IMG/VR virus record: IMGVR_UViG_3300032011_002687
Location: 3,419-67,418 of that record
Source of the DNA: a virus
Reading direction: 5' to 3' (one strand)
DNA length: 64,000 nucleotides
The notes under the pieces are model-generated. The model saw only the letters and a list, made by a program, of their open reading frames with translations. It ran no database searches and was not told the DNA's origin. Positions within the stretch are counted from its first letter, which is position 1. Each line of letters starts with the position of its first letter. The position numbers were made by a program, and so were the translations under genes. This document shows, piece by piece, positions 1 to 64,000 of the stretch.

Positions 1-162
1 ATCATCCCAAACACTCTCTCTAAAATCATCTGCATCCAAAACTATTTTGTTTGGTACATCGAACTTCAAAGCAATGTTTGTCTTTCCACTTCCGCTATTT
101 CCGTGAAACCACCACACTTGTCCTGGTCTATCATCAGGTATTACTCTGTGTATTGCTCCCAT
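1..162 (-). CDS. Adenylylsulfate-kinase-like P-loop kinase, N-terminal part (runs off window edge)
   Basis: Not in ORF track; manual translation MGAIHRVIPDDRPGQVWWFHGNSGSGKTNIA...VLDADDFRE; Walker A GNSGSGKT plus LD.D..R as in CysC-like kinases. Confidence 0.65.
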   Translation of the reverse strand, partial: MGAIHRVIPDDRPGQVWWFHGNSGSGKTNIALKFDVPNKIVLDADDFRESVWDD

Positions 163-1207
163 CTTCAACCCTTTCGTAGTCTTTAAAGACATCACTCCAA
201 CTATAAGTGTATGCCTGTTTACTTAAATTGAATGCATTTTGTTGGGACATTTTATCTGCGTTAGGAAACCAATATTGTTTCTTTCTCATCACAGTCATAT
301 CATCTGTTGTGAAATCCTGTCCCTTTATATACATTCGTTTATTTGGTAATTTTCTATTGTGAACCAATAGAATATTTTTAATTATATATTGTGTTAATTG
401 GCCTTGAAAGTGTATTAAACAATTATTCATAAATGCTGTATCTTCGTGTACAAAGAATACACTTTTTGGTATATTAACTCCACTCTTAATTACATCTGAT
501 GATATAACTAATCCACACCCATTAAACTTTAGGTTTTGAGTAACTTGTATATCTAAATCCTCAACCTTTTCATTAATCAAATCCATTTCTTGCTGTTTCA
601 TATTGTATCGTAAACTCCACCAATTTGTTAAATCACCCTCTATGAATGGTTTATCTGTGAAGTCTGGATGTTCTAATATTTTCCAAGTATCATCCCACAT
701 TTTACAAGTACTGAAAAATCCAACATACTTTGGTGTTGTTTCTTTTGCTGCAGTATGTAGATTATCTAATATTTCAAATGTTTGTTTTGGTATCAATGAA
801 TCACTCTCACCCCACATAAGTATATCTACTTCTTCACAATACTTTTCATTAAACTCTCTACGATAATCAGCAATAGTATAAATATCTTCTCGATGGTCTC
901 CACCATTCCTATCGTGTTCTACTAATCTTAAATTATATTCTAATGTTGAATCAAAGTGGTGGTCATATCCAAATATACCCTTTAATATTTCTCTGAAGTT
1001 ATCTCGTAGTTCACCAATAGTTATTTTCTTTGTATCAACTTGTTCCAACCCTTGATTTAAATTAAAACAAATGTCAATAACCACATTCTCTTTGTTTTCA
1101 ATATCAGTTAATGCTTTTTGTACACTAAGTAGATAATCTTTTATGATATCTATTTCATAGAATTGTACTAAACATCCGATTGCAATCTTATTAGTTAACT
1201 TATGCAT
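134..1207 (-). CDS. Putative GT-A fold glycosyltransferase
   Basis: 357 aa; ILMWGESDSLIP (DxD-like) and FFVHEDTAF motifs; glycan cluster context. Confidence 0.5.
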   Translation of the reverse strand: MHKLTNKIAIGCLVQFYEIDIIKDYLLSVQKALTDIENKENVVIDICFNLNQGLEQVDTKKITIGELRDNFREILKGIFGYDHHFDSTLEYNLRLVEHDRNGGDHREDIYTIADYRREFNEKYCEEVDILMWGESDSLIPKQTFEILDNLHTAAKETTPKYVGFFSTCKMWDDTWKILEHPDFTDKPFIEGDLTNWWSLRYNMKQQEMDLINEKVEDLDIQVTQNLKFNGCGLVISSDVIKSGVNIPKSVFFVHEDTAFMNNCLIHFQGQLTQYIIKNILLVHNRKLPNKRMYIKGQDFTTDDMTVMRKKQYWFPNADKMSQQNAFNLSKQAYTYSWSDVFKDYERVEDGSNTQSNT

Positions 1208-1964
1208 AATTGTGTTTTACTCTCTCCCATACATTCTTCATCAAAGCATTTCGTTCTGTTTTTTCAAATCCATTAAAATGCCAAACCCAACCAACATTCC
1301 ATAGTAAATCACTCTGTAATACTCCTCGTAGATGTAATTGTTGTAGATTAAATCTCTCATCTAAAAACTCAATATCGTGTTCACTATTTCGTATCATATA
1401 ATTAATAGGTGTTTGGTCTGAACCCTTTTTTACAGTCTCGTGTTGTCTCATTCGTATTTCATCTTCGTTCTTATAGTAAAAATCTGTAACACTCTTACAC
1501 CATTCTTTGTGTTTCTTATTCAATACAATGAAACCACAATTAAAATAACTTAACCAATCAAATTTAATATCAGGCCAAAAATCTTGATAACCTTGAATAC
1601 TATTATGAGTCCACTCTATAAAGAATCTATCTTGTATTGCACCAAACTCACCTTTTGATGCTTCAAAAAAATCTGGACAATCCCAATGTACCATCGTATC
1701 AATATCAACTAATGCTACATTATCATATTCTATACCATTTGCATCCAATACTTCCATCGCATGCCATCTTTGCCAAGTGGGTTTCATACCTGGAACTTTC
1801 ATTGTTCCATCACCCTTTGGTCTTAACTCATCTTCTAATATGAATAACTCTACATCATTCTTATCACACCAATATTGCCACGATTTATAACACCACTCAG
1901 CATAATCTAATCTATCTGGTGCATCTACCATTGCAGTCATAAATACTACATTTTTACTCTTCAT
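1200..1964 (-). CDS. Glycosyltransferase (GT8/GT34-like, GT-A)
   Basis: ALVDIDTMVH DxD, YFNCGFIVLN, SDQTPINY, WHFNG; start moved to MKSKNVVF to reduce overlap. Confidence 0.75.
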   Translation of the reverse strand: MKSKNVVFMTAMVDAPDRLDYAEWCYKSWQYWCDKNDVELFILEDELRPKGDGTMKVPGMKPTWQRWHAMEVLDANGIEYDNVALVDIDTMVHWDCPDFFEASKGEFGAIQDRFFIEWTHNSIQGYQDFWPDIKFDWLSYFNCGFIVLNKKHKEWCKSVTDFYYKNEDEIRMRQHETVKKGSDQTPINYMIRNSEHDIEFLDERFNLQQLHLRGVLQSDLLWNVGWVWHFNGFEKTERNALMKNVWERVKHNYA

Positions 1965-2193
1965 TAAAAACCTCAATACATAATATGTTTTTATCATTAA
2001 CCATTACCCAAGTACCATCAGTTTGTTTAAATTTAGTAAACTGTCCTTGTAATAATGATTTTGATATGACATGGTTAAATGTTCTTTTCTCCCCACCAAC
2101 AAAATGTATGATTTGTGTTACCACTTCACCAACCGCATTTACTGATGACCTTAAATCTGTATATTCTCTCTCCACTAACTCTTTCACCATCAT
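1954..2193 (-). CDS. Hypothetical protein
   Basis: 79 aa ORF with AGGAG RBS, packed between neighbours. Confidence 0.6.
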   Translation of the reverse strand: MMVKELVEREYTDLRSSVNAVGEVVTQIIHFVGGEKRTFNHVISKSLLQGQFTKFKQTDGTWVMVNDKNILCIEVFNEE

Positions 2194-2744
2194 AACTCCT
2201 TTATTTGATTTAACAAATCACTACTGATTGTAAATCCCATCTTCTTAAATTTATCTATTCTACCAAGTAATTGTTCAATGGTATGATAATTCTCAACTCT
2301 TAGTGGCCAATGATTACAAATTAACCTTTTATGTGATATATCATCAAAATATGTAGGTGAATATCTAAACATTTCGTTTTTAAACTCGTATCCACCAGTG
2401 ATTATAGTGAAATCAAAATTAGAAACCACATCATCGTAACTTCCCTTTCCCCACCTCACATTATCATCGTTGTTCCATATCAATTGAACAATTAAATCCT
2501 TACATTTATAATTTTTGAATGCATTAGTTTCTTCTATACATTCAAATGAATCTCTAAAATAATCATCTACATTTTTGTATTTTTCGTAATCTCTAAAATA
2601 TAAATCTAAATCTGAATCTAATGGTAACTCCATCATTAATTTTAGAATACTACCACCCATTAAACAAACATCATTCTCTTTCAAAATATCTATATTTATA
2701 TCATTTGATTCTAATATAGTTAATAACTCTTTTTGTTTATTCAC
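2190..2744 (-). CDS. Nucleotidyltransferase (Pol-beta/CCA-adding-like head domain)
   Basis: MGGSI...DSDLDLYF (GG/GS + DxD) and NFDFTI motif. Confidence 0.7.
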   Translation of the reverse strand: MNKQKELLTILESNDINIDILKENDVCLMGGSILKLMMELPLDSDLDLYFRDYEKYKNVDDYFRDSFECIEETNAFKNYKCKDLIVQLIWNNDDNVRWGKGSYDDVVSNFDFTIITGGYEFKNEMFRYSPTYFDDISHKRLICNHWPLRVENYHTIEQLLGRIDKFKKMGFTISSDLLNQIKEL

Positions 2745-3358
2745 TTCTTTTTCAATCCTACTATCGTTTGTCCACCATCTCCTACTTGCGTATCTTTTAT
2801 ACTAACAACTTCAGTATAATAATCAAACACTTTATGGTACTCTGGTCTTGGCCAGAAATCGTGTATGAACACGATGGAATTTTCATCTATATAATTCAAT
2901 ACTTTATAAGCACAATCTGTTCTTGCTCTACCATCTATAAATACTATATCAAAATGGTCAACCCCCAAGTTATCTACATAATCTATGTACTCACCCCAAA
3001 CATATTTATCTCTTGGATATACACAATCATCTAACTTTGGTATATTATGATTATCTAAATGTTCTGAAGCATATAGTATATTATCATCATACTTGTTCCA
3101 AAATTCCTCTCTATTGGTTGGTACACCCTTTGGTATATCACATAAGTGTATTTCTGCGTTATCAAGTTTATCATCATATATCTCCTGTTGTACATTCCAA
3201 TACCAATCTAAGTTATGTTCTATACTATAAAACTTCTTTACATACTTTGGGAATATTGTAGTACTACCACCACAACCCCACTCTAACATTACCGAATCAT
3301 CTTTGCAATAACTCTGTACTAATTCTATTTCTCGTGGATGTATATTAGGTGTTAACAT
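2741..3358 (-). CDS. Class I SAM-dependent methyltransferase (likely sugar O-methyltransferase)
   Basis: MLEWGCGGST motif I, YSIEHN, DIVFIDGRAR, IFIHDF. Confidence 0.8.
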   Translation of the reverse strand: MLTPNIHPREIELVQSYCKDDSVMLEWGCGGSTTIFPKYVKKFYSIEHNLDWYWNVQQEIYDDKLDNAEIHLCDIPKGVPTNREEFWNKYDDNILYASEHLDNHNIPKLDDCVYPRDKYVWGEYIDYVDNLGVDHFDIVFIDGRARTDCAYKVLNYIDENSIVFIHDFWPRPEYHKVFDYYTEVVSIKDTQVGDGGQTIVGLKKK

Positions 3359-3361
3359 AAT

Positions 3362-4528
3362 CTACCAGCCTTTTTTAATAGTCTGAACGATATACTCTCG
3401 TTCTTTTTTAGTAACCCACCAACCAACTGGTATTGCAATTAATCTTGGTGTAATCTTATCAAGTGTAGGTAGGTTTCTTTCAAATTCTTTTACACAACTA
3501 TGAATATCATTTCTTTCGTGTACTTGTGATACCATAATATCGTGTTTCTTCATATGTTCCATAAACTCATCTTTTCTATCAACTAATAAACTATAAATCC
3601 AAAATGATGATTTGTGATTAGGTTTTCTTTCTAATAATTGTACATCTGTTACATCACTTAACTCTTCATCATAGTATTGTGCATTCTCTTGATGTTTACT
3701 AACTATCTCATCTAAATGTTTAAAGTTCTCAATACCAAGTGTTGCAGCAATATCATTCATATGAAATTTATATCCCCACTCTTTGATATCTTCTTCACAT
3801 CTGAAATCTTTCTTATTAGATTCTCTATCTATACCATACCACCTTAACAACTTAGACCTATCATAAGATTCTCTATCTGGTGTGATTAATATTCCACCAT
3901 CACCCGTTGTGATGTGTTTAATTGCTTGAAAACTAAATGTACACCAATTTCCGTGAGAACCTATTGGTTTGTTATTATATGTAGAACCCATCGCGTGAGC
4001 ACAATCTTCTATAATTGCTGGTTTAAAACCAAATCGTTTTTCTGCGTTCCTTGCAATCATATCTAATCTATCTAAATCGACTGGATAACCACCCCAATGT
4101 ACAACAAATATAACTTTTGTTTTCTTTGTTATCTTTCTTTCTAAATCAACCAAGTCCATATTCAATGTTTTCTCATCTACATCAACCCATTTTATCTTTA
4201 GGTTATTTGCAAGTATTGGCCAGTTGGTTGCAGTACAAGTTAATGGTGTGGTTAATACTTCATCACCATCCTCTAATCCAGGCCAGATATTTCTTGATGC
4301 ACAACCCTCAAATACTTCATCTATTGGTTTTTTTAATTGGTGTAATGCTAAATGTTCTGCAGATGTTGCAGCATTTACAGTCGAGATATAATCAACTCCA
4401 AAGTATTCTTTTAAATTACTTTCAAACTCTTCTACCTTTGGTCCTTGTCCTATAAACCCACTCTCCAATACTTTTCGTACTGATTTGTGAGCATTCTTGT
4501 CCATAAATACTTTAAATAGTGGTATCAT
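3362..4528 (-). CDS. DegT/DnrJ/EryC1/StrS PLP-dependent sugar aminotransferase
   Basis: GPKVEEFE, VVHWGG, IIEDCAHAMG, FSFQAIKHITTGDGG (PLP Lys). Confidence 0.95.
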   Translation of the reverse strand: MIPLFKVFMDKNAHKSVRKVLESGFIGQGPKVEEFESNLKEYFGVDYISTVNAATSAEHLALHQLKKPIDEVFEGCASRNIWPGLEDGDEVLTTPLTCTATNWPILANNLKIKWVDVDEKTLNMDLVDLERKITKKTKVIFVVHWGGYPVDLDRLDMIARNAEKRFGFKPAIIEDCAHAMGSTYNNKPIGSHGNWCTFSFQAIKHITTGDGGILITPDRESYDRSKLLRWYGIDRESNKKDFRCEEDIKEWGYKFHMNDIAATLGIENFKHLDEIVSKHQENAQYYDEELSDVTDVQLLERKPNHKSSFWIYSLLVDRKDEFMEHMKKHDIMVSQVHERNDIHSCVKEFERNLPTLDKITPRLIAIPVGWWVTKKEREYIVQTIKKGW

Positions 4529-5240
4529 CTAAGTATCTCCTCGCTTCCTTGTTCCATAAATCTATGGTTTCTTGTGGTCTTGTTTCTCCTCTACCATAAT
4601 GGAAGAAGAATGGTTTTTGATTGATTGAACATTGTTCTCCGTGTGGTAAATTTAAAATGTGTTTTGATTTATCACCAACATATTGTCCTTGCATTGTAAA
4701 TGCTGTATTCTCTAATATAATACAACTCTCTCTATTCTCTGCTGCTACCTTAGTTATGTTACCACAACTATCTATGTGAGTTGCATCTGGATACAAATCA
4801 TACTTCTCAAAATTCTCTCGTTTAAATATCATAAACATTTCTCTACATATACTTCTATCAAATCTATTACTCACCAAGAAAACATTTTCTATTAGTGGTA
4901 GTATATCCTCTGTCCAAGTATCAAGGAATAATATATCTGAATCTAAAAAACAAACTATTGGATTGGAAGTATTTTTCATACCCATTGTTAATCCTGCAGA
5001 ATGATTTATACTACCATCACCTGGTTTCTTCCACACCCCATCTTGTGGGCCTTTTAATATCTGATAGTTATCCTTATCTTTATAGATTTCTTTGTATCTT
5101 TCTACATCATCACCATTATCAATTATGGTTACATCAAATGGATGGTCTACGAATTTCTCTACACTTTCAAGTGCAAGTTTTACATATTCTGTATTTTTAA
5201 AACTTACTATTATAAAATCAATTTTGTTAGAATGGTTCAT
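4512..5240 (-). CDS. Glycosyltransferase family 2
   Basis: IIVSFK...TIIDNG...CFLDSD motifs. Confidence 0.8.
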   Translation of the reverse strand: MNHSNKIDFIIVSFKNTEYVKLALESVEKFVDHPFDVTIIDNGDDVERYKEIYKDKDNYQILKGPQDGVWKKPGDGSINHSAGLTMGMKNTSNPIVCFLDSDILFLDTWTEDILPLIENVFLVSNRFDRSICREMFMIFKRENFEKYDLYPDATHIDSCGNITKVAAENRESCIILENTAFTMQGQYVGDKSKHILNLPHGEQCSINQKPFFFHYGRGETRPQETIDLWNKEARRYLDDTTI

Positions 5241-5919
5241 AAGTATTTCCCTCTAACCCCATATTCCAAAAAGGATTTAATGAATAAATATTACACCCAT
5301 AAACCTCTTTAATTTTATCTCTAACTTCTATATTCATATCTTTAATAAGTCCTAACCATTCAGTAATTCCACCATAGTTATCTGAAGATTGCCAGTGACC
5401 TTCCATATAACCATTGTAGTATTTATCCCCATTTACTGCTCCATTATCTGCACCACTTATTATAATATTTTTTGCACCCATATATGCTGCTATATTCATT
5501 GCACTCGTTATACTTGACCTTACACAAACCATCTTATCTGTTCCAATACAATCTAAATCTAAACTACCATCTGTTTTTTTATTGTTCCCATTATCCATAT
5601 GGTCAAACATATAAAAGTTGTCTGAATATTCAGGTTTATTTTCTCCAGAACTATAATGTCCAGCGTGAAACTTTGAGAATAATAGTTTTAACTCAGCACC
5701 TTTCAATTCGTCAATACTTGCATCAAACCTTGAAGATTCTGATAAATCTTTCATCACTGCATAATCACAAGGAAAGTGTCGGTACACTTGATTTAACCCA
5801 ATTGTTATTTTGTTCTCGAAGAAACTTGAATTAATATAATTCATTGAACCACCTGCACATATAATCCAAATATCATCACCAAGATGTTTATCTTTTAATT
5901 CTAATATTTCTTTATACAT
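5227..5919 (-). CDS. DUF115/Maf-like (MptE-like fold) protein, candidate nonulosonic-acid transferase
   Basis: IWIICAGGSM, TIGLN, AAYMGAKNIIISGAD pattern; adjacent to a CMP-sugar synthetase. Confidence 0.65.
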   Translation of the reverse strand: MYKEILELKDKHLGDDIWIICAGGSMNYINSSFFENKITIGLNQVYRHFPCDYAVMKDLSESSRFDASIDELKGAELKLLFSKFHAGHYSSGENKPEYSDNFYMFDHMDNGNNKKTDGSLDLDCIGTDKMVCVRSSITSAMNIAAYMGAKNIIISGADNGAVNGDKYYNGYMEGHWQSSDNYGGITEWLGLIKDMNIEVRDKIKEVYGCNIYSLNPFWNMGLEGNTYEPF

Positions 5920-6565
5920 TTAACTCCCCATAAATATACTCTGCAACTTTGAAATCAAACTCTGTATCAATATCAATTGATTCTATTTCATCTGTTAAAA
6001 AAAATGTTGGTTCAAATACAACATTTTTGTGTTTGTGTAAATCTTCTTTAGATAAAATACAACATCCATAATTTACCGAATATATATCAGGTAAATCTTG
6101 TGAATTTGGTGAATCACTTGGATTGTAATTTAATGGTCTACCATCTAACCACATATGATGCTTGTGTGATATAGCAGTAACAATGTTTTTAAAATTACCT
6201 GTCTTATACTTAGTAACTATCTCTGTAATCGTTTCACTACTTAATAGTGGTGATGTACAAGGTGCAAACATAATATCACCATCTTCAACTATTGTGGATA
6301 GGTTTTGCATAAAATCACTATTGTTAACTTCATTACTTGCAAAGTGTTCATCTCTCTTATGAGTACTAACATTGTACTTAGTGGCAATATCCAACATCTT
6401 TTCTGAATCACTTGTTACAACTATCTCATCGATACCTTGAACTCGTTTAAGTGTTTCTATTTTTATTTCTAATAGAGTAGTTCCTGCAAAAGGTTTTATA
6501 TTTTTATCCTTAACTCTTTGTGAACCCGCTCTTACTGGTATTATTGCTGTTAATTTATTACTCAT
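5912..6565 (-). CDS. neuA: Acylneuraminate (CMP-nonulosonate) cytidylyltransferase, NeuA-like
   Basis: AIIPVRAGSQRVKDKNIKPF, TSPL, SIDIDTEFDF. Confidence 0.88.
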   Translation of the reverse strand: MSNKLTAIIPVRAGSQRVKDKNIKPFAGTTLLEIKIETLKRVQGIDEIVVTSDSEKMLDIATKYNVSTHKRDEHFASNEVNNSDFMQNLSTIVEDGDIMFAPCTSPLLSSETITEIVTKYKTGNFKNIVTAISHKHHMWLDGRPLNYNPSDSPNSQDLPDIYSVNYGCCILSKEDLHKHKNVVFEPTFFLTDEIESIDIDTEFDFKVAEYIYGELNV

Positions 6566-7248
6566 AATTGACCTCCATTTATATCAAGTGTTGTTCCTGT
6601 GATGTAAGATGATTCATCTGAACACAAAAACAATATTCCATTCACAACTTCTTGTCTTGTTGCGATTCTACCCAATGGTATTAATTTCCCTAATTCTTTT
6701 AATTCTTTTTCTGTCATAGATTCCTCTAACATATCGGTTCTTGTTTGACTTGGACAAACTGCATTCACATTAATATTTCTTTCACCAACCTCGTGAGCAA
6801 TTTGTTTTGTTAATCCTATTATACCTGCTTTACTCGATGTATAATGTACTCCAGCATTACCAATACTTTTGTTTCTACCAGCAATTGATGATACATTTAC
6901 TATCCTACCACCCATTGACATATTCCATAGTACTTGTTTAGTGATATAGAAAAAACTTCTAAGATTTGTATCAATTACACTATCCCACTCATCTACTGAA
7001 ATATCTTCGATTTTCTTTGCAAATGTTATACCTGCATTATTTACTAATATATCTATCTCATCTGGTAAATTGTGTGTAAAGTAAGAATCAATCTCCTCTA
7101 TGTTAGAGATATCACAATTACTACTATTAATACCATATACATCTGCTCCTGCAGCAACAAAGTTTGCAAAAAGACATTCACCGATACCTCGTGAATCTCC
7201 CACAATTAAAACTTTTCTATCAGTAAAATCCCACTTAATATTACTCAT
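6562..7248 (-). CDS. Short-chain dehydrogenase/reductase
   Basis: GDSRGIG, LVNNAG, YTSSK, DINGG; start moved to MSNIKWDF. Confidence 0.92.
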   Translation of the reverse strand: MSNIKWDFTDRKVLIVGDSRGIGECLFANFVAAGADVYGINSSNCDISNIEEIDSYFTHNLPDEIDILVNNAGITFAKKIEDISVDEWDSVIDTNLRSFFYITKQVLWNMSMGGRIVNVSSIAGRNKSIGNAGVHYTSSKAGIIGLTKQIAHEVGERNINVNAVCPSQTRTDMLEESMTEKELKELGKLIPLGRIATRQEVVNGILFLCSDESSYITGTTLDINGGQL

Positions 7249-7675
7249 CATCATCCTCATACACATGCATAACATCTGGCCAATTGATAGCATATCTAAC
7301 TGCTGGTTCATCACTAATACAAGTTATCTGATGCCAAGTTCCTTTTTTAACATTAATGATATCGCCTGTTTTAACTTTCATAGTTCCTTTCCCATCAATC
7401 CACCACTCAAACTCACCATCCATTATTATCCAATTCTCATCAGCTTCTGGATGATAGTGTTTTCTATTACCCTCACCTGGTTGTTGTTGAATTACTACTC
7501 CTTGATAATTTGTATTAAATGAAGTTCTAACTGCCCAAGAACCTAGTCCTAACTCGTCTCTCAATTCTTTAAGACTTATATTTGTAACATTTTCATATTT
7601 TTTTAAGGTATCCCAATCAACTGCGGACATCCCATCACCTCTTAAAACACTCTCTAAATTTGAATCTTTTTTCAT
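7241..7675 (-). CDS. Cupin-domain protein
   Basis: KHYHPEADENW...GDIINVKKGTWHQI cupin motifs. Confidence 0.85.
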   Translation of the reverse strand: MKKDSNLESVLRGDGMSAVDWDTLKKYENVTNISLKELRDELGLGSWAVRTSFNTNYQGVVIQQQPGEGNRKHYHPEADENWIIMDGEFEWWIDGKGTMKVKTGDIINVKKGTWHQITCISDEPAVRYAINWPDVMHVYEDDDE

Positions 7676-7696
7676 AATATAACCTTTAATAAATAG

Positions 7697-8323
7697 TTAA
7701 TAAATTTTGTAAAGAGAACATTTTTTTGTCTCTGTTTCTGGTGTATTCCAATATGTCCATGCGTTTCCATTTTTGTATATGTTGTAGATATCTGTGTACA
7801 TCTCAACATTCAACTCACAATCAAACAACTTGTGTTTGTAGAAATCCATTTCGATTCTTCTCGGTATCTTCTTATGTGATGGCCAATGTGTTTCAGATTG
7901 TAATAAATCTGTAATTAATAATGGTTTATCAACTCTATTGTACATCAACTCAAAAATCATTTTATGGTCTATGTGTCCATATTCTCCCATAGGATTATGT
8001 GTGAAAACAAAATCACATTCCTTTGAATCTACACAATCAACTATCGTGTTTTGCATATCCTCTAATGTAGTACCACGAGTTTCTAATTTATAAAACTCTG
8101 ATGGATAATCAAAACAAGTTAATGGTATGTTATATTTATCACACACCTCTTGTAGTAAAAACTTTCTGTGAGCATATTCCTGTCTTGCTGGATTATTAAA
8201 ATCTGAACTACACATAATGATTTCCTTTTCGTAATCATCATCTTGAAATATTGGCCAACCAAATATTATTTCATCGTCTGGATGTGCCATCACCATTACT
8301 ACTTTTGTTTTCTTTTCTTCCAT
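7697..8323 (-). CDS. PIG-L/LmbE family deacetylase
   Basis: AHPDDE and GEYGHIDH motifs. Confidence 0.88.
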   Translation of the reverse strand: MEEKKTKVVMVMAHPDDEIIFGWPIFQDDDYEKEIIMCSSDFNNPARQEYAHRKFLLQEVCDKYNIPLTCFDYPSEFYKLETRGTTLEDMQNTIVDCVDSKECDFVFTHNPMGEYGHIDHKMIFELMYNRVDKPLLITDLLQSETHWPSHKKIPRRIEMDFYKHKLFDCELNVEMYTDIYNIYKNGNAWTYWNTPETETKKCSLYKIY

Positions 8324-8325
8324 AG

Positions 8326-9087
8326 TTATTTCTCCAAATAATAATCTGCAACTTTTTTATGACCAGTATGTAAACAAATCACATCATTAATACCAACACT
8401 CATATCACAAACACACCATTGAAATGGTAATATGTTTGGATTCCAACCTTGTTTCCATATTGCTCTCCACATTGATAATGGACCTCTTGCAGGATTAGTT
8501 TCCATTTCATTACAATATTCTTTTAATACATCTCTTGCTTTTTGATTTGATGTATCTAAGGTGATTGGTGACATATTAGTTATCATACCATTTCCACGCG
8601 TTGGGTCTTCGTCTAAAGTATAGTTTCCATCCATTCCTCTAATCCCATCAAACCTAACCTGTAATCTTGGATTCTCTGGTATACACATACCAAATTTTTG
8701 TGTGAGTGGTACAATTGTTTTAAACTCATCATTAACTACATACATATCAGAATCCATACATATAGCAATATCTGCATCTGATTCCAACAACCCCTTTACT
8801 TTATAGTAATCATTACTTCTGTTACCATATCTTGCTTCACCTCTTTGTGAAGTAGAATTACCCTCAAATATATTATCGGTAATCATCTCGACTGTATATG
8901 GTAATTCTGTATTTATAGATACCTCTGTATCTGTTATTAATGTTAAACTTACATCATAATCATCACCCATTACTTTTGAAAATGTAGATAATGTTGGGTC
9001 TAATCTCTGTGAACCCTCGAATAAGTTTCCACCCATATTTTTTCGTTCTTCTCCGAACTCTGCCATTATTAATTCTATACTAACCAT
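8326..9087 (-). CDS. Putative glycosyltransferase (GT-A)
   Basis: AICMDSDMYV DxD, ILPFQW, CLHTGH; cluster context. Confidence 0.55.
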   Translation of the reverse strand: MVSIELIMAEFGEERKNMGGNLFEGSQRLDPTLSTFSKVMGDDYDVSLTLITDTEVSINTELPYTVEMITDNIFEGNSTSQRGEARYGNRSNDYYKVKGLLESDADIAICMDSDMYVVNDEFKTIVPLTQKFGMCIPENPRLQVRFDGIRGMDGNYTLDEDPTRGNGMITNMSPITLDTSNQKARDVLKEYCNEMETNPARGPLSMWRAIWKQGWNPNILPFQWCVCDMSVGINDVICLHTGHKKVADYYLEK

Positions 9088-9502
9088 TTTCTAATATCCT
9101 TTTTCTTAACTCGGTTGATGAGTAATTATGGTCTCTCGTATTAAATACTATTTTGATTGGTAAATCTATACCAGTCAAATTTGGATTACCTTTCCAATCC
9201 TCACCTACAAATCTAACATCAGGACTAATCTCCTTTAACAACTCAATCAAATCCTCTTCTGTATCATATTCAATTATCTCATCTATATATTTTACTGCTT
9301 CTAATTGTATTCTTCTTTCCTCTACTGATTGTATAGGTTTATTCTTTTCAGGTCTATCAATCGTTGGGTCTCTATGTAAACCAACTATTAAATAATGACA
9401 TTGTTCTTTTACTTCTTTCAACATCAATATATGTCCTGCGTGTAATAAATCCATTGTTCCAGCCGTAAATCCTCTTCTCGTTTTTCCCATCAATATCGCC
9501 AT
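9080..9502 (-). CDS. Glycerol-3-phosphate cytidylyltransferase-like (TagD/RfaE-II family)
   Basis: GTMDLLHAGH (HxGH), VGEDW, YSSTELR. Confidence 0.9.
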   Translation of the reverse strand: MAILMGKTRRGFTAGTMDLLHAGHILMLKEVKEQCHYLIVGLHRDPTIDRPEKNKPIQSVEERRIQLEAVKYIDEIIEYDTEEDLIELLKEISPDVRFVGEDWKGNPNLTGIDLPIKIVFNTRDHNYSSTELRKRILENG

Positions 9503-10329
9503 GCTAATCTCCTATCGTCTTTGTTATCTACCTTTATTTTTGGATAATACTTTGGATGTAAGTGTCTAAATATTTCTTGGTCATCTGACATTTGTTTATG
9601 TTCAGGTGCTTCTGGTGGGTGTTGTGTGAACCTTTTATCATCTTTATACTTTAATGCTTCTCTCAATATTTCAATCATAAAATCTGTTCTTCCTATAACT
9701 ACCCCACAATTCAAATAATAACCATATTGATTATCTTCGTGATTCATAGCTTTCTCACCCCATTCTCCGTGAAATCCACCCTTGTTTCCAGCTCTGAATG
9801 TTGTTCCCATAAATAACAATTCACAATCATACTCATAAAATATATCTATAATTTTTTGTGGGTCATCTTTGAATATTACATCACCAGCATCACACCACAT
9901 CGTTAATTCTGTTGTTTTGTTGTTTTCCAAATACTCAAGTATCCATTGTTCTTTCATTAAGTGAGAATACATACCATACTCCTCAACTATCTTCTCGTCC
10001 GTTATATGGTGGCCACACACGGGTTTAGAAACAACTACGGGTGTTCCTATACCTAAATGTATTAAATTTTTCTCAAATATACTAACCTTTTTACCATCTT
10101 CTAATTCATATAATTGATTGTGTCTATGTAGTTTAGATTCAGCACTTCCCAACTCATCATCAACATAATTGTGGGCAGTGATAAAGGTTATGTTATCTGG
10201 TTTAGTATATTTATTTTTTAAATAACCAGTATCAAGCATATAATTCATTGCATCTCTGGCGTGTGGACCAGCGTGTATGATTGGTTGTTTTATTTCTAAT
10301 TGTGGTGCTTTCATATGTGTATCACTCAT
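9490..10329 (-). CDS. Glycosyltransferase resembling the PLOD/LH3 GT domain
   Basis: WCDAGDVIF, YLNCGVVIG, SDDQEIF motifs. Confidence 0.65.
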   Translation of the reverse strand: MSDTHMKAPQLEIKQPIIHAGPHARDAMNYMLDTGYLKNKYTKPDNITFITAHNYVDDELGSAESKLHRHNQLYELEDGKKVSIFEKNLIHLGIGTPVVVSKPVCGHHITDEKIVEEYGMYSHLMKEQWILEYLENNKTTELTMWCDAGDVIFKDDPQKIIDIFYEYDCELLFMGTTFRAGNKGGFHGEWGEKAMNHEDNQYGYYLNCGVVIGRTDFMIEILREALKYKDDKRFTQHPPEAPEHKQMSDDQEIFRHLHPKYYPKIKVDNKDDRRLAWRY

Positions 10330-11000
10330 AATCTATCCATTATATATTCTGCAAATAATTCGTGAGCTTTTTCATTTGGATGATGGTCTGGTTTTAATCC
10401 AGCATACTCTAATGAAAACTCACGAAAGGTTTCACTTGGATTAACTAAACTTGGGAATCTATCCGTATCAATATTTTGTATATACAATTTATTAATTTTA
10501 TCTAAATCAAACCCATCAATTATCTCTGCTCCAGTCTGATTCCACATAATATGTTCTCCTGCATCAATCTTAAAGAAGAAATAATTTATATTGTGTTTTT
10601 TTAGGAATGATTCCACAACCATAACTTCCCACATAAAATCCAACATATCCTTTTCTGTAGATTGAAATACTCCATAATAATAATATGGAGCATCTTGTCT
10701 ATCACTTACTGAGTTTGGTGTTAAACCTTTCCAACCATTATCAAAATATTCCCATCTTGAAACTAAACTCCAACCTATTACTACATCCAAATCTTTTGGG
10801 TCATTTCCATCATCGATATACTTCATAAGATAATCCATAGTTTTTCTACAAATCTCTTCATTCCCAGCTCCACATCTTGCCTCATTTACAACATACATAT
10901 CTCTCGTATATGCAATCAGATTTGGAAACCTTTCAACTTCAGGATGATTTAACTCATCCCCAAGTGTAAAACTACAACCATTTGCGTATAATGTTCTCAT
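10326..11000 (-). CDS. SGNH-fold hydrolase/acyltransferase-like protein
   Basis: NGCSFT.G block I, GAGN, DHHPNEKAH block V. Confidence 0.7.
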   Translation of the reverse strand: MRTLYANGCSFTLGDELNHPEVERFPNLIAYTRDMYVVNEARCGAGNEEICRKTMDYLMKYIDDGNDPKDLDVVIGWSLVSRWEYFDNGWKGLTPNSVSDRQDAPYYYYGVFQSTEKDMLDFMWEVMVVESFLKKHNINYFFFKIDAGEHIMWNQTGAEIIDGFDLDKINKLYIQNIDTDRFPSLVNPSETFREFSLEYAGLKPDHHPNEKAHELFAEYIMDRL

Positions 11001-11908
11001 ACTTTTGGCATCCTCTCAAAATAGTGTTGAATCATTCTTCCATTTTTAGAATCATATATCCAATCCAACCCATGCTTATCTATTAATTTTGTTAATTGTT
11101 TTGGTGTGGGATTATCTAATGCCCAACCTTGATTTGTATTTGCCTGTGTTTTAATAACTTGAGTACCAACTTCAATTCCATCCTCATTATATTCAGAGAA
11201 TCTATAAGGTTCTCTTATTAATAATGATAATCCACCATTCTGTGGTTTCATAACACAAATCCCATTTAAGTGTAAGTGTTCTGCTGGAAATACATGCATT
11301 AACACCTCACCATCATAATCTTTATTCATCCACATATCATCAAACATTTTTGAAAATATATCAAACACTTTTGGTGAACCTAAAAAATAATAATCGTGTG
11401 TCCAAAATGAATGATTCCATTTCTCCAGTTCTGGTGAGTAAACACTATGAATTTTCATCCCACTCTTAGAAAACATATTTCTATCAGTTATTTGATTTCT
11501 CGTGAGTTCATCTACAAGACCATCTAAAGTTTTTCTAAGTATTACCATATCACATCTTGTTTGTAATACAGCATCATATTCTTCATCGTGTGAGTTTCTC
11601 AAATCATTTACTTTTTTAAGTGTATAACAATAATGTGGTTGATGATGTCCTGCCTCGTGTGATTTCAAATCATAAGGACAATCTTCTTCTTTTAATACTT
11701 CCCATTTAGTAGTCCAATCGAGTTCATTATAATCTAATGCGGTATCAAATTTTTCATAATCATTATCAATTGTATCCCAAATACTCACAAAAAAATCAAA
11801 CTCTATATTATCATATAAATTATTCCAATGTTTAAATAAATGTTGAGTGGTTTCCAAGTGTTTTGGATGTCCGTTTAACATAACCGCTATTTTAAAATTA
11901 TCTTTCAT
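10997..11908 (-). CDS. Hypothetical protein, possibly glycan-related
   Basis: 303 aa; KIAVMLNG...YDAVLQTRCD...DYYFLG pattern seen in phage glycan loci. Confidence 0.5.
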   Translation of the reverse strand: MKDNFKIAVMLNGHPKHLETTQHLFKHWNNLYDNIEFDFFVSIWDTIDNDYEKFDTALDYNELDWTTKWEVLKEEDCPYDLKSHEAGHHQPHYCYTLKKVNDLRNSHDEEYDAVLQTRCDMVILRKTLDGLVDELTRNQITDRNMFSKSGMKIHSVYSPELEKWNHSFWTHDYYFLGSPKVFDIFSKMFDDMWMNKDYDGEVLMHVFPAEHLHLNGICVMKPQNGGLSLLIREPYRFSEYNEDGIEVGTQVIKTQANTNQGWALDNPTPKQLTKLIDKHGLDWIYDSKNGRMIQHYFERMPKV

Positions 11909-12048
11909 TTGTAAATAAATGGGTCCTTAGATTTTAATTTTTTCAGTTTCTTATCAATTTTTCTTTTGAGTTTCCAATCCCAATACTTGTTTTTAAGCCA
12001 GTGATAGATTTTAAACTCACCCCAAAATAAATTATCCCAAAAACTCAC
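11905..12048 (-). CDS. Small basic hypothetical protein (47 aa)
   Basis: Manual: GTG start overlapping upstream TGA; MSFWDNLFWGEFKIYHWLKNKYWDWKLKRKIDKKLKKLKSKDPFIYK; stop overlaps next ATG. Confidence 0.6.
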   Translation of the reverse strand: MSFWDNLFWGEFKIYHWLKNKYWDWKLKRKIDKKLKKLKSKDPFIYK

Positions 12049-13028
12049 AATACTTCCTTTAAAATCTCATCCCAATTATTGGTAAATTTGATACCTCTAT
12101 CATCAATGTAATATTCTGCTCTTGGCTTTTCCCAAGTAATCTCATCTACATATTGTAACACATCGTGTTTATCTAACCATTCCTCTACCAACTCAATACC
12201 AGTCTTTCCATTTACTAATGGTCTATCTGGTCTACCTTTTGCAGTGAAGATTATTATATTCCATTTACTATACAATTGTTTTAACGCATCTAAACTACCT
12301 GGTAGTGGTTCTCCGTAACAAGTACCATCATACCAACCTTTATCCATATTATGAATAACACCATCAAAATCAACTGCAATATTCTTTTGTTCATCTTCAA
12401 ATCCAGGTGGTACATTTAGATTAGATATTTCTGTATTAACTTCTGATTCTATTCCCAATTCATCAAATCTTCTTTGATTTGCTTTTCCAGCAATCGTAGG
12501 ACATTTGAACCCAGCACTATGTATTAGTTCGTAAGTTAACGCGAGTGATAATATTTCTGAAGTATGGTAGTTTATAACATCAAAACTTATAGGGATAATT
12601 CTTTCATCTAAATCTTCCTTTGGTTGTGCACTCCATAAACATCCATCCATACCATTTTCAACTGCATAATTCAACGCGTTTACTAATGAGTTTGATGATG
12701 CTCCAGTCGTTGAACAACTCATACCGATTGCCAAACATTTAGAAGTATCCAATCCTCGTGTTCTTATCTCTAACCATTTTGCTAACCAAGTTTCAAATGA
12801 TTCATCTGAAATAATTGATGTTGCAAGAACTCCACTACCTGGTGCAATAACATTCTTATCTGTTAACCTTGAGATATCTATTGCTGCATGGTCTGCGACT
12901 CCAAGATTACCACCATGTCCAAACAAAAATATATGTTCTGCATCATTGAACTTTCTCTGTAGTTCTTTCCACTCATTGGTTCTACCTATACTATTAAACT
13001 TTCTATCAAAATTTTCTATATTAACCAT
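12045..13028 (-). CDS. SIS-domain phosphosugar isomerase (GmhA-like) fused to HAD phosphatase
   Basis: FLFGHGGNLGVADH (SIS) at N-terminus; IAVDFDGVIH, IIFTAK, YYIDDR (HAD) at C-terminus. Confidence 0.8.
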   Translation of the reverse strand: MVNIENFDRKFNSIGRTNEWKELQRKFNDAEHIFLFGHGGNLGVADHAAIDISRLTDKNVIAPGSGVLATSIISDESFETWLAKWLEIRTRGLDTSKCLAIGMSCSTTGASSNSLVNALNYAVENGMDGCLWSAQPKEDLDERIIPISFDVINYHTSEILSLALTYELIHSAGFKCPTIAGKANQRRFDELGIESEVNTEISNLNVPPGFEDEQKNIAVDFDGVIHNMDKGWYDGTCYGEPLPGSLDALKQLYSKWNIIIFTAKGRPDRPLVNGKTGIELVEEWLDKHDVLQYVDEITWEKPRAEYYIDDRGIKFTNNWDEILKEVL

Positions 13029-14049
13029 TTGTCTCTTCCTCATTAATTTCCTTAAACATCTCAACTACATGCTCTATATAATTTCGTGCATCGTACACTT
13101 TTAAATATTGCTCTCTTGCATAATGAGTTACTTTTTCGTTAAGATTATCAAAATCATCTATAATACTACTAATCACCTCATTTAAATTTGACCAATCATA
13201 CTGACAACCAAAATAAGTTTTACCATCTATATACATATTAGGTGCAGTATCAATTAAATCCATCGTTGGTTTAACCATTATTGTACTCGTTGCCCATATC
13301 TCAAAATCTCTGAAACATATCTCACCCATACCAAATGGTGATAAACAAACCTTTGAATTATATAAATAGTTAATATACTCTTGATAAGGTAATTTATCTT
13401 TATTGGATATGAAATCAATACTTAACTCATCCCAAGCACCCTTTCTATGTTTGGTGTATGGAATATCATTTCGTATCTCGTGTTCGTAATTCTCTTTGTG
13501 TTCTGCTTGATATATTGCACAAACATCGTGTGGTTTTACATTTGCTGGTGGCATAATTAAATTCTGGTCAAATAGATGTCCTTGTAGATAACCAAGATTC
13601 CATCCACTCAATGCTATCTTTTTCCACTCATCTTCAGTTATATCGTAACTTAGATTATTATCACCTTTACCCCAAAACCATCTTCCAAAATCCATCGGAT
13701 TATTATACAACTCTCGCTTTAATAATTGGTTTTTTATGTAACGCGTTGGATTAGTATTTCGCATTACCTCAATACCACCCATTAACGATGTTGAATCTGA
13801 ACCATCGAACATCATAAACCTACCACCTTGTGATAGTTTTTCTACATTTTCACTTCCCCACTCAATACTATATTTCAATGGTATTTTCTTGTTTATGAAA
13901 TCATGCATACCAATAAACATTACATCAAAATCATCTGATTCAGTTATTTCTATACCATAATTTTTGAAGTGTTCTCTACACGCCATAAATATTCTGAATG
14001 TTGGTTCGTTCCTATCGAGTGTAGGATTTATAACTTTTACTTTTATCAT
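13021..14049 (-). CDS. GT-B glycosyltransferase-like protein
   Basis: YLYNSKVCLSPFGMGEICFRDFE C-terminal motif. Confidence 0.7.
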   Translation of the reverse strand: MIKVKVINPTLDRNEPTFRIFMACREHFKNYGIEITESDDFDVMFIGMHDFINKKIPLKYSIEWGSENVEKLSQGGRFMMFDGSDSTSLMGGIEVMRNTNPTRYIKNQLLKRELYNNPMDFGRWFWGKGDNNLSYDITEDEWKKIALSGWNLGYLQGHLFDQNLIMPPANVKPHDVCAIYQAEHKENYEHEIRNDIPYTKHRKGAWDELSIDFISNKDKLPYQEYINYLYNSKVCLSPFGMGEICFRDFEIWATSTIMVKPTMDLIDTAPNMYIDGKTYFGCQYDWSNLNEVISSIIDDFDNLNEKVTHYAREQYLKVYDARNYIEHVVEMFKEINEEETNG

Positions 14050-14666
14050 AAATAATTATCCATTGTTATTGCAGTATATAACTGATTTTGGGTTTCTTGT
14101 TTGTGTATTGTTTTAGGATGATACAAACTCAATTCCTCTTGTGGTGGGATATGAGCATATGTTTTACAACCTGTAATTTGTTCGTGTACTGGTCGTTGCC
14201 ATCTAATTCTTTTATCATTTTTAAAAACTCTTGATTGGTAATCTGGATAATTAATCCAACCTTGTTCTGTTTGTTTCCAACCCCAAGTGTTTAAGTGTGC
14301 TTGAGTAATACCATCGACTGTATTTATTCTTGGTATCCAAATTAAATCAACTTGATTTATCTCAAGTATTTGTTTTAATTGTTGAACCAATATAACATTT
14401 GGATATTCATCCGCATCTATGTGAAAGATGTAATCACCACTACATTTTTCAATTACAAAATTTTTATGTTTTGCAAAATCACCACCAAGTTTTCTTTGAT
14501 GATGTTCTACATCATATTTCTTAATTATATTTTGAGTTTCTTCATTTGAAAAATCATCAACTATAACAACTTCATCTTCAGAATCTATATTCTCTGTTAA
14601 TATTTCTAATAACTGATTTAACTCTTCGTGTTCATTGTGGACAGTGATTCCATAACTAATTTTCAA
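14046..14666 (-). CDS. Glycosyltransferase family 2
   Basis: ISYGITVHNE, IVDDFS, FHIDADE, VHEQI; TTG start inferred after GAGG. Confidence 0.88.
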   Translation of the reverse strand: MKISYGITVHNEHEELNQLLEILTENIDSEDEVVIVDDFSNEETQNIIKKYDVEHHQRKLGGDFAKHKNFVIEKCSGDYIFHIDADEYPNVILVQQLKQILEINQVDLIWIPRINTVDGITQAHLNTWGWKQTEQGWINYPDYQSRVFKNDKRIRWQRPVHEQITGCKTYAHIPPQEELSLYHPKTIHKQETQNQLYTAITMDNYL

Positions 14667-15162
14667 TTCCAGCCTCAATTTGTTTTTGGAACTTTCGTTC
14701 CATTTCTTTACTAAATTCATCTAATGTATCTTTTGGTATTTTACTATAATCTACTTCAAGATACACTCTTCGTTTTAAACATTCTCTTCTATCAAATGTT
14801 CTGTAATTTTGATATTGACCAACCAATTGTTTTAATCTTTTATACATTACTGATGTTTGTGCTTTTGAAACTCTATCAGGTAAATCTGCTGCAATAGAAC
14901 CCTCTTCAAATTCTAATCCACCAAGTTTACCAAATAATTTTTCAATTTTAGTTTCAGTTAATGGTCTTGTTATTGCGGTATCTAATACTAATCCTGCAAC
15001 AAATCTTTTAATTCTTTTGGTAGTTTTTTTTCTAAATCGTAAATCTGGATTTAACATCAAGATGGTTCTCTTATATCCACGAGTCTCACCTTTTGATTTA
15101 TACATAAAGGTTACTATTTGACCTGGTTCAACTTGATGCCATGCTGTATTCTTTATCGCCAC
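14656..15162 (-). CDS. Hypothetical protein
   Basis: 168 aa ORF in operon, no recognised motif. Confidence 0.6.
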   Translation of the reverse strand: MAIKNTAWHQVEPGQIVTFMYKSKGETRGYKRTILMLNPDLRFRKKTTKRIKRFVAGLVLDTAITRPLTETKIEKLFGKLGGLEFEEGSIAADLPDRVSKAQTSVMYKRLKQLVGQYQNYRTFDRRECLKRRVYLEVDYSKIPKDTLDEFSKEMERKFQKQIEAGIEN

Positions 15163-15623
15163 TAATCAAGGTCCTTGATTATACCCATATCCTTACAAGC
15201 ATCTAAAAACTCATATTGCCCATAGGTTTTTGCAGTTTCTACATCTAATATACTATCGTGACCTTTGTATTTATCATCCTTTAATTCTAATGCAGTTAAT
15301 TTACGAACTTCTGCTAATTTATAGTTCCAACTATTTTGAGTACCATCTGGATAAATTACTCCCAACTTTCCCATATTTAAAACTGATGGAAACCACATAA
15401 GTTTTCTCTCTTCATCATAAAAAGAAATATCATTCATCAATTGTGATGAACCTAATTGTGCTTTTTTAAGTTCTGGTGAATCCCACTCGTATGTTGAATT
15501 ACTTGTGAATCCACAATTAAAACACATATACGATTTAAAATCTTTACCCTCAACTTCTTGAGTATCTTCAAAACATCTCTTGTCATTAAAACAATTTGGA
15601 CAGGTTATTATTTTTTCAGCCAT
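15162..15623 (-). CDS. Hypothetical protein with N-terminal Zn ribbon
   Basis: CPNC...CFNCG pair. Confidence 0.6.
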   Translation of the reverse strand: MAEKIITCPNCFNDKRCFEDTQEVEGKDFKSYMCFNCGFTSNSTYEWDSPELKKAQLGSSQLMNDISFYDEERKLMWFPSVLNMGKLGVIYPDGTQNSWNYKLAEVRKLTALELKDDKYKGHDSILDVETAKTYGQYEFLDACKDMGIIKDLD

Positions 15624-15624
15624 T

Positions 15625-16938
15625 TTACACCTTTTTCAGTTTGGGTAATTTCAACCCTTTATTATCTTCTACTTTATTTAACTTAGGTAGTTTCAATTCT
15701 ACTGCTTTTGGAACTGATTCTACTATTGGGTCAATGATAGATTCAAGTTTATTCTTCATTGATTCATACGAGAATTGCTTCTTTGTGTATGCTTGTAATT
15801 GTTTTCCCTTTACTTGGTACTTACTATAATTATTATGAATCTCACTAAAAACACTTGATGCTACATTATAATTGACTGTAATCCATTTATTTTCTGGACT
15901 ATTGAATGCCATATCCTTTGGAAATGCTTCCATAGGAACTTTAGTTAATGAACCAGGTAATAACTGAGCATAGTTTTTATGTAAGAAATCTACATGTCCA
16001 CTCCAACCTGGTGCAACTACTGGTTTACCACTCTGTGCTGCTTCTAATAATGGTCTACCAAATCCCTCTCCGTGAGTGAATGTGACATGAGCTTTTACCT
16101 TTGGATGATTATACATTTCATTCATCTCATTATCTGTAAAATCTCCGTGTATTAAATAGATATTTGGAAGTTTACTACCAACTATACCTTTTTTGATATA
16201 TTTAATTTTCTTTAAAATATCTTCCCTATCTAATATAGAAAAATCTGCACCACTTGTTTTAAGTAATAAAGCAGGTTGATTTCTTGTATTCTTGAATGTT
16301 TCTAAAAATACTTTAATCAACATACCTACATCTTTTCTATCTTGTCCAATTGAACCACCCAACCAATGACCAGTAAATAAATAACAAAAATCTTCTGTAA
16401 TAGGTTTGAATGCATCTTTAACCGTCTTACCAATCTTCTTGGTTTCCTTATAAACATTTGTATCAACACCCTCAAATAAAACCTCTGATGGTTTTTGCAT
16501 TTTTATTTGTCTCTGTTGTTTCTCATCATTAAATTCTGCTTGTTCGAAAACATTTTTAGAAAACTCTGAAGTGAATATTGTGGTATCCATTCTATTTACA
16601 CCATCTACCCAACTCGGTATTGGTATAGTGGATTCCATTCCAGCTGTCATACCAATATTTTTTTTACCTATTGGTTGAAACTCACTTGGAATAACTATAT
16701 GTAAATGTACATCAGGTTGTTTTTCTAAGTTTGGACCTGAAATTAAATGTGATTTAATTTTATCGTGTTGTGGATTACCATCTTCCAATGCAGTCATCGG
16801 TGTACTTCCCCATCTTACGGAATTAATTTTCACATTGTATTTATCTGATTCAATCAACGCAGAACAAATATCTCGTGAGTGATTTCCGTACCCACTACGA
16901 GTTTTTACTGGTGCTGTTACTAATATTAATGGTTTCAT
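15625..16938 (-). CDS. Glycosyltransferase family 4 (GT-B)
   Basis: SGYG, RKDV, HGEGFGRPLLEA (Ex7E). Confidence 0.9.
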   Translation of the reverse strand: MKPLILVTAPVKTRSGYGNHSRDICSALIESDKYNVKINSVRWGSTPMTALEDGNPQHDKIKSHLISGPNLEKQPDVHLHIVIPSEFQPIGKKNIGMTAGMESTIPIPSWVDGVNRMDTTIFTSEFSKNVFEQAEFNDEKQQRQIKMQKPSEVLFEGVDTNVYKETKKIGKTVKDAFKPITEDFCYLFTGHWLGGSIGQDRKDVGMLIKVFLETFKNTRNQPALLLKTSGADFSILDREDILKKIKYIKKGIVGSKLPNIYLIHGDFTDNEMNEMYNHPKVKAHVTFTHGEGFGRPLLEAAQSGKPVVAPGWSGHVDFLHKNYAQLLPGSLTKVPMEAFPKDMAFNSPENKWITVNYNVASSVFSEIHNNYSKYQVKGKQLQAYTKKQFSYESMKNKLESIIDPIVESVPKAVELKLPKLNKVEDNKGLKLPKLKKV

Positions 16939-16941
16939 ATC

Positions 16942-18378
16942 TTACGCCTTATATGTGTTAACTTTTTTTCTTGGTGTCCATTTTTCAAATGCAGTTTCCA
17001 TATGGTCTATGAAATTTTTACACATCCATCGTGCACTCATCATAGATTCATCTCCACTAACCCATTCGTGTCCTTTGAACCCACACTCATCTCTTGCTTC
17101 TTTACCCATCTCATACCATTCTTTAATCCTAACGGCAGCATCTTGCCAATCACATCTGTCATCAAAAATGTATGGTGTTGGAACTGAACCCATCAATGAA
17201 CGAGTCTTAGGCCAAACTGGTTTACACCACTCACCCCAAGTTAATTCTTCATTGTGTTCCCACTCTTTCCAATTATGTAGAGATTTGATTTCTTTATAAT
17301 CTTCTGCAGTTAAAAGTTTATCATTTACTTTAAATCCTGCTTGGTCTTGTAATCCACCTGTAACATTCACGATGATTGGTGTTCCACTCATTAATGATTC
17401 ACAAGTTCCTAATCCGAATCCCTCGTTGGATGCAAGGTTCATTGTAACATCTGCAATATTGTATAAGAAATTCATTTGTTTATTTTCAAGTTTCTTAGTA
17501 CTAAACACCACATTTATTTCTGGTGCAATAGCATTAATTAATGCTGGTAAATCAGTTCCATTTCCATCAACTGGTTGTGTATGCATTACATATGTAACTT
17601 TATCTCTATCTTCCTTTGGAATGGTACTTACAAATTCTTTAAATGCAAGAATACAATCACCCATCATCTTTCTACGAATATTTCTATTCACATACAATAA
17701 TGTAAATTTATGTGGTTTATTACCTAATAACTCATTCTTAAATTTTCTCATCTCTAACAATTCCGCTTCATCCTTAATTGGATAGAATTGTGTTTCATTA
17801 ATTCCGTGTGGTAAGTATGTAGAATCCCAATCTGTTCTTGGTTTTTTCTTTGCAACCTCATCAACTAACCCAACTGTCTGTTTAGAAATATTCATAATCA
17901 AATCACAACTCTCATAAAAGAACTCGTTGTAATGTGGTGCAGGTAAATCATCCCAAATATTGTAATAGAAAATAGGTATGTTCTGTCTTAACTCGTGTTC
18001 CATATGATACAACCATCCCCAAAATCTTGGGTCTGTGTAGTGTAGAATTGCATCTGGCTTTTCAAGTTCCATAATTTCTTTTAGAATATCTGGATTACCA
18101 TAACCATCAATTGGATAAACTTTTAAGTATCCATCTGTAACACCAGTTTCTTCTTTTACAGCATCGTGCATATCAACCACTTTACCCTTATCTGGATGTT
18201 CTATTGCTCCACCAATCTGAACCCAATCGTATTTATCAATCGTACCCAATACAAATTCTCTCGACATCGTACCAACCCCACTTGACATACGAAGGTCATC
18301 TGATAGTAAAAGAATCTTTTTCTTCTTACGAGCTTGTACTTCTTTTACTGACTTTAATTTTGGTAATTTAATATCCAT
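16942..18378 (-). CDS. Glycosyltransferase family 4 (GT-B)
   Basis: SGVG, NRNIRRK, SNEGFGLGTCES, TGGLQDQ. Confidence 0.9.
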   Translation of the reverse strand: MDIKLPKLKSVKEVQARKKKKILLLSDDLRMSSGVGTMSREFVLGTIDKYDWVQIGGAIEHPDKGKVVDMHDAVKEETGVTDGYLKVYPIDGYGNPDILKEIMELEKPDAILHYTDPRFWGWLYHMEHELRQNIPIFYYNIWDDLPAPHYNEFFYESCDLIMNISKQTVGLVDEVAKKKPRTDWDSTYLPHGINETQFYPIKDEAELLEMRKFKNELLGNKPHKFTLLYVNRNIRRKMMGDCILAFKEFVSTIPKEDRDKVTYVMHTQPVDGNGTDLPALINAIAPEINVVFSTKKLENKQMNFLYNIADVTMNLASNEGFGLGTCESLMSGTPIIVNVTGGLQDQAGFKVNDKLLTAEDYKEIKSLHNWKEWEHNEELTWGEWCKPVWPKTRSLMGSVPTPYIFDDRCDWQDAAVRIKEWYEMGKEARDECGFKGHEWVSGDESMMSARWMCKNFIDHMETAFEKWTPRKKVNTYKA

Positions 18379-18399
18379 TTATAACCCTTATTATTTAAC

Positions 18400-18594
18400 T
18401 TAAAATTTACTTCCACTCTGTGTTAACTTATCGTGTTCGAGAATTTCTTTTCGAAACTCTTCATCATAAACAAACTTATTCAGCGTCCTGTTTACCAACT
18501 TCTGTAGTGAGAACTCCGACTCAATTGTCTCACTTTTAAACTTACTATATAACTCCGATATTACTTTTACCGAAGTTAATTTAATCTCTTTCAT
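18400..18594 (-). CDS. Small hypothetical protein (possible ribbon-helix-helix)
   Basis: 64 aa, LTSVKV beta strand followed by helices; own RBS and promoter motif. Confidence 0.55.
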   Translation of the reverse strand: MKEIKLTSVKVISELYSKFKSETIESEFSLQKLVNRTLNKFVYDEEFRKEILEHDKLTQSGSKF

Positions 18595-18636
18595 AATATA
18601 TCCTCAATCATTATATACATATATATAAATATATAC

Positions 18637-19044
18637 TTAATCAATAATAATGTATTTTTTTTCTATTTTATGTGAATACTTTAATGCGGATAATGTACCA
18701 TTAGTTACCTCACCATTAGTACAAAATGCAACTACTTTATCACTATACTCTACTAAATCTTTATTTCTTCTATGATAATGTCCCACATTATATGGTTTAC
18801 CATATCTAAATGATTCCATTACACAATGCATATTATGTGATTCGTGGTATGCAGGAAACTCAGAATATTTTACATCGAAATCTAATGCAAACTTCTTAGC
18901 ATATTTATCTGCTCCATCTTTTGCACCACCACTAACGATTTCTAATCTATTCTTAAACTTTTCTTTTAGTTCCCAAATAAATTTTTGAATCTTTCTGTTA
19001 TTTGTGTAACTCCGACTTCCGATGATTGCTATCTTCACCGTCAT
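18637..19044 (-). CDS. SLOG/DprA-like (YspA-type) nucleotide-binding protein
   Basis: IAIIGSR, IVSGGAKDGAD, RRNKDLV, GT. Confidence 0.8.
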   Translation of the reverse strand: MTVKIAIIGSRSYTNNRKIQKFIWELKEKFKNRLEIVSGGAKDGADKYAKKFALDFDVKYSEFPAYHESHNMHCVMESFRYGKPYNVGHYHRRNKDLVEYSDKVVAFCTNGEVTNGTLSALKYSHKIEKKYIIID

Positions 19045-19480
19045 TTCTTTTTTGTTTTTTGATTGGTTTATCATTTGTAACGAACTCATATATAACTTTA
19101 AATTCTTCTAATCCCTCTATAATATCTTTAGGTTCTACATATCTCCACGAGAATCTTGTATATTGATTCTTAATACCCGTTGCATCTGGTGTAAGGGAAT
19201 CCACCATTTTGTATGACATTACATCATACCATATAAAATCATTTTGTGTATCAAAATAGTATGGTCTGATAATAGTTTTAAAATTTGTGTGCTTTTCACT
19301 TTCCCAACTATCAAGAAAATCTTTTACTTCTTTTGCTTTTAAATCTGGTTCGTGATACCAAAAATATAATCTTGCACTACGAACATCATTTGAAATATCA
19401 GTTAACATCTTTATAATCTCTTCAGTATAACCACCTTTAATAACATCTGGTAAGTACAATCTTATATTTGGATTTATCAT
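18998..19480 (-). CDS. Hypothetical protein
   Basis: 160 aa ORF in operon. Confidence 0.55.
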   Translation of the reverse strand: MINPNIRLYLPDVIKGGYTEEIIKMLTDISNDVRSARLYFWYHEPDLKAKEVKDFLDSWESEKHTNFKTIIRPYYFDTQNDFIWYDVMSYKMVDSLTPDATGIKNQYTRFSWRYVEPKDIIEGLEEFKVIYEFVTNDKPIKKQKRNDGEDSNHRKSELHK

Positions 19481-20343
19481 TTCATATTCCTATCACATAA
19501 ATCTGGTTTAGTTTTGAACTCACAATATTTACAATTCTTTGCTGATGCAATCTTAGTATATTCTTTCAGCACTTGTTTACCCTCTGAATCAAAACAATCA
19601 TCAATAAACTCTTGTAACCTTTTCATAACCCTATTTACACTTGGTGTTCCACTTGCTGGTGAAAAGGTTTGTATTCTCTTTTGTGGATATTGTAAGTTCT
19701 CATACAATTTTCTCTTCAATATTAAATATTCAATATCTATTTTATCGACTGAAATATCTCGTTGTTTTGCAAAGAAATGTTTATATAATAGTAACTGATT
19801 AGTTTTATTCTTATCGGCTTTTTGCCATTTGTTCCAACCCATCGTAGATGTTTTGATATCTATAATCTTAACTCTACCTCTTCGTTTATCGTGTATAACT
19901 ACATCCATATACCCAATGAACTTCATTTGGTTTGGTAAATCAAAATTCAAATCTAATTCTATCCCAAGTAACTCGTGGTCTTTTTTAGGGAAGTATCTAT
20001 TTTTTAACTTTAAGAACTCACCAATAATATTTAACCCATCTTGGTAAAACTCTTTCATCTCTGGCAAAGTTATTGGTAATTCATTTTCTGAAGAGGCAAC
20101 TGCCTTCTTGTAGTTTTCTTCCATTCTGTATAGTAGAATTTCTTTTAATGGAAGTGAATCTGCTTTCTTTATGGTTTTCTCATAATAACAAACTAAGTAT
20201 GCTTGGATTGTTTCGTGAACCGCAGTTCCAAAGACCGTGTAGATATTACCCTCGAATGTACCGAGTTTATCTACATAGTTAAGTTTCCACATTTGTGGGC
20301 ATTTATCCCATTGTGAAAATTGACTATAACTTATTCTGGCCAA
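19477..20343 (-). CDS. PD-(D/E)XK exonuclease (RecB/Cas4-like)
   Basis: ISYSQ..CP, FGTAVHE, GYMD, IIDIKT, QL..Y, C..CEF. Confidence 0.88.
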   Translation of the reverse strand: MARISYSQFSQWDKCPQMWKLNYVDKLGTFEGNIYTVFGTAVHETIQAYLVCYYEKTIKKADSLPLKEILLYRMEENYKKAVASSENELPITLPEMKEFYQDGLNIIGEFLKLKNRYFPKKDHELLGIELDLNFDLPNQMKFIGYMDVVIHDKRRGRVKIIDIKTSTMGWNKWQKADKNKTNQLLLYKHFFAKQRDISVDKIDIEYLILKRKLYENLQYPQKRIQTFSPASGTPSVNRVMKRLQEFIDDCFDSEGKQVLKEYTKIASAKNCKYCEFKTKPDLCDRNMK

Positions 20344-20739
20344 TTATCTACCCCATTTTCCATTTTTAACAATTGTTGCCATAATACCATAATTAGATAC
20401 ATCTAAGAACGCATCTTCCATTGGTTCATCCTTTACAGCATTTACCCTACCACTCATCAATAGAGTTTTCAACCTCTGTATTTTATCGTTCATCCTAAAC
20501 CATAAACCAGTAAGAGATAATTTAATATCCTCTTCTGTTTTTAGTGGTGAACCAACTGATATATTACCTGGGCCATAATCGTGTTGTTTGTGTAGGAACA
20601 ATTCATATTGTTCTCGTTGTAATCTACGAAACTCTGTAGTCATCTCTGGCCATTCTTTTTCCATCTGTGCAATAATATTTGCACTTGTTTTATCAACTAC
20701 TTGTTTTGTAGATTTATCTTTTATATATGTTTCACTCAT
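20344..20739 (-). CDS. DUF1599-like (nucleotide-modification-associated) protein
   Basis: KQHDYG, RMNDKIQRL, EDAFLDVSNYGI. Confidence 0.7.
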   Translation of the reverse strand: MSETYIKDKSTKQVVDKTSANIIAQMEKEWPEMTTEFRRLQREQYELFLHKQHDYGPGNISVGSPLKTEEDIKLSLTGLWFRMNDKIQRLKTLLMSGRVNAVKDEPMEDAFLDVSNYGIMATIVKNGKWGR

Positions 20740-20762
20740 ATTTTACTCCGATTTCATACTTG

Positions 20763-20792
20763 AATATACGACATTTTTCATATAAGAGTCAA
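20763..20792 (-). promoter_or_regulatory. Sigma70-type early promoter
   Basis: Minus strand AAAAAAGTAC-TTGACT-N18-TATATT. Confidence 0.75.
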
Positions 20793-20800
20793 GTACTTTT

Positions 20801-21367
20801 TTAAATAATTTTATCGATGATACCATATTCTAAACATTGTGCGGCATCTAAGTATGTATCGTTTCTATTCATTCTCTTCCAAAACTTCACATCCTTGTTA
20901 GTTACTTCTGCAAGTAACTCATTAATATCTTTTGCTAATTCCTTTAAGTGGTCAACACCTCTCATAACATCTGTAGATTTACCAACCTCTACTGCTGAAC
21001 CCTCGTGTACCATCACAGTCGAATGTTTTGTCATTGTTCTTTCACCAGTACCACATGCTAATAAAACTGCTGCAGCACTCATACAAGTTCCAACACAATG
21101 TGTATTCACTTTAATATCCATATTGTGTATATAATCTACCAATCCTAACATAGCATAAACATCACCACCATAGGAAGCAATATTAAGATTTATAGCATTC
21201 AAATGTGGATTTACTCTTACCAAATAATCTAACTTAACTATCGTACTATACAAACTATCAATATCAAATTCAAAATTCATATAGGTAGTGTTGGTTTTTG
21301 AATTAACACCCCACTCCATCTCTGACATTGCGAATTGTTCTTCTTTTTTAAAACCTTGTTCTGCCAT
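20801..21367 (-). CDS. clpP: ClpP-family serine protease
   Basis: IASYGGDV, CMSAAA (Ser), MVHE (His), RNDTYL (Asp), YGIIDKI. Confidence 0.9.
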   Translation of the reverse strand: MAEQGFKKEEQFAMSEMEWGVNSKTNTTYMNFEFDIDSLYSTIVKLDYLVRVNPHLNAINLNIASYGGDVYAMLGLVDYIHNMDIKVNTHCVGTCMSAAAVLLACGTGERTMTKHSTVMVHEGSAVEVGKSTDVMRGVDHLKELAKDINELLAEVTNKDVKFWKRMNRNDTYLDAAQCLEYGIIDKII

Positions 21368-21801
21368 TACTTACTCCATATTTTTTTTAATTGTTTATCA
21401 TCCACACCATATCTCATTATAATGCTTGTTACTTGTTGTTTTGTTAATATATCCAAATGTTGTTCAACTTCTCGTGTACTACATTCAAAGTAATCCACTA
21501 AATGTTCCATAGCCCATTTTTCAACTTTTGATTTCTTTTTAGATTTGGTATATCTAAGAAATGTTCTACCTCTTGGTATTATGTCAATATAAAACTGATA
21601 CAAATTCTTTGGTTTTAGTTCCCAATACTTTTGTATCTCATTTACAACCTCTAACCATTCAGATTTCATACTAAGAAATCGATGTACCATATAGTTACTC
21701 CAAGTTTTTTTATCAGCATCTGATAAGGAGTCCCAATACATAGTATTTTGAACATTAGTAATTTGTTTTATGTGGTCGAATAACGATTTTGTTTTTGCCA
21801 T
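21367..21801 (-). CDS. Clamp loader small subunit (T4 gp62-like)
   Basis: LFDHIK...YMVHRFLS...YFECS pattern; gp44 and gp45 homologues nearby. Confidence 0.65.
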   Translation of the reverse strand: MAKTKSLFDHIKQITNVQNTMYWDSLSDADKKTWSNYMVHRFLSMKSEWLEVVNEIQKYWELKPKNLYQFYIDIIPRGRTFLRYTKSKKKSKVEKWAMEHLVDYFECSTREVEQHLDILTKQQVTSIIMRYGVDDKQLKKIWSK

Positions 21802-21851
21802 AATAACCTTTTGATGTATATAAATAGAGAATATAATCTCTAAAATTTAAT

Positions 21852-22448
21852 TTATTTAAAAGTGTTTCCTGCAACCCAACAAACACTTGTGTACCTTACA
21901 CCTTTAGTAACTGGTGTAACTTGGTGTCCTGCAAATGATGGAAATATAATCAATCTACCTGGTTCTGGTTCAATTATAGTATCATCAAATAATATAAAAT
22001 CTCCACCCTCATATTCATTATTTAAAAATAATACTGCAGTCATTTTAACTATACTGAAATCATCTGATGGATGAAAATCTGCGTGTGGTGTGTACCAATC
22101 TCCAACTTCATATTTATGACCAGTATATTCATTTCTATGAATCCCACCGATATCAAATTTATAATAAAGTTGATTTGCTAGTTTAAATGCGTTCCAATAT
22201 TTTGTTAATATTTCCTCATCCGTATAGAGTGCAACATTTAAGTTACAAACTGCAGGGTCTTTTTTATACTTAGGATTAGAATCTGCACCATAGTAAACAT
22301 CCTTTTGTTTCTTCACACAATCTTTATCAATTCGTGTTATAAACTCATCACACTCTTCTTGAGTAATAAAGTTTTTTCTATCCACCCACCATCTAAAATT
22401 TGGATTAGGTGTAAAGTTCTGTTCTACTGGTTTATACAAAGGTATCAC
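21852..22448 (-). CDS. 2OG-Fe(II) oxygenase (prolyl-4-hydroxylase/PKHD-like)
   Basis: PHAD, YEGGD, FPS..GHQVTPVTKGVRY. Confidence 0.9.
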   Translation of the reverse strand: MIPLYKPVEQNFTPNPNFRWWVDRKNFITQEECDEFITRIDKDCVKKQKDVYYGADSNPKYKKDPAVCNLNVALYTDEEILTKYWNAFKLANQLYYKFDIGGIHRNEYTGHKYEVGDWYTPHADFHPSDDFSIVKMTAVLFLNNEYEGGDFILFDDTIIEPEPGRLIIFPSFAGHQVTPVTKGVRYTSVCWVAGNTFK

Positions 22449-23040
22449 CTATTATAAATTCTTGAATACAATGTCGTATTCCCTTTGTAACTGGAGTTAC
22501 TCTATGAAAAAATATTGGTGAGAATACAATTAAAGTTCCCTTTTCTTGTGGAATTGTATAATACTCCATAGAATGTGGGTCTTGTATAGCAAATTGTGTT
22601 TTACCACCCTCATATTCACTTGGGTCTGTTAATTGTACAATACACGCTAACTTTCTTAAAGAACTTTGACCTGCATTAAAATCTGAATGCCAAGTATAAA
22701 AATCTTCAGTCTCTCCATTATACTGAATCATTTTTATATTGTTTTCTACTTCTTGAATATTAAAGTTCCAAGATAACTGATTCATTACTTTTGCAGATAG
22801 AAATAATTTCTGTTGTATATCTGAATAATCACCCTTTGCATAATCTCTCATATCTTTATGTAAATACCATTCTTTAACACTTCTAAATTCTAAATTATGG
22901 TCTGAACCCATATGTGGTTCTATACAACCTGTCTCACCCTTTTCCGTACTTTTAACCCTTTCAATAAACTCATCACATTCTTCTGGTGTAAAGAAGTTTG
23001 GTTTTGTCATATACCATTGAAAGTTTTCATTCTTTTTCAT
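22432..23040 (-). CDS. 2OG-Fe(II) oxygenase
   Basis: WHSD, RKL, YEGG, HRVTPVTKGIR. Confidence 0.9.
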   Translation of the reverse strand: MKKNENFQWYMTKPNFFTPEECDEFIERVKSTEKGETGCIEPHMGSDHNLEFRSVKEWYLHKDMRDYAKGDYSDIQQKLFLSAKVMNQLSWNFNIQEVENNIKMIQYNGETEDFYTWHSDFNAGQSSLRKLACIVQLTDPSEYEGGKTQFAIQDPHSMEYYTIPQEKGTLIVFSPIFFHRVTPVTKGIRHCIQEFIIGDTFV

Positions 23041-23645
23041 CTTAGTGGTTCTCCTATGTAGGTTTCTCTCATTATAAATCTTTCTCCACTTTTAAGTGGT
23101 GTAACCATATGGTTCGTAAACGATGGGAACATAAATAAATATCCTTGTTTATATGGACATTTAAAAAAATCTTCTTTTTCATTACTAAATGCAAAATGTA
23201 AATCACCACCATCAAAATCTTTTGGGTCGGATATTTGAATCAAGCAAGTTATTTTGTTTAATGATAGTATTCCAGCATCTGTACCCGAATGCCAATTGAA
23301 ATGGTCTCCCTTTTGATATTCAATAGTTCTAAAATCCCCTTGATTTCGTTCAATATCGAATTTCCAAACCCTATCATTTGTAATCTTTACTATAGTATTT
23401 AGTTTATCTACCAACCAACTATAATCATTCTTTATATTACTATTTAATTCTGGTAATAAATATATTTCATTACAATCACGATGGTGAGATGGATTAACTT
23501 TTGTAGGCTCTTCTTCTTGTGGATTATATGTTCCACCTTGAACCCAACTATCTTCACCCTTAACTTTTTTTACTAAATCATTACATTGTTCTACACTAAG
23601 AAATGGTAAATGTATAAACCATTTAAAATCATTGTTTTCTTTCAC
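23037..23645 (-). CDS. 2OG-Fe(II) oxygenase with altered HxD motif
   Basis: WHSGTD, FDGGDL, FPSF.NHMVTPLKSGER. Confidence 0.85.
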   Translation of the reverse strand: MKENNDFKWFIHLPFLSVEQCNDLVKKVKGEDSWVQGGTYNPQEEEPTKVNPSHHRDCNEIYLLPELNSNIKNDYSWLVDKLNTIVKITNDRVWKFDIERNQGDFRTIEYQKGDHFNWHSGTDAGILSLNKITCLIQISDPKDFDGGDLHFAFSNEKEDFFKCPYKQGYLFMFPSFTNHMVTPLKSGERFIMRETYIGEPLR

Positions 23646-24232
23646 CTAAAAGTATCTCCGTGTAACCAACCAACGATGGAATATCTTGAGCCAGAAAGTA
23701 ATGGTGTAATTCTATGTATTACTAATGGATTAAAAATAATTACACTCCCCTTTTTTCTCGTACCCTTAACAAAACTATCACTATCTTTGGTTGTTAATGC
23801 AAACTCTAAATCTCCACCATCATAATCATCACCATCTGATAATTGAACTATAACACTTAATTTTCTCGTTGATTCATCACCTTTACCAAAATCTGGATGC
23901 CATCCATACCCATCACCCTTTACATATTTTAATAGTTTGAAATTCTCGTAAGAATCCCAATCAATATCGTAATTGAAATGTAGTTTATTAGCAACCTTAG
24001 TGAGATTTAATATTTTATCAGTAATTTTACTACTTTCTATTTGGAACTCTGTTGCTTTTCTGTAATCTCTAACCTCACTACCACCCAAACCAACAAGTTC
24101 GGCTCTACTACCATTGGTATTGATTGTGTGTTGAGATTCACCAAAACTTTTATTTTTAATAAAATCTATTTCTGAATCACTTAGAAAGTTTTCCTTTTCA
24201 ACATAATACTTAAAACCATTATTTTTTTTCAT
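23642..24232 (-). CDS. 2OG-Fe(II) oxygenase
   Basis: WHPD, RKLS, YDGGDL, HRITPLLSGSRYSIVGW. Confidence 0.9.
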   Translation of the reverse strand: MKKNNGFKYYVEKENFLSDSEIDFIKNKSFGESQHTINTNGSRAELVGLGGSEVRDYRKATEFQIESSKITDKILNLTKVANKLHFNYDIDWDSYENFKLLKYVKGDGYGWHPDFGKGDESTRKLSVIVQLSDGDDYDGGDLEFALTTKDSDSFVKGTRKKGSVIIFNPLVIHRITPLLSGSRYSIVGWLHGDTFR

Positions 24233-24241
24233 ACTTACTCT

Positions 24242-25768
24242 TTAAGGTCCTTTTGGTGGTAAGTTATGAACTAATATATCACTTGAAAAATAAGTATCAA
24301 TATCCTCTACATCTAATGAATAGAAAGTTTCATCGCTAGTTACTTCGACTGTTGATGTTACCTCTACAAGATTACCATCTTTATCCAGTAGTTCATCACC
24401 AACTTCAATTTCAAATCCTCTAAGGAACTTATACTCGCCTGCTCGTTTTACAAATATCATCCCCATCCAACCAAACTTATAAGTATCATTTATTACATAA
24501 TGTTCTGGCTGTACATTAGAAGATACCTCAAGTACAACTGAACCACTCGAAACACTATTGGTTAAATCTGTTGATGAATATGCTGCAAAATCGTGGTCAC
24601 TTAAACTCATTCCAACTGGTTGATATGATTTAACCACATCACCAACTTCTACATCTTGTATTTGTTTAGTACTACCATCATACATACGAATTAAACTTCC
24701 ACTCGGTGTTGTAGTACCTCTATTTGCAAGTAGTTTCCACTTATACCAATCATTATCTGCAGATGAACTTACACCTGTAGGTGGATTTATTTGTATGTAT
24801 TGTGGACTATAATAAGAACACAATACATCTGTATGTTGTGGTGTGAATAATACATATGCCCTACCAGTCCCTAAGTATTTATTTCCATTACTATCTAAAC
24901 TACCAGAAGATGGAATAAATTTTTCTGGATAAGTAGATATACCAGCACTCGTCTCAATATCATACCAATATGTCATACTCTCTTTATAATCCGAATTTGA
25001 TTCCCAGGTTTGTTCAACTCCATCCGCATCTACATAGGTAGATGAGTATATATTCTGTTGTTCTGCATTACTTACATATGAGTTAAAACTTATATTGAAT
25101 GGACTAACTAATAATGAACCATCTTCAGTTTTAGATTTTAAAACAAAATCTGGCCAAGTTCCTACACCAGTATTAGCTGTAACTGATGATGAAACAAAAT
25201 TATCTATAAATGTCTCACCAACATTTGCACTCTGAAGTATAGTTCTAAAATTAGTTTTATCCATAGAACCAGTACCCATTCTATATAATGTATCATCTGC
25301 TCCGTAACCATTTGGTGTATCAACGAAAAGATGAAATTTACTTGAAGATGCCTCTACACGAGAATTAACATATGGTGCTGAACTCTCATAAACAAAAGAA
25401 GAACTTATGTTATGATTAGCAAAACTTGCGGATATACTTTGAAGTTTAGTTTGTCTTGGATTTTGCATATCTGCCCAAGTAGAACCATAAACATTTACAC
25501 TACTATAACTTTGTGTAACAGCATATTGTGCAATTCTATCAAAGAAATCCGAACCTTGTACTGATAAAGGTATCTGTACACTTGGATTTGTATTAAACTC
25601 AAATATTTTTGTATCATTACTACCACTCTCAATAGTAAAATCATATGCACCAATAAATGCTGAATAACTATGGTCTGGCCAATCTCCTGCACTACCTGTT
25701 ATGTAATCACTAAGTTCTTTTACTTTAGCGTTTACATCTGATTTTTGTGTATAATTTACTATACTCAT
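24242..25768 (-). CDS. Circularly permuted ATP-grasp-like domain fused to C-terminal Hint (BIL/intein-like) domain
   Basis: YDF...KIFEFNTNP, MDK, PDFVLK, EKFI, GRAYVL in permuted order; Hint GSLIRMYDGSTKQIQDVEVGD...YSLDVEDIDTYFSSDILVHN followed by LPPKGP. Confidence 0.7.
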   Translation of the reverse strand: MSIVNYTQKSDVNAKVKELSDYITGSAGDWPDHSYSAFIGAYDFTIESGSNDTKIFEFNTNPSVQIPLSVQGSDFFDRIAQYAVTQSYSSVNVYGSTWADMQNPRQTKLQSISASFANHNISSSFVYESSAPYVNSRVEASSSKFHLFVDTPNGYGADDTLYRMGTGSMDKTNFRTILQSANVGETFIDNFVSSSVTANTGVGTWPDFVLKSKTEDGSLLVSPFNISFNSYVSNAEQQNIYSSTYVDADGVEQTWESNSDYKESMTYWYDIETSAGISTYPEKFIPSSGSLDSNGNKYLGTGRAYVLFTPQHTDVLCSYYSPQYIQINPPTGVSSSADNDWYKWKLLANRGTTTPSGSLIRMYDGSTKQIQDVEVGDVVKSYQPVGMSLSDHDFAAYSSTDLTNSVSSGSVVLEVSSNVQPEHYVINDTYKFGWMGMIFVKRAGEYKFLRGFEIEVGDELLDKDGNLVEVTSTVEVTSDETFYSLDVEDIDTYFSSDILVHNLPPKGP

Positions 25769-25806
25769 TAACTTCTCCTAATGATACTTTTATTCATATA
25801 TAAATA

Positions 25807-26226
25807 TCATATTTTTACATTATAGTTACTATTTAGGAACATCTTCTGTGCGGATTTATTCCAACTATCTGATTGTGCCCACCAAGTATCCCAATCTTGG
25901 CAATATCTATGTAGTGAATTAACAATCTCACCACCTATACCTTTATTTCTATATTTAGGATTTACATAGATATTACATATTTCCCTTGTTTCTGTATTTA
26001 ACCAACCCCAACCTTGAATTATTGATTGTGGATTAAATACTACAAACTTCCATCCATTGTCTAATCTGATTTTTGCTTTAGGTAAATCCCACATACCATC
26101 CCATTTGATTATTGAATTAAAGTAATCTATCTCATATTGTAAATTATATAAGGTACACTCATCATAATCAAACGATGGACATAAATCAGATACTTCTGCA
26201 TCCTCTCTGTTGATGCTGAACAACAT
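25807..26226 (-). CDS. GNAT-family acetyltransferase
   Basis: IYVNPKYRNKGIG acetyl-CoA motif A, WNKSAQKMF. Confidence 0.85.
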   Translation of the reverse strand: MLFSINREDAEVSDLCPSFDYDECTLYNLQYEIDYFNSIIKWDGMWDLPKAKIRLDNGWKFVVFNPQSIIQGWGWLNTETREICNIYVNPKYRNKGIGGEIVNSLHRYCQDWDTWWAQSDSWNKSAQKMFLNSNYNVKI

Positions 26227-26228
26227 CT

Positions 26229-26477
26229 TTAAGGTGTTTCTAAACCTGTACCCTTTAACATCTCTTTTGGTACTTGACCACAATTACCACAACTAAATAC
26301 TTCAATTGGAATTAATCCCTCTTGACCATTTGGTGACATAATTGCAGATATCTTTTTGATAATTGTTGATGTTATAAATAAATAATTACCACACGCTTGA
26401 CAATTTAATGTATCTGCTTTACTTAAATCTAATTTCTGTTGTGGTTTACCTATTGGTTTTTGTGCTTTCATATTCAT
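26229..26477 (-). CDS. Small Zn-ribbon protein
   Basis: CQACG...CGNCG. Confidence 0.65.
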   Translation of the reverse strand: MNMKAQKPIGKPQQKLDLSKADTLNCQACGNYLFITSTIIKKISAIMSPNGQEGLIPIEVFSCGNCGQVPKEMLKGTGLETP

Positions 26478-27397
26478 TTTACTTTTCCTATTATCTCAAC
26501 AAACATTGCCATAGCATTTATTTCCTTATCCACTACTACTGCATCACTTTGTTGGTATTGACTCAATACTAAGATACATTCTGCTACATGTCCTCTACCC
26601 CAATCATCGACTGTATCAAATAACAACCTAAACATATCACTAAAATCTGTAACTTTGGAATCTGCCAATAGTTGTCGAATGTTCTTAAAACTATTCTTCT
26701 TATCTTGTGTTTTCAAGATTTCTAAAACTTCTAACTTGTAATCGTTTTGTGTACTCATCGCTTCATCTATAACGAGTTTTTCATCTACTACTTGTCTCTG
26801 AGCAGCATTGATTACTCTTCTGATATCGGGATAACCACCATTTACTATCGTTACGATATCATCTACTTTTGCATCTACCGATTCTTTCTGTAAGATATTC
26901 GACATATGCATCGCGACTTGTTTTCTATCGGGTGGGATAATCTGAAAGGATTGACATCTTGATTGGATTGGGTCAATTATTCTTTCAACATAATTACAAG
27001 TTAGGATAAACCTACAATGTTTTGAAAATGTTTCCATTAGATTTCTTAATGCTGCTTGAGCATTCGGTGTAATATAATCACACTCATCTAATATTATAAT
27101 CTTCATCTCTGAAAATCCAAGTGTTGATGCGAAGTTCTTTACTTTATCACGAACTACATCTACACTATTTTCATCAGATGCGTTAATATATAAATAATCA
27201 CAATCTATATTATTAACGAGTAATTTAGCGAGAGTGGTTTTACCTGTACCTGCACGCCCATACAATAATAAATGTGGTAAATCCCCACTCTCCAAATACA
27301 CCTTTACCTTACTCTTGAGATGTTCATTCCCAATGTAAGTTTCAAGCGATTGCGGCCGATACTTTTCTACCCATAGGGTATTTTTAATTTCTTCCAT
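26474..27397 (-). CDS. Clamp loader ATPase subunit (T4 gp44/RFC-like)
   Basis: LWVEKYRP, GRAGTGKTT, ILDECD, SRC motif. Confidence 0.95.
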   Translation of the reverse strand: MEEIKNTLWVEKYRPQSLETYIGNEHLKSKVKVYLESGDLPHLLLYGRAGTGKTTLAKLLVNNIDCDYLYINASDENSVDVVRDKVKNFASTLGFSEMKIIILDECDYITPNAQAALRNLMETFSKHCRFILTCNYVERIIDPIQSRCQSFQIIPPDRKQVAMHMSNILQKESVDAKVDDIVTIVNGGYPDIRRVINAAQRQVVDEKLVIDEAMSTQNDYKLEVLEILKTQDKKNSFKNIRQLLADSKVTDFSDMFRLLFDTVDDWGRGHVAECILVLSQYQQSDAVVVDKEINAMAMFVEIIGKVK

Positions 27398-27398
27398 A

Positions 27399-27959
27399 CT
27401 ATTCCTTTATTGCATCTTGTTCTAAAAATATCTGAACACTCCATCGAATACCAGATGTAACTTCATTTACCCAATGTAAATGTTTATCTGCTATCCAAAC
27501 ATACCCAGCATCTTGTTTCATTGTTCTAACACCATCGTTAGTTTCAAATTGTAATTCTCCACCCTCATATTCACCATACTCTTTATCAGATAATTGAATA
27601 CCAATCGTAAAACATCTCTTCCTTAGAATTTCACCCTCAGTACCTGTCATAACATCATCTATATGTGGTTTAAAATAACAACCTTTACTATAGTGACATA
27701 TTATCATTGAGTAACCAAGATTATCAATGTTTAAATCTAAGGTATCTGTCCAATCCTTAATCCTATTATAAACCCAAGATATATCATAAGGTGAGTTACC
27801 CCAAGGCAAAGTATCTGATAACATTTTACTACCAACCTTTTCATATTCGTTATGGTAGACATCAATTACTCTAACTTTTAATTTAGCATATGATTTTATT
27901 TTTTCACATTCTTCTTTAGTAAATAATCTTTTTTCTATTAAAGTTTTTTCCATATCCAA
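27399..27959 (-). CDS. 2OG-Fe(II) oxygenase
   Basis: PHID, YEGGEL, HWVNEVTSGIRWS. Confidence 0.88.
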   Translation of the reverse strand: MDMEKTLIEKRLFTKEECEKIKSYAKLKVRVIDVYHNEYEKVGSKMLSDTLPWGNSPYDISWVYNRIKDWTDTLDLNIDNLGYSMIICHYSKGCYFKPHIDDVMTGTEGEILRKRCFTIGIQLSDKEYGEYEGGELQFETNDGVRTMKQDAGYVWIADKHLHWVNEVTSGIRWSVQIFLEQDAIKE

Positions 27960-29185
27960 ATCGGTTCACAAAATGTTTTATCTTTTGTTTGTTCCGCCAG
28001 TTCCCTCGTCTCATCTTTGAATCTATCTTCTGCTGCAGTTCCTGCACCACCACTATTAGGTCGTTTAGCCATTTCCATTCCAATACAACCTTGATACTCT
28101 GAATCAGTAAATGTTGATACAAAATCATTCATAGGATTACAAATCTCCAACCAATACTTACCATTAGTACCCATCTTCTTTTGTTTTGCTCCACTACTTG
28201 CATAAACATCACTTATATTCACTAATAAATATCCACCACTTTTTATAGAACACCATAATTTTTTAATAGTTGCCTGTAAAAATTTATCATTCCATTCATC
28301 AATAGTTTTATATCTAACCCAACTTTGAGTATCATCATAACTATACCTCTCTACACCAAAATATGGTGGTGATGTAAAGACGGTGTCAAATATATCTTTG
28401 TACTCTTCAAACTCCACATCTTCTGCTGGTGATTCTAAAAACTCTGAATCTTTATCAACCTCGAAAAACATATTTCTGTGTTTTTCATAGAACTCTTTTT
28501 GTTCTCTGTAGATAGGATGGTTTTCTTTTCGTGGGTCTATCCCAAGATAATACTTACCACTCTCACTACCATAGAATCCTGCTAATCTATCTCCCCAGCC
28601 TGCAGAGAAATCTAATATGTTCTCACTACCCAATTTATCATACAATACTTTTGCAACATTAGGTTTAAATTGAGAACAAATATACTTCCTCAAACTCAAC
28701 ATAATCCTAAGATTACCCGCAGTAATTTTTGGTAACTTCAAAGTATATGCAGCACCCATAAGTGATGTCATATATTTTTCTGTTTCCCAAGTTCTCTTTG
28801 GGCCTGGTGCAATTGTTCCATCCACACTCCAACGATTGACTTGTTGGAAGAAATTACTGGCAGCATTACCTGTGTTGATTCTTCTAAAGTATTGTTGTTT
28901 ACCCTCAAATTCTAAACCATATCTGTATGCAGTTCCCTCTCGAGCAAACCACTCTCCCTCTACCAATATTTCATTATGTCTCATACCCTTTAACTTCATT
29001 AAAGCTTTATAAGCATCATCCTCTGAAATAGTGGCATAGGGAATCTCATAAGTCATTGCTACTTTTGCAAGACTCTCTTTGACATCATCCTTTTCGAATG
29101 TTTCTTTGATATACTCCCACTCTTTCTCATCTATTTCAAGATAAGGAGTCATACCTTTAAATTTATCAAAGTATTCTAAATACAT
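27938..29185 (-). CDS. DNA amino-methyltransferase (N6-A/N4-C)
   Basis: ILDFSAGWGDRL (motif I) and FTSPPY (motif IV). Confidence 0.85.
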   Translation of the reverse strand: MYLEYFDKFKGMTPYLEIDEKEWEYIKETFEKDDVKESLAKVAMTYEIPYATISEDDAYKALMKLKGMRHNEILVEGEWFAREGTAYRYGLEFEGKQQYFRRINTGNAASNFFQQVNRWSVDGTIAPGPKRTWETEKYMTSLMGAAYTLKLPKITAGNLRIMLSLRKYICSQFKPNVAKVLYDKLGSENILDFSAGWGDRLAGFYGSESGKYYLGIDPRKENHPIYREQKEFYEKHRNMFFEVDKDSEFLESPAEDVEFEEYKDIFDTVFTSPPYFGVERYSYDDTQSWVRYKTIDEWNDKFLQATIKKLWCSIKSGGYLLVNISDVYASSGAKQKKMGTNGKYWLEICNPMNDFVSTFTDSEYQGCIGMEMAKRPNSGGAGTAAEDRFKDETRELAEQTKDKTFCEPIWIWKKL

Positions 29186-29917
29186 TTATGTAACTTGTTG
29201 AGTTGCCACCAAGAAGTAATCTGATTTATAATCATCAATATTAAAACTGATTGTAGCTAATCCATCTGAACTAACCTTTAATACAGCTTTCTCACATTCT
29301 TTATTTGCTTGTAATATATTAGCAAACATATTTGCATTAAATGAGATTGGTTCAGTATCACTAAACTCTTCACACTCAACTGGTATTGTTACTCTATTGG
29401 TTGCAACATTACTGAAACCAATAACTACTTTTGCTTTATCATCTTTTGCAATAATAGTAAATGTATCGGTATCTGGTAACGCACCTTTACCACTAATAAA
29501 TGTATCAATGAAATACCTATCAATCTTTAATTCTAATTCGAATGTTGATGGTAAATTTTTAAGTTCTGGTGGTGTTGGTATAACTGATAAATCACTTAAC
29601 ATATACTTTGTGTTAGTACCATGCTGTGAATCTTTCATATCAACACTTACAAACTTATCACCCATCTTCTGTAAACCAAAATCTACATCTTCACCTAAGA
29701 TAGATAATAAAGATACTAATTGTGGTGTATTATACACCCCAACTTCTGATGCCTCTACATCATTAAAGTTGTCTACTACTACTGAACCAACCAAAGATTT
29801 ATCTCCACTAATGAATCGTGTAGATAACTTTTGTCCGTTGGATGTCCATTTTACTGATTTAATTTCGCCACCAAGTGAATACTTGTTAATAAAGCGAAGT
29901 AAATTACTTTTATTCAT
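29186..29917 (-). CDS. DNA sliding clamp (T4 gp45-like)
   Basis: 243 aa, beta-rich, GVY..PQL, C-terminal YFLVA; lies between PolB and clamp loader. Confidence 0.7.
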   Translation of the reverse strand: MNKSNLLRFINKYSLGGEIKSVKWTSNGQKLSTRFISGDKSLVGSVVVDNFNDVEASEVGVYNTPQLVSLLSILGEDVDFGLQKMGDKFVSVDMKDSQHGTNTKYMLSDLSVIPTPPELKNLPSTFELELKIDRYFIDTFISGKGALPDTDTFTIIAKDDKAKVVIGFSNVATNRVTIPVECEEFSDTEPISFNANMFANILQANKECEKAVLKVSSDGLATISFNIDDYKSDYFLVATQQVT

Positions 29918-29995
29918 AACCTTTTGTCTCCAATTTGTTAATAGTTATTATTTAATAATCCGTATATATATACATATATACAAGAAATCTCAAAA

Positions 29996-32500
29996 TCAAA
30001 AAAATCTTTCAATACTTTGTTTTTTATCTACCACTGCTTCCCAACTTAATGCTTGATAGAACATTCCTATTTTTTTACTCATTGCTTGTTCAAACATTCT
30101 ATTGTGGTCGATATTATTTTTAATAAATTCTAATATTTGTGGTGGGTCCTCATATCCTTTATAACCAATTGCATCAAAACCAAACTCGTTATTCTTTAAA
30201 TACACCCACTTAATTTTATTCCCATTGGTAATCTTCTCATATTTTCTACCCTCAAACCAATGTAGTAAAATAGAATTATAATTGATTGCGGCCTTTACAT
30301 GCACTGGTGCACCTTTCTTATATTTACTGAATGATGTTTCTTCATCCTCTTCAATATACTTTCCTATACCCTTTACTCCAATAGGATTTGCCATTACCTC
30401 ATAAGATAGGTTATGCATATTTCTTTTGAATACTGATATTCTTTCATCAATCTTTTCTTTTGGAACATCTGCAAGAATATCATCTAATACATTTTGTAAT
30501 AAATCTTTCATAGCAGGAGCAAAATTACTTCTGACTGTATCCAAACCCTTTACTTGTGTTTTGTTTACTTTTCTACCCGCATCATTAATGATTCGTAATC
30601 CGTATCGTTTCTTTGTAACAAATAATCCAGTCTTTGCAACAACTTCTTGTTTAATATCAAATACATGCTTATCGATATTCAAAAACTTCTTGGCAAAATA
30701 ATCATAACTTGTGTTCAGATAATCTTGTACCTCTCCACATATCTCCATAATCCTCTGTGTCATCATTGTTTCAGATAATTTCTCATTGGGAAATCTTTTC
30801 TCTACCAAAGGAACTGCAGATGCAAAAATAGAATCTGTATCAATGTAGATAACATAATCTTCATTTGTTCCTAATTCTTTATTGTAGAAATGATTAGTAA
30901 TCTTTTTACTAAACTTAATTAATGATTGACCTGTTGTTGTGGTTGCTTCTGCATTATCCAAATCATAGAATCTAAATACTGGTAACCCCAATACACCATA
31001 TAATGAGTTTAAAAGAATCTTCTGTAGGTATTGTCTCCTATCAAAATATTGAGATTTCTTTTTATCACCTTGTTCGTGAAACTTCTTCACGAGTTTTCTC
31101 ATCTCAACTCGTTCATTAAACCACTTTGTAAGTAGAGCAGGAATCAAACCTTGTTTATCTGTACGATACATAACACCATTACTCGATATACTCAATCCAG
31201 TCTCATCCAAATAACTCTTTAATTCTGTATTGGTTATCTTTTGTATTTCCTTACCCTTTGTATTAATCATAGAATAAGTTTTATTGTGTCCTACCTTTAG
31301 ATATTGTTCTGCATTCCAATCCTTTACTTGACCAACCTTAGTTTCAGGAGATATGTTCAATGAACGAATCACACTTGGATACATACTCGTGATATCCAAA
31401 TCATAAACCCAATCGTGTTTACCTTTTTGTGGGTCTTGCACATATGCACCAGAGAACTTTTCATCATCCCCTCTTCGTTTAGGATTTCTTGGTTTGTTTG
31501 GTGCAACAATACCCATCTTCTTTAAATAAACTAATATCGCACCCTCAAGATATCTTGAACTCATAAACACATCTTCATAAGGAACATGTCCTAAGTGTGC
31601 TATACCACACGCAACTCCAATGTAATCTAACTTATCATTTAATTCTACGAGAATACGAACATCTCGAATATTATAATCTATAAACTTCTGTAAATCTTTT
31701 TCAAATAAATCATTGAGTGTTCCCTCATACTCAATCTTCTTCATACCAACTTCAACTTCACCAATATAATCTAAACGATAACTTGATTGTTGAATTGGTG
31801 AAAACTTTTTATATAATGCAAGATAATCTAACACACTAACACCTGCAATAACAAACTTCTTTTTATATTCATTGTAGTAACAATGTCTAATAGGTGATAA
31901 CATCTTTGCAACTTCTGAACCCAAAACTCTGACTGTTCTATTATATAGATAAGGGATATCAAAGAAATCTATATTCCAACCACTTAATATCGTTGGTTGT
32001 ATTTCTGAATATTTTTGGTAAAATCTTGTTAATAATTCGTGTTCAGTTTTGAATAACTCTACAAGTGTATCACCATCTTCATAATTTTGTATAGTATTTT
32101 TAGAATCTAAGGTATAACATATATACTTCTTTAGTATCTCATCATATAATGCAATAGATGTAATTGCAGTTTCTGCCTTCTCTACATCTGGAAAACCATC
32201 AACCACTTCCACCTCGATATCAAAATAGAAAGTTCTATTTCCCTCTGCAACATCATCTGAATCCGTGTATTGGTCAACTAAAAATCTTGTAGTGATTGGT
32301 ACATCACTTTCATATAAACTTGGGTCATCATCATCCCATTGGTAAACTTTTTTAACTTTAGTACCATCAAGTGTGTGGTGTAACCCACTTGCATTTTTTA
32401 CATATGCGTATTTTTTATAAGGTACAATAAGATGACCTCTTCTGTCATCCCAAACATGCACTTTGTTTTTTCTCTTATCATAAAAAACATTTTGATACAT
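29996..32500 (-). CDS. Family B DNA polymerase (T4 gp43-like)
   Basis: FDIE exo I, DLDITSMYPS, KILLNSLYG, YIDTDS, KKRY; C-terminal clamp-binding QSIERFF. Confidence 0.97.
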   Translation of the reverse strand: MYQNVFYDKRKNKVHVWDDRRGHLIVPYKKYAYVKNASGLHHTLDGTKVKKVYQWDDDDPSLYESDVPITTRFLVDQYTDSDDVAEGNRTFYFDIEVEVVDGFPDVEKAETAITSIALYDEILKKYICYTLDSKNTIQNYEDGDTLVELFKTEHELLTRFYQKYSEIQPTILSGWNIDFFDIPYLYNRTVRVLGSEVAKMLSPIRHCYYNEYKKKFVIAGVSVLDYLALYKKFSPIQQSSYRLDYIGEVEVGMKKIEYEGTLNDLFEKDLQKFIDYNIRDVRILVELNDKLDYIGVACGIAHLGHVPYEDVFMSSRYLEGAILVYLKKMGIVAPNKPRNPKRRGDDEKFSGAYVQDPQKGKHDWVYDLDITSMYPSVIRSLNISPETKVGQVKDWNAEQYLKVGHNKTYSMINTKGKEIQKITNTELKSYLDETGLSISSNGVMYRTDKQGLIPALLTKWFNERVEMRKLVKKFHEQGDKKKSQYFDRRQYLQKILLNSLYGVLGLPVFRFYDLDNAEATTTTGQSLIKFSKKITNHFYNKELGTNEDYVIYIDTDSIFASAVPLVEKRFPNEKLSETMMTQRIMEICGEVQDYLNTSYDYFAKKFLNIDKHVFDIKQEVVAKTGLFVTKKRYGLRIINDAGRKVNKTQVKGLDTVRSNFAPAMKDLLQNVLDDILADVPKEKIDERISVFKRNMHNLSYEVMANPIGVKGIGKYIEEDEETSFSKYKKGAPVHVKAAINYNSILLHWFEGRKYEKITNGNKIKWVYLKNNEFGFDAIGYKGYEDPPQILEFIKNNIDHNRMFEQAMSKKIGMFYQALSWEAVVDKKQSIERFF

Positions 32501-32532
32501 TTATGTTGTAATCTCCGAATTTATCATATCTG

Positions 32533-32562
32533 AATATAACACTAAAACCATATACTTGTCAA
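32533..32562 (-). promoter_or_regulatory. Sigma70-type promoter of DNA polymerase
   Basis: Minus strand AAAAAAGTAC-TTGACA-N18-TATATT. Confidence 0.78.
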
Positions 32563-32576
32563 GTACTTTTTTGATA

Positions 32577-32605
32577 AATGGGGGATATTTTTCAATCCCC
32601 CAAAT
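32577..32605 (-). terminator. Hairpin after the TonB-dependent receptor, probable terminator
   Basis: GGGGGAT/ATCCCCC stem followed by a short U-rich tract. Confidence 0.6.
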
Positions 32606-32612
32606 CACCATT

Positions 32613-35351
32613 TTAAAAATCAATAGTTAATCCTATGTTTGCATATCTTGGTGTTCCAAGAAATACTTCAGAATTATGAGCTAAGTGAAGTTTATCACCA
32701 TACCCATTGTATTTACTATTGTCAACGGCATCTTGTACGAAAACTTCATCAAGTGCGTTAAAGATGTGACCTGTAATAGTCAAATCTAAACCACCAATAC
32801 TTGGAAGTTTGTAAGATGCGTGTAAATCAAGTTTTGAGTAACCAGGAGCTTCCCAAACTTGTGTTCTATCTGCAACTCCATCAGAATCCACTTCTCTTGA
32901 ATCAGGACTCCAATCTGCATAGTTCTTATCATATACATTGTAAAGTGCTTGTAATCTCAATCCCTTAATAGGTTTAAGTGTTACACCCAATATATAAGAT
33001 GATTGTGGTTGGTCACCAACAAATAAACCATCAAGTGCATATGCATATTCAGTAGTTTGATAACCAATTACTTGGTTGTCATCGTTATATTGAGATTCTT
33101 GGTAAGTACCATTGGCATCACCATCGAATTTCCAACCACCGAATGAAGCAATTAAATCAAGTTCTACCATATCGTGTGGTAATACTTTTACTTCAAGTTC
33201 TGTACCTTGATGTTTCTGATTAACACCTCTTAAAAAGATTACATCAGTATCACCTGAATCACCTTGACCCGTGTCAACATTACGAGTAAGGTTTCTATCT
33301 TTCCAATCTGTGTTATATACGGAAACATTAACTGCAACTTTATCATTTGCATATCCCAGTCCAACTTCTGTTGATAAGAATTTCTCATTATCTGGGTCGG
33401 ATGAGACCGTACCAGAATAATCAATTACATTATCAAGAATTGGTGCTTTTTCTACATATCCTGAGTTGATGAATGAAGTAACACCTGGAATAATTTCATA
33501 GTGTACTCCACCTTTAACTTGAAATGATGAAATAGCATCGGCAGTAATTTTCTCGTTTTCTACTGAAAAATGGTCTTGATATGAGTATTGAATAGATGAT
33601 ACCCCACCCATTCCATATACATTTAGATTATCTTTCGTGTAGTTACCTTGAACAAATCCACCTAACCAATCGACAGTAGTAGTGTTGTGATAAGCAATAA
33701 TATCACCTAAACCAACAACTTTCCCATCTGGTGCATTTTTATCTGCAAAATCAACATAGTAATCACCACCTAATAAATCACGAACTTCACGAGCGTGTTC
33801 TATTTCAGCAGTTCTCCAGTCAATACCTGTCTGAAACTCTAAATTATCATTTACTTTGTAATTTAATTTAGAGATTAATCCGTATGTGTCCTGTCTGTTG
33901 ATTGAGTTTCTAAGAATACCTGTGGAACGCTTGTCTGTTTCAGAGTAATCAGCATCGATATTAGTACGATTCTGTTCAATCTCTCCATTCCAATCCCACA
34001 TCCAAGGCGAACTTGAATACCAAGCATTATCTGCTACAGCAGGTGTTCTCATTACACTACCATAAGTACCAGTTCCACCACCTGAACCACCACTCCAATA
34101 AAGAACTGATGATAATTTAGTTTTATCATTTATCTCTAAAAAGTGATTTAGATTCACTAATGGTTTATGGAAGAAATTCTCCCTTTCATTAAGAAAGTTT
34201 GAATTGTATCTTTTGGTTGTGTTTGCTCCATACATATACCAATATTGTTCTCCAGTGTAGTCGGAACTAACTGGTGCCCAATTTTGACTAAAGAATCTAC
34301 CAGCTTCAGTTTCGAATTTGTTACCCTCTGCAAAAGCATCAGTATCATATCCGTCAATATCACCAGCTAACTCTTGTGAGTAAGTAGCAATATTCTGTTT
34401 GTATAGATTTTGTCCGTGTCTTTGTGGAGCACCGATTGCATACAACTCAAATCGTTGTTTATCGGATACTGCGTAAGAACTTCCAAAATAATAAGCCCAA
34501 GCATCTGTCCAGTTTCCATCAATGATACCATCACCAGTCTTACGAACAATTGTTCCAGCCAGTGCAAGTTTATCACCAATTAAACCTGTATTATAGTTAA
34601 TAGTAGTTTTAAGAAAACCACCATCTCCTGTTTCTTGTTTGAACTTACCACCCTTTTCATATTTAGCAGGGTCTGTAATGATATTCATAGTTCCACCAAT
34701 AGAAGGTGTTGCTAAATTAACAGCAGATAGTCCTCTTTGTAACTGAATAGATTGAGCAGCATCTGCAACTCCATCCCAATTACTCCAATAAACCCATCCG
34801 TTCTCCATATCATTTTGGGGAACACCATTAATCATTACCGCAACATTTCGTTGGTTAAATCCACGAACATTGATTCTTGCATCACCAGCACCACCACCTT
34901 GTTGAGTTGCATATACACTTGGTGTAGTATTCAAAGCCATTGGAACATCTTGAGAACCTAATCTCAATTCCATTTCTTCTTTACTAACCATTGAATAAGC
35001 AACAGGTGTTGTTGCAACAGCTCTTGAAGCCAAAACTTCAACATCTGTTAGAGTAAGAGCATCAACTGCCAAAGCAATATCTACTTTTACTTCACTATCA
35101 CTCACAACAACCTCTTTAGATTGAGATGAGTATCCTATGAATGAAGCAGTAATAGTATAAGTTCCAGCTTCTACTGAAATTGTAGTAAGACCTGTCTCGT
35201 TAGTAACACCACCGAGTTCAGTTCCCTCTACCACTACATTTGCTCCAACCAAAGGGTTATATTCTGCATCTTTAACATCAACAACGATGGATTGAGCGAA
35301 CAATCCTGTCATCAATACGAAAGATGCTATTAGTTTACGATATATATTCAT
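32613..35351 (-). CDS. TonB-dependent outer-membrane receptor
   Basis: Signal peptide, carboxypeptidase-regulatory-like domain (GANVVVEGT...SFIGY), plug (RINVRGF...VMINGVP...GGTMNIIT), beta-barrel, C-terminal F. Confidence 0.95.
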   Translation of the reverse strand: MNIYRKLIASFVLMTGLFAQSIVVDVKDAEYNPLVGANVVVEGTELGGVTNETGLTTISVEAGTYTITASFIGYSSQSKEVVVSDSEVKVDIALAVDALTLTDVEVLASRAVATTPVAYSMVSKEEMELRLGSQDVPMALNTTPSVYATQQGGGAGDARINVRGFNQRNVAVMINGVPQNDMENGWVYWSNWDGVADAAQSIQLQRGLSAVNLATPSIGGTMNIITDPAKYEKGGKFKQETGDGGFLKTTINYNTGLIGDKLALAGTIVRKTGDGIIDGNWTDAWAYYFGSSYAVSDKQRFELYAIGAPQRHGQNLYKQNIATYSQELAGDIDGYDTDAFAEGNKFETEAGRFFSQNWAPVSSDYTGEQYWYMYGANTTKRYNSNFLNERENFFHKPLVNLNHFLEINDKTKLSSVLYWSGGSGGGTGTYGSVMRTPAVADNAWYSSSPWMWDWNGEIEQNRTNIDADYSETDKRSTGILRNSINRQDTYGLISKLNYKVNDNLEFQTGIDWRTAEIEHAREVRDLLGGDYYVDFADKNAPDGKVVGLGDIIAYHNTTTVDWLGGFVQGNYTKDNLNVYGMGGVSSIQYSYQDHFSVENEKITADAISSFQVKGGVHYEIIPGVTSFINSGYVEKAPILDNVIDYSGTVSSDPDNEKFLSTEVGLGYANDKVAVNVSVYNTDWKDRNLTRNVDTGQGDSGDTDVIFLRGVNQKHQGTELEVKVLPHDMVELDLIASFGGWKFDGDANGTYQESQYNDDNQVIGYQTTEYAYALDGLFVGDQPQSSYILGVTLKPIKGLRLQALYNVYDKNYADWSPDSREVDSDGVADRTQVWEAPGYSKLDLHASYKLPSIGGLDLTITGHIFNALDEVFVQDAVDNSKYNGYGDKLHLAHNSEVFLGTPRYANIGLTIDF

Positions 35352-35379
35352 AAATCGTCTCCTCTGTTTGTTTTGTTAA

Positions 35380-35434
35380 GACACATTTTTTACCAGGTGT
35401 GTCAACTGCCTGTGTATGTGAAGTTTTCCACATA
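35380..35434 (-). promoter_or_regulatory. Candidate H-type pseudoknot plus hairpin in the receptor leader
   Basis: Minus strand CAGG/CCUG crossed by GACACA/UGUGUC with an A-rich loop; UAUGUG/CACAUA hairpin upstream. Confidence 0.4.
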
Positions 35435-35435
35435 T

Positions 35436-37457
35436 TTAGTTTGCGTAATCTTGGTCATCATTATCACCAGTTGTCGGTGTGATTTCTACATCACAAAAAT
35501 CACCATCACAAAATTTTTCTATATTTGCTTCTTCCGCCTTGATTACACCAAAGTTTAATTTACCAAGTTTCTTAACATCTTTATTATATTGTTTTTCATC
35601 AATTGCTTCATACGGCATTTGTTTGTATGCTCCATAATCGTGTCTTGGTAGTAAACTAATTCCCTTTAAATGATATTGAAAATAGTTTAATACTTGTGGT
35701 ATCATTTCACCCTCTGTATCAGGATTAAATGTGACAGTACAACTTACTTGATTATCAGCCCAATGTCTTTGCATAAATGCTGCTAAACTGAATTGTTCCC
35801 AAATGGATAATTCTCCGACTGTTCTAATTCCCTCTCCTACATCGACAGGAACTTCAACAACCATAGTGGTATCCTCTGAACCAAATGCAGGTTCTACTTT
35901 ATATCCTGCCTTTTTCAATGGTTCTAACAAATCTGAATGTTTCGATACTCTAATTCTTCTTGTATAGAATCTTGATTCAGGATAATGTAATCCAGGTGTT
36001 GAACCTGCTAATAGTGATACTGTCCCACTTGGTTTAACACTTGTAGTTTTAATTGATTTTGGTACTGCAAACCAATCTGAATACATATTATCCCATTCTT
36101 GTATAGTATCGTATCCCTCTTCTAACCAATTCTTTAATTCGTGTAAACCACGATTAGTAATGAACTGAGCAATTCCACTCACACTACATCCAATTCTACG
36201 ATTTCTCAACATCACACGATTAGTATCACTCCAATGAGTTCTACCTAATGTTACTGTCTTTGCATACAAATAAGCATATTTTAATGTTCTCTGATAATCC
36301 TCTAATGAATCGTGGTTACTTGGAAATGTTTCCACTAAACAACATAACTCATATGATTCTAATGATTGTTCCAAACAAGGATTACCACCCATTACTCTAT
36401 GGTCTTTATCATCTCCACCATTTTTCATACGAGAATAATGTCTCATATTTTCTAACCACGCAAATCCAGGTTCACCATTATCATTAATTCTTTTTGATGC
36501 CTCTGTATAATCCATACCAAGTTCAGCAAATATTGAATTATTAGATGTCCAACCATATTGTTCTCTATGTGGATTTACTTTATAGTTCTTTAAATCTAAA
36601 TACTCTTCATTGTGTGGGTCACCAAATACAATCTCTGCAGTTCTTCTCACATTACCCGCAACAACACACTTACCGATTAGATTCATAATATCTACGATGG
36701 TTGTTATTGTTATTGGTTTTCCACTATTTTTTTCTAATGTTTCTCTAACAGTCTCGTGTACTTCCATTAGTGGTTCAGGACCTGAACTTACTCCTCCAAA
36801 ACCTTTGATTGGAACACCTGCTAATCTGATTAAACTATAATCAAATACAACTTCCCCTTGTCCGTGAAAGTAACTTTCTAATAAAAGTTGTAGTGATTCT
36901 ACCCAACCCTCACGAGTATCTGGTATTTGGAAATTCTGCTCATCTCTTTTGATATCAATACCTTTAATATCTATCTCACCAGCACCCTTTGTATCGAAAC
37001 CAACACCAACTCCTAACATACTTGCATCCATCAAGAAACAAAATGGTTTGGAATAATCTTCTTTGATTGTTTTTGTTGATACGAATGCACAATTATTTAG
37101 TGCTGCATATAAACCTTTTTCTTCTGTGATTGCCGTTCCCATAGCCCATAAACCACGACCTGGTGGAAGAAACTTCATTGTAAAGATTCTTTCATACATA
37201 TCTTGTGCGGATTTTTGTGCTTGCCAAGGATTCCAACCTAATTGATGAGATTCAATCCAATTCATTTGCATTGTATAAGTTCCCTCTACAACTCTTTGGA
37301 CAGTTTCCCACCATCTTTCATTTTTTCCATCTTCTTTAATTCTTGAATAAGTTCTCATATAAACTAATTCACCTAACCCATTAAAACCGAAAGGCGGTTT
37401 CTTTCTTTTGTACTTATCTATAAAGTTATCTGATAACTTGAACTTATGTTTTCCCAT
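35436..37457 (-). CDS. nrdJ: Class II (adenosylcobalamin-dependent) ribonucleotide reductase, monomeric RTPR type
   Basis: RTYSR, FLPPGRGLW, LNNC, GNVRRTA, NPCLEQ, TSVKPSGTVS, C-terminal CDGDFC. Confidence 0.95.
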   Translation of the reverse strand: MGKHKFKLSDNFIDKYKRKKPPFGFNGLGELVYMRTYSRIKEDGKNERWWETVQRVVEGTYTMQMNWIESHQLGWNPWQAQKSAQDMYERIFTMKFLPPGRGLWAMGTAITEEKGLYAALNNCAFVSTKTIKEDYSKPFCFLMDASMLGVGVGFDTKGAGEIDIKGIDIKRDEQNFQIPDTREGWVESLQLLLESYFHGQGEVVFDYSLIRLAGVPIKGFGGVSSGPEPLMEVHETVRETLEKNSGKPITITTIVDIMNLIGKCVVAGNVRRTAEIVFGDPHNEEYLDLKNYKVNPHREQYGWTSNNSIFAELGMDYTEASKRINDNGEPGFAWLENMRHYSRMKNGGDDKDHRVMGGNPCLEQSLESYELCCLVETFPSNHDSLEDYQRTLKYAYLYAKTVTLGRTHWSDTNRVMLRNRRIGCSVSGIAQFITNRGLHELKNWLEEGYDTIQEWDNMYSDWFAVPKSIKTTSVKPSGTVSLLAGSTPGLHYPESRFYTRRIRVSKHSDLLEPLKKAGYKVEPAFGSEDTTMVVEVPVDVGEGIRTVGELSIWEQFSLAAFMQRHWADNQVSCTVTFNPDTEGEMIPQVLNYFQYHLKGISLLPRHDYGAYKQMPYEAIDEKQYNKDVKKLGKLNFGVIKAEEANIEKFCDGDFCDVEITPTTGDNDDQDYAN

Positions 37458-37573
37458 TTTGAAACTCTCCATTTTTAAATTTAATTATACCTATTATATG
37501 TATGATATATACTTGATTATATTAGCAATATATACATTTTTTTCGAAGTTTAAAAAAGATTTTCTTTGAAGTT

Positions 37574-38935
37574 TTATTCAAACCCCTCACCATCGAAATC
37601 TTTCTTCTTTTGAGCCAAGGTTTTACGAAGATACTCATCTGCATTATTCATTTTACCTTGTACTTCTTTACCACCTTGAGTGTTGGTATCATATATTTGT
37701 ATGAAACCTGTGTTTGTGTTGATGGTTGCTGGGAAAGTGATTCCATCAGGTCCAAATCTGTTTTTAATGACATGGAATCTACCTGTATTTGCTATCTTAT
37801 CCTCAACCTTTCTTGACATACTCATTACAAAATCTGAAGTCATAACTTTAGAGTAATCCTCTGATACTTTACTTGCATCAATTACATCTTCTTCTAATGA
37901 TGAACGATTTGCTTGTGATGCAGTCCATACTGGAATATCAAATTCCCCTGCCATACCACGAAGTTCCTCATAGACATGTCCTATCTGATGTCGTTTCTCT
38001 GTGAAGTTAGATGTTGATTTCATAATATCAGCATAATCCACAATAACCATATCAGGTTTGATACCTTGCAGTTCACATTGTTGTAAATGTGCAGTTATTG
38101 TGTTTACACTTGCAGTTCTTGTTGGGTAATACTTAATGATTAAATTACCTTTAAGTTTACCTATTGCTTTTAATACTTCTTCTTTATAATATTGTAAGTT
38201 ACCCGTTGGTTGTCCACTAACAATTGTATCATATCGTAACCCAACATACTGAGCATTTAACTCTAATGTATAATGGATTACGGTCTTACCTTGTTTAACT
38301 GCGTGAGCACCAATAGCTTGTAATGTCCAAGATTTACCAATACCAGCAGGAGCAACTACAACTCCAAGTTCACCACCTGCCAAACCACCATCCATCAAAT
38401 CATTTACACTATCCCAACCTGTAGGTAAACATTCTCTTGCTTGTTGATTCATCCTTTCATCAAAACCTGTAATGTACTCGTGTCCGATATCTCTCTCCAT
38501 ACCAGCAGTCATCGCTTTATCAATCAAACCCTTGATTTCATCATATCTTTGAGCTTCTAACAACTCAACACTATCCATAATTGCATTCTTAACAACTTGA
38601 TTCTTACAAAACTCTAATGTTTTTTCTTTTACAAACTCTAAATCAGTAGATTCCCTATACCCCCATGCATTTCTCAATGAATCAACTATAGTAGTTTTTA
38701 ATGTAGGATTATCTACCCCATCTATAATAACTTTAATTGCCTCCATTGTTGGTGGTGTTTTATATTTTTCAAAGTAATCTTTAATATTTTTGATAAGATA
38801 TTTTGTAGAATCTGTATCAAAGTAACTTACTTCTAATATATCTACAATTTGTTTTGTAAACTTATTATCAAGCATTAAACTTGTAATTATTTTTGATTGG
38901 AACGATGTTCCGTATTGTACTAAATTTTCGCTCAT
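37574..38935 (-). CDS. dnaB: Replicative DnaB/gp41-like helicase
   Basis: APAGIGKS, YTLE, IVDYAD, WTASQANR, KNRFG. Confidence 0.93.
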   Translation of the reverse strand: MSENLVQYGTSFQSKIITSLMLDNKFTKQIVDILEVSYFDTDSTKYLIKNIKDYFEKYKTPPTMEAIKVIIDGVDNPTLKTTIVDSLRNAWGYRESTDLEFVKEKTLEFCKNQVVKNAIMDSVELLEAQRYDEIKGLIDKAMTAGMERDIGHEYITGFDERMNQQARECLPTGWDSVNDLMDGGLAGGELGVVVAPAGIGKSWTLQAIGAHAVKQGKTVIHYTLELNAQYVGLRYDTIVSGQPTGNLQYYKEEVLKAIGKLKGNLIIKYYPTRTASVNTITAHLQQCELQGIKPDMVIVDYADIMKSTSNFTEKRHQIGHVYEELRGMAGEFDIPVWTASQANRSSLEEDVIDASKVSEDYSKVMTSDFVMSMSRKVEDKIANTGRFHVIKNRFGPDGITFPATINTNTGFIQIYDTNTQGGKEVQGKMNNADEYLRKTLAQKKKDFDGEGFE

Positions 38936-38947
38936 TATAACTCTATA

Positions 38948-39136
38948 TTAAATATCCAGATTTGAGTACAAATCTTGAACTTTTTTATCATAAAACTCTT
39001 TTCTTTTCTTATCACGATATCTCTGTCGTGCTTTTGCTTTTATCTCTTCAGCATTCCTCTTATAATGCTCCATCTGCCATTTCTTTTGAGCATCGCGTTT
39101 CTCTTTATCTGAAAAGTATTTACGCTTTCTTCCCAT
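38948..39136 (-). CDS. Small basic hypothetical protein
   Basis: 62 aa, MGRKRKY..., coiled-coil-like. Confidence 0.55.
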   Translation of the reverse strand: MGRKRKYFSDKEKRDAQKKWQMEHYKRNAEEIKAKARQRYRDKKRKEFYDKKVQDLYSNLDI

Positions 39137-40184
39137 GCGTTTTCTCCGCCATAAAGTTTAATCTATTAAATGTTGAATGTAACCAACTATCTAAATTTGG
39201 TAAAGCAGTGTACATTTTATCTTCCAAAAACATTTTTTGGAATTTATGTTTTACTAATCTCTGTATAGGATTCCCACAAATTTCTTGAATTTTTAACTTA
39301 CTACTACCAGATATATTTATATCATCTAAATCCATAAGTTTCTTATTTAAAAGTAACTGGTCTGAAGAATTAGAAATTGCTTCACACAATTTATATTGCT
39401 TCTTCTTAGCATCTGCACTCTTAATAACATCCTCTATGGTGAACTTATGTGGTGATTCAAGCCAAGGAAACAATTTTAAAAGTGTTTTTATTCCTGCACC
39501 CTTGATACCTGGTATCCCATCAGATTTATCCCCATCCATAGTTCTGAATAGTAAAAAGTTTGTGGAACTTATACCATACTCTTTCAAGATTCGTTCTTCA
39601 TCATACATTTTTTTCTTAGTAGGTGAGTACACCTTTATCCTATCATCAACCAATTGTAAGAAATCTTTATCGGTTGACATAATAGTAACATTTTCCTTAA
39701 AAACATGCTTTGCTGAATATCCAATCACATCATCTGCTTCTATATTTTCTGCAGTAGTAACTGTCAATGGTAATAGTTCTAAGTATTCGATTACTCTATT
39801 TAACTGAGCAATCATCATCTTGTGTTCTTGTTCACGAGTTAAAGATATCCCATCTGTTCTATTCAAACGAAGAGACATCTTTCTTCCTGCCTTATACTCT
39901 GGAAATAATTTCCTACGGCGGTTAGACCCACCCTTACCATCAAATACTATGATAGTTCGAGTAGGTCTTACCATATTAATAGCGAATGCAACTGACCTTA
40001 AAAAACCTACTATTCCACCAATGTGAACCCCATCCTCATTAGTAGTAGGTACTGCGGTAAATACTCTAATAAAAGTATTTAAACCATCAATCAATAAAAC
40101 CGAGTCATTTGGCTCTCCACTATCTACCTTTCCGCCAGATTTTTTAATCTCTTCGAGTATAGATAAATGTTTCTGATTAATCAC
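39120..40184 (-). CDS. 5'-3' exonuclease / RNase H (T4 Rnh, PolI 5'-nuclease-like)
   Basis: LLIDGLN, VFDG, EYKAGR, EADDVI, STDKDFLQL, GDKSDGIPGIKGAG. Confidence 0.93.
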   Translation of the reverse strand: MINQKHLSILEEIKKSGGKVDSGEPNDSVLLIDGLNTFIRVFTAVPTTNEDGVHIGGIVGFLRSVAFAINMVRPTRTIIVFDGKGGSNRRRKLFPEYKAGRKMSLRLNRTDGISLTREQEHKMMIAQLNRVIEYLELLPLTVTTAENIEADDVIGYSAKHVFKENVTIMSTDKDFLQLVDDRIKVYSPTKKKMYDEERILKEYGISSTNFLLFRTMDGDKSDGIPGIKGAGIKTLLKLFPWLESPHKFTIEDVIKSADAKKKQYKLCEAISNSSDQLLLNKKLMDLDDINISGSSKLKIQEICGNPIQRLVKHKFQKMFLEDKMYTALPNLDSWLHSTFNRLNFMAEKTHGKKA

Positions 40185-41280
40185 CTAAGACCTCATCTGT
40201 GAACTCTACATCATCAATACCAAGTTTTTCTTTGTATTTTAATATAACCTTTTCACAAATGATACCATAGACATAGTCTTTCAACTCATCATCACTGGTA
40301 ATCAACTCTTCCCAATCCTTTGATAAAAACTTATGGTCTTTACCATTCTGGTCTGTAAGAGTGTACCACGCACCACCTGATTTAACTAACTTGTGTTCTT
40401 TCAACACAGTCAACCAAGCTCCGTAGTTATCGATACCTCTATCAAAGTACATATCATAATCTGCATGTCGTAAAGGTGGACCAAGTCTGTTTTTCACAAT
40501 CTGTGCTCTACACTTCATACCCAATACATTTTTAGCTGTATCTTTGATTTGTCCCATATTCTTCAACCTAATTCTTGTTGAAGCGTGGAATGGTAATGCT
40601 TTTCCACCACTTGTTGTCCAAGGGTCTCCGAACATTACTCCGAGTTTTTGTCTTAATTGATTAGTAAACACAAGTGCAACCTTTTGTCTACCAATCATTT
40701 GAGTAATCTTTCTCATTGCTTTTGATATAATGATTGCTTTTGCAGTAGCCCAACCATCTTTATCAAAATCTGCTTCCAACTCTACTTTCGTAGTAGCTGC
40801 GGCGAGTGAATCAACCATAATAGTTACTAACCTATCTTTGTCTGATTCTCTAACCTTAGTTACGATTTCTACAATCGCTTCAAAAATATCTTCTACTGTC
40901 TCTAAGTGTAAGTATAACATCTTACCCATATCAATTCCAATAACTGACATAAACTCTTGAGAAACTGATGTTTCAGTATCAATATAAACTGCCACACCAC
41001 CTTTCTTTTGAGTCTCTGCAAGTAGATGAGCACCAAGTAGTGATTTACCACTTGATTCTAATCCATTGATTTCTGTAATTCTACCAACTGCAATTCCACC
41101 ATCTGGTCTATTTGAAATAGCCAAATCTAACATAGAACTACCAGTAGAAATAAAATCCTTAATATCGGTAGGTGTATTATCCGTACCATCAAGAAAGTAT
41201 GCTACTTTATTATCTTTGAATTTTTTATTTAAACTATCGGCCAATGTATCGGCCAACACATCGTGTACTGATGATGCCAT
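40177..41280 (-). CDS. recA: RecA/UvsX recombinase
   Basis: GLESSGKS, YIDTE, VDSLAA, FTNQLR, TSGGKALPFHAS. Confidence 0.95.
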   Translation of the reverse strand: MASSVHDVLADTLADSLNKKFKDNKVAYFLDGTDNTPTDIKDFISTGSSMLDLAISNRPDGGIAVGRITEINGLESSGKSLLGAHLLAETQKKGGVAVYIDTETSVSQEFMSVIGIDMGKMLYLHLETVEDIFEAIVEIVTKVRESDKDRLVTIMVDSLAAATTKVELEADFDKDGWATAKAIIISKAMRKITQMIGRQKVALVFTNQLRQKLGVMFGDPWTTSGGKALPFHASTRIRLKNMGQIKDTAKNVLGMKCRAQIVKNRLGPPLRHADYDMYFDRGIDNYGAWLTVLKEHKLVKSGGAWYTLTDQNGKDHKFLSKDWEELITSDDELKDYVYGIICEKVILKYKEKLGIDDVEFTDEVLGD

Positions 41281-41301
41281 ATTTTTTTCCTTATCAAATT
41301 A

Positions 41302-41367
41302 ATAGTGTGTAGTTAGGGAATACAATAACACCCATCTCTACTTTTGTTGTATGTTGCCACACACTAT
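41302..41367 (-). other. Long stem-loop in the ssb-recA spacer
   Basis: Minus strand AUAGUGUGUGG/CUACACACUAU outer stem with inner AUACAA/UUGUAU. Confidence 0.5.
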
Positions 41368-41378
41368 ATTGTTATTAT

Positions 41379-42155
41379 TTACGAGTTAAACAACTCATCA
41401 AAAGCATCACCAGTATTACTTACTTTAGATGTTTCGATTTCAGCTACATTTTCTTTAACGGCTTTCTCAGTTGATGATACTTCTGAATTTGTTGTTTCAG
41501 TAGTTTCCCCATCTGGATTTAACCATTCATTCAATACATCTGTCATATCATCATATGATAATTCTTGATATATCTCTGTAATGTCTTGTTGTGCTTTAAC
41601 TTTTTCCAATACTTCAGGTTCATCTGAGATTGGTGTTTGATTAGGTTTTACACGAATGTTAGTTTTAGGATAACTTGCTCCACTCTCTTCTGCAGAGATA
41701 AACTCAACAACCACATCACGACCATTTACTGGGTCTGTAATATCACCATAATCAGGGTCTGCGATTACTGAAAGTAGTTCTTGATAAACTGTCTTTCCAA
41801 ATCCCCAAAACTTCACACCTTGTGATTCTTCACCACGAACAATGACAGGAGCAAAAGTTCTCATTTTTGCTTCAAGTTTGCGTGATAACTGATAATCTTC
41901 CTTATTACCACTTGCTTTTAGTTTTTGAGCAAACTCTTCAATAGGGTCTGGTCTACCAAAAGAAATTGGTGATAAATAAGAGCGATTGCTCAGATTGTAG
42001 TGAAAAAATAATTCAATAAAAGGATTATCTTTATTGAATGAGTAAGGTACGATACGAATTTGAGTTTTACCTGGTTGTGGTTTCCAAAGACTGGAAGTTC
42101 GATTGTTAGTAGTTTGTAACTGCCCGAGGCGTTTTTTTATTGCATTTAAATCCAT
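41379..42155 (-). CDS. Single-stranded DNA-binding protein (T4 gp32-like)
   Basis: WKP..GK..IRIVP, FWGFGKTVY, DITDP..GRD, acidic tail DAFDELFNS. Confidence 0.85.
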   Translation of the reverse strand: MDLNAIKKRLGQLQTTNNRTSSLWKPQPGKTQIRIVPYSFNKDNPFIELFFHYNLSNRSYLSPISFGRPDPIEEFAQKLKASGNKEDYQLSRKLEAKMRTFAPVIVRGEESQGVKFWGFGKTVYQELLSVIADPDYGDITDPVNGRDVVVEFISAEESGASYPKTNIRVKPNQTPISDEPEVLEKVKAQQDITEIYQELSYDDMTDVLNEWLNPDGETTETTNSEVSSTEKAVKENVAEIETSKVSNTGDAFDELFNS

Positions 42156-42208
42156 TTCATATTCTCCATTTGTTTATGTTCATTTTTCATTTGTTAATCA
42201 AGTGTAAC

Positions 42209-42229
42209 CTTGATACAATAATATATATC
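42209..42229 (-). promoter_or_regulatory. Phage-specific promoter motif upstream of ssb
   Basis: Minus strand GATATATATTATTGTATCAAG; 19/20 identical to 42790-42809. Confidence 0.55.
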
Positions 42230-42269
42230 AATTAAGATAGTTAAAATGTAATTTATTTTAGTTTTTTGC

Positions 42270-42341
42270 AAAAAAAAGGTTCGGTCGATATTTTAAGTTT
42301 ATTTATAAGTGGAAACTAAAATTTCGGTTGAACCTTTTTTT
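42270..42341 (-). terminator. Long hairpin intrinsic terminator downstream of candidate ncRNA
   Basis: A7-GGTTC...GAACC-T7 with extended inner stem (ATTTTAGTTT/AAAC-TAAAAT on the minus strand). Confidence 0.7.
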
Positions 42342-42348
42342 AATTAAA

Positions 42349-42760
42349 GAATTTGGGGGATGTAGGATTTGCGATTACCTACAACTTTTAGCTCAGATTT
42401 TATTACTTCATACCTAACATCTACCAGTTACGATAGTTATTCTTAAATGATGGTTAATCATCGTAGAATCGAGTACAACCTCTATGTCATTGCTTTATCT
42501 CTCTGAGTATAGATTAATTCAGCCATTAAGTGGGATTTCAGTTTTACCCTTACCCACAATGAAGTCCAAGAATCGCTCTTGTTTTTTCTAAAAGTACATT
42601 CCAAATTATATGTCTATAAGGACCGTTACACCTCTACAACATTTAGCAGAGTTCCTGTCACCACAACATTTGGTAGATTACCTTATGGGCTTCTAAGTAG
42701 CACCCATTATTCGGTCAATCCCATATTGAGATAATTACTCTCAATACTTTCACAAAATTC
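42349..42760 (-). ncRNA. Candidate large structured non-coding RNA (~410 nt), family unassigned
   Basis: No ORF of 60 aa or more in the ORF track; many local and long-range helices, complementary ends GAAUUU/AAAUUC, own promoter motif (42790-42809) and terminator (42270-42341). Confidence 0.65.
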
Positions 42761-42789
42761 TAAATTGTCAAAAAACTTTGTATCTCAAT

Positions 42790-42809
42790 CTTGATACATT
42801 AATATATAT
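42790..42809 (-). promoter_or_regulatory. Phage-specific promoter motif driving candidate ncRNA
   Basis: Minus strand ATATATATTAATGTATCAAG, near-identical copy of the ssb upstream motif. Confidence 0.55.
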
Positions 42810-42922
42810 GTATATAAATTCCCAAAATACATTTTTTTTTCAAAAAAAGTAAAAAAAGTTGATATTTATTGTTAATTAACCGATTATGAGTTAATTTCAA
42901 CGCGTTATCTCAGGAGTTTAGT

Positions 42923-43117
42923 ATGAAAACAATACTAACTGGTATACTTTCTTTATTTATTTTCTTTGGAGCAGTTCCGCAAGTGAATGCTATGGATATG
43001 AAAATGGATAATATGGAAGAAGTCAAGAAGAAGAAAAAGAAGAAAAAGAAACTTGGTGGAAGTAAAGGTAAGAAATCTAAAAAAGGGTTCTTTTCTAAAA
43101 TCTTTGGAAGTAAGTAA
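42923..43117 (+). CDS. Small exported lysine-rich cationic protein
   Basis: CAGGAG RBS, signal peptide ending VNA, K9 tract, amphipathic GFFSKIFG tail; GATATTTATT motif at 42861. Confidence 0.75.
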   Translation: MKTILTGILSLFIFFGAVPQVNAMDMKMDNMEEVKKKKKKKKKLGGSKGKKSKKGFFSKIFGSK

Positions 43118-43129
43118 TCTTCAATAAAT

Positions 43130-43161
43130 AAAAAAGGGGAATGTTTAGTTCCCCTTTTTTT
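43130..43161. terminator. Bidirectional intrinsic terminator
   Basis: AAAAAAGGGGAA-loop-TTCCCCTTTTTTT between convergent genes. Confidence 0.88.
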
Positions 43162-43168
43162 GTGCCCC

Positions 43169-43537
43169 CTACTGAAAAATTATTGGAAGTTTGAATCTTA
43201 CTTTTACTGGTCTACCATTTTGTGTTGCAGGTTTGTACTTGGTTTGTTTTACTTTATCAATTACTACTTCATTTAACTCAACATTAAATGTGTCTATTAC
43301 GATTGGATTTTCTACTTCACCATTCTCATTTATTTCAAATTCAACTTCCACTTTTCCAACTGGTTTTATTATACTTGGTGGGAGGTCAAACTCATATAAT
43401 TCAAATGGCCTAATAGGTTGTGGGATTTCAGAATTATTATTCTGCCTATTCCAATCCTCTTGGACTTCAAGGTCTATCTCGGTTAATTGAGCATATAAAG
43501 GTAATTGTAATAAGAGTAAACAAAAGAGTCGCTTCAT
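43169..43537 (-). CDS. TonB C-terminal domain protein (energy transducer TonB-like)
   Basis: Signal peptide; GKVEVEFEINENGEV...KYKPATQNGRPVKVRFKLPIIF. Confidence 0.85.
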   Translation of the reverse strand: MKRLFCLLLLQLPLYAQLTEIDLEVQEDWNRQNNNSEIPQPIRPFELYEFDLPPSIIKPVGKVEVEFEINENGEVENPIVIDTFNVELNEVVIDKVKQTKYKPATQNGRPVKVRFKLPIIFQ

Positions 43538-43624
43538 TTGTTATCTCCGTGTTTAGGATTAAAGGATTATGTTAACACTCGATTCTCTTCGAATCAACTA
43601 TAAATATAATACTACAATTTTATA

Positions 43625-44050
43625 TTATGAGTTTTGTATTTTATTTCTTAAATAATTAAGATATGAATTAACTTTCTTTAATTCTTGTGGGTCTTTTATA
43701 GTTTCTAATTTATTATGTAACTTTCCGTATGCTTTTTGTAAATCTATTAATGCAATCCCTCTCATAGATTTTCTGTAATATAAATGATGTAATGCTTCAT
43801 CTTCTGCTTCTGCACCTCGAACACCAGCAACAGCAGTGACTTGTTCCACTTCGTAATAAACATCAACAACATCTTCTATTTCTTCCCATATGTGTGTTTC
43901 CCATAAGTTTTCCAAATCTAAATCTACATCTAAGGAATCTTCCTCACCTCTTGCTACTTGTAATGTGAAGAATATTATTATAAAGTATTTTAAAATTTTA
44001 ATCAATATCGATTTCAATTGTTTTCCCTCTTCTATCATAATCAGTACCAA
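43625..44050 (-). CDS. Hypothetical exported/membrane protein
   Basis: Hydrophobic N-terminal segment, acidic region, AVAGVRGAEA motif; start uncertain. Confidence 0.55.
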   Translation of the reverse strand: MVLIMIEEGKQLKSILIKILKYFIIIFFTLQVARGEEDSLDVDLDLENLWETHIWEEIEDVVDVYYEVEQVTAVAGVRGAEAEDEALHHLYYRKSMRGIALIDLQKAYGKLHNKLETIKDPQELKKVNSYLNYLRNKIQNS

Positions 44051-44423
44051 CGATTATTGCATATTCACCAGCACCAATTCTATCTGTCCATTCTGTACGA
44101 TATAACTTCCATACATATGTTTCTATTCGTTCTCTACCATCACCATATGGACTTAATGATATTGGTTGTTTATGCACTACTTCTCCGTACTTATCAACCA
44201 TATACAATTTAGTTTTCATTCTATCAACTAAGTATCGTACTTTTACAACATCACCACCCTTATCAGTATCACGCCAAGCTTGGACTGGATACTCATAAAA
44301 ACTTTCCATTTCTGGTTCTACAAAACTTTCATCTTCTATATCTGGTGAAAAGAGAATAAACCCCACCACAACTATAATAGCTGTGATGAGGCCCAATTCT
44401 ATCTTGTTTTCTAAGTTACTCAT
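43998..44423 (-). CDS. Membrane-anchored hypothetical protein (Ig/FlgD-like beta domain possible)
   Basis: TM segment LGLITAIIVVVGFILF; YVWKL...GAGEYAIIV; start moved to MSNLENK. Confidence 0.55.
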   Translation of the reverse strand: MSNLENKIELGLITAIIVVVGFILFSPDIEDESFVEPEMESFYEYPVQAWRDTDKGGDVVKVRYLVDRMKTKLYMVDKYGEVVHKQPISLSPYGDGRERIETYVWKLYRTEWTDRIGAGEYAIIVGTDYDRRGKTIEIDID

Positions 44424-44856
44424 TGGTGTATAGAGTAGGTAGTTCATCCAATTCAAATGTTGTTGAATCGTATTTGTAGTAATAGATTTCATCATTTCTT
44501 CTGTGATGAAATATTGCTGGTTCACCAACTGCATCTATACTAAACTGCCACTCGTTATCTTCATCAGGTATTCCCTCAAACAATGTAACTGATAAGTTAC
44601 GACTTCTACCAATAGTAGTTAACGGATTATAAGGCCATGCTTCAAGACCAAACTCAGTCAATCTTTCAGAAGCCTCTTGTTCACAACCTGCCCACACCAT
44701 ATCGACAAATGCCTTTTCAGCGGTTGCTTCTGCATTATCAACTGTCTGTTGATATCTTGGAATAGCAACTGCTGCTAAGATTCCCAATATGATTGTTACC
44801 ATTACTAATTCAATCAATGTGAATCCTTTACTTGTGTTTTTGATTATGTTCTTCAT
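44416..44856 (-). CDS. Type IV pilin (prepilin-type N-terminal methylation motif)
   Basis: KG/FTLIELVMVTIILGILAAVAIP. Confidence 0.92.
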   Translation of the reverse strand: MKNIIKNTSKGFTLIELVMVTIILGILAAVAIPRYQQTVDNAEATAEKAFVDMVWAGCEQEASERLTEFGLEAWPYNPLTTIGRSRNLSVTLFEGIPDEDNEWQFSIDAVGEPAIFHHRRNDEIYYYKYDSTTFELDELPTLYTNE

Positions 44857-44890
44857 TTTTATTTTCCTTTCAGGACTATGTGTTTACGAT

Positions 44891-45538
44891 TTAAGGTACT
44901 AAAGTTTTGTGTAGTTTAGATGGATTTTCAGTATCTATTACCACTACAACTGGTGCTTGTGCAGATGTACCACTTCCACTACCAGGTATTACTAAATAAG
45001 CGTATGAACCATCCTGAAATGGACTTGTCATACCATTGTTACCAAAGTCTTGTTTGAAATCAAGAGCACCAATTTCATCACCAGCATCATATCCAACTGA
45101 TGTCTCTAAACTCATCCAATCCCCTTGAAGTGCATCATCATCATCACTTGTTGGTGAGAATACATATACGAACTCACCCAACTCTGATGTATAAGAATTT
45201 TTCGAATCAAGGATAGTTTCAACATAAGCCTCAAGAGTTTCATCAGTTTGTGCACCTTCAGCAAGAGTGATACCACCAACAGCGACATCATACTTTTCTT
45301 GACCTGGGAATCTACCTTTACCCTCTTCAGATAATGTTTGATTATAAAAATTGTTAGCCACAGTCAAGATTTTATCAATATTATTCATTGTTTTCTTTTC
45401 TTTAGCTCCTGCACCAACTTGTCCAAATTTTGGAGCAGCGGTTGTAGCAAGTGTTGCCATCATAGCTGTGGTTACTGCGAATTCAGCAAGTGAGTTTCCT
45501 CTCCTACTCTTCAATCTTTTAATAAGGTTTTTGAACAT
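44891..45538 (-). CDS. Type IV pilin-like protein with atypical cleavage motif
   Basis: RRG/NSLAEFAVTTAMMATLATTAAPKF (Gly -1, Glu +5), GRFPG; AGGAG RBS. Confidence 0.8.
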   Translation of the reverse strand: MFKNLIKRLKSRRGNSLAEFAVTTAMMATLATTAAPKFGQVGAGAKEKKTMNNIDKILTVANNFYNQTLSEEGKGRFPGQEKYDVAVGGITLAEGAQTDETLEAYVETILDSKNSYTSELGEFVYVFSPTSDDDDALQGDWMSLETSVGYDAGDEIGALDFKQDFGNNGMTSPFQDGSYAYLVIPGSGSGTSAQAPVVVVIDTENPSKLHKTLVP

Positions 45539-45602
45539 CTTCGTTCTCCTTTTGTTTAGTTTGAGATTTCATCCTTATGATTACATCTTCTATAGCTTAT
45601 AG

Positions 45603-45619
45603 TACAAGAAGTGTACCAA
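45603..45619 (-). promoter_or_regulatory. Sigma54-like -24/-12 promoter upstream of the pilin genes
   Basis: Minus strand TTGGTACACTTCTTGTA = GG-N10-GT, close to TGGCAC-N5-TTGCA. Confidence 0.55.
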
Positions 45620-45686
45620 AGTGGCCCTTTTTTGAAAAATAATTTAATTTATTTTTAAGTGTAGATATTGTGGAAGTTATAGGCAC

Positions 45687-45712
45687 AAAAAAACCACTCG
45701 ATTAAAGTGGTT
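45687..45712 (-). terminator. Intrinsic terminator
   Basis: Minus strand AACCACTT-loop-GAGTGGTT continuing into a T run. Confidence 0.75.
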
Positions 45713-45754
45713 ATAAGTATTAAAAATTGTAGTGTATTATTTTGATACTAACAA

Positions 45755-45775
45755 AATGTTACAGCCTGTAACATT
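45755..45775. promoter_or_regulatory. Perfect palindrome, candidate enhancer-binding-protein site
   Basis: AATGTTACA-GCC-TGTAACATT (TGT-N11-ACA), ~140 bp upstream of the -24 element. Confidence 0.5.
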
Positions 45776-46181
45776 ATGTGTCCCATTCCTTTACATTTAC
45801 GATTTGATGTATTTTTGTAGGTATTATATTTAAACCAGTTTCGTTGGTTAGTAGTAAAGTGTTCTGATACTCACTCCAATCAACATTAAATCTCTTATCT
45901 AAGATTCCTTTATTCTTTGCTCTTATAACTTCATTCAAAGCGTTAATAGTATATAGTGTATTACTTTGTTTCTTTCTATGTAGTGAAATAGTATTCTCTA
46001 TATTCTCTTCATAGTTATCAATAAACTCTACATTATAAGTACAAATCAATTGTGTGGTATCATCCATATTCTGAAATATATAAATCTTATCATAGAGTAT
46101 ATCATTACACTCCATAATAACACTAAGTGTTTCATTTAATCTCGATAAACGAGTGAATGTGCATAGTAATTGAGTTCTCAT
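45774..46181 (-). CDS. Hypothetical phage protein
   Basis: 135 aa; QLLCTF, HRKKQSNTLYTINALN. Confidence 0.65.
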   Translation of the reverse strand: MRTQLLCTFTRLSRLNETLSVIMECNDILYDKIYIFQNMDDTTQLICTYNVEFIDNYEENIENTISLHRKKQSNTLYTINALNEVIRAKNKGILDKRFNVDWSEYQNTLLLTNETGLNIIPTKIHQIVNVKEWDT

Positions 46182-48049
46182 TATTGATTATCCTTTATCA
46201 ATTTTTGAAACTCTGGTGTCCATTTATATACAGTCTGTAATTTTCCAAGTGGGCCATCTTTTGTTCTTTGTCTTTTTTCCATAATTGGAACTTCTTTATC
46301 ACCAATCATCATATAAGCTAATCCTGTCGAACCTGTAACTCTATCCTCTTTTGATAATTGTACTTGAGTTTTTTTAACTTTTAATTTCTTTATAAAATCT
46401 TCTTTTGATTCAACACCCAATGCTTTTTTCATAACATTACCATCTAAGACCGCACCTGCATGATTTGTTTCAAACATACCTCTATGTTTATGTACACCCT
46501 TTTTACCACCTATTGCATCCATATGTCCTTGTTTCCAAATATTATTTCCCTCAATATAAGTTCCTACACCTACACCATCAACTTCTATTTGGTCAAGGTC
46601 TGATATTTGTTTATCAAGTAATTCTATAGATTCTTTTCTAATATTTTCTACCGAATCTGCAACACTTGGACCACCATTTTCATCATTTGCTTTACCAATC
46701 ATTTTTTGTTGTGGGCCTGTTAATTCTTTTACACCCGATGTAGAATAATTTAAAAGAGCTTCTGTAATCTGCTTATCTGTTGGTGGTGTATCAGAACCTT
46801 TTGGTAAGAAATCTGAATATTTTTTATCTGTTTTTGGAATCTTTGAATCACTACTAAATTTTTTCTTTTCAGCATCAAAATATTTTCTTGGATTTGCACC
46901 TTTAGATGAGTTAATCATAGAATCAACAACCTTATCATCAAAATTATCTTTAAGATAATTAGCTGGTTCATTAGTTACACTCTTTAATTTAGTTTCTGTT
47001 TCTTTTAAACCCTCAGCATAATTTCTTCTCTCACCAGCAACTGCCTCAGATTCCTCTGATGATAACTTCCCATCATCACCTAATTGTAAAATTGCATCAT
47101 CTGTTTGTGTGGATTCAGCTTTTGTAGATGATTGGGCTATAATTGCGTTGGTTGAATCTTTATCGGATGTGAATAGTATGGTTGCATCACCTTTATCATT
47201 CTTAATAATAGTTGCAGTATCTGATGGATTATCTCCACCCCCACCAGCTCTAATTAATTCTATTATTTCGTCTTTTGGTATTTCATTACCATCTAAATCA
47301 ACTACCTTTGATGCAGATTTAATATCTTCTTCTTGTTTTTTTAATCCAACTGAATCACCAAAATATTCTGTTGTTTGTGAATTTTCCCAACCTAAATCTT
47401 TTACAGCACTTTGTGACCGTTGATGTTTTCTTTTACCACTTCTAACTGCAATCAATGTCTTGGTATATAGTTCTCTTTCTTCTTTTGGTAAATTTTCTGG
47501 TAACTCACTTGTTTTTAGACCACCTGCCATTTTACCACTTGAGTTCTGTTTTGCTAAATTAGAATCACCATATTTATCTAAAATACTTTTTACCAAATCT
47601 TCTTCTGTTGCATCAGAATTATCTTGTAATAAATCAGAAACCTCTCCACTCATAATCTCGTTATACATAGAACCAGCATTACCTGGTGCAGCACCCTTTA
47701 CAAAACCACTTGATATATGTTTTTGTTTCGATTCGTGGTCACCTTTAACTTTAGGTTTTTCTTTAGTATCTGTTTTTGCAGGTTCACCTGTTTTAGGATT
47801 ACCCATATAATATTTACCACCACGAGGTCCAACTTGAACTTTAGCATTCTCTGGTGGATTACCTGTATAATAAACTTTTCCAACTTCAGTAAGGTTCTTG
47901 ATTAAATGGACTCGAGATTCAATTGGCCAATCGTGTTCTTTCAACACATCATACAACTTCATTAAGTGTTGTTCTTTAGTTAAATCTGGCGTACCATCCT
48001 TAACTCTATAACTTAACTCATTTAATATTTTATCGAAGTCTGTGTTCAT
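46181..48049 (-). CDS. Large hypothetical protein
   Basis: 622 aa charged protein; ELSYRV N-terminus, VGPRGGKYY motif. Confidence 0.6.
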   Translation of the reverse strand: MNTDFDKILNELSYRVKDGTPDLTKEQHLMKLYDVLKEHDWPIESRVHLIKNLTEVGKVYYTGNPPENAKVQVGPRGGKYYMGNPKTGEPAKTDTKEKPKVKGDHESKQKHISSGFVKGAAPGNAGSMYNEIMSGEVSDLLQDNSDATEEDLVKSILDKYGDSNLAKQNSSGKMAGGLKTSELPENLPKEERELYTKTLIAVRSGKRKHQRSQSAVKDLGWENSQTTEYFGDSVGLKKQEEDIKSASKVVDLDGNEIPKDEIIELIRAGGGGDNPSDTATIIKNDKGDATILFTSDKDSTNAIIAQSSTKAESTQTDDAILQLGDDGKLSSEESEAVAGERRNYAEGLKETETKLKSVTNEPANYLKDNFDDKVVDSMINSSKGANPRKYFDAEKKKFSSDSKIPKTDKKYSDFLPKGSDTPPTDKQITEALLNYSTSGVKELTGPQQKMIGKANDENGGPSVADSVENIRKESIELLDKQISDLDQIEVDGVGVGTYIEGNNIWKQGHMDAIGGKKGVHKHRGMFETNHAGAVLDGNVMKKALGVESKEDFIKKLKVKKTQVQLSKEDRVTGSTGLAYMMIGDKEVPIMEKRQRTKDGPLGKLQTVYKWTPEFQKLIKDNQ

Positions 48050-49341
48050 AATTTCTCTGTTATGTCCTGCATCTTGTGATAGTTATCTCCCATCGCAACT
48101 TTAGTTGGATACTTACCACCTTGTTCTAATATCTTCTTTACCTCTTTCAAATACTCCAAACCATCTCCCTTTACATCGAAATCTAACAAAAAAGCATCAT
48201 AATTGTAAAGAACTATTTTACTATTATATTTTTCATCTAATGGTAGTAATTCATCCAATATACGAATGTTATTTTCGGTTTCCGATAATTGTATCATATA
48301 ATTGAACAATTTGTTCGGATTCATATCGTGCAGGTTTTCCTTATATATTTCTCTATTATAAATATCAGATTTAATACTTTTTGATGATTTCCAAGTACTC
48401 CACAGTCCCTTTATAAACTCATCTACCCTACCAAAAAACGGGTTTTGTTTCATTTCGGTAGTTATACCACCATATAAATACTTGAATGTTAATTGTTTTC
48501 CATCATCATAACCCAATCCATATGTTTCTGCTAAGTGTTTGTGTGCAGAACCTTTAGGGAATTTATAATCAATCATCTCTCCAATTAATCGTGGATGATA
48601 TGCATCAAAATCAAACTCCACCAATACACCTTTATCAAATCTACTGATGAATTGTTTTCTACTACCATCTTTTTTATTTAGTGCTGCGAAGTTCATACCA
48701 CCAAAACGATTACTTGGTCTACCTGTTGATGTATAGGGATTATATTCTGTATAAACCATACCCTTTGTGGTTTTTAATCCATTCTTCTCTATTTTTGATA
48801 AAACACTTAAAATATCTTGTTGATAATGTGGTAATGCTGGAATACTACCATCAGTTTCTAACTTATCCAATAAATCAATTGCTATTTTATGTAAATACTC
48901 TCCGTGTTTAACCAATGGAACTATATCATTTACATTTTCTTTATCGTAATGTAATCTGTAATTGTGGTGGTGTGCATTGGTTAAGTGTTTATCAAAATCA
49001 TATGGTTGATTTGTTTTCATATAATGACACCAATTTAAATCTATTGTTCCGAATGTTGTAGAAGTATAATCTCGTATAACCATTGAGTTATGATAGTGTT
49101 GTTTAATGTCTGCAACACATATAGTTTCTTCGGTTTCTACACTTTCAATACGACCAAATCTTTCATTATGATTTACTGGTATGATGTAACTCTGTGTCAT
49201 CATTCCAACATAAAAACAAGATATACGATTCTGTTTAGAATGTTTGTTCACATCCGATAACATTTGTAGATATACGAATGGTTGTGTTCTCATTTTTCGT
49301 TGTAACACATCCCACTCTTTTTTAGTGTTTACTATAACCAT
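48046..49341 (-). CDS. Family A DNA polymerase-like protein (compact, divergent)
   Basis: TSTGRPSN, LVEFDFDAYHPRL (motif A), KQLTFKYLYG (motif B), LYNYDAFLLD (motif C). Confidence 0.8.
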   Translation of the reverse strand: MVIVNTKKEWDVLQRKMRTQPFVYLQMLSDVNKHSKQNRISCFYVGMMTQSYIIPVNHNERFGRIESVETEETICVADIKQHYHNSMVIRDYTSTTFGTIDLNWCHYMKTNQPYDFDKHLTNAHHHNYRLHYDKENVNDIVPLVKHGEYLHKIAIDLLDKLETDGSIPALPHYQQDILSVLSKIEKNGLKTTKGMVYTEYNPYTSTGRPSNRFGGMNFAALNKKDGSRKQFISRFDKGVLVEFDFDAYHPRLIGEMIDYKFPKGSAHKHLAETYGLGYDDGKQLTFKYLYGGITTEMKQNPFFGRVDEFIKGLWSTWKSSKSIKSDIYNREIYKENLHDMNPNKLFNYMIQLSETENNIRILDELLPLDEKYNSKIVLYNYDAFLLDFDVKGDGLEYLKEVKKILEQGGKYPTKVAMGDNYHKMQDITEKL

Positions 49342-50225
49342 TAATTTAATTTATTCTTTACATAAGTAACTATCTGTTCGGCAACTCTTATTTCAGTATA
49401 TTTTTCCATACCTTGAAAACCAGGTGAAGAGTTAACCTCACATATTTTGTATCCATCCTCATCATATAATAAATCTACACCACCTATATCTAATCCTAAT
49501 AGTTTTGTAGATTCTAATGCAAGATATTCCATTTGTTCATCGAGTTCTACTGGTTTTGCACCACCACCTCGTGTAACATTTGCTCTAAAATCTCCATCTA
49601 CTGATTCTCGTTTCATTGCTCCAATCACTTTACCACCCACTACAATAATTCTCAAATCTCTACCGAATGAATCCTTTACAAATTCTTGTAATATGATATT
49701 AAACCTATCATTGAATTGTTCCATCATCTCTACTAATTGTTCGAAGTTTGATTTATTATCTGCAAGATAAACACCCTTTCCGTGAGTACCACTTAGTGAT
49801 TTAACCACAATAGGAAATCCAATGTTTCTCTGTACATAATTTGAATCTATTGGATTCTTAACCAACATAGTTTTTGGATGTGGAATATTATTCTGTGATA
49901 GTATTTGCATTGTATAAAGTTTGTCTTTTACATTATCGATTGCATCACTACCATTGACAAACAATACACCCATTCTTTCTAAATGTCTGAATACTGCTTT
50001 TTGGTAATATGTAGTTGCACTTCCAACTCTTGGTATAACAAAATCAGGTATTGATGTATGTTCATTCTCTACTAATACCGATTTTCTATTATCTTTACTA
50101 ATGAATATATCAACATTATTTGGATGTACAAAAAAACACTCTATACCCTCTTTATCAAAACATTCAATTAATCTTTTTGTTTCGTAAGATGGTGTAGTTT
50201 GCGTTGTAAATATCCAACCTTTCAC
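49341..50225 (-). CDS. rimK: RimK-family ATP-grasp alpha-L-glutamate ligase
   Basis: DFVIPR, DKLYT, VVKSLSGTHGKGV, LQEFV, DLRIIVVG, FRAN, GVDLL, CEVNSSPG. Confidence 0.9.
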   Translation of the reverse strand: MKGWIFTTQTTPSYETKRLIECFDKEGIECFFVHPNNVDIFISKDNRKSVLVENEHTSIPDFVIPRVGSATTYYQKAVFRHLERMGVLFVNGSDAIDNVKDKLYTMQILSQNNIPHPKTMLVKNPIDSNYVQRNIGFPIVVKSLSGTHGKGVYLADNKSNFEQLVEMMEQFNDRFNIILQEFVKDSFGRDLRIIVVGGKVIGAMKRESVDGDFRANVTRGGGAKPVELDEQMEYLALESTKLLGLDIGGVDLLYDEDGYKICEVNSSPGFQGMEKYTEIRVAEQIVTYVKNKLN

Positions 50226-50929
50226 TACTTATCCCAATAATTTTTACTCCACAACTTAGTGGTTTCAGGAAATGTTTTCATCATCATTTCTTTTAATGCA
50301 ATAGCATATTCCCTTATTTCCCATTGTGAAGTAGGTTCATCTCGTAATTCTATGAAGTTCATAACACTTTGAAAAGATGCTGTCCAATAAACCAATGTGT
50401 ATTGTGATAGTGGTAATACAATTCTAGCTTGTTCCTTTGCCATCCCCATCTTTATAAAATGTTCATATGTTTCTGTCATCTTTCTCATCAAATCACCATA
50501 GTTAAGTAATGCCTGATTAGATTGGAACTTTGTTAATTCACCATCACTTGCTTGTTTATTATCATCACTCTGTTTTCTCCATACTTGTGGATAATAAAAT
50601 TCTTTTACTGGCATATATCTACCACTTATCTCATTCCAAGCATGGTCTTTTGTAACACTTGATGATGTGGTTTCAATACCAACAATATGTTTGTACCATT
50701 GTCTCATTACAAATTCTGGTGCTTTGATAATAACTTGAATGTGTTGATGTCTGAATGGTGAGAAGTGTTTGTGTTTAATCAGATAGTTTGATAATTTTCT
50801 ATCTTTATCCGTAAATTTATCACTCTTTGCACCAAATGATACACGAGCTGCATTTACTGGAGTTAAATCATCCCCCATACTATCTACTAATTCTATGTAA
50901 CCAATGTGGTCTAATACTTTTATCTTCAT
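50225..50929 (-). CDS. thyX: Flavin-dependent thymidylate synthase
   Basis: NAARVSF, HFSPF, RQWYKH, NEISGRY, EQARIVLP, QWEIR. Confidence 0.93.
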   Translation of the reverse strand: MKIKVLDHIGYIELVDSMGDDLTPVNAARVSFGAKSDKFTDKDRKLSNYLIKHKHFSPFRHQHIQVIIKAPEFVMRQWYKHIVGIETTSSSVTKDHAWNEISGRYMPVKEFYYPQVWRKQSDDNKQASDGELTKFQSNQALLNYGDLMRKMTETYEHFIKMGMAKEQARIVLPLSQYTLVYWTASFQSVMNFIELRDEPTSQWEIREYAIALKEMMMKTFPETTKLWSKNYWDK

Positions 50930-51075
50930 TATGCATTCCCTTTGGATTTTATAAGTTCTATTAATTCGTTGGTTCGTTTATCTTTGTACTTTTTGGCGTA
51001 CTTTTTTCCATCTGTAGTGTATCGTATCCAATATTTTAGATAAATTGATGTGAATATATTTTTGAAATAATTCAT
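50929..51075 (-). CDS. Small basic hypothetical protein (48 aa)
   Basis: Manual: MNYFKNIFTSIYLKYWIRYTTDGKKYAKKYKDKRTNELIELIKSKGNA; TAA overlaps thyX ATG; promoter motif at 51091-51100. Confidence 0.5.
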   Translation of the reverse strand: MNYFKNIFTSIYLKYWIRYTTDGKKYAKKYKDKRTNELIELIKSKGNA

Positions 51076-51128
51076 ATAACCTTAATTAATAATATATATC
51101 AGTTTGAAACCTCAAATAAACTTTTATT

Positions 51129-53639
51129 TTACTCCGTTACTGATTCTTTTGGTTTATCTTCTTTTTGAGCATTTTGTTTAAATTGTAACACACTCATTGT
51201 TTTGGTGTTATCATAATTTCTATTTATTTCAGTACCCTCACCCTCTTCATATCTACCTGCTTTTTTTGCTGCTTTGATTAATGAATCCATATCCACTCTT
51301 AATAATCCACTTATCTTTGTATCCCAACCAGTCGTTGATAATGTGTGGTCAACTGCATTAACTTGAAATAAACCATAATCTCTGTATTGCTTTGGTAAGT
51401 AATCAACTGCAAATAAATCATACATACTAATCCCACCAATACCTGGTATAGTAAAACTAATGGTTAATGGTGTTAATGGGTCTACTTGTGCTTTTGCTTC
51501 TGATGATTTATTCATCAACCATAACATACTTTTCTGAAAACTATCCAACATATCCCCATCTGCAGTATAAACTAATGCATCATCCATCTGTTGTGGATTA
51601 TTCTCATCAAACCAATTATTAGCGGATGAAAATTCTGCTACATCATCTTCTTTTTTTACTAACAACTCTGTCTCTTTTTGTGTTTCTACCGCATCAGATA
51701 ATCCTTGTAGATTAACATCACCACTTACATTTTTTAAAACCAAATTGGAATTAGAATCGTTTGTATCTTCTCGTTGAACCATTAAAGGACCAGTATTATT
51801 ATTTGGGTCTCCTAATATTGGTGACCAAATCTCATCAATTAAAAAATCTTTACCATCTTCCTGTCCTTGTGTATCTGCAGTTCTATCACTCATAGTTTGG
51901 TTTTGCATAGATGCCAATGCGGTTATTCCAATATCCTCTGGTTTACCACTTTCATCTTCACCTTGAGTACCAAAGTTTTTATTACTATGGAACATTGCTT
52001 GTGTTGCCATTGCAGAACTTATATTTACATTTAAACTAAAATCTTTAAATAAAGAACGATTACTATAAAGTGGAAATACGAAACAATGGTTTGGGTCTTT
52101 AAGTGTGGATTTTTTACCATCTAATTTAGGATTAACATCTTTAATTCTATTTTCAGTAACTAAATTATCAATAACACCTATAGTACCATTATTATTTTGG
52201 TCTTGTACTATTTTAAATTCCCAAAATGTACCATATTGTGCATTGACTGTAGACCAAAAACTTAGTAATCCCTCTTCTAAATCTCTAATACCATTAAATT
52301 GTTGTTCAATAAAATCTGCACTAAATACTATATTTCTTATTGAACCATATTCTTCACCTGGTTCTACAAAATCATCAAATTCATTTATAGATAAAAATGT
52401 TTCTGCTAAGTGTTTATATTTTTCACTAACTTTTGTATCAAAGCCTGACAGAATTTGATTACTAGCATTTCCTACTCCACCCAATCCAATGTACCTACCT
52501 GGAAATTGAATATGTCTACTTTTAGTATATAGATTAGAACTCATCCTACATTTATTATTACCAACTATGGTTTCAAATTGTTCAACTTCACTACCATCTT
52601 CAGTAGATTTAACTTTATATTTTGTACCTCTACTTTTAACTTGTGTTGTTAATGCATCTTTTGAACTCTGTCCTTTTTTCTTAGTTACAAACCCAAAGAA
52701 TGTATTCAATACATTATCCTCAAACCAACCCCAAGTACAATATCCCTTATCAGAATTATTGTTATAATAAACATCTTTATCACCTCTTGCAGCAACTGAT
52801 GCAATATTTTCATTTAACTTTTTTATATAAAATTCAAAGGTTGTTTGTGATTTTTGAAATGCTTCTTCTGCAGTTTCAGCGTTTTTATTTCTAATTAATT
52901 CTGGTATTGCACTATCACTTGGGTCTACCTGTCCTTTAAATAAAGTACTACCCATTGAAGTTAATTCTGTAGTACAATCAAATTCACCATTAACTCCTAT
53001 ATTATATTGAAATCCTTTGATAGTTCCTATTGCTGCATAATAATCACCACCACCTTTTATAATTCTTTCTTGTATTGCTTCATAATATTGAATCATATCT
53101 TCTGGTTTCTCTACCTTTGGTAGTGTTACCATTTCAGGTGTTGACCATCCAAATTCTACTAAGATAGTTCTTCCGTGTTTTAAAAATGCTTTCTCATACA
53201 CTTCAAAATCTTCTATATCGTATAATTTCCAATTTATTGTTACATTTTGTATTGAATGGTTCTTAAAACTTGTACTCACGCCCGTTACACCAGTATGTGG
53301 TCTCAATGTTGATGTTGGTGAGTTATTTAATAAATTTGTTTTTGAGGCGAGTGGTCGATTTAATGGTTGTCCACCTTTAAACGCACTCGATAATCTCATA
53401 GGTGTATGACCTTCTTTTTCTAATGGATATATGTACTTACCCTTATCATCTTTTTTAAAATCTGGCACTGCAGCAGTTATTCTAACCCAACAAGATTTTG
53501 TCATCATTTCAGATACACTATTAGATTTTTGTTCAGTTTGTGGTCCTAATGGACTCATATTACCTGTTCTTGTTAATGCGTTCATTCTTTTGAACAAGGT
53601 TTTTTGTATGTTTGGTGGTATTTGATTAAACTGAAACAT
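51129..53639 (-). CDS. Putative baseplate hub / tail structural protein
   Basis: 836 aa; LVEFGWS, C-terminal GIGGI...DYLP...FQV..VDH.L...GW.TKI; follows LysM and tape measure genes. Confidence 0.55.
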   Translation of the reverse strand: MFQFNQIPPNIQKTLFKRMNALTRTGNMSPLGPQTEQKSNSVSEMMTKSCWVRITAAVPDFKKDDKGKYIYPLEKEGHTPMRLSSAFKGGQPLNRPLASKTNLLNNSPTSTLRPHTGVTGVSTSFKNHSIQNVTINWKLYDIEDFEVYEKAFLKHGRTILVEFGWSTPEMVTLPKVEKPEDMIQYYEAIQERIIKGGGDYYAAIGTIKGFQYNIGVNGEFDCTTELTSMGSTLFKGQVDPSDSAIPELIRNKNAETAEEAFQKSQTTFEFYIKKLNENIASVAARGDKDVYYNNNSDKGYCTWGWFEDNVLNTFFGFVTKKKGQSSKDALTTQVKSRGTKYKVKSTEDGSEVEQFETIVGNNKCRMSSNLYTKSRHIQFPGRYIGLGGVGNASNQILSGFDTKVSEKYKHLAETFLSINEFDDFVEPGEEYGSIRNIVFSADFIEQQFNGIRDLEEGLLSFWSTVNAQYGTFWEFKIVQDQNNNGTIGVIDNLVTENRIKDVNPKLDGKKSTLKDPNHCFVFPLYSNRSLFKDFSLNVNISSAMATQAMFHSNKNFGTQGEDESGKPEDIGITALASMQNQTMSDRTADTQGQEDGKDFLIDEIWSPILGDPNNNTGPLMVQREDTNDSNSNLVLKNVSGDVNLQGLSDAVETQKETELLVKKEDDVAEFSSANNWFDENNPQQMDDALVYTADGDMLDSFQKSMLWLMNKSSEAKAQVDPLTPLTISFTIPGIGGISMYDLFAVDYLPKQYRDYGLFQVNAVDHTLSTTGWDTKISGLLRVDMDSLIKAAKKAGRYEEGEGTEINRNYDNTKTMSVLQFKQNAQKEDKPKESVTE

Positions 53640-53641
53640 TG

Positions 53642-53950
53642 TTAATCCACTCTATTATTCAATCGTTCTAACTCCGATACTATTTCACCGATTTCCATTG
53701 GTATAATTACTTTCTCACCAATTTTAAATTTGAGATTACCCTTAAAACCCTCGTTTGCTTTTGCAATAATCCACCACAATGATTGGTCACTATAAAATCT
53801 ATGTGCAAGTGAACCATATGAATCACCAAATCTTGTATAATAGGTTATATCACTATCTCTTGATACTATCTTTGGATAAAGAGTAGTGGATTTATATCTT
53901 ATACCATCTACCTCATCTTTCTTAACTCGTGTAAATTTATATCTATTCAT
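53642..53950 (-). CDS. LysM-like baseplate protein (gp53/tail X-like)
   Basis: GDSYGSLAHRFYSDQSLWWIIAKAN...GEKVIIP. Confidence 0.75.
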   Translation of the reverse strand: MNRYKFTRVKKDEVDGIRYKSTTLYPKIVSRDSDITYYTRFGDSYGSLAHRFYSDQSLWWIIAKANEGFKGNLKFKIGEKVIIPMEIGEIVSELERLNNRVD

Positions 53951-55413
53951 TATTTAAGTCCTATTGCCCAACCAGGTCTTGTGGCAGTAGTTCCTATATC
54001 AGGTCTTTTTGAAGCATCGGGTGAACCTGCTGTTGGGTCATTCTTACCAAATGTCTGATACTTACCCTCACCAAAACCACTATCTTTTAAATGTGGTACT
54101 TCATAATGTTTACTTAATGTTGTTGGTAAGTATTTACCGATATAAACAAAATTAACACTAACATTAAAAAACATAGGAATCTGTAATCCCTCATCAATTT
54201 CCCAAGTAGCATTTTCTTCCATAGTGATTGTGATATTATCAAAATATCCAGGTGTATTATTAAACAAATCACCAATGGTTAAATAAACATAAGGTGATAC
54301 TGGTCTACCCTCGTTATCTCCATCGAACATTGGTTTAAATGTTGGATATCCCAATCCCATTAAATAATTCATCTTCTCTTGAATGATTGGTATTTCTTGT
54401 TTAGTAAATGCTGCTACTTTAAAATCAAATCCAACACTACGATTCGTACCTGTATAGATGTGAACACTATCAGGTCTACCAATATATCTTTCTGTTGAAT
54501 ATTCTGGTGTGACAGTATCTGTTATTGTACCAAGATGAGCAGGGAATATTAACCACTTTCCATTTACTGCATCTCTAATTCTAAACTTTATAAAATCTTT
54601 AGGTAGTTTATTCTCAATAGTACCTGCGGCGTAACTTAACCGTCCGTATTGCCCGCCATATGGAACTTGTAGAGTATTGCTTGTACCTACCGAGTACAAA
54701 CCAGTGGATTGACCATTTGATGAGTTTACCCTACCAGTACCGAGATTCATTGATTCACCCAAAATTGTACCATCAAGTGAATCTCCACCAAATCCAAATG
54801 CATTTGCGATATTTTCCCCAATACTTGCTAAACCATCTCCCTCTACATTAGAAACATTTGCTGCCTTCATAGTTTCACTAGTCTCTACCTCATCTTGATA
54901 TCGTGGTGGTGTACCTAAAGGATTAAGAAATGTTTTGTTATGTCTTTCTGCGTGTACTAATGGTGCGATAGATAACATCTGGCGTAGTGGATTATATTTT
55001 CTTGTTTCTTTTCTTGGATTTTGATTTTGTAATAATGCTTGTTTCAATCCAAAGATAACACCTCTTGGTGATGCTGCGAACTTTGCTATTCTAACAACAT
55101 CTTCTGCAGTTCTCTGTACTTGTAGTGGTAAATCAACTGCCCATATTCCTGTATGAGCATAACTATCACCGATATCTCGTATAATAAATGGTTCATCGAA
55201 TCCTAAACCAGATGTATCTCTTAAAGATTCATTACCACCAAGTTTTTTATATTGTGCATCAATCTCACTACCTCTATCTCCCAATTCAGGAACTGGTGGT
55301 GTTATTGTGGCATCACCTACGGGCAAGTTCTCTTGATTGGAATCGTGTTTCTGTGATTTATCCCAATCAAAACTTGTTAGTTTATCCGTTTTTAATTTTT
55401 CAAATAATCCCAT
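53950..55413 (-). CDS. Putative baseplate / tail-tube initiator protein
   Basis: FPAHLGTITD...YIGRPD...YTG.NRSVGFDF...LTIGDL tube-fold pattern; downstream of tape measure. Confidence 0.6.
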   Translation of the reverse strand: MGLFEKLKTDKLTSFDWDKSQKHDSNQENLPVGDATITPPVPELGDRGSEIDAQYKKLGGNESLRDTSGLGFDEPFIIRDIGDSYAHTGIWAVDLPLQVQRTAEDVVRIAKFAASPRGVIFGLKQALLQNQNPRKETRKYNPLRQMLSIAPLVHAERHNKTFLNPLGTPPRYQDEVETSETMKAANVSNVEGDGLASIGENIANAFGFGGDSLDGTILGESMNLGTGRVNSSNGQSTGLYSVGTSNTLQVPYGGQYGRLSYAAGTIENKLPKDFIKFRIRDAVNGKWLIFPAHLGTITDTVTPEYSTERYIGRPDSVHIYTGTNRSVGFDFKVAAFTKQEIPIIQEKMNYLMGLGYPTFKPMFDGDNEGRPVSPYVYLTIGDLFNNTPGYFDNITITMEENATWEIDEGLQIPMFFNVSVNFVYIGKYLPTTLSKHYEVPHLKDSGFGEGKYQTFGKNDPTAGSPDASKRPDIGTTATRPGWAIGLK

Positions 55414-55414
55414 T

Positions 55415-57571
55415 TTAATCCTTAGTTAAATTTTCAGTTGCCTGTATAATACCATCTTGTTTAGCAACTAATGTTTTTAATAATTCTGCTACTTCGTTAG
55501 TATCACTAAATGGATTCATACTATCATATTTATCTATAAAAGCTTGCATTTGGTTTGCATTACCTGATAATGCTGCTTGTAATTCCGCATCTTGTTCTGC
55601 GGTTAAATCTTTTCTTTCTTCTTCAATATTACCTAATACCTTTGCCTCTTCTGCTTTTTTCTGTTCAAGAGTTTCACTATTTTCAAAGTAATCACCAACT
55701 TTTTCTCCAATGTATTGTCCTGCCATACTTCCCACGACAGTTCCCATTGGTCCTAAGAAACTTCCTAAAGCACCACCGATAATCATACCTGCACCACTAC
55801 CGATATCACCTTTATCTCCACTCTTTACACCTGAAACTATATCAGCACCACCCAATACTGCAGATACACCTGGTATTCGTTTAGCAACTCCCTTACCTGC
55901 TTGTCCGAATGCTGCTTTTCCAATAGTACTCTTTGGTGCTCCAATCAATTTATCAACAACACCACCAGTTCTTGTACCTTTTAGTGTTTTACCTAAACCA
56001 CTTGTTCTATTTAATCTACCACTCGTAGTTCTTTTGGTGTTCTTTAATTTATTACCTATTGAACTATTCTTTAAAGTTTTTCCTAAATCCATTAAAGCTT
56101 TAGCACCCATTACTCCAGTTAATGCTATTGTTGCATATGTCAATGCTTTTGTTGCAGAAGTAAGAATTTCTTGTCCAGTTTGTAATGTGTTCATTGCAGC
56201 AAGGTTTTGTTCCTCTACACTCTTGGTATCAGATTTAATATCTAACTTACCAGTTGCTAATCTACTTAACTCATCCGTTGATACCCCAATAGATTCTGCC
56301 AATGCTCTTCTTTGAAGAACATTCATTTTATTTAATTCTGCTGCTCCACCGATTTGTGATACAACATCTTTTGCAGCTCCTGCAATATCACCCTCAAGTG
56401 CAAGTTGTCTTGCTTTATTGAAGTTTAATTGTTTACCAATCATCATCGAAGCTTCCATTTCTTTTTCTATGGAAGATTCAAAATCTAATAATGAATTAGC
56501 AATCTTAGCAGTGGTACTTAAATTTAATCCAAGTTTTCTTGCTTGAACTGCTGCTTCTGCAAGGTTTCTACCACCGTCTTTTGCAAAATCTGCAAATACT
56601 TCTGTATTATCTGCTAATTCTTTTACTACATCTCCAGGTCTTAAATCATTTGCTTCAGCAAGTTCTGCAGCCATTGTTTGGAAGTTTAATGATGCATCGT
56701 ATGATGAACCAGTCAAACTCATAAATTCTTTTGATAGTTTTATACTATCCTCAACACTTATACCTAATAATCTTTTTTGTTGTCCTAATGCAATTAAGTT
56801 TTCTGATGTTGCTAAACTAACATCACCAAATGCATCAGCAAATGCTTTTGTAGTTGATGATACCTCAACACCTAATAGTCTTAATTGACCAAGTGCAGCA
56901 GGGTCTGCAAAACTTTTAGTTAACTTGATTGTTTGAGAAGCAGATGTACCGATAGAATCTTGTAATTCAAGACCAAATGTAACTGCCTTCTTTAATGCCA
57001 TTGCTGTTGCTGCAACTCCTGCGAGTAATAACAAATATGGATTAGTCATCACTGCTCTACCAAACAATATTGCTTGTTCTTTCATATCTTTCATAGCACC
57101 AACACTTAATCCAAGTGTACCTAATAACTTATCTTGAATCATCAATCTATGTTGAGATTCGTTTGCCATATCACGATTTACTTTAAGTGTGGCAAGTTCA
57201 GTTGCATTTATTTTGGTTAATGTTTTATATTCAGCTGTAGAAAATTTACTTTTATTCTTAATTAAATTTTTTGCTGCTGCTAATCGTTTTTCTATTTTTT
57301 CGTTTGCATCTGCAACATCATAAGCAAGAGCTTTATCCTTTTCACCCATCTTGATGACTTCTTCTTTATTATCCCTAATAGATTCTGCAAGTTTCTCTTG
57401 TTCTTTTAAGGCTTTTAATTCTTCTGCTTTGGCTTTTAAATATCTTACTTGATGTTGATAATCTTCACCTGAAGCCTGTGCAGCAGATTCCGTTAAACTC
57501 TTAATATTTTCTTCGAGTCTTTTTCGTTTCTCTGTGAGCTCTACTATTTGTGCTAGTTCTTTAGGTGTCAT
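55415..57571 (-). CDS. Tail tape measure protein
   Basis: 718 aa Ala/Gly-rich helical protein with TM-like segments, LLDFESSIEKE; position after chaperone. Confidence 0.8.
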   Translation of the reverse strand: MTPKELAQIVELTEKRKRLEENIKSLTESAAQASGEDYQHQVRYLKAKAEELKALKEQEKLAESIRDNKEEVIKMGEKDKALAYDVADANEKIEKRLAAAKNLIKNKSKFSTAEYKTLTKINATELATLKVNRDMANESQHRLMIQDKLLGTLGLSVGAMKDMKEQAILFGRAVMTNPYLLLLAGVAATAMALKKAVTFGLELQDSIGTSASQTIKLTKSFADPAALGQLRLLGVEVSSTTKAFADAFGDVSLATSENLIALGQQKRLLGISVEDSIKLSKEFMSLTGSSYDASLNFQTMAAELAEANDLRPGDVVKELADNTEVFADFAKDGGRNLAEAAVQARKLGLNLSTTAKIANSLLDFESSIEKEMEASMMIGKQLNFNKARQLALEGDIAGAAKDVVSQIGGAAELNKMNVLQRRALAESIGVSTDELSRLATGKLDIKSDTKSVEEQNLAAMNTLQTGQEILTSATKALTYATIALTGVMGAKALMDLGKTLKNSSIGNKLKNTKRTTSGRLNRTSGLGKTLKGTRTGGVVDKLIGAPKSTIGKAAFGQAGKGVAKRIPGVSAVLGGADIVSGVKSGDKGDIGSGAGMIIGGALGSFLGPMGTVVGSMAGQYIGEKVGDYFENSETLEQKKAEEAKVLGNIEEERKDLTAEQDAELQAALSGNANQMQAFIDKYDSMNPFSDTNEVAELLKTLVAKQDGIIQATENLTKD

Positions 57572-57639
57572 TGAATACCAAATCCATTGATGTTGTTAGT
57601 TATAATAAATTGAATTTCTTTTTTAAGAAAAGATAAACT

Positions 57640-57861
57640 TTAAGATAAATCTTTAATAAGGTCTTTTAACGCTTGTTCAGGGTCTTTTTTTATTTTCTTT
57701 AACAACCTTGCGTGTTCTTTGTTACCTCTTTTTAAAATCTTGTCTATATCTTTCTCTGTTTTACCGCGAATAGATTTCTCTATACTCTTTACAAAGTTTC
57801 CTAATAGACCCTCTTTGTGTAACTTACGAAGAACTCTTTCTGAATTTTCATTAAACTTCAT
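57640..57861 (-). CDS. Small hypothetical protein
   Basis: 73 aa basic ORF with AGGA RBS and promoter motif at 57897. Confidence 0.55.
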   Translation of the reverse strand: MKFNENSERVLRKLHKEGLLGNFVKSIEKSIRGKTEKDIDKILKRGNKEHARLLKKIKKDPEQALKDLIKDLS

Positions 57862-57912
57862 CTAATCTTCCTTAAATAAGAATGTTATTTATCAATAATA
57901 AATATCAAGTTT

Positions 57913-58110
57913 CTATTTTTTTGGTGTAGGTTGACGGCGAGATTTCATCTTATCATTTTCTTTTTTACGAGAATCAACCATCTTATTCATATAATAAGTT
58001 CTGAGATGGATAGGCATATGATATAACTCGGTGAAAGTGAATCCCTCTCCGTGAAATACCATTGAAAATATTTGGTCGTGAAGTATCTGTTTATAGTTCG
58101 GACTCAGGCC
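57913..58110 (-). CDS. gp51-like tail-assembly chaperone extension, probably reached by +1 frameshift
   Basis: Open +1 frame after TTT TTT T: GLSPNYKQILHDQIFSMVFHGEGFTFTELYHMPIHLRTYYMNKMVDSRKKENDKMKSRRQPTPKK*. Confidence 0.7.
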   Translation of the reverse strand, partial: GLSPNYKQILHDQIFSMVFHGEGFTFTELYHMPIHLRTYYMNKMVDSRKKENDKMKSRRQPTPKK

Positions 58111-58864
58111 AAAAAAATCGTACCCCTATTGGTATATTTACCTTGTGGGGCTCTCCTATTTGACTTGTGTATTCTGCTTCGAATTTAATATCAGGTGATA
58201 TTTCTACTAAGTGAGCACGAAACTCTCGTGTATCTCTAGCAAGAAACTGATTATCTACAAAATCATTAATTTTCATTCTATCTGTTTCACCATCTACTGA
58301 AATGATTTGTTTCTTTAATCGTGTAGTTAACTCATTAGAAACTCCAGTTGCTTGAGCTATTTTCTTATAACCCTCAACTTCTTTTTCAACATCTTTTTCA
58401 TCTTTATGTGTCATTAGTTTAAATTCAATTACTCTTTTAGAGTGTGGTAATGTAAATTCAAACTTATTTCCATTCTTGAGTAAAGAGTCATCAACTTTTT
58501 TAGTTTCTAACTTTGTTAAATCAAAGGTATGTTCTACATCAAGACCTGTATCTGGGTCCTCTATGCTTACTACATAATCCTTACCATAACCCAAAACTCT
58601 TGTACCTAACATTAATGCGTTCTTATCTCCCACTAACATATCATCCAATTTTACTTTGGGGTCTGCTATTACGGATTCAAGTAATCTATCAATTACTAAT
58701 CCCTTTTCAATTAAATTTGAAGAAGTTAATATATCTTCTTCTCGTGCAGTCATATACTTGACTTCTATTGTTCCCTTACTTAATGGACTATCCTTTGGAT
58801 AAAGTAAACCTTTTGAAGGCAGTGATAGTTCTTCAGTAGGAAATGCGTACTGATTATCAGCCAT
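58091..58864 (-). CDS. Baseplate-hub/tail assembly chaperone (T4 gp26-like)
   Basis: LPSKG, MTAREEDIL, C-terminal FFWP; between tube and tape measure. Confidence 0.75.
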   Translation of the reverse strand: MADNQYAFPTEELSLPSKGLLYPKDSPLSKGTIEVKYMTAREEDILTSSNLIEKGLVIDRLLESVIADPKVKLDDMLVGDKNALMLGTRVLGYGKDYVVSIEDPDTGLDVEHTFDLTKLETKKVDDSLLKNGNKFEFTLPHSKRVIEFKLMTHKDEKDVEKEVEGYKKIAQATGVSNELTTRLKKQIISVDGETDRMKINDFVDNQFLARDTREFRAHLVEISPDIKFEAEYTSQIGEPHKVNIPIGVRFFWPESEL

Positions 58865-58937
58865 TGTTATTTCTCCTATGAAATGTATTTAAAACCATTA
58901 TACTTATAACTATTAATTTACTTTCGTAAAATCAAAT

Positions 58938-59162
58938 TTATTTTTTTCCTAATACTTTTTCAGCTCCTGCGATTCCAAATGAACCTAAAGTAGTGAATAG
59001 GAAAGAATTGTAAACAACATCGTTGATTACTAAATCTTTACCCATAATACCAGTTACAACATCTGCACCTGCAAATATTACCATTATAGCAAACGCACCA
59101 AACCCTATGATTGATTTCTCGTTATATGAGTTATCATCTTTAAAAATGTCTTTAAAAGCCAT
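58938..59162 (-). CDS. Small two-TM membrane protein (possible holin)
   Basis: Two hydrophobic segments and basic C-terminus. Confidence 0.45.
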   Translation of the reverse strand: MAFKDIFKDDNSYNEKSIIGFGAFAIMVIFAGADVVTGIMGKDLVINDVVYNSFLFTTLGSFGIAGAEKVLGKK

Positions 59163-59180
59163 TGTATTTTCCTTATGGTT

Positions 59181-59672
59181 TTAGAACGAGAGTACTGCGT
59201 AATCGTAACGAAGTGTTAACGATATATCAGCGACATCTGTTCCATTAGCAAAATCTAAATCGTTGAAGTTAGCAGTTTGAATGAATGCTCCGTGAAGAAC
59301 CCATTCCTCAACCTTATCACCAACTGGGCCTAAAAGATTGAATCTAACTTCTTTTTTGTAAAAATCAGAATACCCATCACGACCTGTTACTGATTCGTGG
59401 TGTAATCTAACCCATTCCATAACTGCCTGTGCTCCACTTGGAACGATTGGGTCATATAGAGTAATTTCTAATGGCTCCCAAGTACCTTTACCTTTAACAT
59501 ATCGTTTTACATTGATATGATTAAGTTCGATTTCTTCAAAAGTAATCTGTGGTCTATTAGCTGTTTTTACGAAATAAGATGGTATTCCATCAATATACAT
59601 AATGAACCTATTCTTTGTTTTCGGTTCAAACGCTTTAAAAAAGATTTCATCTGTTGTTAATATGTCGGCCAT
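59181..59672 (-). CDS. Tail tube protein (T4 gp19-like)
   Basis: FEPK..NRF, WEPLEITLYD, VMEW, EEW.L.GAF, LRYD. Confidence 0.88.
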   Translation of the reverse strand: MADILTTDEIFFKAFEPKTKNRFIMYIDGIPSYFVKTANRPQITFEEIELNHINVKRYVKGKGTWEPLEITLYDPIVPSGAQAVMEWVRLHHESVTGRDGYSDFYKKEVRFNLLGPVGDKVEEWVLHGAFIQTANFNDLDFANGTDVADISLTLRYDYAVLSF

Positions 59673-59793
59673 TGCCATCTCCATTTAAATTAATGCTGTT
59701 TTTTTCTTCGATAATAAATATCAGGTTATTAAAAAATATGTAATTTCTTATATGATTCTTCGAAGTTTTTTTGAAGTTTTTTGAAAATAATCC

Positions 59794-59823
59794 TTGACTT
59801 GTATAGTATTTATGTCGTATATT
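59794..59823 (+). promoter_or_regulatory. Sigma70-type early promoter
   Basis: TTGACT-N18-TATATT. Confidence 0.78.
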
Positions 59824-59875
59824 AAGGTATGAGAAATGAGATAATAATAAAGAACTTAAATAAAGGAAATAAATA

Positions 59876-60220
59876 ATGGCTTATATGAATCAAGAAAAGA
59901 AAAAAGAGTTAGCTCCAAATATTAAAAAGGCTTTGAAAAAGCATAATATGAAAGGAACTCTTTCTGTTGATAATTACTCTACTTTAAGGTTGACTCTTCA
60001 ATCTGGTTCTATTGATTTTGGTACTGATAATATAAACGAGTATTGGTATAAAGACCACTTCTCTGATAATCCTGAGGCACTTGCCTTCTTATCAGAAGTT
60101 ATCCCAGCTATGAATGTTGGTAACTTTGATAAATCTGATATCCAAACTGATTACTTTCATGTCGGTTGGTATATATCTGTTAATCTTGGTAAGTGGGATA
60201 AACCTTATGTTTTAAATTAA
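59876..60220 (+). CDS. Early hypothetical phage protein
   Basis: AAGGA RBS; MAYMNQEKK...DIQTDYFHVGWY...GKWDKPY. Confidence 0.75.
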   Translation: MAYMNQEKKKELAPNIKKALKKHNMKGTLSVDNYSTLRLTLQSGSIDFGTDNINEYWYKDHFSDNPEALAFLSEVIPAMNVGNFDKSDIQTDYFHVGWYISVNLGKWDKPYVLN

Positions 60221-60238
60221 AAAAAAATAAAAAAACAC

Positions 60239-60267
60239 TTGACAATGGTTTGAAAAAGCCTTATATT
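60239..60267 (+). promoter_or_regulatory. Sigma70-type early promoter with A-tract UP element
   Basis: A-rich tract + TTGACA-N17-TATATT. Confidence 0.82.
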
Positions 60268-60278
60268 ATAGTGTAATA

Positions 60279-60524
60279 ATGATTGAAAAGGATGAAAATA
60301 TGGATATGGGAACTTTTGCTTTAGGTTGTATGAATTATGAATTGAATAGAGATGCTGGTAATTTACCAGAACACGATATTGAGTTTCAAGCAGAAACTGG
60401 TATTGGTCCAACCTATAATATGGGTAGACCATTAACAAGAGATGAACAAAGAGAAGCACTTGAAGAAGATGGAAGAATGACACCACAAGAGATAGAAGAG
60501 TGGTTAGATTCTTTGGAAATGTAA
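60279..60524 (+). CDS. Early acidic hypothetical protein
   Basis: 81 aa ORF directly after promoter; start uncertain. Confidence 0.6.
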   Translation: MIEKDENMDMGTFALGCMNYELNRDAGNLPEHDIEFQAETGIGPTYNMGRPLTRDEQREALEEDGRMTPQEIEEWLDSLEM

Positions 60525-60534
60525 AGGAAAAATT

Positions 60535-60759
60535 ATGGCTAAAGATGCTAATAGATTTTTTGTAAATATATGTTTGGAAGTTTATGTTCCAGACCAAGGT
60601 TGTGGTGATAGAGCCGTAACAAATGAGAACTCAGATGCTGAATGGTTTGCTAATGAAATATGTTCTCAGATACCAAAAGCTATCAATAAGAACTTTGAAT
60701 ATTCTGAAAGACCATACTCTGTGAATTGGGCTCATAAAGGAAAAGTAGAAAGGGGATAA
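60535..60759 (+). CDS. Early hypothetical protein
   Basis: 74 aa, AAGGA RBS. Confidence 0.65.
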   Translation: MAKDANRFFVNICLEVYVPDQGCGDRAVTNENSDAEWFANEICSQIPKAINKNFEYSERPYSVNWAHKGKVERG

Positions 60760-60778
60760 AAAAAAATAAAAAAAGTAC

Positions 60779-60808
60779 TTGACTTGTATTGGCAAAAAGC
60801 CTTATATT
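60779..60808 (+). promoter_or_regulatory. Sigma70-type early promoter with A-tract UP element
   Basis: A-rich tract + TTGACT-N18-TATATT; shares AAAAAGCCTTATATTA with the 60239 copy. Confidence 0.82.
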
Positions 60809-60834
60809 AGAGTATCAAATAAAGGAAATAAATT

Positions 60835-61083
60835 ATGATTAAGATAAAACAACAAATTAAAGGACTAAATTCACTATCAGAATTAAATGAATTATCTTCA
60901 TTTATTAGTGAATGTAAGACTATGTTAGGTAAAACTTCATTGTCTATTGGTTCTAAAGTTTATGTGGTTCAGAAAACTAAAAGGACACCTGGTGTAATCA
61001 CTAAGATGAATATCAAGAAAGCCTTAGTTGAGATGAATGGTAGGATTTATAGTGTACCATTCTCTATGTTAGAACTAATGTAA
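60835..61083 (+). CDS. Early hypothetical protein (SH3-like C-terminus)
   Basis: AAGGA RBS; LSIGSKVYV...GVITKMNIKKALV...YSVPFSML. Confidence 0.7.
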   Translation: MIKIKQQIKGLNSLSELNELSSFISECKTMLGKTSLSIGSKVYVVQKTKRTPGVITKMNIKKALVEMNGRIYSVPFSMLELM

Positions 61084-61086
61084 TAA

Positions 61087-61280
61087 ATAGGCCGTGGGTT
61101 CTCGATGACTACATATTTGGAATCGATTGGGTTATGTAGTGTTTCACGATTAGAAACAACCCTTGTGAGTTAGGTGGTTAAACTCTCAAAATTTTAGTGG
61201 TTAGGTTTAAGAGACACTGCTAAGGACAAAAGATACTCCTTTCTGGCACCACTACTTTATTTATTCATTAAACCTCCTAT
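61087..61280 (+). ncRNA. Candidate small structured RNA (three-way junction with kissing loops plus pseudoknot)
   Basis: GGGUU/AACCC, ACUACAUA/UAUGUAGU, GUUUC/GAAAC, loop AAUCG/CGAUU, UAGUGGU/ACCACUA crossed by AGGUUUAA/UUAAACCU. Confidence 0.5.
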
Positions 61281-61284
61281 AAAA

Positions 61285-61320
61285 GAAAAACCCACATTCA
61301 ATTAAGAGTGTGGGTTTTTC
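61285..61320. terminator. Bidirectional intrinsic terminator
   Basis: GAAAAACCCACATTC-AATTAA-GAGTGTGGGTTTTTC between convergent units. Confidence 0.88.
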
Positions 61321-61345
61321 GTATAAGCGATTTTATAAGTTAAAC

Positions 61346-63685
61346 TTATTCAGGAAATGCTGCACCTGTTGGTTGTATTACAAAGTCAAGTACAATGAAC
61401 TCTGCAGTTCTTGTAGGTTGAATAAATATCTGACCTACTAACTGATTTCTATCAACAACATCTGGTGTGTTGTTAGAATCATCCATTACTACTTTAAATG
61501 CACTTAAACCACTATTTGATTGAACACTCGCTAAGAAAGGATTAACGATTCCTAAGAATCTGTTTCTTGTTGCTGCTGTGTTTTGTTCAAATACTAAGTA
61601 TCTTGAAGATGAAGCAATGAACTTACGAAGTCTGATTAACAATCTTCGTACATTGATTCTATCAAGTGCACTTGGTTTACCTTGAAGTGTTTTCTGTCCG
61701 AAAACTACTACACCTTGACCTGGGAATGAAGCGATTGGATTCAAACGACCTTCATACAAATCATCTCGTTCTGTATGTGTTAGTCTTGTTTTTGCTTCCA
61801 ATACTGAACTCAATCCACCTCTGTTTAAACCAGCTGGAGCAAACCATTCGTGTGCTACACTATCTGTGAAACTAATCACACCAGGTATCACTACTGATGG
61901 CGGAACCCACATTGGTTTATTCTTTACTGAATCGAGTATCTTAACCCACGGGTAATATACACCAGCATAATTCGAATCGATAGTTTTAATATCGTTTATC
62001 GCATTTGCTACACTTCTACCCCATCTTGAACCATCCATTACATAAAAAGCATCTGCACGAGCTTCTACTTTTGAAATAGCGTGGTTTGAAACGGAATTGT
62101 GATATTCGTGTATAATACCAGGTGTTACCATTAAGTTAATATCAAACTCATCTGGGTTTGATACAGCATTAATTGCTCGTTTGTATGCAATTGAACCACT
62201 AGCATTAGTACCACTACAATCTAAACCTTGTTGGTTAGTTGCAGAGATATCATTACCAGTTGCTTTCAATACAGTCGGGTCATCCCCATCAAATCCTGCT
62301 TGGAAAGGAACTACGAATTTTCTCTGAGCTTTCGCTGATAGAGCTAATGTAATTGCCTCTGCTGCTGTAGATTCTTGAGTATCTCCAATTGTTGTTGCAT
62401 CCGCATGTCCTAACATATTCTCTAAACTGAACACTGCATTATTACCAACACCAGCACTTGCAGGTATTGGAGCTAAGAACGCTTTGTTATCAGAATTTGA
62501 GAAATCCCAACCATAATAAACATTCTGGTCAAATACACCAAGAGTGTTAGTCTGTTGTGAAACAAAACTTGCACTTGGGATTTGTGTTGTACCGAGAACT
62601 GGATTAGATGCTGCTCCAAATCCGTGTGGTAATAGGTCTGATGCTATTCCCTCAAGATTTGTAGTATAATCACTAATATAAATATGAACTGATTGATTTG
62701 GCCAATCACCATTATAGGTAAGTTTGCCTTCTGAATCGATAGTTACATATCTATCTCCAATTGCTCTTGGTACAAAGTTTATTGAATCTGGGTCAAAGCT
62801 AAGATTAGTGAACTCTTCTAAAACTTCACCATCATTGTTTTCGCCTGGATTATTTCTTAATACACGAAGTGCAAAAGAACCATAATCAGAACCAGGTACA
62901 TTTGCTGCTGTTGTCAAATCTGCAATTGCAATTTTGAAATCATCATTTACATTCGTACCATGCGAACGAGTATTAACTTTAAATAAATTCTTTCTAGCAC
63001 CACCACTTAATTGTGAAACAAGATAAGGTGTAGTTGCTACTTTGTAATCGTGAGTAAAATCATCACCATTTGCTTCTGAAGATGAGACTAAACTCATACT
63101 TACAGTCGCATCAAATCCATTACTTGAATGGAATTTTTTGAATGATTTATACACATATACATTTGTATTCGTTGTTTGTGGGTCTGTACCGAATACTTTT
63201 TCGATATAATTATCAGAACCCGTTTGGAAACTAATTGTTTTTGCAGATGCACTACCTAATGTGATAGAACCCTCTACAAAATCAGCTCCTGCTGCTAAAG
63301 ATGCACTTGTTACACCACCTAAATCCAATGTATTACTTAGTCTTGATGGTTTTAAAACTGCTGCAGTAAATGTTCCGAGTGAACTTGATAAGTTAACTCT
63401 AACTGCAGAATGTTTATATCCACCAATTCCTAATACACGGACTATAGTGACGGTAGGAGCATTCTTTATATATTCTTGGACGGTGTAAGGTACATAAAAT
63501 CTTGTATCTAATCCACCAAAGATATTTTCAAATTCCGAAAAACTTGTTACTTGTGTTGGAACAAATGCTGGACCTTTAACTGTCGGTCCAATAATTGCAG
63601 CTCCAATATCAGCAATACCTTGTGGTAAAAAAGATAAATCTTTTTCTCTCGTAAATACACCTGGTGAGACTATTCTCTCTGCCAT
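61346..63685 (-). CDS. Contractile tail sheath protein (T4 gp18-like)
   Basis: SPGVFTREKD, YYPWV, WFAPAGLNRG, GQKTL, DRINVRRL, FEQN, PTRTAEFI. Confidence 0.95.
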   Translation of the reverse strand: MAERIVSPGVFTREKDLSFLPQGIADIGAAIIGPTVKGPAFVPTQVTSFSEFENIFGGLDTRFYVPYTVQEYIKNAPTVTIVRVLGIGGYKHSAVRVNLSSSLGTFTAAVLKPSRLSNTLDLGGVTSASLAAGADFVEGSITLGSASAKTISFQTGSDNYIEKVFGTDPQTTNTNVYVYKSFKKFHSSNGFDATVSMSLVSSSEANGDDFTHDYKVATTPYLVSQLSGGARKNLFKVNTRSHGTNVNDDFKIAIADLTTAANVPGSDYGSFALRVLRNNPGENNDGEVLEEFTNLSFDPDSINFVPRAIGDRYVTIDSEGKLTYNGDWPNQSVHIYISDYTTNLEGIASDLLPHGFGAASNPVLGTTQIPSASFVSQQTNTLGVFDQNVYYGWDFSNSDNKAFLAPIPASAGVGNNAVFSLENMLGHADATTIGDTQESTAAEAITLALSAKAQRKFVVPFQAGFDGDDPTVLKATGNDISATNQQGLDCSGTNASGSIAYKRAINAVSNPDEFDINLMVTPGIIHEYHNSVSNHAISKVEARADAFYVMDGSRWGRSVANAINDIKTIDSNYAGVYYPWVKILDSVKNKPMWVPPSVVIPGVISFTDSVAHEWFAPAGLNRGGLSSVLEAKTRLTHTERDDLYEGRLNPIASFPGQGVVVFGQKTLQGKPSALDRINVRRLLIRLRKFIASSSRYLVFEQNTAATRNRFLGIVNPFLASVQSNSGLSAFKVVMDDSNNTPDVVDRNQLVGQIFIQPTRTAEFIVLDFVIQPTGAAFPE

Positions 63686-63784
63686 GGTCATTCTCCTATT
63701 TATTGATTAATCGTAATAGATAAAACTATACACTTTATAAGTATAAAGCAAAATCCTCAAACGATATCAGCTTAGAGAAAAATC

Positions 63785-64000
63785 TTAACTATTTGGTGTA
63801 AATTCACCAGTATTGATGTCTAAATTACCAGCACCATACTTTTCGTTAAGGTCTTTAACTAACTTTTGTTCTGTTTGTTGATTTTCAGCATATCTTGTCT
63901 CTAACTCTATCTCAGTTTGTTCCAAGTTATCAAGTTGCTGATTTAACAAAATCTTACGAACTTTAATTACACCAAAATCATTTTGGATGGTGTTATATCC
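63785..64000 (-). CDS. Coiled-coil hypothetical protein, C-terminal part (start outside window)
   Basis: Manual: ...QQLDNLEQTE...LNEKYGAGNLDINTGEFTPNS*. Confidence 0.65.
   Translation of the reverse strand, partial: GYNTIQNDFGVIKVRKILLNQQLDNLEQTEIELETRYAENQQTEQKLVKDLNEKYGAGNLDINTGEFTPNS

What the first reader, a model, noticed from the sequence alone, without database searches (positions are those of the whole stretch)
21852..26226. Candidate peptide/protein tailoring system: GNAT + permuted ATP-grasp-Hint fusion + four tandem 2OG-Fe(II) oxygenases
Seen: a contiguous same-strand block of a GNAT, a 508 aa protein and four paralogous P4H-like oxygenases, with a phage promoter motif at 25799-25808 just upstream of the 508 aa gene. 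That protein has ATP-grasp motifs in the permuted order known from glutathionylspermidine-synthase-type ligases (D..K.FEFNTNP first, then DK, FVLK, EKFI, GR.Y) followed by a Hint domain and a 6-residue tail LPPKGP. Established: ligase + acetyltransferase + hydroxylases is the logic of RiPP/peptide-tailoring clusters, and Hint domains self-cleave. Inference: the protein carries its own substrate or reactive C-terminus (tail rich in Pro and with an X-Lys-Gly site) that is hydroxylated, acetylated and ligated, or the block modifies virion proteins. I know no described phage system with this architecture.
Basis: partly seen in the sequence, partly recalled or inferred. Interest (0 to 1): 0.85.

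Follow-up and report, generated by a model that had tools for sequence, protein, structure and literature searches.

The report
Phage ligase-Hint fusion with oxygenase array
An uncultured marine T4-like phage carries, between two DNA-replication genes, a gene that fuses a glutathione-synthetase-like ATP-dependent ligase to a half-disabled self-cutting (Hint) domain, always followed by several iron/2-oxoglutarate oxygenases; this is a concrete, testable lead to what these very common but unexplained phage oxygenases act on.

Summary
The gene block is real. On the minus strand lie a GNAT (25807-26226), a 508-aa protein (24242-25768) and four P4H-type Fe/2OG oxygenases (21852-24232), inserted between clamp-loader genes 44 and 62. 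Residues 1-345 adopt the circularly permuted ATP-grasp fold of glutathione synthetase, GspS and YgiC (E 8e-7), although no sequence profile detects this. Residues about 346-502 form a BIL-type Hint domain (TM 0.82 to 2lwy).

In 184 of 186 homologues the Hint ends in His-Asn, and in 169 of 186 a conserved [L/I]-P-x(0-2)-K/R tail follows. In long homologues, intact Cys-Hint domains start directly after that tail. An oxygenase follows the ligase gene in 76 of 79 loci. GNAT is common but not universal.

The "promoter" motif lies on the wrong strand and occurs at chance frequency. Ligase activity, the substrate, and any coupling to the oxygenases are all inferred. The self-substrate idea remains untested.

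Earlier notes of this scan describe long forms of the same family on other DNA. I found no paper describing it. I rate it a new variant of known kinds, of moderately high interest.

The parts
24734..25768 (-). Ligase domain of the 508-aa protein (aa 1-345): circularly permuted ATP-grasp fold of the glutathione synthetase / GspS / YgiC class
   Evidence: AF2 model pLDDT 89.9, pTM 0.87. Foldseek against PDB gives 41 hits at E<=1e-3, led by 1m0w 7.7e-7 and 7uka 8.1e-7. D43/E57/N59/D207/E282 are invariant and K211 is 54/55. There is no Pfam or NCBIfam hit.
24263..24733 (-). Hint1 domain (aa ~346-502), BIL-like, ending in His501-Asn502. There is no Cys at position 1. The block-B His is present here but is Tyr/Trp in most homologues.
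   Evidence: Foldseek of the full-length model: 2lwy E 7.8e-11 with TMt 0.82, and 6y75 3.4e-10. Pfam Intein_splicing and PT-HINT score 17.9 bits, below their cut-offs. HN is present in 184/186. Block-B His is kept in 8/55.
24245..24262 (-). C-terminal tail LPPKGP (aa 503-508). The family motif is [L/I]-P-x(0-2)-[K/R] plus 0-5 residues.
   Evidence: P504 is 54/55 and position 506 is K in 44 and R in 9 of 55. pLDDT is <50 for residues 505-508.
25807..26226 (-). GNAT acetyltransferase, a frequent but not universal member of the module
   Evidence: Pfam Acetyltransf_1 3.2e-8. The hit to RimI is weak (E 2e-4, far below cut-off). The cluster occurs in 48 of 81 loci.
23642..24232 (-). Oxygenase 1, P4H-type Fe/2OG, with an HxD..H..R site
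   Evidence: Pfam 2OG-FeII_Oxy_3 1.3e-13; site residues.
23037..23645 (-). Oxygenase 2, a variant with H-S-G in place of HxD (motif WHSGTD)
   Evidence: Pfam 1.5e-6, 29.5 bits against 27. The HxG form occurs in 21 of 274 oxygenases and is always the second oxygenase after the ligase gene.
22432..23040 (-). Oxygenase 3, a member of the orthologous group found in every oxygenase-bearing locus (78 members in 78 loci)
   Evidence: Pfam 8.9e-12; group assignment.
21852..22448 (-). Oxygenase 4, P4H-type Fe/2OG, with an HxD..H..R site
   Evidence: Pfam 4.3e-14; site residues.
26229..27397 (-). Upstream frame of the insertion: clamp loader gp44 (26474-27397) and a conserved CxxC...CxxC Zn-ribbon protein (26229-26477)
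   Evidence: tblastn hits annotated as clamp loader. The Zn-ribbon protein occurs in 54 loci and its alignment is conserved.
21367..21801 (-). Downstream frame of the insertion: gp62-like clamp-loader small subunit
   Evidence: PHROG 225 2.3e-17; Pfam Phage_clamp_A 4.4e-4.

Best explanation
The 508-aa gene encodes a phage-specific carboxylate-amine ligase. Its first ~345 residues have the permuted ATP-grasp fold of glutathione synthetase, glutathionylspermidine synthetase and YgiC, with an intact-looking Mg-ATP site. This ligase is fused to an old BIL-type Hint domain. In most family members that Hint can no longer cut at its N-terminal side, but it keeps its terminal His-Asn. The protein ends in the family's native tail, [L/I]-P-x-K/R.

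The gene anchors a lineage-specific module inserted between clamp-loader genes 44 and 62 in an uncultured clade of marine T4-like phages. The ligase-Hint gene is followed by 2-5 P4H-type Fe/2OG oxygenases, two of which belong to core orthologous groups. The module is flanked by a changing set of tailoring enzymes: GNAT here, and elsewhere SET-domain, sulfotransferase, radical-SAM, dehydrogenase and adenylating enzymes.

Most likely the module makes and decorates an amide-linked, peptide-like product in trans, on a peptide, a protein terminus or a peptide-amine conjugate of host or phage. The ligase would activate a carboxylate as an acyl phosphate and join it to an amine; the oxygenases would hydroxylate and the GNAT would acetylate the same substrate. 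The module would be transcribed together with the replication genes.

Shown: the folds, the conserved residues, the tail, and the synteny. Inferred: catalysis, the substrate class, the functional coupling between the genes, and the timing.
For: Fold. The N-domain model (pLDDT 89.9) matches only permuted ATP-grasp ligases among its 41 hits at E<=1e-3: glutathione synthetases, YgiC/YjfC, GspS and trypanothione synthetase. This recurs with the full-length model. ESM-Atlas feature neighbours include ATP-grasp_3, TTL, YheCD and GshA clusters at 0.90-0.92; these are leads only.

Active-site pattern. D43, E57, N59, D207 and E282 are 55/55; K211 and K171 are 54/55. A non-significant hhalign still places D43..E57-x-N59 on YgiC D102..E115-x-N117, and PDFVLK211 on YgiC YVVK302.

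Hint. The best structural matches are BIL domains (2lwy, TMt 0.82).

Tail and extra Hints. There are 91 short and 95 long forms. In the long forms, Cys-Hint domains start directly after the tail (IPPK|C, IPPRK|C), so self-cleavage would leave the same C-terminus as in the short forms. These extra Hints match BUBL BIL2 at 5e-15.

Synteny. An oxygenase is the next ORF in 76/79 loci. There are 2-5 oxygenases in 57/58 loci that reach gp62. One orthologous group is present in all 78 oxygenase-bearing loci.

Variable neighbours are tailoring enzymes.

Precedent. Neighbourhoods combining ATP-grasp or COOH-NH2 ligases with dioxygenases, GNAT and methyl-/sulfotransferases are described for bacterial peptide-derived metabolites, and tandem dioxygenase arrays for cyanophages (PMC2938197, passages).

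Contigs from four RNA-library runs cover parts of the ligase, oxygenase and GNAT genes.
Against: No sequence profile recognises the ligase domain. Pfam, NCBIfam and a PDB profile search give nothing for residues 1-345. Pfam GSP_synth gives no hit in the record at E<=10. hhalign against YgiC/YjfC/Gss gives only E 0.19-0.27. Foldseek TM-scores are modest (0.36-0.43), so the residue equivalences are plausible but unproven.

The loci are related phages, many of them near-identical, so conserved gene order may reflect shared descent and not function. Neither the ligase family nor orthologues of the core oxygenase occur in catalogued phages, so the two cannot be separated phylogenetically.

No substrate is identified. 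RNA-library contigs cannot exclude DNA carry-over. The very strong conservation of Hint1 blocks A and F/G is not explained by a merely vestigial domain.
Confidence: 0.45

Rival explanations
1. Self-substrate. The protein's own free C-terminal tail ([L/I]-P-x-K-COOH) is the substrate. It is hydroxylated by the neighbouring P4H-type enzymes. Its alpha-carboxylate is then activated by the protein's own ATP-grasp domain and joined to an amine, either a polyamine or a lysine of a target protein. That would be a single-use tagging device, analogous in logic to pupylation or to RimK/TTL chemistry on protein C-termini.
For: The tail is conserved (169/186) and Pro504 is 54/55. Long forms carry self-cutting Cys-Hints placed exactly so as to regenerate this free C-terminus. 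The structural relatives GspS and YgiC/YjfC ligate a peptide's C-terminal carboxylate to spermidine, as seen in the RefSeq product names and in the title and citing passages for Pederick 2023. From memory, not from any call: the chlorella-virus P4H hydroxylates Pro-x-Pro-Lys repeats.
Against: The tail is low-confidence and not docked in the full-length model (residues 505-508 pLDDT <50). Residues after the K/R vary (none, K, D, E, GP, GGGGA), so the terminal carboxylate's residue is not fixed. A stoichiometric enzyme-substrate protein is costly. There is no direct test.
Confidence: 0.15
2. Small-molecule enzyme. The ligase makes a peptide-polyamine or other low-molecular-weight amide, GspS/YgiC-like or like the glutathione-synthetase-like Cp1B of E-64 biosynthesis. 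The oxygenases act on that metabolite or its precursors. The Hint is only a structural or oligomerisation appendage.
For: All close structural relatives are small-molecule ligases, including Cp1B (9cjn) at rank 50. The E-64 pathway pairs such a ligase with an Fe/2OG oxygenase (PMC12568646 abstract and passages). Canonical GspS genes exist in other phages: 44RR, phiPMW, Lu11 and phiW-14 (PMC1524935, PMC5587285 passages). Variable neighbours include a dehydrogenase, an AMP-binding enzyme, a sulfotransferase and a B12-radical SAM.
Against: PF13640-type oxygenases are best known as protein prolyl hydroxylases. SET-domain and rSAM-SPASM neighbours point to peptide or protein substrates. This reading does not explain the extreme conservation of Hint1 and of the tail.
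Confidence: 0.2
3. DNA or nucleotide hypermodification. The module decorates phage DNA bases or nucleotide precursors, which would explain its position inside the replication gene cluster.
For: The block sits between gp44 and gp62 and close to PolB, RNR, a DUF1599 protein ('nucleotide modification associated domain 1') and a weak DNA-methylase-like gene. Some relatives carry QueC-like and radical-SAM genes in the same gap. phiW-14, known from memory for putrescinyl-thymine DNA, is reported to encode a GspS-like gene (PMC5587285 passage).
Against: The oxygenases are P4H/PKHD-type, not AlkB- or TET/JBP-type. No base-modifying transferase, hydroxymethylase or kinase was identified in the block. 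There is no precedent for this ligase class acting on DNA.
Confidence: 0.07
4. Micro-peptide factory. Asn502 cyclisation cuts off the tail, and in long forms the next Hint's Cys also cuts. This releases a 3-9-residue peptide that the oxygenases and GNAT mature, RiPP-like.
For: His-Asn is invariant (184/186) and the tail is conserved. Long forms bracket the tail between two potential cleavage sites.
Against: Yield would be one tetrapeptide per 450-900-residue protein. Short-form tails end at variable residues. There is no leader/core organisation, no recognition element and no hypervariable precursor gene; the neighbouring Zn-ribbon gene is conserved, not variable. The N-terminal ligase would have no role.
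Confidence: 0.04
5. There is no functional module. The ligase-Hint gene and the oxygenases are independent accessory genes that stay adjacent only because this phage lineage has conserved gene order. The ligase-like domain may even be catalytically dead and serve as a binding protein.
For: Phage oxygenases of this type are common without any such ligase: 292 catalogued phage records match oxygenase 3, and none of them holds the ligase. The flanking replication genes are equally syntenic. Complex prediction gave no verdict.
Against: The gap between gp44 and gp62 is otherwise highly plastic, with at least 15 gene clusters coming and going. Yet the ligase-to-oxygenase adjacency survives down to 36% protein identity, in 76/79 loci. 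The putative catalytic residues are invariant.
Confidence: 0.09

Closest known systems
E. coli YgiC/YjfC and glutathionylspermidine synthetase (GspS family, Pfam GSP_synth)
   Same: Top structural matches: 7uka E 8.1e-7, 7uk6, 2io7. The motif order is the same, with the D...E-x-N metal site before the ATP-binding lysine. These enzymes join a peptide's C-terminal carboxylate to an amine.
   Different: There is no detectable sequence-profile relationship (hhalign E 0.19-0.27). TM-scores are only 0.36-0.43. No known GspS-family member carries a Hint domain. The substrate is unknown.
Eukaryotic glutathione synthetase (1m0w, 2hgs) and the glutathione-synthetase-like ligase Cp1B of E-64 biosynthesis (9cjn)
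   Same: Best Foldseek hit is 1m0w at 7.7e-7, and Cp1B is at rank 50. Both are permuted ATP-grasp ligases. The E-64 pathway also combines such a ligase with an Fe/2OG oxygenase (PMC12568646).
   Different: About 10% identity. The phage protein is smaller (345 against ~470 residues), is viral, and is fused to a Hint.
Bacterial intein-like (BIL) domains: Clostridium thermocellum BIL (2lwy) and BIL2 of the Tetrahymena BUBL polyubiquitin-like locus (6tmm/6y75)
   Same: Hint1's best structural matches (E 7.8e-11, TMt 0.82). The extra Hints of long homologues match BIL2 by sequence at 5e-15. Like BILs, they sit at the end of a host protein, with no nucleophile after His-Asn, and are expected to cleave and not to splice.
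   Different: Hint1 has no Cys1 and mostly lacks the block-B His (8/55), so it is half-disabled. The cargo is an enzyme, not a ubiquitin-like domain.
Hedgehog/Hog proteins (N-terminal cargo plus C-terminal Hint)
   Same: The architecture is cargo followed by a Hint at the C-terminus. 1at0 and 6tyy are structural hits. In long forms, a terminal Hint ending ...VSDESDT lacks His-Asn, as expected for a domain that cuts only at its N-terminal side.
   Different: There is no sterol-recognition region. In the window protein only the degenerate Hint is present.
Tandem dioxygenase arrays of cyanophages (Syn9 gp41-gp54), and bacterial dioxygenase + ATP-grasp/COOH-NH2 ligase + GNAT/methyl-/sulfotransferase neighbourhoods (Iyer et al. 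2010, PMC2938197)
   Same: Several non-identical 2OG oxygenases in tandem in a marine T4-like phage. Association with an amide ligase and tailoring enzymes. The proposed role is peptide-derived product or peptide modification (passages).
   Different: That paper's text contains neither 'Hint' nor 'intein' (0 occurrences). The arrays it describes are not anchored by a ligase-Hint fusion and are not located between genes 44 and 62.

Membership tests
Circularly permuted ATP-grasp ligases (glutathione synthetase / GspS / YgiC class) | ATP-grasp fold in the permuted topology | tested here: met
   AF2 model pLDDT 89.9. All listed Foldseek hits at E<=1e-3 are of this class (41 hits), and the result repeats with the full-length model. 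TM-scores are modest (0.36-0.43).
Circularly permuted ATP-grasp ligases (glutathione synthetase / GspS / YgiC class) | Metal/ATP-site residues in the permuted order: Asp ... Glu-x-Asn near the N-terminus, then the ATP-binding Lys and the hinge Glu | tested here: inconclusive
   The pattern is present and invariant: D43, E57, N59 and E282 are 55/55 and K211 is 54/55. The residue-to-residue mapping onto YgiC D102/E115/N117/K302 rests on hhalign alignments with E 0.19-0.27. No superposed coordinates were available.
Circularly permuted ATP-grasp ligases (glutathione synthetase / GspS / YgiC class) | Recognised by the family's sequence profiles (Pfam GSP_synth and related ATP-grasp models) | tested here: not met
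   No Pfam hit at E<=0.1 for residues 1-345. No NCBIfam hit. GSP_synth gives no match in the whole record at E<=10. phmmer against 1.84 billion representatives finds only the protein's own family (24 hits).
Circularly permuted ATP-grasp ligases (glutathione synthetase / GspS / YgiC class) | ATP-dependent carboxylate-amine ligation | not testable with these tools
   This needs an enzyme assay.
Hint / intein superfamily (BIL type) | Hint fold | tested here: met
   Foldseek: 2lwy E 7.8e-11, TMt 0.82, rmsd 2.8; 6y75 3.4e-10; many inteins; Hedgehog 1at0. Pfam Hint models score below their cut-offs (17.9 bits against 35.8 and 27.7).
Hint / intein superfamily (BIL type) | Nucleophile (Cys/Ser/Thr) at position 1 and block-B His, both needed for the N-terminal acyl shift | tested here: not met
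   No Cys. The candidate positions 353, 354 and 358 are each Ser/Thr in 49/55 and none is invariant. The block-B His is H in 8, Y in 44 and W in 3 of 55. The window protein itself has Thr353/Thr354 and His423, so activity in this particular member is not excluded.
Hint / intein superfamily (BIL type) | Terminal His-Asn for C-terminal cleavage | tested here: met
   HN in 184/186 distinct homologues and 55/55 in alignment A4. Whether cleavage actually occurs is untested.
Hint / intein superfamily (BIL type) | Nucleophile at +1 after Asn, required for splicing by a true intein | tested here: not met
   The +1 residue is Leu or Ile in 52/55. This is therefore not a splicing intein. It is BIL-like or degenerate.
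P4H-type 2OG-Fe(II) oxygenases (Pfam PF13640) | Profile match above the cut-off, and the HxD...H iron triad plus the 2OG-binding Arg | tested here: met
   All four score 29.5-53.7 bits against a cut-off of 27. HxD..H..R is present in three of the four; oxygenase 2 has HxG..H..R. Substrate and activity are not testable here.
GNAT acetyltransferases | Profile match above the cut-off | tested here: met
   Acetyltransf_1 scores 34.3 bits against 20.7. Subfamily unassigned: RimI only at E 2e-4, 21.4 bits against 86.4.
RiPP biosynthetic clusters | A separate short precursor-peptide gene with a leader and a variable core, plus a leader-recognition element | tested here: not met
   The only small conserved ORF in the block is an 82-aa Zn-ribbon protein that is well conserved along its whole length. 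No recognition-element family was hit. The only candidate 'core' is the ligase's own tail.

The most novel reading that the evidence does not exclude
The ligase-Hint protein is a self-priming conjugation device. Its Hint domain or domains expose a defined C-terminus ([L/I]-P-x-K). The neighbouring P4H-type oxygenases hydroxylate that tail. The protein's own ATP-grasp domain then activates the terminal carboxylate and couples the protein to a polyamine or to a lysine of a host or phage target. That would be a virus-encoded, ubiquitin/Pup-like protein-tagging chemistry built from an ATP-grasp ligase and a Hint. It would also give the first natural substrate for the abundant marine-phage 2OG oxygenases.
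Probability: 0.12. Interest if true: 0.9.

Novelty: new variant of a known kind. Interest (0 to 1): 0.62.

Why it matters
Fe/2OG oxygenases are among the most frequent unexplained "auxiliary" genes of marine phages. A Western English Channel time series found them enriched in seasonal viral populations (PMC11561400, abstract and passages). Cyanophage tandem arrays have been called unprecedented, with unknown products (PMC2938197, passages).

Here a core pair of such oxygenases is tied, across phages down to 36% identity, to one specific partner gene: an ATP-dependent amide ligase with a conserved, Hint-defined C-terminus. That turns an open question into a bench experiment with a handful of proteins.

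The family is common in the ocean. It has 328 or more database proteins at E<=1e-3 and 166 confirmed viral-contig loci among the pattern matches examined. Near-identical DNA occurs in 14 public runs.

It also shows Hint domains used in a new way: one half-disabled copy fixed in an enzyme, plus one to three intact, removable copies stacked behind it. One oxygenase subgroup has the HxG iron site typical of radical halogenases.

Tried and rejected
1. Promoter claim. TATAAATA at 25799 is on the wrong strand and occurs at chance frequency, so I rejected it.

2. Sequence-level link of the N-domain to known families. Pfam, PHROGs, NCBIfam, PADLOC and a PDB profile search found nothing for residues 1-345. 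phmmer over 1.84 billion representatives found only its own family. hhalign against YgiC/YjfC/Gss was not significant. A homologue search with YgiC listed only relatives at >=77% identity among the best 120, so it added little depth.

3. BFVD structural search of the N-domain: best E 0.03, no relative.

4. Complex prediction of the full ligase-Hint protein with oxygenase 3: score 0.00/0.01, verdict "no answer". This is evidence neither way.

5. Catalogued phages. A 10-kb megablast found nothing. tblastn with the 508-aa protein found only a Hint-region match in Phage NCTB. The best gp44 identity is 47%. The lineage therefore has no catalogued relative, and the host is unknown.

6. The Zn-ribbon ORF as a possible RiPP precursor: rejected, because it is conserved along its whole length.

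7. Clusters c6, c12, c19 and c25 next to the ligase in relatives have no Pfam or PHROG hit.

8. RNA-library contigs cover parts of the block, but they are contigs only and DNA carry-over is not excluded, so they are not used as proof of transcription. Bins without cover mean nothing.

9. PMC3268129 (Iyer 2009, amidoligases) is not held. It may bear on whether a ligase-Hint fusion was noted before. Supplements of PMC2938197 were not seen.

10. A HygX-type relocated iron ligand for the HxG oxygenase: in the window protein the residue four before the second His is Ser, and the Asp at +4 of the first His is also present in HxD sister sequences. No obvious compensating ligand was found. The question is unresolved.

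Full report
WHAT IS THERE

The window is part of an IMG/VR virus record of 67,418 bases that CheckV rates 33% complete. GC content is about 32% and almost all genes are on the minus strand.

Around the finding lie T4-type replication genes: a family-B DNA polymerase, class II ribonucleotide reductase, a DnaB-like helicase, a 5'-3' exonuclease, a RecA/UvsX homologue, gp32, and the clamp-loader subunits gp44 and a gp62-like protein. The best identity of gp44 to any catalogued phage is 47%, so the lineage is uncultured and its host is unknown.

It consists of:
- a GNAT (25807-26226);
- a 508-aa ORF (24242-25768);
- four oxygenases (23642-24232, 23037-23645, 22432-23040, 21852-22448).

The genes have tiny or overlapping junctions. 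Pfam places the GNAT and all four oxygenases above their cut-offs. A fifth oxygenase lies upstream of gp44.

THE PROMOTER

The motif TATAAATA at 25799-25806 is on the plus strand; on the coding strand the intergenic text reads TATTTATA. The window holds 16 copies on both strands against 14.6 expected from shuffles. This part of the observation does not hold.

THE 508-AA PROTEIN, N-TERMINAL PART

No sequence method recognises residues 1-345. Pfam at E<=0.1, NCBIfam, PHROGs, PADLOC and a PDB profile search all give nothing for this part. phmmer against 1.84 billion cluster representatives returns 24 proteins, all from its own family. Eleven of these are full-length forms with Hint domains and the rest are fragments.

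An AlphaFold model built from a 72-sequence alignment is confident (pLDDT 89.9, pTM 0.87). Foldseek against the PDB gives 41 matches at E<=1e-3. Every one listed is a circularly permuted ATP-grasp ligase:
- yeast and human glutathione synthetase (7.7e-7);
- E. coli YgiC and YjfC (8.1e-7);
- glutathionylspermidine and trypanothione synthetases;
- homoglutathione synthetase.

The result repeats with the full-length model. TM-scores are modest (0.36-0.43), as expected for a smaller, multi-lobed relative. BFVD holds nothing similar.

hhalign against YgiC/YjfC/Gss is not significant (E 0.19-0.27). It nevertheless lays D43...E57-x-N59 on YgiC D102...E115-x-N117, and the strand ending in K211 on YgiC's YVVK302. 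All of those YgiC residues are invariant among the three E. coli paralogues.

So the fold and the motif order are supported, profile membership fails, and catalysis is inferred. RefSeq now names YgiC and YjfC "peptide--spermidine ligase". The paper behind this, Pederick et al. 2023, I saw only as a reference and in a citing passage.

THE HINT DOMAIN AND THE TAIL

In the full-length model (pLDDT 84.9, pTM 0.75), residues about 346-502 are all-beta. Their best matches are the Clostridium thermocellum BIL domain (E 7.8e-11, TMt 0.82), BIL2 of the Tetrahymena BUBL locus, then inteins and the Hedgehog autoprocessing domain.

I compared 187 distinct family sequences of at least 380 residues. These came from the database hits plus the ORFs of 80 viral loci and the window. 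Of these:
- 186 have the Hint block F/G;
- 184 of the 186 end in His-Asn;
- in 180 the next two residues are Leu/Ile-Pro;
- 169 fit [L/I]-P-x(0-2)-[K/R].

The residues for the N-terminal reaction are mostly gone. No Cys is present. The candidate position-1 residues (353, 354, 358) are each Ser/Thr in 49/55 but none is invariant. The block-B His is Tyr or Trp in 47/55. The window protein itself keeps Thr353/Thr354 and His423. The residue after Asn is Leu or Ile, so this is not a splicing intein.

About half of the family (95 of 186) are long forms. In these the tail (IPPK, IPPRK, LPPK, IPPGK and so on) is followed directly by one to three further Hint domains that begin with Cys. Some end in His-Asn. 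The last often ends ...VSDESDT, without Asn. These extra Hints match BUBL BIL2 by sequence at 5e-15. If they cleave at their own Cys, as BIL and Hedgehog domains do, the product ends where the short forms end. The tail therefore looks like the family's native, functionally constrained C-terminus, and the extra Hints look like removable additions. In the model the last four residues have pLDDT <50, so nothing can be said about where the tail sits.

NEIGHBOURHOOD ACROSS RELATIVES

Of these, 166 encode a relative, and the best 80 loci were kept. These are related phages, several of them near-identical, and not independent samples. I clustered all plus-strand ORFs of the 80 loci and the window. 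Counts below are unless stated.
- Of 79 loci with at least 700 bases downstream of the ligase gene, the next ORF is an oxygenase in 76.
- The three exceptions are L011, which has an Asp/Asn-hydroxylase-like gene there, and L023 and L024, which have a methyltransferase-like gene followed by oxygenases.
- Between the ligase gene and gp62 there are 0, 2, 3, 4 or 5 oxygenases in 1, 7, 16, 31 and 3 loci respectively (58 loci).
- At 45% identity, one oxygenase group has 78 members in 78 loci; the window's oxygenase 3 belongs to it. A second group has 68 members.
- GNAT is the direct upstream neighbour in 29 of 67 loci with enough upstream sequence.
- GNAT is present in 27 of 34 loci that contain both gp44 and gp62.

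The rest of the gp44-gp62 gap is very plastic and is filled with tailoring-type enzymes:
- radical SAM-SPASM;
- B12-binding radical SAM;
- SET domain;
- sulfotransferase;
- Zn-dependent dehydrogenase;
- an AMP-binding fragment;
- a QueC-like protein;
- a family 2 glycosyltransferase;
- a methyltransferase-like protein (weak hit);
- several families with no hit.

The closest relatives (L001-L004, 94% identity) carry two ligase-Hint paralogues flanking the GNAT. Neither the ligase family nor orthologues of the core oxygenase exist in the catalogued-phage collection. The 508-aa protein matches one Hint-only region, and oxygenase 3 reaches at most 30% identity. So descent and function cannot be separated by phylogenetic distribution.

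OCCURRENCE AND EXPRESSION

The 6.1-kb stretch is held near-identically (share >=0.93) by 14 marine or seawater runs. Ten of them are flagged as a possible source of this DNA. Contigs from four RNA-library runs lie on parts of the ligase, oxygenase and GNAT genes at 95-100% identity. One example is a 558-base contig at 24444-25001 with no differences. This is compatible with transcription but does not prove it.

HOW IT MOST LIKELY WORKS

The best-supported reading is an ATP-dependent amide-forming enzyme working with a set of hydroxylases and accessory tailoring enzymes on a peptide-like substrate. The module would be co-transcribed with replication genes.

The gene-neighbourhood logic has precedent. 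[quoted passage not shown] A glutathione-synthetase-like ligase working with an Fe/2OG oxygenase is known from E-64 biosynthesis (PMC12568646, abstract and passages).

What the substrate is remains open. It is still untested, and I give it about 0.15.

The other rivals are a small-molecule (peptide-polyamine-type) product, DNA or nucleotide modification, release of a micro-peptide, and mere synteny. The predicted complex of the ligase-Hint protein with oxygenase 3 gave no verdict, and I use it for nothing.

NOVELTY

Three earlier notes of this scan describe long forms of the same family on other DNA and reached similar domain assignments. They are AI notes, not independent evidence, but I re-derived their main points here.

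In the held literature I found no paper containing "intein-like", "ATP-grasp" and "phage" together. None contained "T4-like", "ATP-grasp", "2OG-Fe" and "marine" together. The Iyer 2010 text mentions neither Hint nor intein. Canonical GspS genes are reported in other phages (44RR, phiPMW, Lu11, phiW-14), but those are ordinary Pfam-recognisable genes without a Hint. Iyer et al. 2009 on amidoligases was not available, and supplements were not seen.

I class the finding as a new variant of known kinds: a permuted ATP-grasp ligase, BIL-type Hint domains and phage dioxygenase arrays, in a new fixed combination.

Noticed in passing
window 23037-23645 (-), and its orthologues such as L016:3554-4156 and L018:4833-5435: Oxygenase 2 has H-S-G where its paralogues have HxD (motif WHSGTD), while the second His and the Arg are intact. 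21 of 274 oxygenases in the loci share this, and each is the second oxygenase after the ligase gene. Sister sequences in the same 45%-identity group read WHADYD, so the Asp at +4 is not a new compensating ligand. HxG/HxA is the hallmark of Fe/2OG radical halogenases, so this is a candidate halogenase or an altered iron site.
   Followed up: partly
window 32613-35351 (-): A 912-aa phage ORF next to the DNA polymerase has CarboxypepD_reg-like domains followed by a TonB-dependent-receptor Plug domain (Pfam 1e-14 each). That is the N-terminal architecture of SusC-type outer-membrane receptors. It is unusual in a phage and may hint at a Bacteroidota host.
   Followed up: no
L009:4984-6018, L006:7793-9802, L057:7340-7723, L011:2098-2643, L044:3655-4626, L009:6643-7389: In relatives, the same gp44-gp62 gap holds a radical SAM-SPASM enzyme, a B12-binding radical SAM, a SET-domain protein, a sulfotransferase, a Zn-dependent dehydrogenase and an AMP-binding fragment. 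It is a hot spot collecting peptide/protein-tailoring enzymes.
   Followed up: partly
L001:5867-7414 and L001:8001-9533 (also L002-L004): The closest relatives (94% identity) have two ligase-Hint paralogues, 49% identical to each other, flanking the GNAT, plus an extra unknown 234-aa gene. The window has only one copy.
   Followed up: no
window 18624-18631, 21819-21826, 25799-25806 (+): Three of the 16 TATAAATA copies lie in the few short intergenic gaps of this gene string, but on the non-coding strand (TATTTATA on the coding strand). 12 of the 16 copies are on the + strand although that strand is T-rich. This may be a signal read on the other strand, or chance.
   Followed up: no
window 20801-21367 (-) and 20344-20739 (-): Directly after the gp62-like gene come a ClpP-family protease (Pfam 1e-29) and a DUF1599 protein ('nucleotide modification associated domain 1'). 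Both are conserved in many of the related loci.
   Followed up: no
window 14046-18378 (-): There is a run of glycosyltransferases: two GT1-like genes, one of which also hits 'GT4 in conflict systems', and one GT2. It lies downstream of a SLOG/DprA-like gene (18637-19089).
   Followed up: no
window 24268 (run X15): An RNA-library contig departs from the window just before the stop codon, and its loose end encodes a Gly-rich tail. This matches the LPPKGGGGA tail of the 94%-identical database protein P0001. The residues after the conserved Lys therefore vary between very close strains.
   Followed up: no

Follow-up and report, generated by a model that had tools for sequence, protein, structure and literature searches.

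What is made from the gap in front of the single-stranded-DNA-binding protein gene of this virus, and does it act as a free RNA or as a switch on the gene that follows? The window, by which we mean the whole stretch of 64,000 nucleotides analyzed, belongs to a 67.4-kb IMG/VR virus record with a completeness of 33% (CheckV). Almost all of its genes lie on the minus strand, and it encodes a tail sheath protein, a DNA polymerase, and a ribonucleotide reductase. The gap between 42156 and 43168 is the largest between open reading frames (ORFs) of at least 100 aa in the window, which agrees with an earlier note on this DNA. That note placed a large, structured, and independently transcribed noncoding RNA in the gap, possibly of a new class and comparable in kind to ROOL and GOLLD. 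3' of the RNA follow, in this order, a gp32-like single-stranded-DNA-binding protein (the next gene downstream; 41379..42155, minus strand; PF08804, E 1e-12), RecA, a 5'-3' exonuclease, and a DnaB-like helicase.

The other side of the gap is less orderly. A plus-strand ORF at 42923-43117 (64 aa, with a hydrophobic N-terminus, a lysine-rich tail, and a ribosome-binding site; no Pfam family) is the sole plausible plus-strand gene nearby, and a two-way terminator lies beside it at 43130-43160. A cassette of about 330 nt carrying this ORF is missing in one relative (L182), where a TonB_C gene abuts the RNA unit. In the window, the corresponding gene (43169-43537, minus strand) encodes a 122-aa phage protein with a TonB C-terminal domain (PF03544, E 1.3e-11), and this domain suggests a gram-negative host.

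A search of the whole window against Rfam yielded one match above the cut-off, namely manA (RF01745) at 42558..42357 on the minus strand, with 64.3 bits (E 4.6e-14) against a curated gathering score of 55.2 bits. The region therefore belongs to a known family, which entered the literature in 2010 as a candidate riboswitch from marine bacteria and cyanophages (Weinberg et al., PMC2864571), and the idea of a new class, which the note itself had made dependent on the Rfam check, has to be withdrawn. A permissive scan added a second RF01745 match at 42746..42614 (minus strand, 25.9 bits), of which a longer alignment spans 42746..42527 with 37 bits; both values are below the cut-off. As set out below, the strong match comprises an inner module plus the P5 hairpin of an outer one, and the weak match comprises the outer P1-P3. 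No match to ROOL, GOLLD, OLE, tmRNA, or RNase P was found at the gathering threshold in the window or at E<=10 in 42150-42950. Among cultured phages, the closest relative of the gp32 protein is that of Microcystis phage Mel-JY01 (45% aa identity), which shares the gp32-recA-exonuclease-helicase order and gave no manA match; blastn of 42150-42950 against cultured-phage records returned no match either.

Homologues are plentiful among viral contigs. IMG/VR holds at least 598 relatives of the gp32 protein, from which 80 loci were kept, and a whole unit of about 580 nt is common to 34 of these 80 at 68-82% identity. A first alignment of 24 rows combined the window with 23 loci, after six exact duplicates and five short fragments had been left out. 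A pattern scan of viral contigs then listed 93 unique cores, at least 63 with the RNA and 30 chance matches. All RNA-bearing sequences with enough sequence fit a 392-position profile from end to end, and none of the 63 has one half alone. The second alignment (A2) contains the window and 57 nonidentical full-length copies, 58 sequences in total. The short ORFs of the window are open in just 1-4 of the 57 homologues, and a coding reading of the region was rejected on that ground. In cellular genome records, only one of 120 fetched pattern matches is the RNA, the others being chance matches. It sits, complete and together with gp32, on a contig of a metagenome-assembled genome titled Candidatus Pelagibacter sp. 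TMED203 (L264:4300-4692), probably a contig of phage origin that was sorted into a Pelagibacter bin and thus at most a weak hint of the host.

The Rfam model handles these relatives poorly. RF01745 matches at E<=0.01 were obtained in 28 of the 50 relatives' records searched (from the 80 loci), 14 of these 28 pass the gathering score, and the outer module never does. The current model thus splits and under-calls the double-core form, and routine annotation would miss or split it.

How, then, is the RNA built? The homologues support a single nested fold, 42746..42357 on the minus strand, in which an outer manA carries a second P1-P2-P3 module on its P4 stem. On A2, pairing is kept in 96.1% of 5333 pair cells, and both sides have changed in 66 of 92 pairs; none of 500 shuffles reaches either value, and sliding the partners by 1-3 columns lowers them to 36-43% and 16-24 pairs. 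In the 24-row alignment, 90.5% of the cells were paired, and double-sided changes were seen in 66 of 118 pairs. RNAalifold, run on this first alignment, independently recovers P0, P4a, P4b, and the pseudoknot, matching the sequence that follows P1 to the far 3' end, and the "linker" to the 3' portion of the downstream match. Read 5' to 3' on the minus strand, the core RNA of about 390 nt (42357..42746), on which Rfam matches, covariation, and RNA-library contigs agree, consists of P1, the 5' strand of P0, P2, P3, P4a, P4i, P4b enclosing P1'-P2'-P3', the pseudoknot strand, the 3' strand of P4a, P5, and the 3' strand of P0.

The outer module begins with the P1 hairpin (42724..42746; TATTGAGA/TCTCAATA), which is 96.8% paired and has changed on both sides in four of seven pairs. 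The long-range closing helix P0 (5' strand 42718..42722, partner 42361..42357) is paired in 100% of the cells (n=58), and its covariation is confined to one position, where a coupled change from G-C to A-U occurs in 8 of the 58 sequences. Between 42601 and 42715 lie the outer P2, with its GAAUAA internal loop, and the outer four-way junction P3 (helices 3-7 of A2). P2b corresponds to ATGGG/CCCAT, and the junction bears the hairpins P3a (GUGGU loop), P3b (variable, and left out of the pair count due to its unreliable alignment), and P3c (GACA loop). P4a (5' strand 42588..42595, partner 42391..42384; ACTTTTAG/CTAAAAGT) is 96.8% paired with six of eight pairs changed on both sides. It is followed by P4i (42567..42581; CAAGA/TCTTG), the counterpart of the canonical P4 tip, which is seen in single-sequence folding and in the complementarity of its loop; counts of its stem on fixed columns (61.8% in the 24 rows, 14 of 58 sequences in A2) are distorted by misalignment and variable loop length.

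P4b (5' strand 42559..42565, partner 42411..42405; ACTTCAT/ATGAAGT; 94.8% paired, four of seven pairs changed on both sides) encloses the inner manA-like module at 42415..42557 (Rfam alignment; A2 helices 10-12 and 14-18). This module contains P1' (GTGGG/CCCAC, with an invariant 18-nt loop), P2', and a four-way junction P3' with P3a', P3b', and P3c'; P3b' has a UAACC loop, and its tip ATGAT/ATCAT is 74.7% paired. It sits on the 3' side of the P4 stem, which thereby becomes a three-way junction. The pseudoknot (CTCAGA/TCTGAG) joins its 3' strand, 42392..42397, to the P2' loop (42507..42502) across P4b. It is 100% paired, and three of its six pairs show double-sided changes (26, 27, and 1 cells), so that the crossing of these two helices, already seen in the note, is borne out by covariation. 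The fold ends at 42357..42382 with the P5 hairpin (42382-42378 with 42366-42362; TGTAGG/CCTACA) and the 3' strand of P0 (42361..42357; A2 helices 19 and 2).

Ten of the 11 paired segments that the note had picked out are real helices, nine of them counted on 58 homologues, and its outermost pair (GAATTT/AAATTC) has complementary counterparts in relatives by a looser duplex test. GACCG/CGGTC, on the other hand, is specific to the window, as its 3' partner is missing in most homologues and it competes with the covarying outer P2. The minus strand, too, was called correctly: G-U cells outnumber A-C cells by 308 to 70, giving 96.1% paired cells for the minus strand against 91.6% for the plus strand. 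The minimum free energy is -95.3 kcal/mol on the minus strand (z -1.53) and -73.9 kcal/mol on the plus strand (z -0.21). Since single-sequence folding energy is only weakly better than chance, covariation carries the case for the fold.

Compared with the family description, much is familiar. The 5' hairpin is present, as is the closing helix around the fold, here spanning about 360 nt. P2 with its GAAUAA internal loop and UAAGG occurs in both modules and covaries, and the P5 hairpin with a conserved loop is followed by the 3' strand of the closing helix (both from the Rfam alignment and helix counts). A four-way junction that covaries is seen in either module, but the two conserved loop types, which one junction holds in canonical manA, are divided, GUGGU lying in the outer four-way junction and UAACC in the inner one. 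The local P4 hairpin of canonical manA is replaced by a three-way junction, onto which the inner module (about 150 nt) is built; as the base of P4 and the P4-tip hairpin are retained, we take this as an elaboration of the family and not as grounds for exclusion. Nor does the RNA lie directly before an ORF as a 5' UTR element: a terminator and a second promoter-like block precede gp32, whose ATG lies about 200 nt past the end of the fold. Nested, tandem, or duplicated manA RNAs are not mentioned in the main texts of PMC2864571 and the 2026 preprint cited below, although their supplements may differ. The region is a manA RNA with an undescribed nested double-core architecture.

The surroundings of the fold resemble those of a transcription unit. 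An A/T-rich promoter-like block (42798..42830, minus strand) is kept in relatives and overlaps one copy of a 20-mer that is found exactly twice in the window (42209-42228 and 42790-42809; 0.17 copies expected by chance). The note was correct about this repeat, whose two copies precede gp32 and the RNA, respectively. The A/T-rich block is a putative promoter; a sigma-70 scan produced no excess of sites (9 versus 12.2 in shuffles). A plus-strand promoter reading of the 20-mer was dropped, since its letters belong to a covarying 5' hairpin and its sites are not conserved in relatives. This hairpin (42780..42797, minus strand, 5-bp stem) directly follows the promoter-like block, and its stem sequences differ among relatives; a folding energy of -3 kcal/mol or better is reached by 51 of the 53 upstream segments, with a mean of -6.0 against -4.2 for shuffles. 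The conserved leader (42747..42779, minus strand) has near-invariant columns and comprises a U-run, the 5' strand of the leader/tail duplex (42760..42755), and a purine-rich stretch. The leader/tail duplexes are lineage specific, with 52 distinct pairs, a mean of -9.8 kcal/mol, and a mean z of -1.9, the test being a looser one than that used for the core.

Downstream of the fold lies a long hairpin like that of an intrinsic terminator, with flanking A-run and U-run (42264..42341, minus strand). The note had called a strong terminator, and the hairpin with its U-run at 42341..42271 indeed reaches -17.9 kcal/mol (z -5.05). Among distinct relatives, 54 of 57 have a hairpin of -10 kcal/mol or better that ends at a T-run, with many different stem sequences. 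The outer stem covaries freely, and the interior (42277-42335; about 16 nt in the 5' arm and 11 nt in the 3' arm) hardly varies within the main lineage and has another sequence elsewhere. This near-invariance might reflect a site for a protein, a signal for processing, or a function on the plus strand; pairing of the interior with the RNA was searched for and gave just short, unconvincing matches.

The second promoter-like block (with the 20-mer at 42209-42228), a 5' hairpin of gp32, and an A-rich leader occupy 42196..42259 on the minus strand, as judged from the repeat and the alignment, and an A/T-rich block is preserved at this place in relatives too. At 42156-42214 (minus strand), the gp32 transcript seems to start with a lineage-variable hairpin; from there to the start codon, its leader is rich in A and unstructured. 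This arrangement resembles the translational operator by which T4 gp32 represses its own mRNA.

RNA libraries contain the region. Words sampled from 41900-42900 were present at 0.47-0.60 in six RNA runs and at 0.91-0.98 in 14 runs guessed to be DNA. Contigs of four RNA runs were mapped to the region, the metatranscriptome matches in X16 and X17 coming from two studies. In X17, a 391-nt contig equals 42355..42745 without a mismatch (depth 12.8). In X16, a 397-nt contig of depth 188 covers 42357..42731, and 22 further letters abut 42357; we take this loose end to be Illumina adapter sequence. A contig in X20 covers 42392..42725 (depth 17.4). Perfect-match gp32 contigs of the same runs have depths of 2.1-5.6, though contig depths cannot rank genes. 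The contig of an oligo-dT run (42390..42843, depth 3.2) extends beyond the putative start and is uninformative, the absence of cover at 42774-43040 in X16, X17, and X20 is not taken as evidence, and short contigs of 90-95% identity with "joints" over 42489-42600 were set aside. Taken together, the contigs hint at the accumulation of a separate RNA, delimited by P1 and P0, that lacks leader and terminator. Their ends are a hint only, because contigs show neither strand nor true ends and DNA may contaminate RNA libraries. The strand call rests on the Rfam match and the G-U versus A-C cells.

A further layer is found in the hairpin loops. The P4i loop (42576..42572) is complementary to the P5 loop (42375..42371), with five of five pairs in 42 of the 58 sequences and four complementary sequence types; the mean of 4.41 pairs exceeds all of 2000 permutations, which reach at most 4.19. 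The outer GUGGU and inner UAACC loops are complementary in nearly all sequences. Both are changed in one lineage (2 of 58), where pairing needs a shifted register that borrows stem bases. This second contact is not established, and neither is one between the inner P3a' and P3c' loops. Covariation cannot separate loop pairing within one molecule from pairing between molecules.

This matters because of what is reported for shorter relatives. According to a July 2026 preprint (10.64898/2026.07.01.735769), manA RNAs of less than 200 nt form closed homo-oligomers in vitro as seen by cryo-EM, namely octamers, decamers, and a 60-subunit cage, in which pentamers are held by L5-L7' and L8-L9' kissing loops. 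The preprint describes L6 as a GNRA loop. From the helix order and this statement on L6, we infer that L5 and L7 are the GUGGUG and UAACCA loops and that L8 and L9 are the loops of P4 and P5. By analogy, the double-core RNA may multimerize as the shorter manA RNAs do in vitro.

We think that a stand-alone, probably end-processed double-core manA RNA, maybe a folded particle or multimer, accounts for these observations better than anything else considered, and we would call it probable rather than secure. One minus-strand RNA would be made from its own promoter-like block, start with a 5' hairpin, and end at its own terminator, and trimming at the ends would leave a stable core of about 390 nt (42746..42357). 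This RNA would be kept as a free-standing molecule instead of a 5' UTR switch, gp32 being promoted separately. In the fold, the pseudoknot anchors the loop of P2' at the P4 junction, and the loops of the P4 tip and P5 are complementary. The RNA would act as a folded particle, possibly a homo-oligomer joined through complementary loops as in shorter manA RNAs. The structured and independently transcribed RNA of the note is upheld to that extent: structure, promoter-like repeat, terminator, and signs of separate accumulation all stand, and only the new class has gone. A bolder version, in which a natural, covalently duplicated manA protomer yields an abundant free RNA that is trimmed and, by means of its three pairs of complementary loops, self-assembles into a multimer or cage made of RNA alone in infected marine bacteria, is one we entertain only tentatively.

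The most serious rival, unlikely in our judgment, is a cis-acting riboswitch or attenuator. On this view, the doubled manA would respond to a ligand or factor and thereby control how often transcription passes the terminator at 42341..42271 and continues into gp32, recA, the 5'-3' exonuclease, and the dnaB-like helicase. In Rfam, manA is classed as cis-regulatory, in line with the riboswitch proposal of Weinberg et al. 2010 (PMC2864571), and the order of aptamer, terminator, and gene on one strand is a classical layout. gp32 is located downstream in 57 of the 63 RNA-bearing sequences among the matches listed (at a distance of 367-470 nt from the pattern in 54 and at a greater one in 3). Moreover, the U-run of the leader is able to pair with the A-run by which the terminator stem is otherwise lengthened, a choice that could work as a switch, and the canonical manA of Prochlorococcus phage P-SSM2 lies 15 nt before an ORF. 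However, gp32 has its own promoter-like block and 5' hairpin, no conserved alternative pairing was found between the 3' part of the fold and the very different terminator stems of relatives, and the contigs stop at the 3' border of the fold and not at the terminator U-run. Furthermore, no manA ligand is named in the available portions of PMC2864571 or the 2026 preprint, and the riboswitch reviews searched do not contain the word manA.

The relatives without the usual arrangement speak to both sides. Of the six other RNA-bearing sequences, two have too little sequence to tell, and the others include those with Hsp20, a methyltransferase, and an unknown protein; the Hsp20 gene (in L111) and the methyltransferase gene (in L169) are inserted after the RNA or replace the genes there. 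In the former (L111:2567-3040), Hsp20/alpha-crystallin instead of gp32 follows the RNA and terminator, and in P-SSM2, hsp20 is located just downstream of manA. Both fit the manA-ibpA association reported in 2010 (PMC2864571), and the switch rival gains from a gene class already linked to manA. It loses with L023, whose gp32 is 83% identical: there, the manA RNA is gone and promoter-like block and terminator lie almost back to back (L023:2268-2400), yet both blocks, the intact gp32 promoter region, and the gene are retained. This relative also has an extra upstream ORF of 111 aa without a Pfam family. Another lineage (gp32 about 68% identical) carries an extra conserved two-hairpin element with a 7-bp enclosing stem between manA RNA and terminator (L157:2937-2998; also in L090, L164, L175, L148, L196, L122, L062, L080, and L055). 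It matches no Rfam family at E<=0.1, and the 151-nt stretch with the element folds at -33.2 kcal/mol (z -2.69).

Much less probable is an RNA for DNA transactions, i.e., an origin or primer transcript or a packaging signal. Position alone favors it, the RNA heading a block of replication and recombination genes with gp32, recA, the exonuclease, the helicase, the DNA polymerase, and ribonucleotide reductase nearby, whereas nothing specific points that way, the fold belongs to a family known from other gene contexts, and L023 demonstrates that the RNA can be missing in a close relative. Two independent tandem manA aptamers, to which the two head-to-tail RF01745 matches might point, are hardly credible at all and were rejected because the covarying P0, P4a, and P4b join both halves; in homologues, the upstream match has no local P4, P5, or 3' closing strand, the downstream match has no 5' closing strand, and no half occurs alone among the at least 63 RNA-bearing sequences.

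Returning to the stand-alone double-core RNA, canonical manA is its nearest known relative. In P-SSM2 (142837-143034), RF01745 scores 181.6 bits over 198 nt, and P4 is a local 38-nt hairpin. Both forms share the 5' hairpin, the closing helix, P2 with GAAUAA and UAAGG, the four-way junction, P5, the GUGGUG-type and UAACCA-type loops, complementary loop pairs, and a marine or phage habitat. Canonical manA measures about 195 nt, whereas the double-core RNA measures about 390 nt, with a second P1-P2-P3 nested on P4, the conserved loops split between modules, an extra pseudoknot, and a next gene that is a terminator and about 200 nt away rather than 15 nt.

The manA homo-oligomers seen by cryo-EM (10.64898/2026.07.01.735769) concern the same family, and by the loop mapping given above, the counterparts of their L5-L7' and L8-L9' pairs are complementary here. 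The L8-L9-like pair also covaries in the double-core RNA. Their chains have less than 200 nt and those of the double-core RNA two cores each; some loop contacts could therefore form within one chain. ROOL, GOLLD, and OLE form RNA-only homo-oligomers and are likewise large, intricately folded, partly phage associated, and without a known biochemical role (PMC12286853). The double-core manA is smaller, belongs to another family, and matches none of them by sequence or model, so that the likeness claimed in the note fails at the level of models and is apt insofar as shorter manA RNAs are reported to form homo-oligomers in vitro, as ROOL, GOLLD, and OLE do.

Since 2010, manA has stood as a riboswitch candidate without a home, and the double-core RNA offers a testable case for a free RNA particle. 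A doubled manA occurs in a widespread marine phage lineage, with at least 63 distinct sequences among the viral contigs listed, and structural work is thereby offered a natural two-core construct. If the particle reading is true, this would be the first manA-class RNA with in situ evidence as a particle and not as a 5' UTR switch. The tandem glycine riboswitch is a last point of reference: it unites two homologous domains in one RNA, side by side and joined by tertiary contacts, for a known ligand. The double-core manA also has two homologous domains per RNA but, unlike the glycine riboswitch, nests one of them in the stem of the other.

Follow-up and report, generated by a model that had tools for sequence, protein, structure and literature searches.

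A conserved type IV pilin cassette in T4-like marine phages of probable Marinimicrobia hosts

The phage genes closest to those reported here encode the pilus subunits P-FimU and P-PilA, which have been described in Pseudomonas F10-like prophages, Xylella prophages and some virulent phages (Sztanko et al. 2026, Cell Rep, PMC12952977). As described there, prophage P-FimU is incorporated into the pilus and blocks tip-binding phages, and PilA-like genes are also carried by virulent or non-temperate phages (PMC12952977). Inhibitors of the Aqs1 type are small cytoplasmic or inner-membrane proteins that target PilB or other parts of the pilus machine; a phage-encoded change to the pilus in infection or lysogeny is what they would share with the present locus, but in the account given of them they are not pilus subunits (PMC13436744). 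Two more systems touch on the other genes considered below. The PocAB-TonB3 system of Pseudomonas aeruginosa ties a TonB paralogue to type IVa pilus production (Huang 2004, Cowles 2013, cited in PMC5285504), and the marine megaphage Mar_Mega_1 carries a gene for a SusC-type TonB-dependent receptor (Michniewski et al. 2021, PMC9723777).

We analysed 64,000 nt of phage DNA (the window), from a source record that is a single 67,418-base virus contig of a T4-like phage. Positions 43169-45538 hold one five-gene operon with terminators at both ends, and an ORF listing places all five reading frames there, on the minus strand. As the preliminary description of this stretch had it, the operon comprises two prepilins, a membrane protein, an exported protein and a secreted, spacer-less TonB C-terminal domain. 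The phage surroundings that it reported are likewise borne out: genes for gp32, UvsX/RecA, PolB, class II RNR, the clamp loader and the sliding clamp lie around the operon, on both sides of it, and tail tube, sheath, baseplate hub and nucleotide-metabolism genes are also present. That description did not include a sigma54-type promoter, the apparent host pilus-locus origin of the pilin pair, or how common and conserved the cassette is in phages. The features are as follows.

45692..45712, minus strand: intrinsic terminator (8-bp stem with 3 GC pairs, T-run)
45604..45618, minus strand: sigma54-type -24/-12 element TGGTAC-N5-TTGT, an exact motif match about 66 nt upstream of the pil215 ATG
44891..45538, minus strand: pil215, 215-aa type IV prepilin, major-pilin-like, of a Marinimicrobia-specific family; leader MFKNLIKRLKSRRG/NSLAEFAVTTAMMATLA
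44416..44856, minus strand: pilin146, 146-aa canonical type IV prepilin; MKNIIKNTSKG/FTLIELVMVTIILGILAAVAI
43998..44423, minus strand: tm141, predicted bitopic membrane protein; N-terminal membrane helix (Glu invariant) followed by an Ig-like beta-sandwich
43625..44038, minus strand: exp141, predicted exported protein; signal-peptide-like N-terminus, conserved ...TAVAGVRGAEAEDEAL.HLYYR.SM.G core
43169..43537, minus strand: TonB_C, 122-aa protein with a TonB C-terminal domain only (PF03544); signal-peptide-like MKRLFCLLLLQLPLYAQ, linker of ~40 aa, TonB_C domain
43130..43160, both strands: strong hairpin terminator readable in either direction (minus-strand stem of 12 bp; 5-bp versions on both strands)
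42923..43117, plus strand: small convergent ORF of 64 aa; signal-peptide-like N-terminus, Lys-rich tail

The terminator at 45692..45712 ends the conserved upstream gene orf135 (45774-46181) and marks the upstream boundary of the cassette, which lies between orf135 and gp32; the one at 43130..43160 is the downstream boundary of the operon and is common to the small convergent ORF.

The cassette is widespread in phages. IMG/VR yielded 161 matching stretches, of which 79 loci were kept, and these viral pil215 loci share a fixed order, with pilin146 in 68, exp141 in 58, tm141 in 50 and TonB_C in 22; TonB_C was not seen in the other 57, some of them truncated where the contig stops. Forms with 3-4 pilins are frequent in the set of 79, the window having the two-pilin form, and a homologue of the small convergent ORF occurs in 17 of the 79, usually convergent right after TonB_C (it is also found in the viral contig L081). 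Values of dN/dS were 0.11-0.32 for all five genes versus 0.09-0.15 for gp32, and all five are under purifying selection. Recurrence of the order in 79 viral loci, together with low dN/dS, places the arrangement beyond chance. The gp32 island is a hot spot, with different cargo in L060 and L045, and the cassette is absent from it in 58 of 61 loci of relatives. Because the cassette can sit elsewhere in a related genome (L152 versus L018), its position at the island says little.

We counted a DNA run as holding a 5-kb stretch when at least 0.8 of the sampled words were present. By this measure 14 DNA runs hold the 5-kb stretch, and 11 are left after the removal of 3 possible source runs. In an independent virome, X12, 30/30 bins were covered, and its contigs span both the orf135/pil215 join (45383-45658 and 45631-45981) and the terminator/TonB_C/exp141 join (43132-43791); contigs of a second independent DNA run also bridge the former. 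Three further viral contigs (L006, L022 and L081) have the same gene order inserted at the same gp32 island, between orf135 and gp32. The preliminary description had suggested a check of contig continuity, naming a chimeric join with host DNA as one thing that would overturn it. With the joins bridged in independent runs no such join was borne out, and the test for an assembly chimera came out against one. The other circumstance it named, that related phages never carry these genes, does not hold either, since the three contigs and 79 viral loci carry the cassette.

Both pilin genes encode class III signal peptides (a slash marks the leader end). That of pilin146 begins MKNIIKNTSKG/FTLIEL (G/FTLIELVMV...), and the protein matches Pfam N_methyl PF07963 (E 3.3e-7; 30 bits against a cut-off of 21.2), the PHROG families phrog_27437 and phrog_3433 ('pilin') and, by profile comparison with solved structures, PilA (8.2e-7) and MshA (3.9e-5); among phage copies, 97 of 101 retain its leader motif. 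The N-terminus of pil215, ...KSRRG/NSLAEFAVTTAMMATLATTAAP, has a Gly-ended leader, Glu at +5 and a hydrophobic helix. Its leader reads G/NSLAEF, with G14 and E19 invariant in 26 family members, and across the family the motif G-x-S-L-A-E-F is kept in 74/77 phage and 78/82 genome copies. No curated pilin model recognised pil215, which had no Pfam match at E<=1 and no PHROG match at E<=0.01. The profile of its family (283 representatives at E<=1e-3) matched the solved major pilins geopilin PilA-N (E 4.8e-6), PilA and MshA (8.7e-4). The AF2 model, of moderate pLDDT (66.7), has a helix at 16-72 followed by a small alpha/beta head, and Foldseek returned no PDB match for it at E<=1e-3. The PF07963 match of pilin146 and the solved-pilin profile matches of pil215 uphold the preliminary reading of one canonical (G/FTLIE) and one atypical (G/NSLAE) prepilin.

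The next two genes, tm141 and exp141, are real ORFs judged by their sequences and homologues, with true starts later than those of the longest frames. For tm141 the likeliest start is the ATG at 44423, where ATGAGTAA overlaps the pilin146 stop. In an alignment of 27 sequences, E9 is invariant at the start of the helix and is preceded by Gly in none (0/27), so that tm141 falls outside the pilins as defined by Gly at -1 with Glu at +5. Its AF2 model (pLDDT 90.9) has a helix at 3-24 and 7 strands, and the globular part forms an Ig-like sandwich rather than a pilin head, with structure matches to generic Ig/FnIII-like folds only (best E 3e-3). Of 301 genomes of the host phylum, one contains tm141, there on small contigs resembling phage fragments, and the Atlas clusters that include it are 100% viral; tm141 thus appears to be a phage-only protein and a phage invention. 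The likeliest start of exp141 is the ATG at 44038. Its 45 distinct phage homologues come in two sizes, ~120-135 aa and ~200-220 aa, the longer with a Cys-rich N-domain; exp141 received no assignment in Pfam, PHROG or Atlas. Homologues are present in 24/301 genomes of the Marinimicrobia phylum, where they follow a 472-aa TPR protein beside a MORN-repeat protein; exp141 therefore seems host-derived, but from a source other than the pilus locus. The host-genome searches for tm141, exp141, TonB_C and the receptor described below took in the Marinimicrobia phylum only.

Members of the pil215 family occur in 46 genome loci, of which 20 are assigned to Marinimicrobia/Neomarinimicrobiota, 6 bear other names and 20 are labelled 'bacterium'. 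Host copies form tandem arrays at the head of pilin clusters, and a pilin146-type gene then follows in 24 of the 46. One such locus, in the Neomarinimicrobiota single-cell genome L083, runs A24 prepilin peptidase, T2SSE with MshEN, sigma54 activator, T2SSF, pil215, pilin146 and more prepilins. The T2SSE (1.5e-128), MshEN (1.5e-15) and AAA_22 (8e-17) matches identify this one host locus as an MSH-type IVa pilus locus; matches to PilO and T2SSB are weak. In both the phage cassette and this locus pil215 precedes pilin146, with matching leader motifs and a sigma54-type promoter upstream of pil215. The peptidase, the MshEN-T2SSE ATPase, the activator, T2SSF, four more prepilin-like genes, AAA_22 and a PilO-like protein are present in the host locus and absent from the phage contig, and tm141, exp141 and TonB_C are absent from the host locus. 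Searches of the 67-kb phage contig with the host peptidase, ATPase, activator and platform proteins found nothing.

A tree of pil215 puts the pilin of the window into a clade (SH-aLRT 99) made up of 21 phage rows and L082. This clade is nested within that of the host copies standing last in their arrays, and another four phage rows group closely with host genes. The window's clade is diverged, with 36-49% identity to host copies and a long branch of 0.6. The phage also carries a TonB-dependent receptor gene (32613-35351; CarboxypepD_reg and Plug domains), which matches 249/401 host-phylum genomes at 64-79% nucleotide identity; one 77%-identical homologue is labelled Flavobacteriales. These comparisons relate the pilin pair, the promoter type and exp141 to Marinimicrobia genomes, the pilins being those at the head of an MSH-like type IV pilus locus there. 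Marinimicrobia or the wider FCB group had been guessed earlier as the host. With 20 of the 26 taxon-named pil215 loci, 24/301 genomes for exp141 and 249/401 for the receptor falling there, similarity to MAG and SAG genes makes Marinimicrobia (SAR406; NCBI Fidelibacterota) the probable hosts.

The sigma54 consensus is TGGCAC-N5-TTGC, with GG at -24 and GC at -12, and such promoters need an activator (bEBP). The element of the window keeps GG at -24 and has GT at -12 (TTGT; canonical TTGC). The window contains 2 matches to the motif versus 1.14 expected, a count that is not significant by itself. Across the viral set, TGGYAY-N5-TTGY occurs within 150 nt upstream of pil215 in 64/75 loci (51/61 distinct upstream sequences), against a background of 34 matches in 1.41 Mb. 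It also precedes the first pil215 copy in 35/40 genome loci (70/80 over all copies), and the sigma54 activator gene sits within the host pilus locus (L083). RNA-library contigs from two studies lie on all five genes, as contig-level data that are no proof of transcription, and no RNA-library contig lies on 45475-46142, a stretch covered by DNA runs. A terminator scan found none between exp141 and TonB_C.

The last gene of the operon encodes the C-terminal domain of TonB (PF03544, E 1.3e-11, 45.2 bits against a cut-off of 24.6, residues 61-121), as in E. coli TonB and the solved C-domains 2gsk_B and 1u07_A. Its family profile matched 10 solved TonB C-domains in PDB and nothing else (E 2.4e-4 to 8.6e-3). 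Unlike TonB, the 122-aa phage protein begins with a signal-peptide-like stretch of 17 residues, judged by eye, and its sequence has neither a Pro-rich run or spacer nor an N-terminal membrane anchor for ExbB/ExbD; it therefore cannot couple to ExbB/ExbD, and we class it as TonB_C-only rather than as a TonB. Its relatives, in a search that took lengths of 67-214 aa only, form 37 clusters of 77-143 aa. Host-phylum matches share 29-45% identity over the domain, mostly within frames of 216-250 aa, and are for the most part full-length. We regard the product as a probable domain-only periplasmic protein. The PocAB-TonB3 parallel would give a reason for a TonB domain in a pilin operon, though TonB3, as described, is a full membrane-anchored cell protein and the phage protein a TonB_C domain only (PMC5285504).

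An alternative partner had been proposed in the receptor of the phage itself. Like Mar_Mega_1, the present phage is a marine phage with a CarboxypepD_reg and Plug receptor gene; it belongs to a different phage group, and no TonB domain or pilins are described for Mar_Mega_1 in that account (PMC9723777). The TonB box of the receptor is invariant, and the gene is present in 11 of the 15 related loci with enough flank. Among those 11, only one has a TonB domain nearby, so occurrence of the domain does not track the receptor, and the proposed partnership finds no support.

Our preferred reading, to which we give a probability of about 0.5, is that the phage feeds major subunits of its own into the host pilus, the likeliest pay-off being exclusion of rival or sibling phages. 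The operon would be switched on via the host's own sigma54/activator circuit. As the contig has no prepilin peptidase, ATPase, platform or secretin, the prepilins must use the host machine, which would cut and polymerise them, and the pili of infected cells would consist of phage-made subunits or carry a coat of them. The changed pilus surface would most likely stop adsorption of rival or sibling phages. In the periplasm, the most likely targets of the soluble TonB domain would be the TonB box in outer-membrane receptors or a related strand of the pilus secretin. Pilin incorporation, the exclusion benefit and the TonB-domain target are all what we infer from these genes. Reliance of a lytic T4-like phage on a host sigma54 activator is unusual and counts against this explanation, and we know of no pilus-dependent phages of these hosts, which the exclusion function needs.

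The P-FimU precedent makes exclusion of rivals through remodelled or jammed pili and TonB plausible. Like P-FimU and P-PilA, the window's pilins are phage-borne, diverged host pilus subunits with intact prepilin leaders that would rely on the host machine, and the proposed benefit, other phages blocked at the pilus, is the same (PMC12952977). Of what marks a P-FimU-type system, the cassette has, judged by its genes, a phage-encoded homologue of a host pilus subunit. The published phage pilins, as reported in that source, are single genes; the present case is a multi-gene cassette, a fixed operon that combines 2-4 pilins with a phage-only membrane protein and an exported protein, and in many cases with a TonB domain. 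It also differs from them in its sigma54-type promoter and in its setting, T4-like marine phages of an uncultured phylum.

It is also possible, though we think it unlikely, that the cassette keeps or raises pilus output for particle attachment or for DNA or nutrient capture, with the TonB domain and the receptor serving the same uptake theme. Such a boost to host function would fit full-length, major-type phage pilins with intact leaders under purifying selection, a retained promoter of the host's own type, a host-like TonB-dependent receptor in the phage group (11/15 loci; 249/401 host-phylum genomes) and the nucleotide-metabolism genes of the window; the SusC-type receptor of the marine megaphage has itself been interpreted as an uptake gene (PMC9723777). 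However, a TonB domain with no anchor or spacer cannot transduce energy and could not boost uptake in any known way, the strong divergence of the window's pilin clade suits a change of surface better than one of dosage, and tm141 has no host counterpart (1/301 genomes).

We consider it rather improbable that the cassette simply jams both entry routes, with tm141 as an uncleavable pilin mimic that stalls the platform and the TonB domain as a dominant-negative decoy for receptors or for a TonB3/Poc-like step. The phage-specific tm141, with its invariant Glu at the helix start and no Gly at -1 in 27/27 sequences, would suit such a role, as would a secreted TonB domain with neither anchor nor spacer; Howard et al. 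(2001) are said to have found that fragments of TonB in the periplasm of E. coli inhibit transport that depends on TonB. Type IVa pili of P. aeruginosa need TonB3 with PocAB, a contact between TonB3 and the PilQ N0 domain having been proposed (PMC5285504), and small phage proteins that disable type IV pili exist, Aqs1 among them (PMC13436744). Yet the known blockers, as described, are single small proteins, and pure blocking does not call for host-like major pilins, at least two of them, that are intact and conserved and have a promoter of their own. A general decoy would, moreover, disable the phage's own receptor, which retains its invariant TonB box.

A further view, decidedly improbable in our estimation, denies that the five genes form one functional system: the pilins and the TonB domain would be independent morons that chance has placed in one variable island with a common terminator, and the TonB domain would work by itself. 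TonB_C was found in 51 viral loci, in 23 of them with no cassette genes (17/37 among those with at least 2.5 kb upstream), and it stands alone at the gp32 island in L021; it is thus not strictly part of the unit. The 57 of 79 cassette loci in which it was not seen, contig ends cutting some, the 87-nt gap with its own ribosome-binding site before TonB_C and the other cargo of the island (L060, L045) point the same way. Against this, TonB_C adjoins cassette genes in 28/51 loci, about half, almost without exception immediately downstream of exp141 or tm141 in the same orientation, and does so across TonB_C lineages 40-72% identical to that of the window, with no terminator found between exp141 and TonB_C.

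An artefact, in which host DNA was mis-joined into a phage contig or a host piece mis-called viral, could draw on the host homologues of the cassette genes and on some small homologous contigs binned in host MAGs (L082), but its likelihood is vanishingly small given 11 non-source DNA runs, bridged joins, three more viral contigs with the same insertion, 79 viral loci and a pilin that at 36-49% identity is far from near-identical to host copies.

The preferred reading, in which phage subunits enter the host pilus, has a stronger form that we hold only tentatively and rate as doubtful: the cassette may be a self-contained phage pilus kit that turns the MSH-like pilus of the host into a hybrid, phage-specified filament, with tm141, its pilin-like helix uncleaved and followed by an Ig-like head, as a new type of pilus component from a phage or as a platform plug and the TonB domain as a binder of TonB boxes or of the secretin N0 domain. 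If so, the secreted TonB C-domain would be the first natural viral TonB-box or secretin-N0 binder. The phage would close or retune pili and TonB-dependent receptors, both main entry routes, under a host sigma54 switch, and the hosts affected would belong to an uncultured, globally abundant bacterial phylum, through phages that are themselves abundant in the ocean.

The cassette comprises five closely packed minus-strand genes flanked by intrinsic terminators at 45692-45712 and 43130-43160, the downstream one being common to the cassette and a small convergent ORF. Signal peptides of the cassette proteins are putative and were assigned by reading the sequence.

Genes of the cassette and the convergent ORF
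pil215, 44891-45538, minus strand: type IV prepilin, 215 aa, N-terminus MFKNLIKRLKSRRG/NSLAEFAVTTAMMATLA (slash, cleavage point)
pilin146, 44416-44856, minus strand: type IV prepilin, 146 aa, N-terminus MKNIIKNTSKG/FTLIELVMV; Pfam N_methyl (E 3.3e-7) and PHROG pilin families
tm141, minus strand: membrane protein, start most likely ATG 44423, overlapping the pilin stop in ATGAGTAA, and not 44534
exp141, minus strand: exported protein, start most likely ATG 44038, signal-peptide-like N-terminus
TonB_C protein, 43169-43537, minus strand: 122 aa, Pfam TonB_C (E 1.3e-11) at residues 61-121, with a 17-residue signal-peptide-like start and without a Pro-rich spacer
Small convergent ORF, 42923-43117, plus strand: 64 aa, signal-peptide-like start and Lys-rich tail (KKKKKKKKKLGGSKGKKSKKGFF...)

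The preliminary description took this cassette to be embedded among phage genes, and both read data and related phages bear it out. Of the 5-kb segment reaching from gp32 to orf135, a conserved gene upstream of the cassette (45774-46181), at least 0.8 of the sampled words were present in each of 14 DNA runs, 3 of these possibly the source. An independent virome covered 30 of 30 bins, and its contigs span the orf135/pil215 join as well as the terminator/TonB_C/exp141 join. Three IMG/VR contigs (L006, L022 and L081) carry the same genes at the same site between orf135 and gp32. The 14 runs, the join-bridging virome contigs and the three contigs with the same insertion led us to reject a chimeric assembly. 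One run (X6) gave no cover over 43304-43637 (TonB_C), and one of its contigs links 42034 to 45808, omitting 3773 bases, with a shorter side of 21 letters; gap and skip would agree with variants that lack TonB_C or the island, neither being reliable evidence.

The window takes up 64 kb of one 67,418-base virus record, with a GC content of ~32% and almost every gene on the same strand. Immediately downstream of the cassette lie gp32, UvsX/RecA, a 5'-3' exonuclease and a DnaB-like helicase, followed on that side by a class II (B12-type) ribonucleotide reductase, a 912-aa CarboxypepD_reg+Plug TonB-dependent receptor and PolB; the upstream side holds thymidylate synthase, a tail-lysin-like protein, baseplate hub, tail tube and sheath. 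A clamp loader and sliding clamp are likewise encoded in the window. Searching 50,697 phage records, we found the best isolate match of PolB (43%) in Microcystis phage Mel-JY01, and blastn with the 4.5-kb region gave a sole match of 140 nt at 71%, to four Flavobacterium phage records; no cultured relative was found among these records. With a best PolB match of just 43%, the source virus is therefore an uncultured T4-like myophage.

Other features of this genome were observed alongside. A manA RNA motif ~200 nt upstream of gp32 scored 64.3 bits against a gathering score of 55.2, with a weak second manA-like copy (25.9 bits, E 7e-4 in a local search) just upstream of the first. The motif holds the same position in five of nine related loci checked (L022, L010, L081, L024 and L006) and was not found in the others of these nine (L002, L021, L036 and L045). 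Similar AT-rich stretches (…TATATATATTA.TGTATCAAG.TT…), recognized by eye on the minus strand at ~42781-42815 and 42201-42230, one upstream of the manA region and one upstream of gp32, may be a candidate phage promoter motif. A run of sugar/cell-surface genes inside the phage (~3362-18378, minus strand, by PHROGs) resembles a second block of envelope-modifying cargo. Elsewhere, a 294-aa protein (49341-50225, minus strand) matched phrog_2599 'ribosomal protein S6 glutaminyl transferase' (RimK-like) at E 1.2e-40.

Additional features of the window
42357-42558 and 42614-42746, minus strand: manA motif and weak copy (Rfam RF01745)
3362-4528, minus strand: aminotransferase (PHROGs)
12045-13064, minus strand: phosphoheptose-isomerase-like domain (PHROGs)
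15625-16938 and 16942-18378, minus strand: two glycosyltransferases (PHROGs)

Pfam and PHROGs searches were empty for pil215, tm141 and exp141. The family profile of pil215 nonetheless matched solved major pilins (geopilin PilA-N at 4.8e-6, PilA, and MshA at 8.7e-4), and the leader G-x-S-L-A-E-F is present in 74/77 phage and 78/82 genome copies. The pil215 model (pLDDT 66.7) has an N-terminal helix of 57 residues; Foldseek detected no pilin head in it, with no PDB match at E<=1e-3, a result that speaks neither for nor against such a head.

Among 1.84 billion proteins, the pil215 family has 283 representatives at E<=1e-3. Taking one genome per GTDB species, we located it in 46 loci, 20 assigned to Marinimicrobia/Neomarinimicrobiota, 20 to 'bacterium' and 6 to other names, the last of which may be mis-binned. 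In these genome loci as many as five pil215 copies stand in tandem, followed in 24 of the 46 by a pilin146-type gene. One Neomarinimicrobiota single-cell contig (L083) reads, in order, A24 prepilin peptidase, T2SSE ATPase with MshEN domain, sigma54 activator, T2SSF, homologues of pil215 and pilin146, four further prepilin-like genes, a 550-aa protein, an AAA_22 protein and a weak PilO-like protein; it is, by gene content, an MSH-like type IVa pilus locus. Its pilus machine proteins had no homologue in the phage contig.

A quick maximum-likelihood tree of 26 phage and 58 genome rows, thinned at ~85% similarity and with SH-aLRT support only, assigned the window pilin to a clade (support 99) made up of 21 phage rows and L082, a 2.7-kb contig from a host MAG bin that is near-identical to a viral contig. 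This clade is nested inside a host clade formed by array-last copies. Another four phage rows lie close to host genes, with the viral locus L219 sister to L083 (support 95), which suggests that pil215 was captured more than once. Because the tree has a midpoint root, we only infer the direction of transfer.

A TGGTAC-N5-TTGT motif lies at 45604-45618, ~66 nt upstream of pil215, its -12 element being TTGT as opposed to TTGC. The window contains two such matches against 1.14 expected, and therefore the window count alone is no proof. Across related loci, the 150 nt preceding pil215 contain the motif in 64/75 viral loci (51/61 distinct sequences), set against a background of 34 matches in the 1.41 Mb that make up the remainder of the same loci; in genome loci it precedes 35/40 first copies and 70/80 of all copies. 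This conservation and the activator gene of the host locus argue for a putative sigma54-type promoter, conserved and carried over with the pilin. RNA-library contigs from two studies lie on all five genes and none on 45475-46142, a stretch with DNA-run cover; such contigs cannot reveal starts, strand or level, and they give a hint, no more, that the cassette is expressed.

In two host-phylum genomes, we noted very long pilin146-type tandem arrays after pil215 copies (L097, 10001-20307, with ~17 tblastn matches; L108, 10001-17344, with ~10). These arrays, and pil215 paralogues that usually have their own sigma54-type motif (70/80), look like a pilin variation system.

The best-supported explanation is that the phage supplies subunits to the host pilus machine. 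Phage prepilins would feed that machine, and infected cells would bear pili with a phage-specified surface. Single phage pilins are described in the full-text literature. The precedent for this reading, P-FimU, is incorporated in the Pseudomonas pilus with tip-binding phages blocked, and virulent phages too carry PilA-like genes (PMC12952977). A rival reading of the same genes makes the cassette an auxiliary set that raises pilus function.

The remaining genes differ in origin; searches for tm141, exp141, TonB_C and the receptor in genomes covered the Marinimicrobia phylum alone. Homologues of exp141, 47-63% identical, occur in 24/301 sampled host-phylum genomes, after a TPR protein and beside a MORN-repeat protein, outside the pilus locus; the Atlas gave no usable exp141 match. 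Many phages have a long form of exp141 (~200-220 aa; for example L170, 3865-4467, and L174, 5404-6006) with an added N-terminal Cys-rich domain (…CDDTEYRD..G.P.WK.YG.WLSECDS…) that is absent from the window's short form. We found tm141 in 1/301 host-phylum genomes, on small phage-like contigs, and its Atlas clusters were viral throughout. Its model (pLDDT 90.9) shows a membrane helix and a seven-stranded Ig-like sandwich with generic Ig/FnIII-like Foldseek matches only; the Glu opening the helix is invariant (27/27 sequences), and a Gly cleavage site is absent.

The TonB_C family profile matched 10 solved TonB C-domains and nothing else. Relatives numbered 37, at 77-143 aa (lengths searched, 67-214 aa). 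Host relatives were distant (29-45% identity over the domain, 63/151 genomes) and mostly in 216-250-aa frames, fitting ordinary TonB; in the five genomes inspected at the outset, the best relative (40%) was a secreted protein of 130 aa with TonB_C only. TonB_C belongs to the cassette unit only in part. Of 51 viral loci with a short TonB_C, 28 have adjacent cassette genes, nearly always with exp141 or tm141 directly upstream, and 23 do not; no cassette genes were near TonB_C in 17 of the 37 loci having at least 2.5 kb of upstream sequence, and L021 has TonB_C alone at the gp32 island, the gap between orf135 and gp32.

The TonB domain had also been proposed as a partner for the phage's own receptor (32613-35351, minus strand). 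Among loci with enough flank, the receptor is present in 11/15, and TonB_C is nearby in only 1 of these 11; TonB_C does not track the receptor, and we rejected an obligate partnership. A predicted complex of the TonB domain (40-122) with the receptor TonB box/plug (95-240) scored 0.00 in two runs without controls, which is neutral. Within the phylum, 249/401 genomes have a match to the receptor gene (64-79% nucleotide identity), in many cases on a long contig of chromosomal type; the best 120 proteins listed were all at least 75% identical and gave no pointer to the host, one being labelled Flavobacteriales. In six related phage loci the receptor is 70-96% identical, with an invariant TonB-box region; the TonB-box peptide of the phage receptor contains …DVEVLASRA…. 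It lies beside the class II reductase (35436-37472), and a tie to cobalamin supply for that enzyme is only a thought. A phage SusC-type receptor has been described (PMC9723777).

A second rival reading is that tm141 and a TonB decoy together jam the host pilus. Periplasmic TonB fragments reportedly inhibit transport (attributed to Howard et al., 2001). TonB3 and PocAB are required for type IVa pili, and a contact of TonB3 with the PilQ N0 domain has been proposed (PMC5285504), giving jamming an anchor in the literature.

The cassette is rare at the gp32 island and common, as a cassette, across viral contigs. Among 61 related loci with both orf135 and gp32 the island measures <=132 bp in 38, ~700-816 bp in 11 and 1.0-1.4 kb in 9; it exceeds 2.6 kb in 3, two with the cassette and one with other cargo. 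IMG/VR holds >598 gp32 relatives. The closest relatives (L001-L003) have the island without the cassette. We dropped the statement that the closest relatives lack the cassette, because the L018 contig, without it at the island, has it elsewhere (L152), so that a genome with no cassette at the island may still carry one. The island is an insertion hot spot. Other occupants include some ten small genes in a 4.2-kb block, one encoding a 278-aa protein (L060, 5784-9224), and a gene for a 424-aa protein (L045, 4007-5281).

Scanning IMG/VR with the pil215 family gave 161 matching stretches, from which 79 loci were kept, on contigs of up to 132 kb. Pilin146-type genes (often two or three) accompany pil215 in 68, exp141 in 58, tm141 in 50, TonB_C in 22 and the small ORF in 17. 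All five cassette genes are under purifying selection, with dN/dS of 0.11-0.32 against L006, L022 and L081 (gp32, 0.09-0.15). The order is constant in the 79 loci (pil215, pilins, tm141/exp141 in either order, TonB_C, convergent small ORF), and gp32 adjoins the cassette in just 11 of them. Unrelated cargo sharing a common island is the last rival reading.

Neither a multi-gene pilin cassette in marine phages nor a domain-only viral TonB is described in the full-text literature, as far as its partial coverage extends; the phage-only, apparently pilin-like Ig protein and the domain-only, putatively secreted TonB have no described counterpart. To our knowledge, it was shown only recently that phage pilus subunits can act in phage-versus-phage defence, with single genes only, in cultured Pseudomonas systems. 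In contrast to those single-gene cases, the present cassette is an entire conserved operon that many abundant uncultured ocean phages share, and a host-type sigma54 promoter would be retained inside a T4-like genome. We know of no cultured phage for SAR406/Marinimicrobia, a major deep-ocean group. Single-cell genomes gave the first Marinimicrobia-linked viruses, with no mention of pilins or TonB in the accessible part of that report (PMC4611503). Through its genes the cassette links a very large phage group to a host, and it offers a testable handle on phage reshaping of the SAR406/Marinimicrobia cell surface. Should its TonB domain prove to be a natural decoy in the periplasm, that domain would represent a new class of viral envelope effector.
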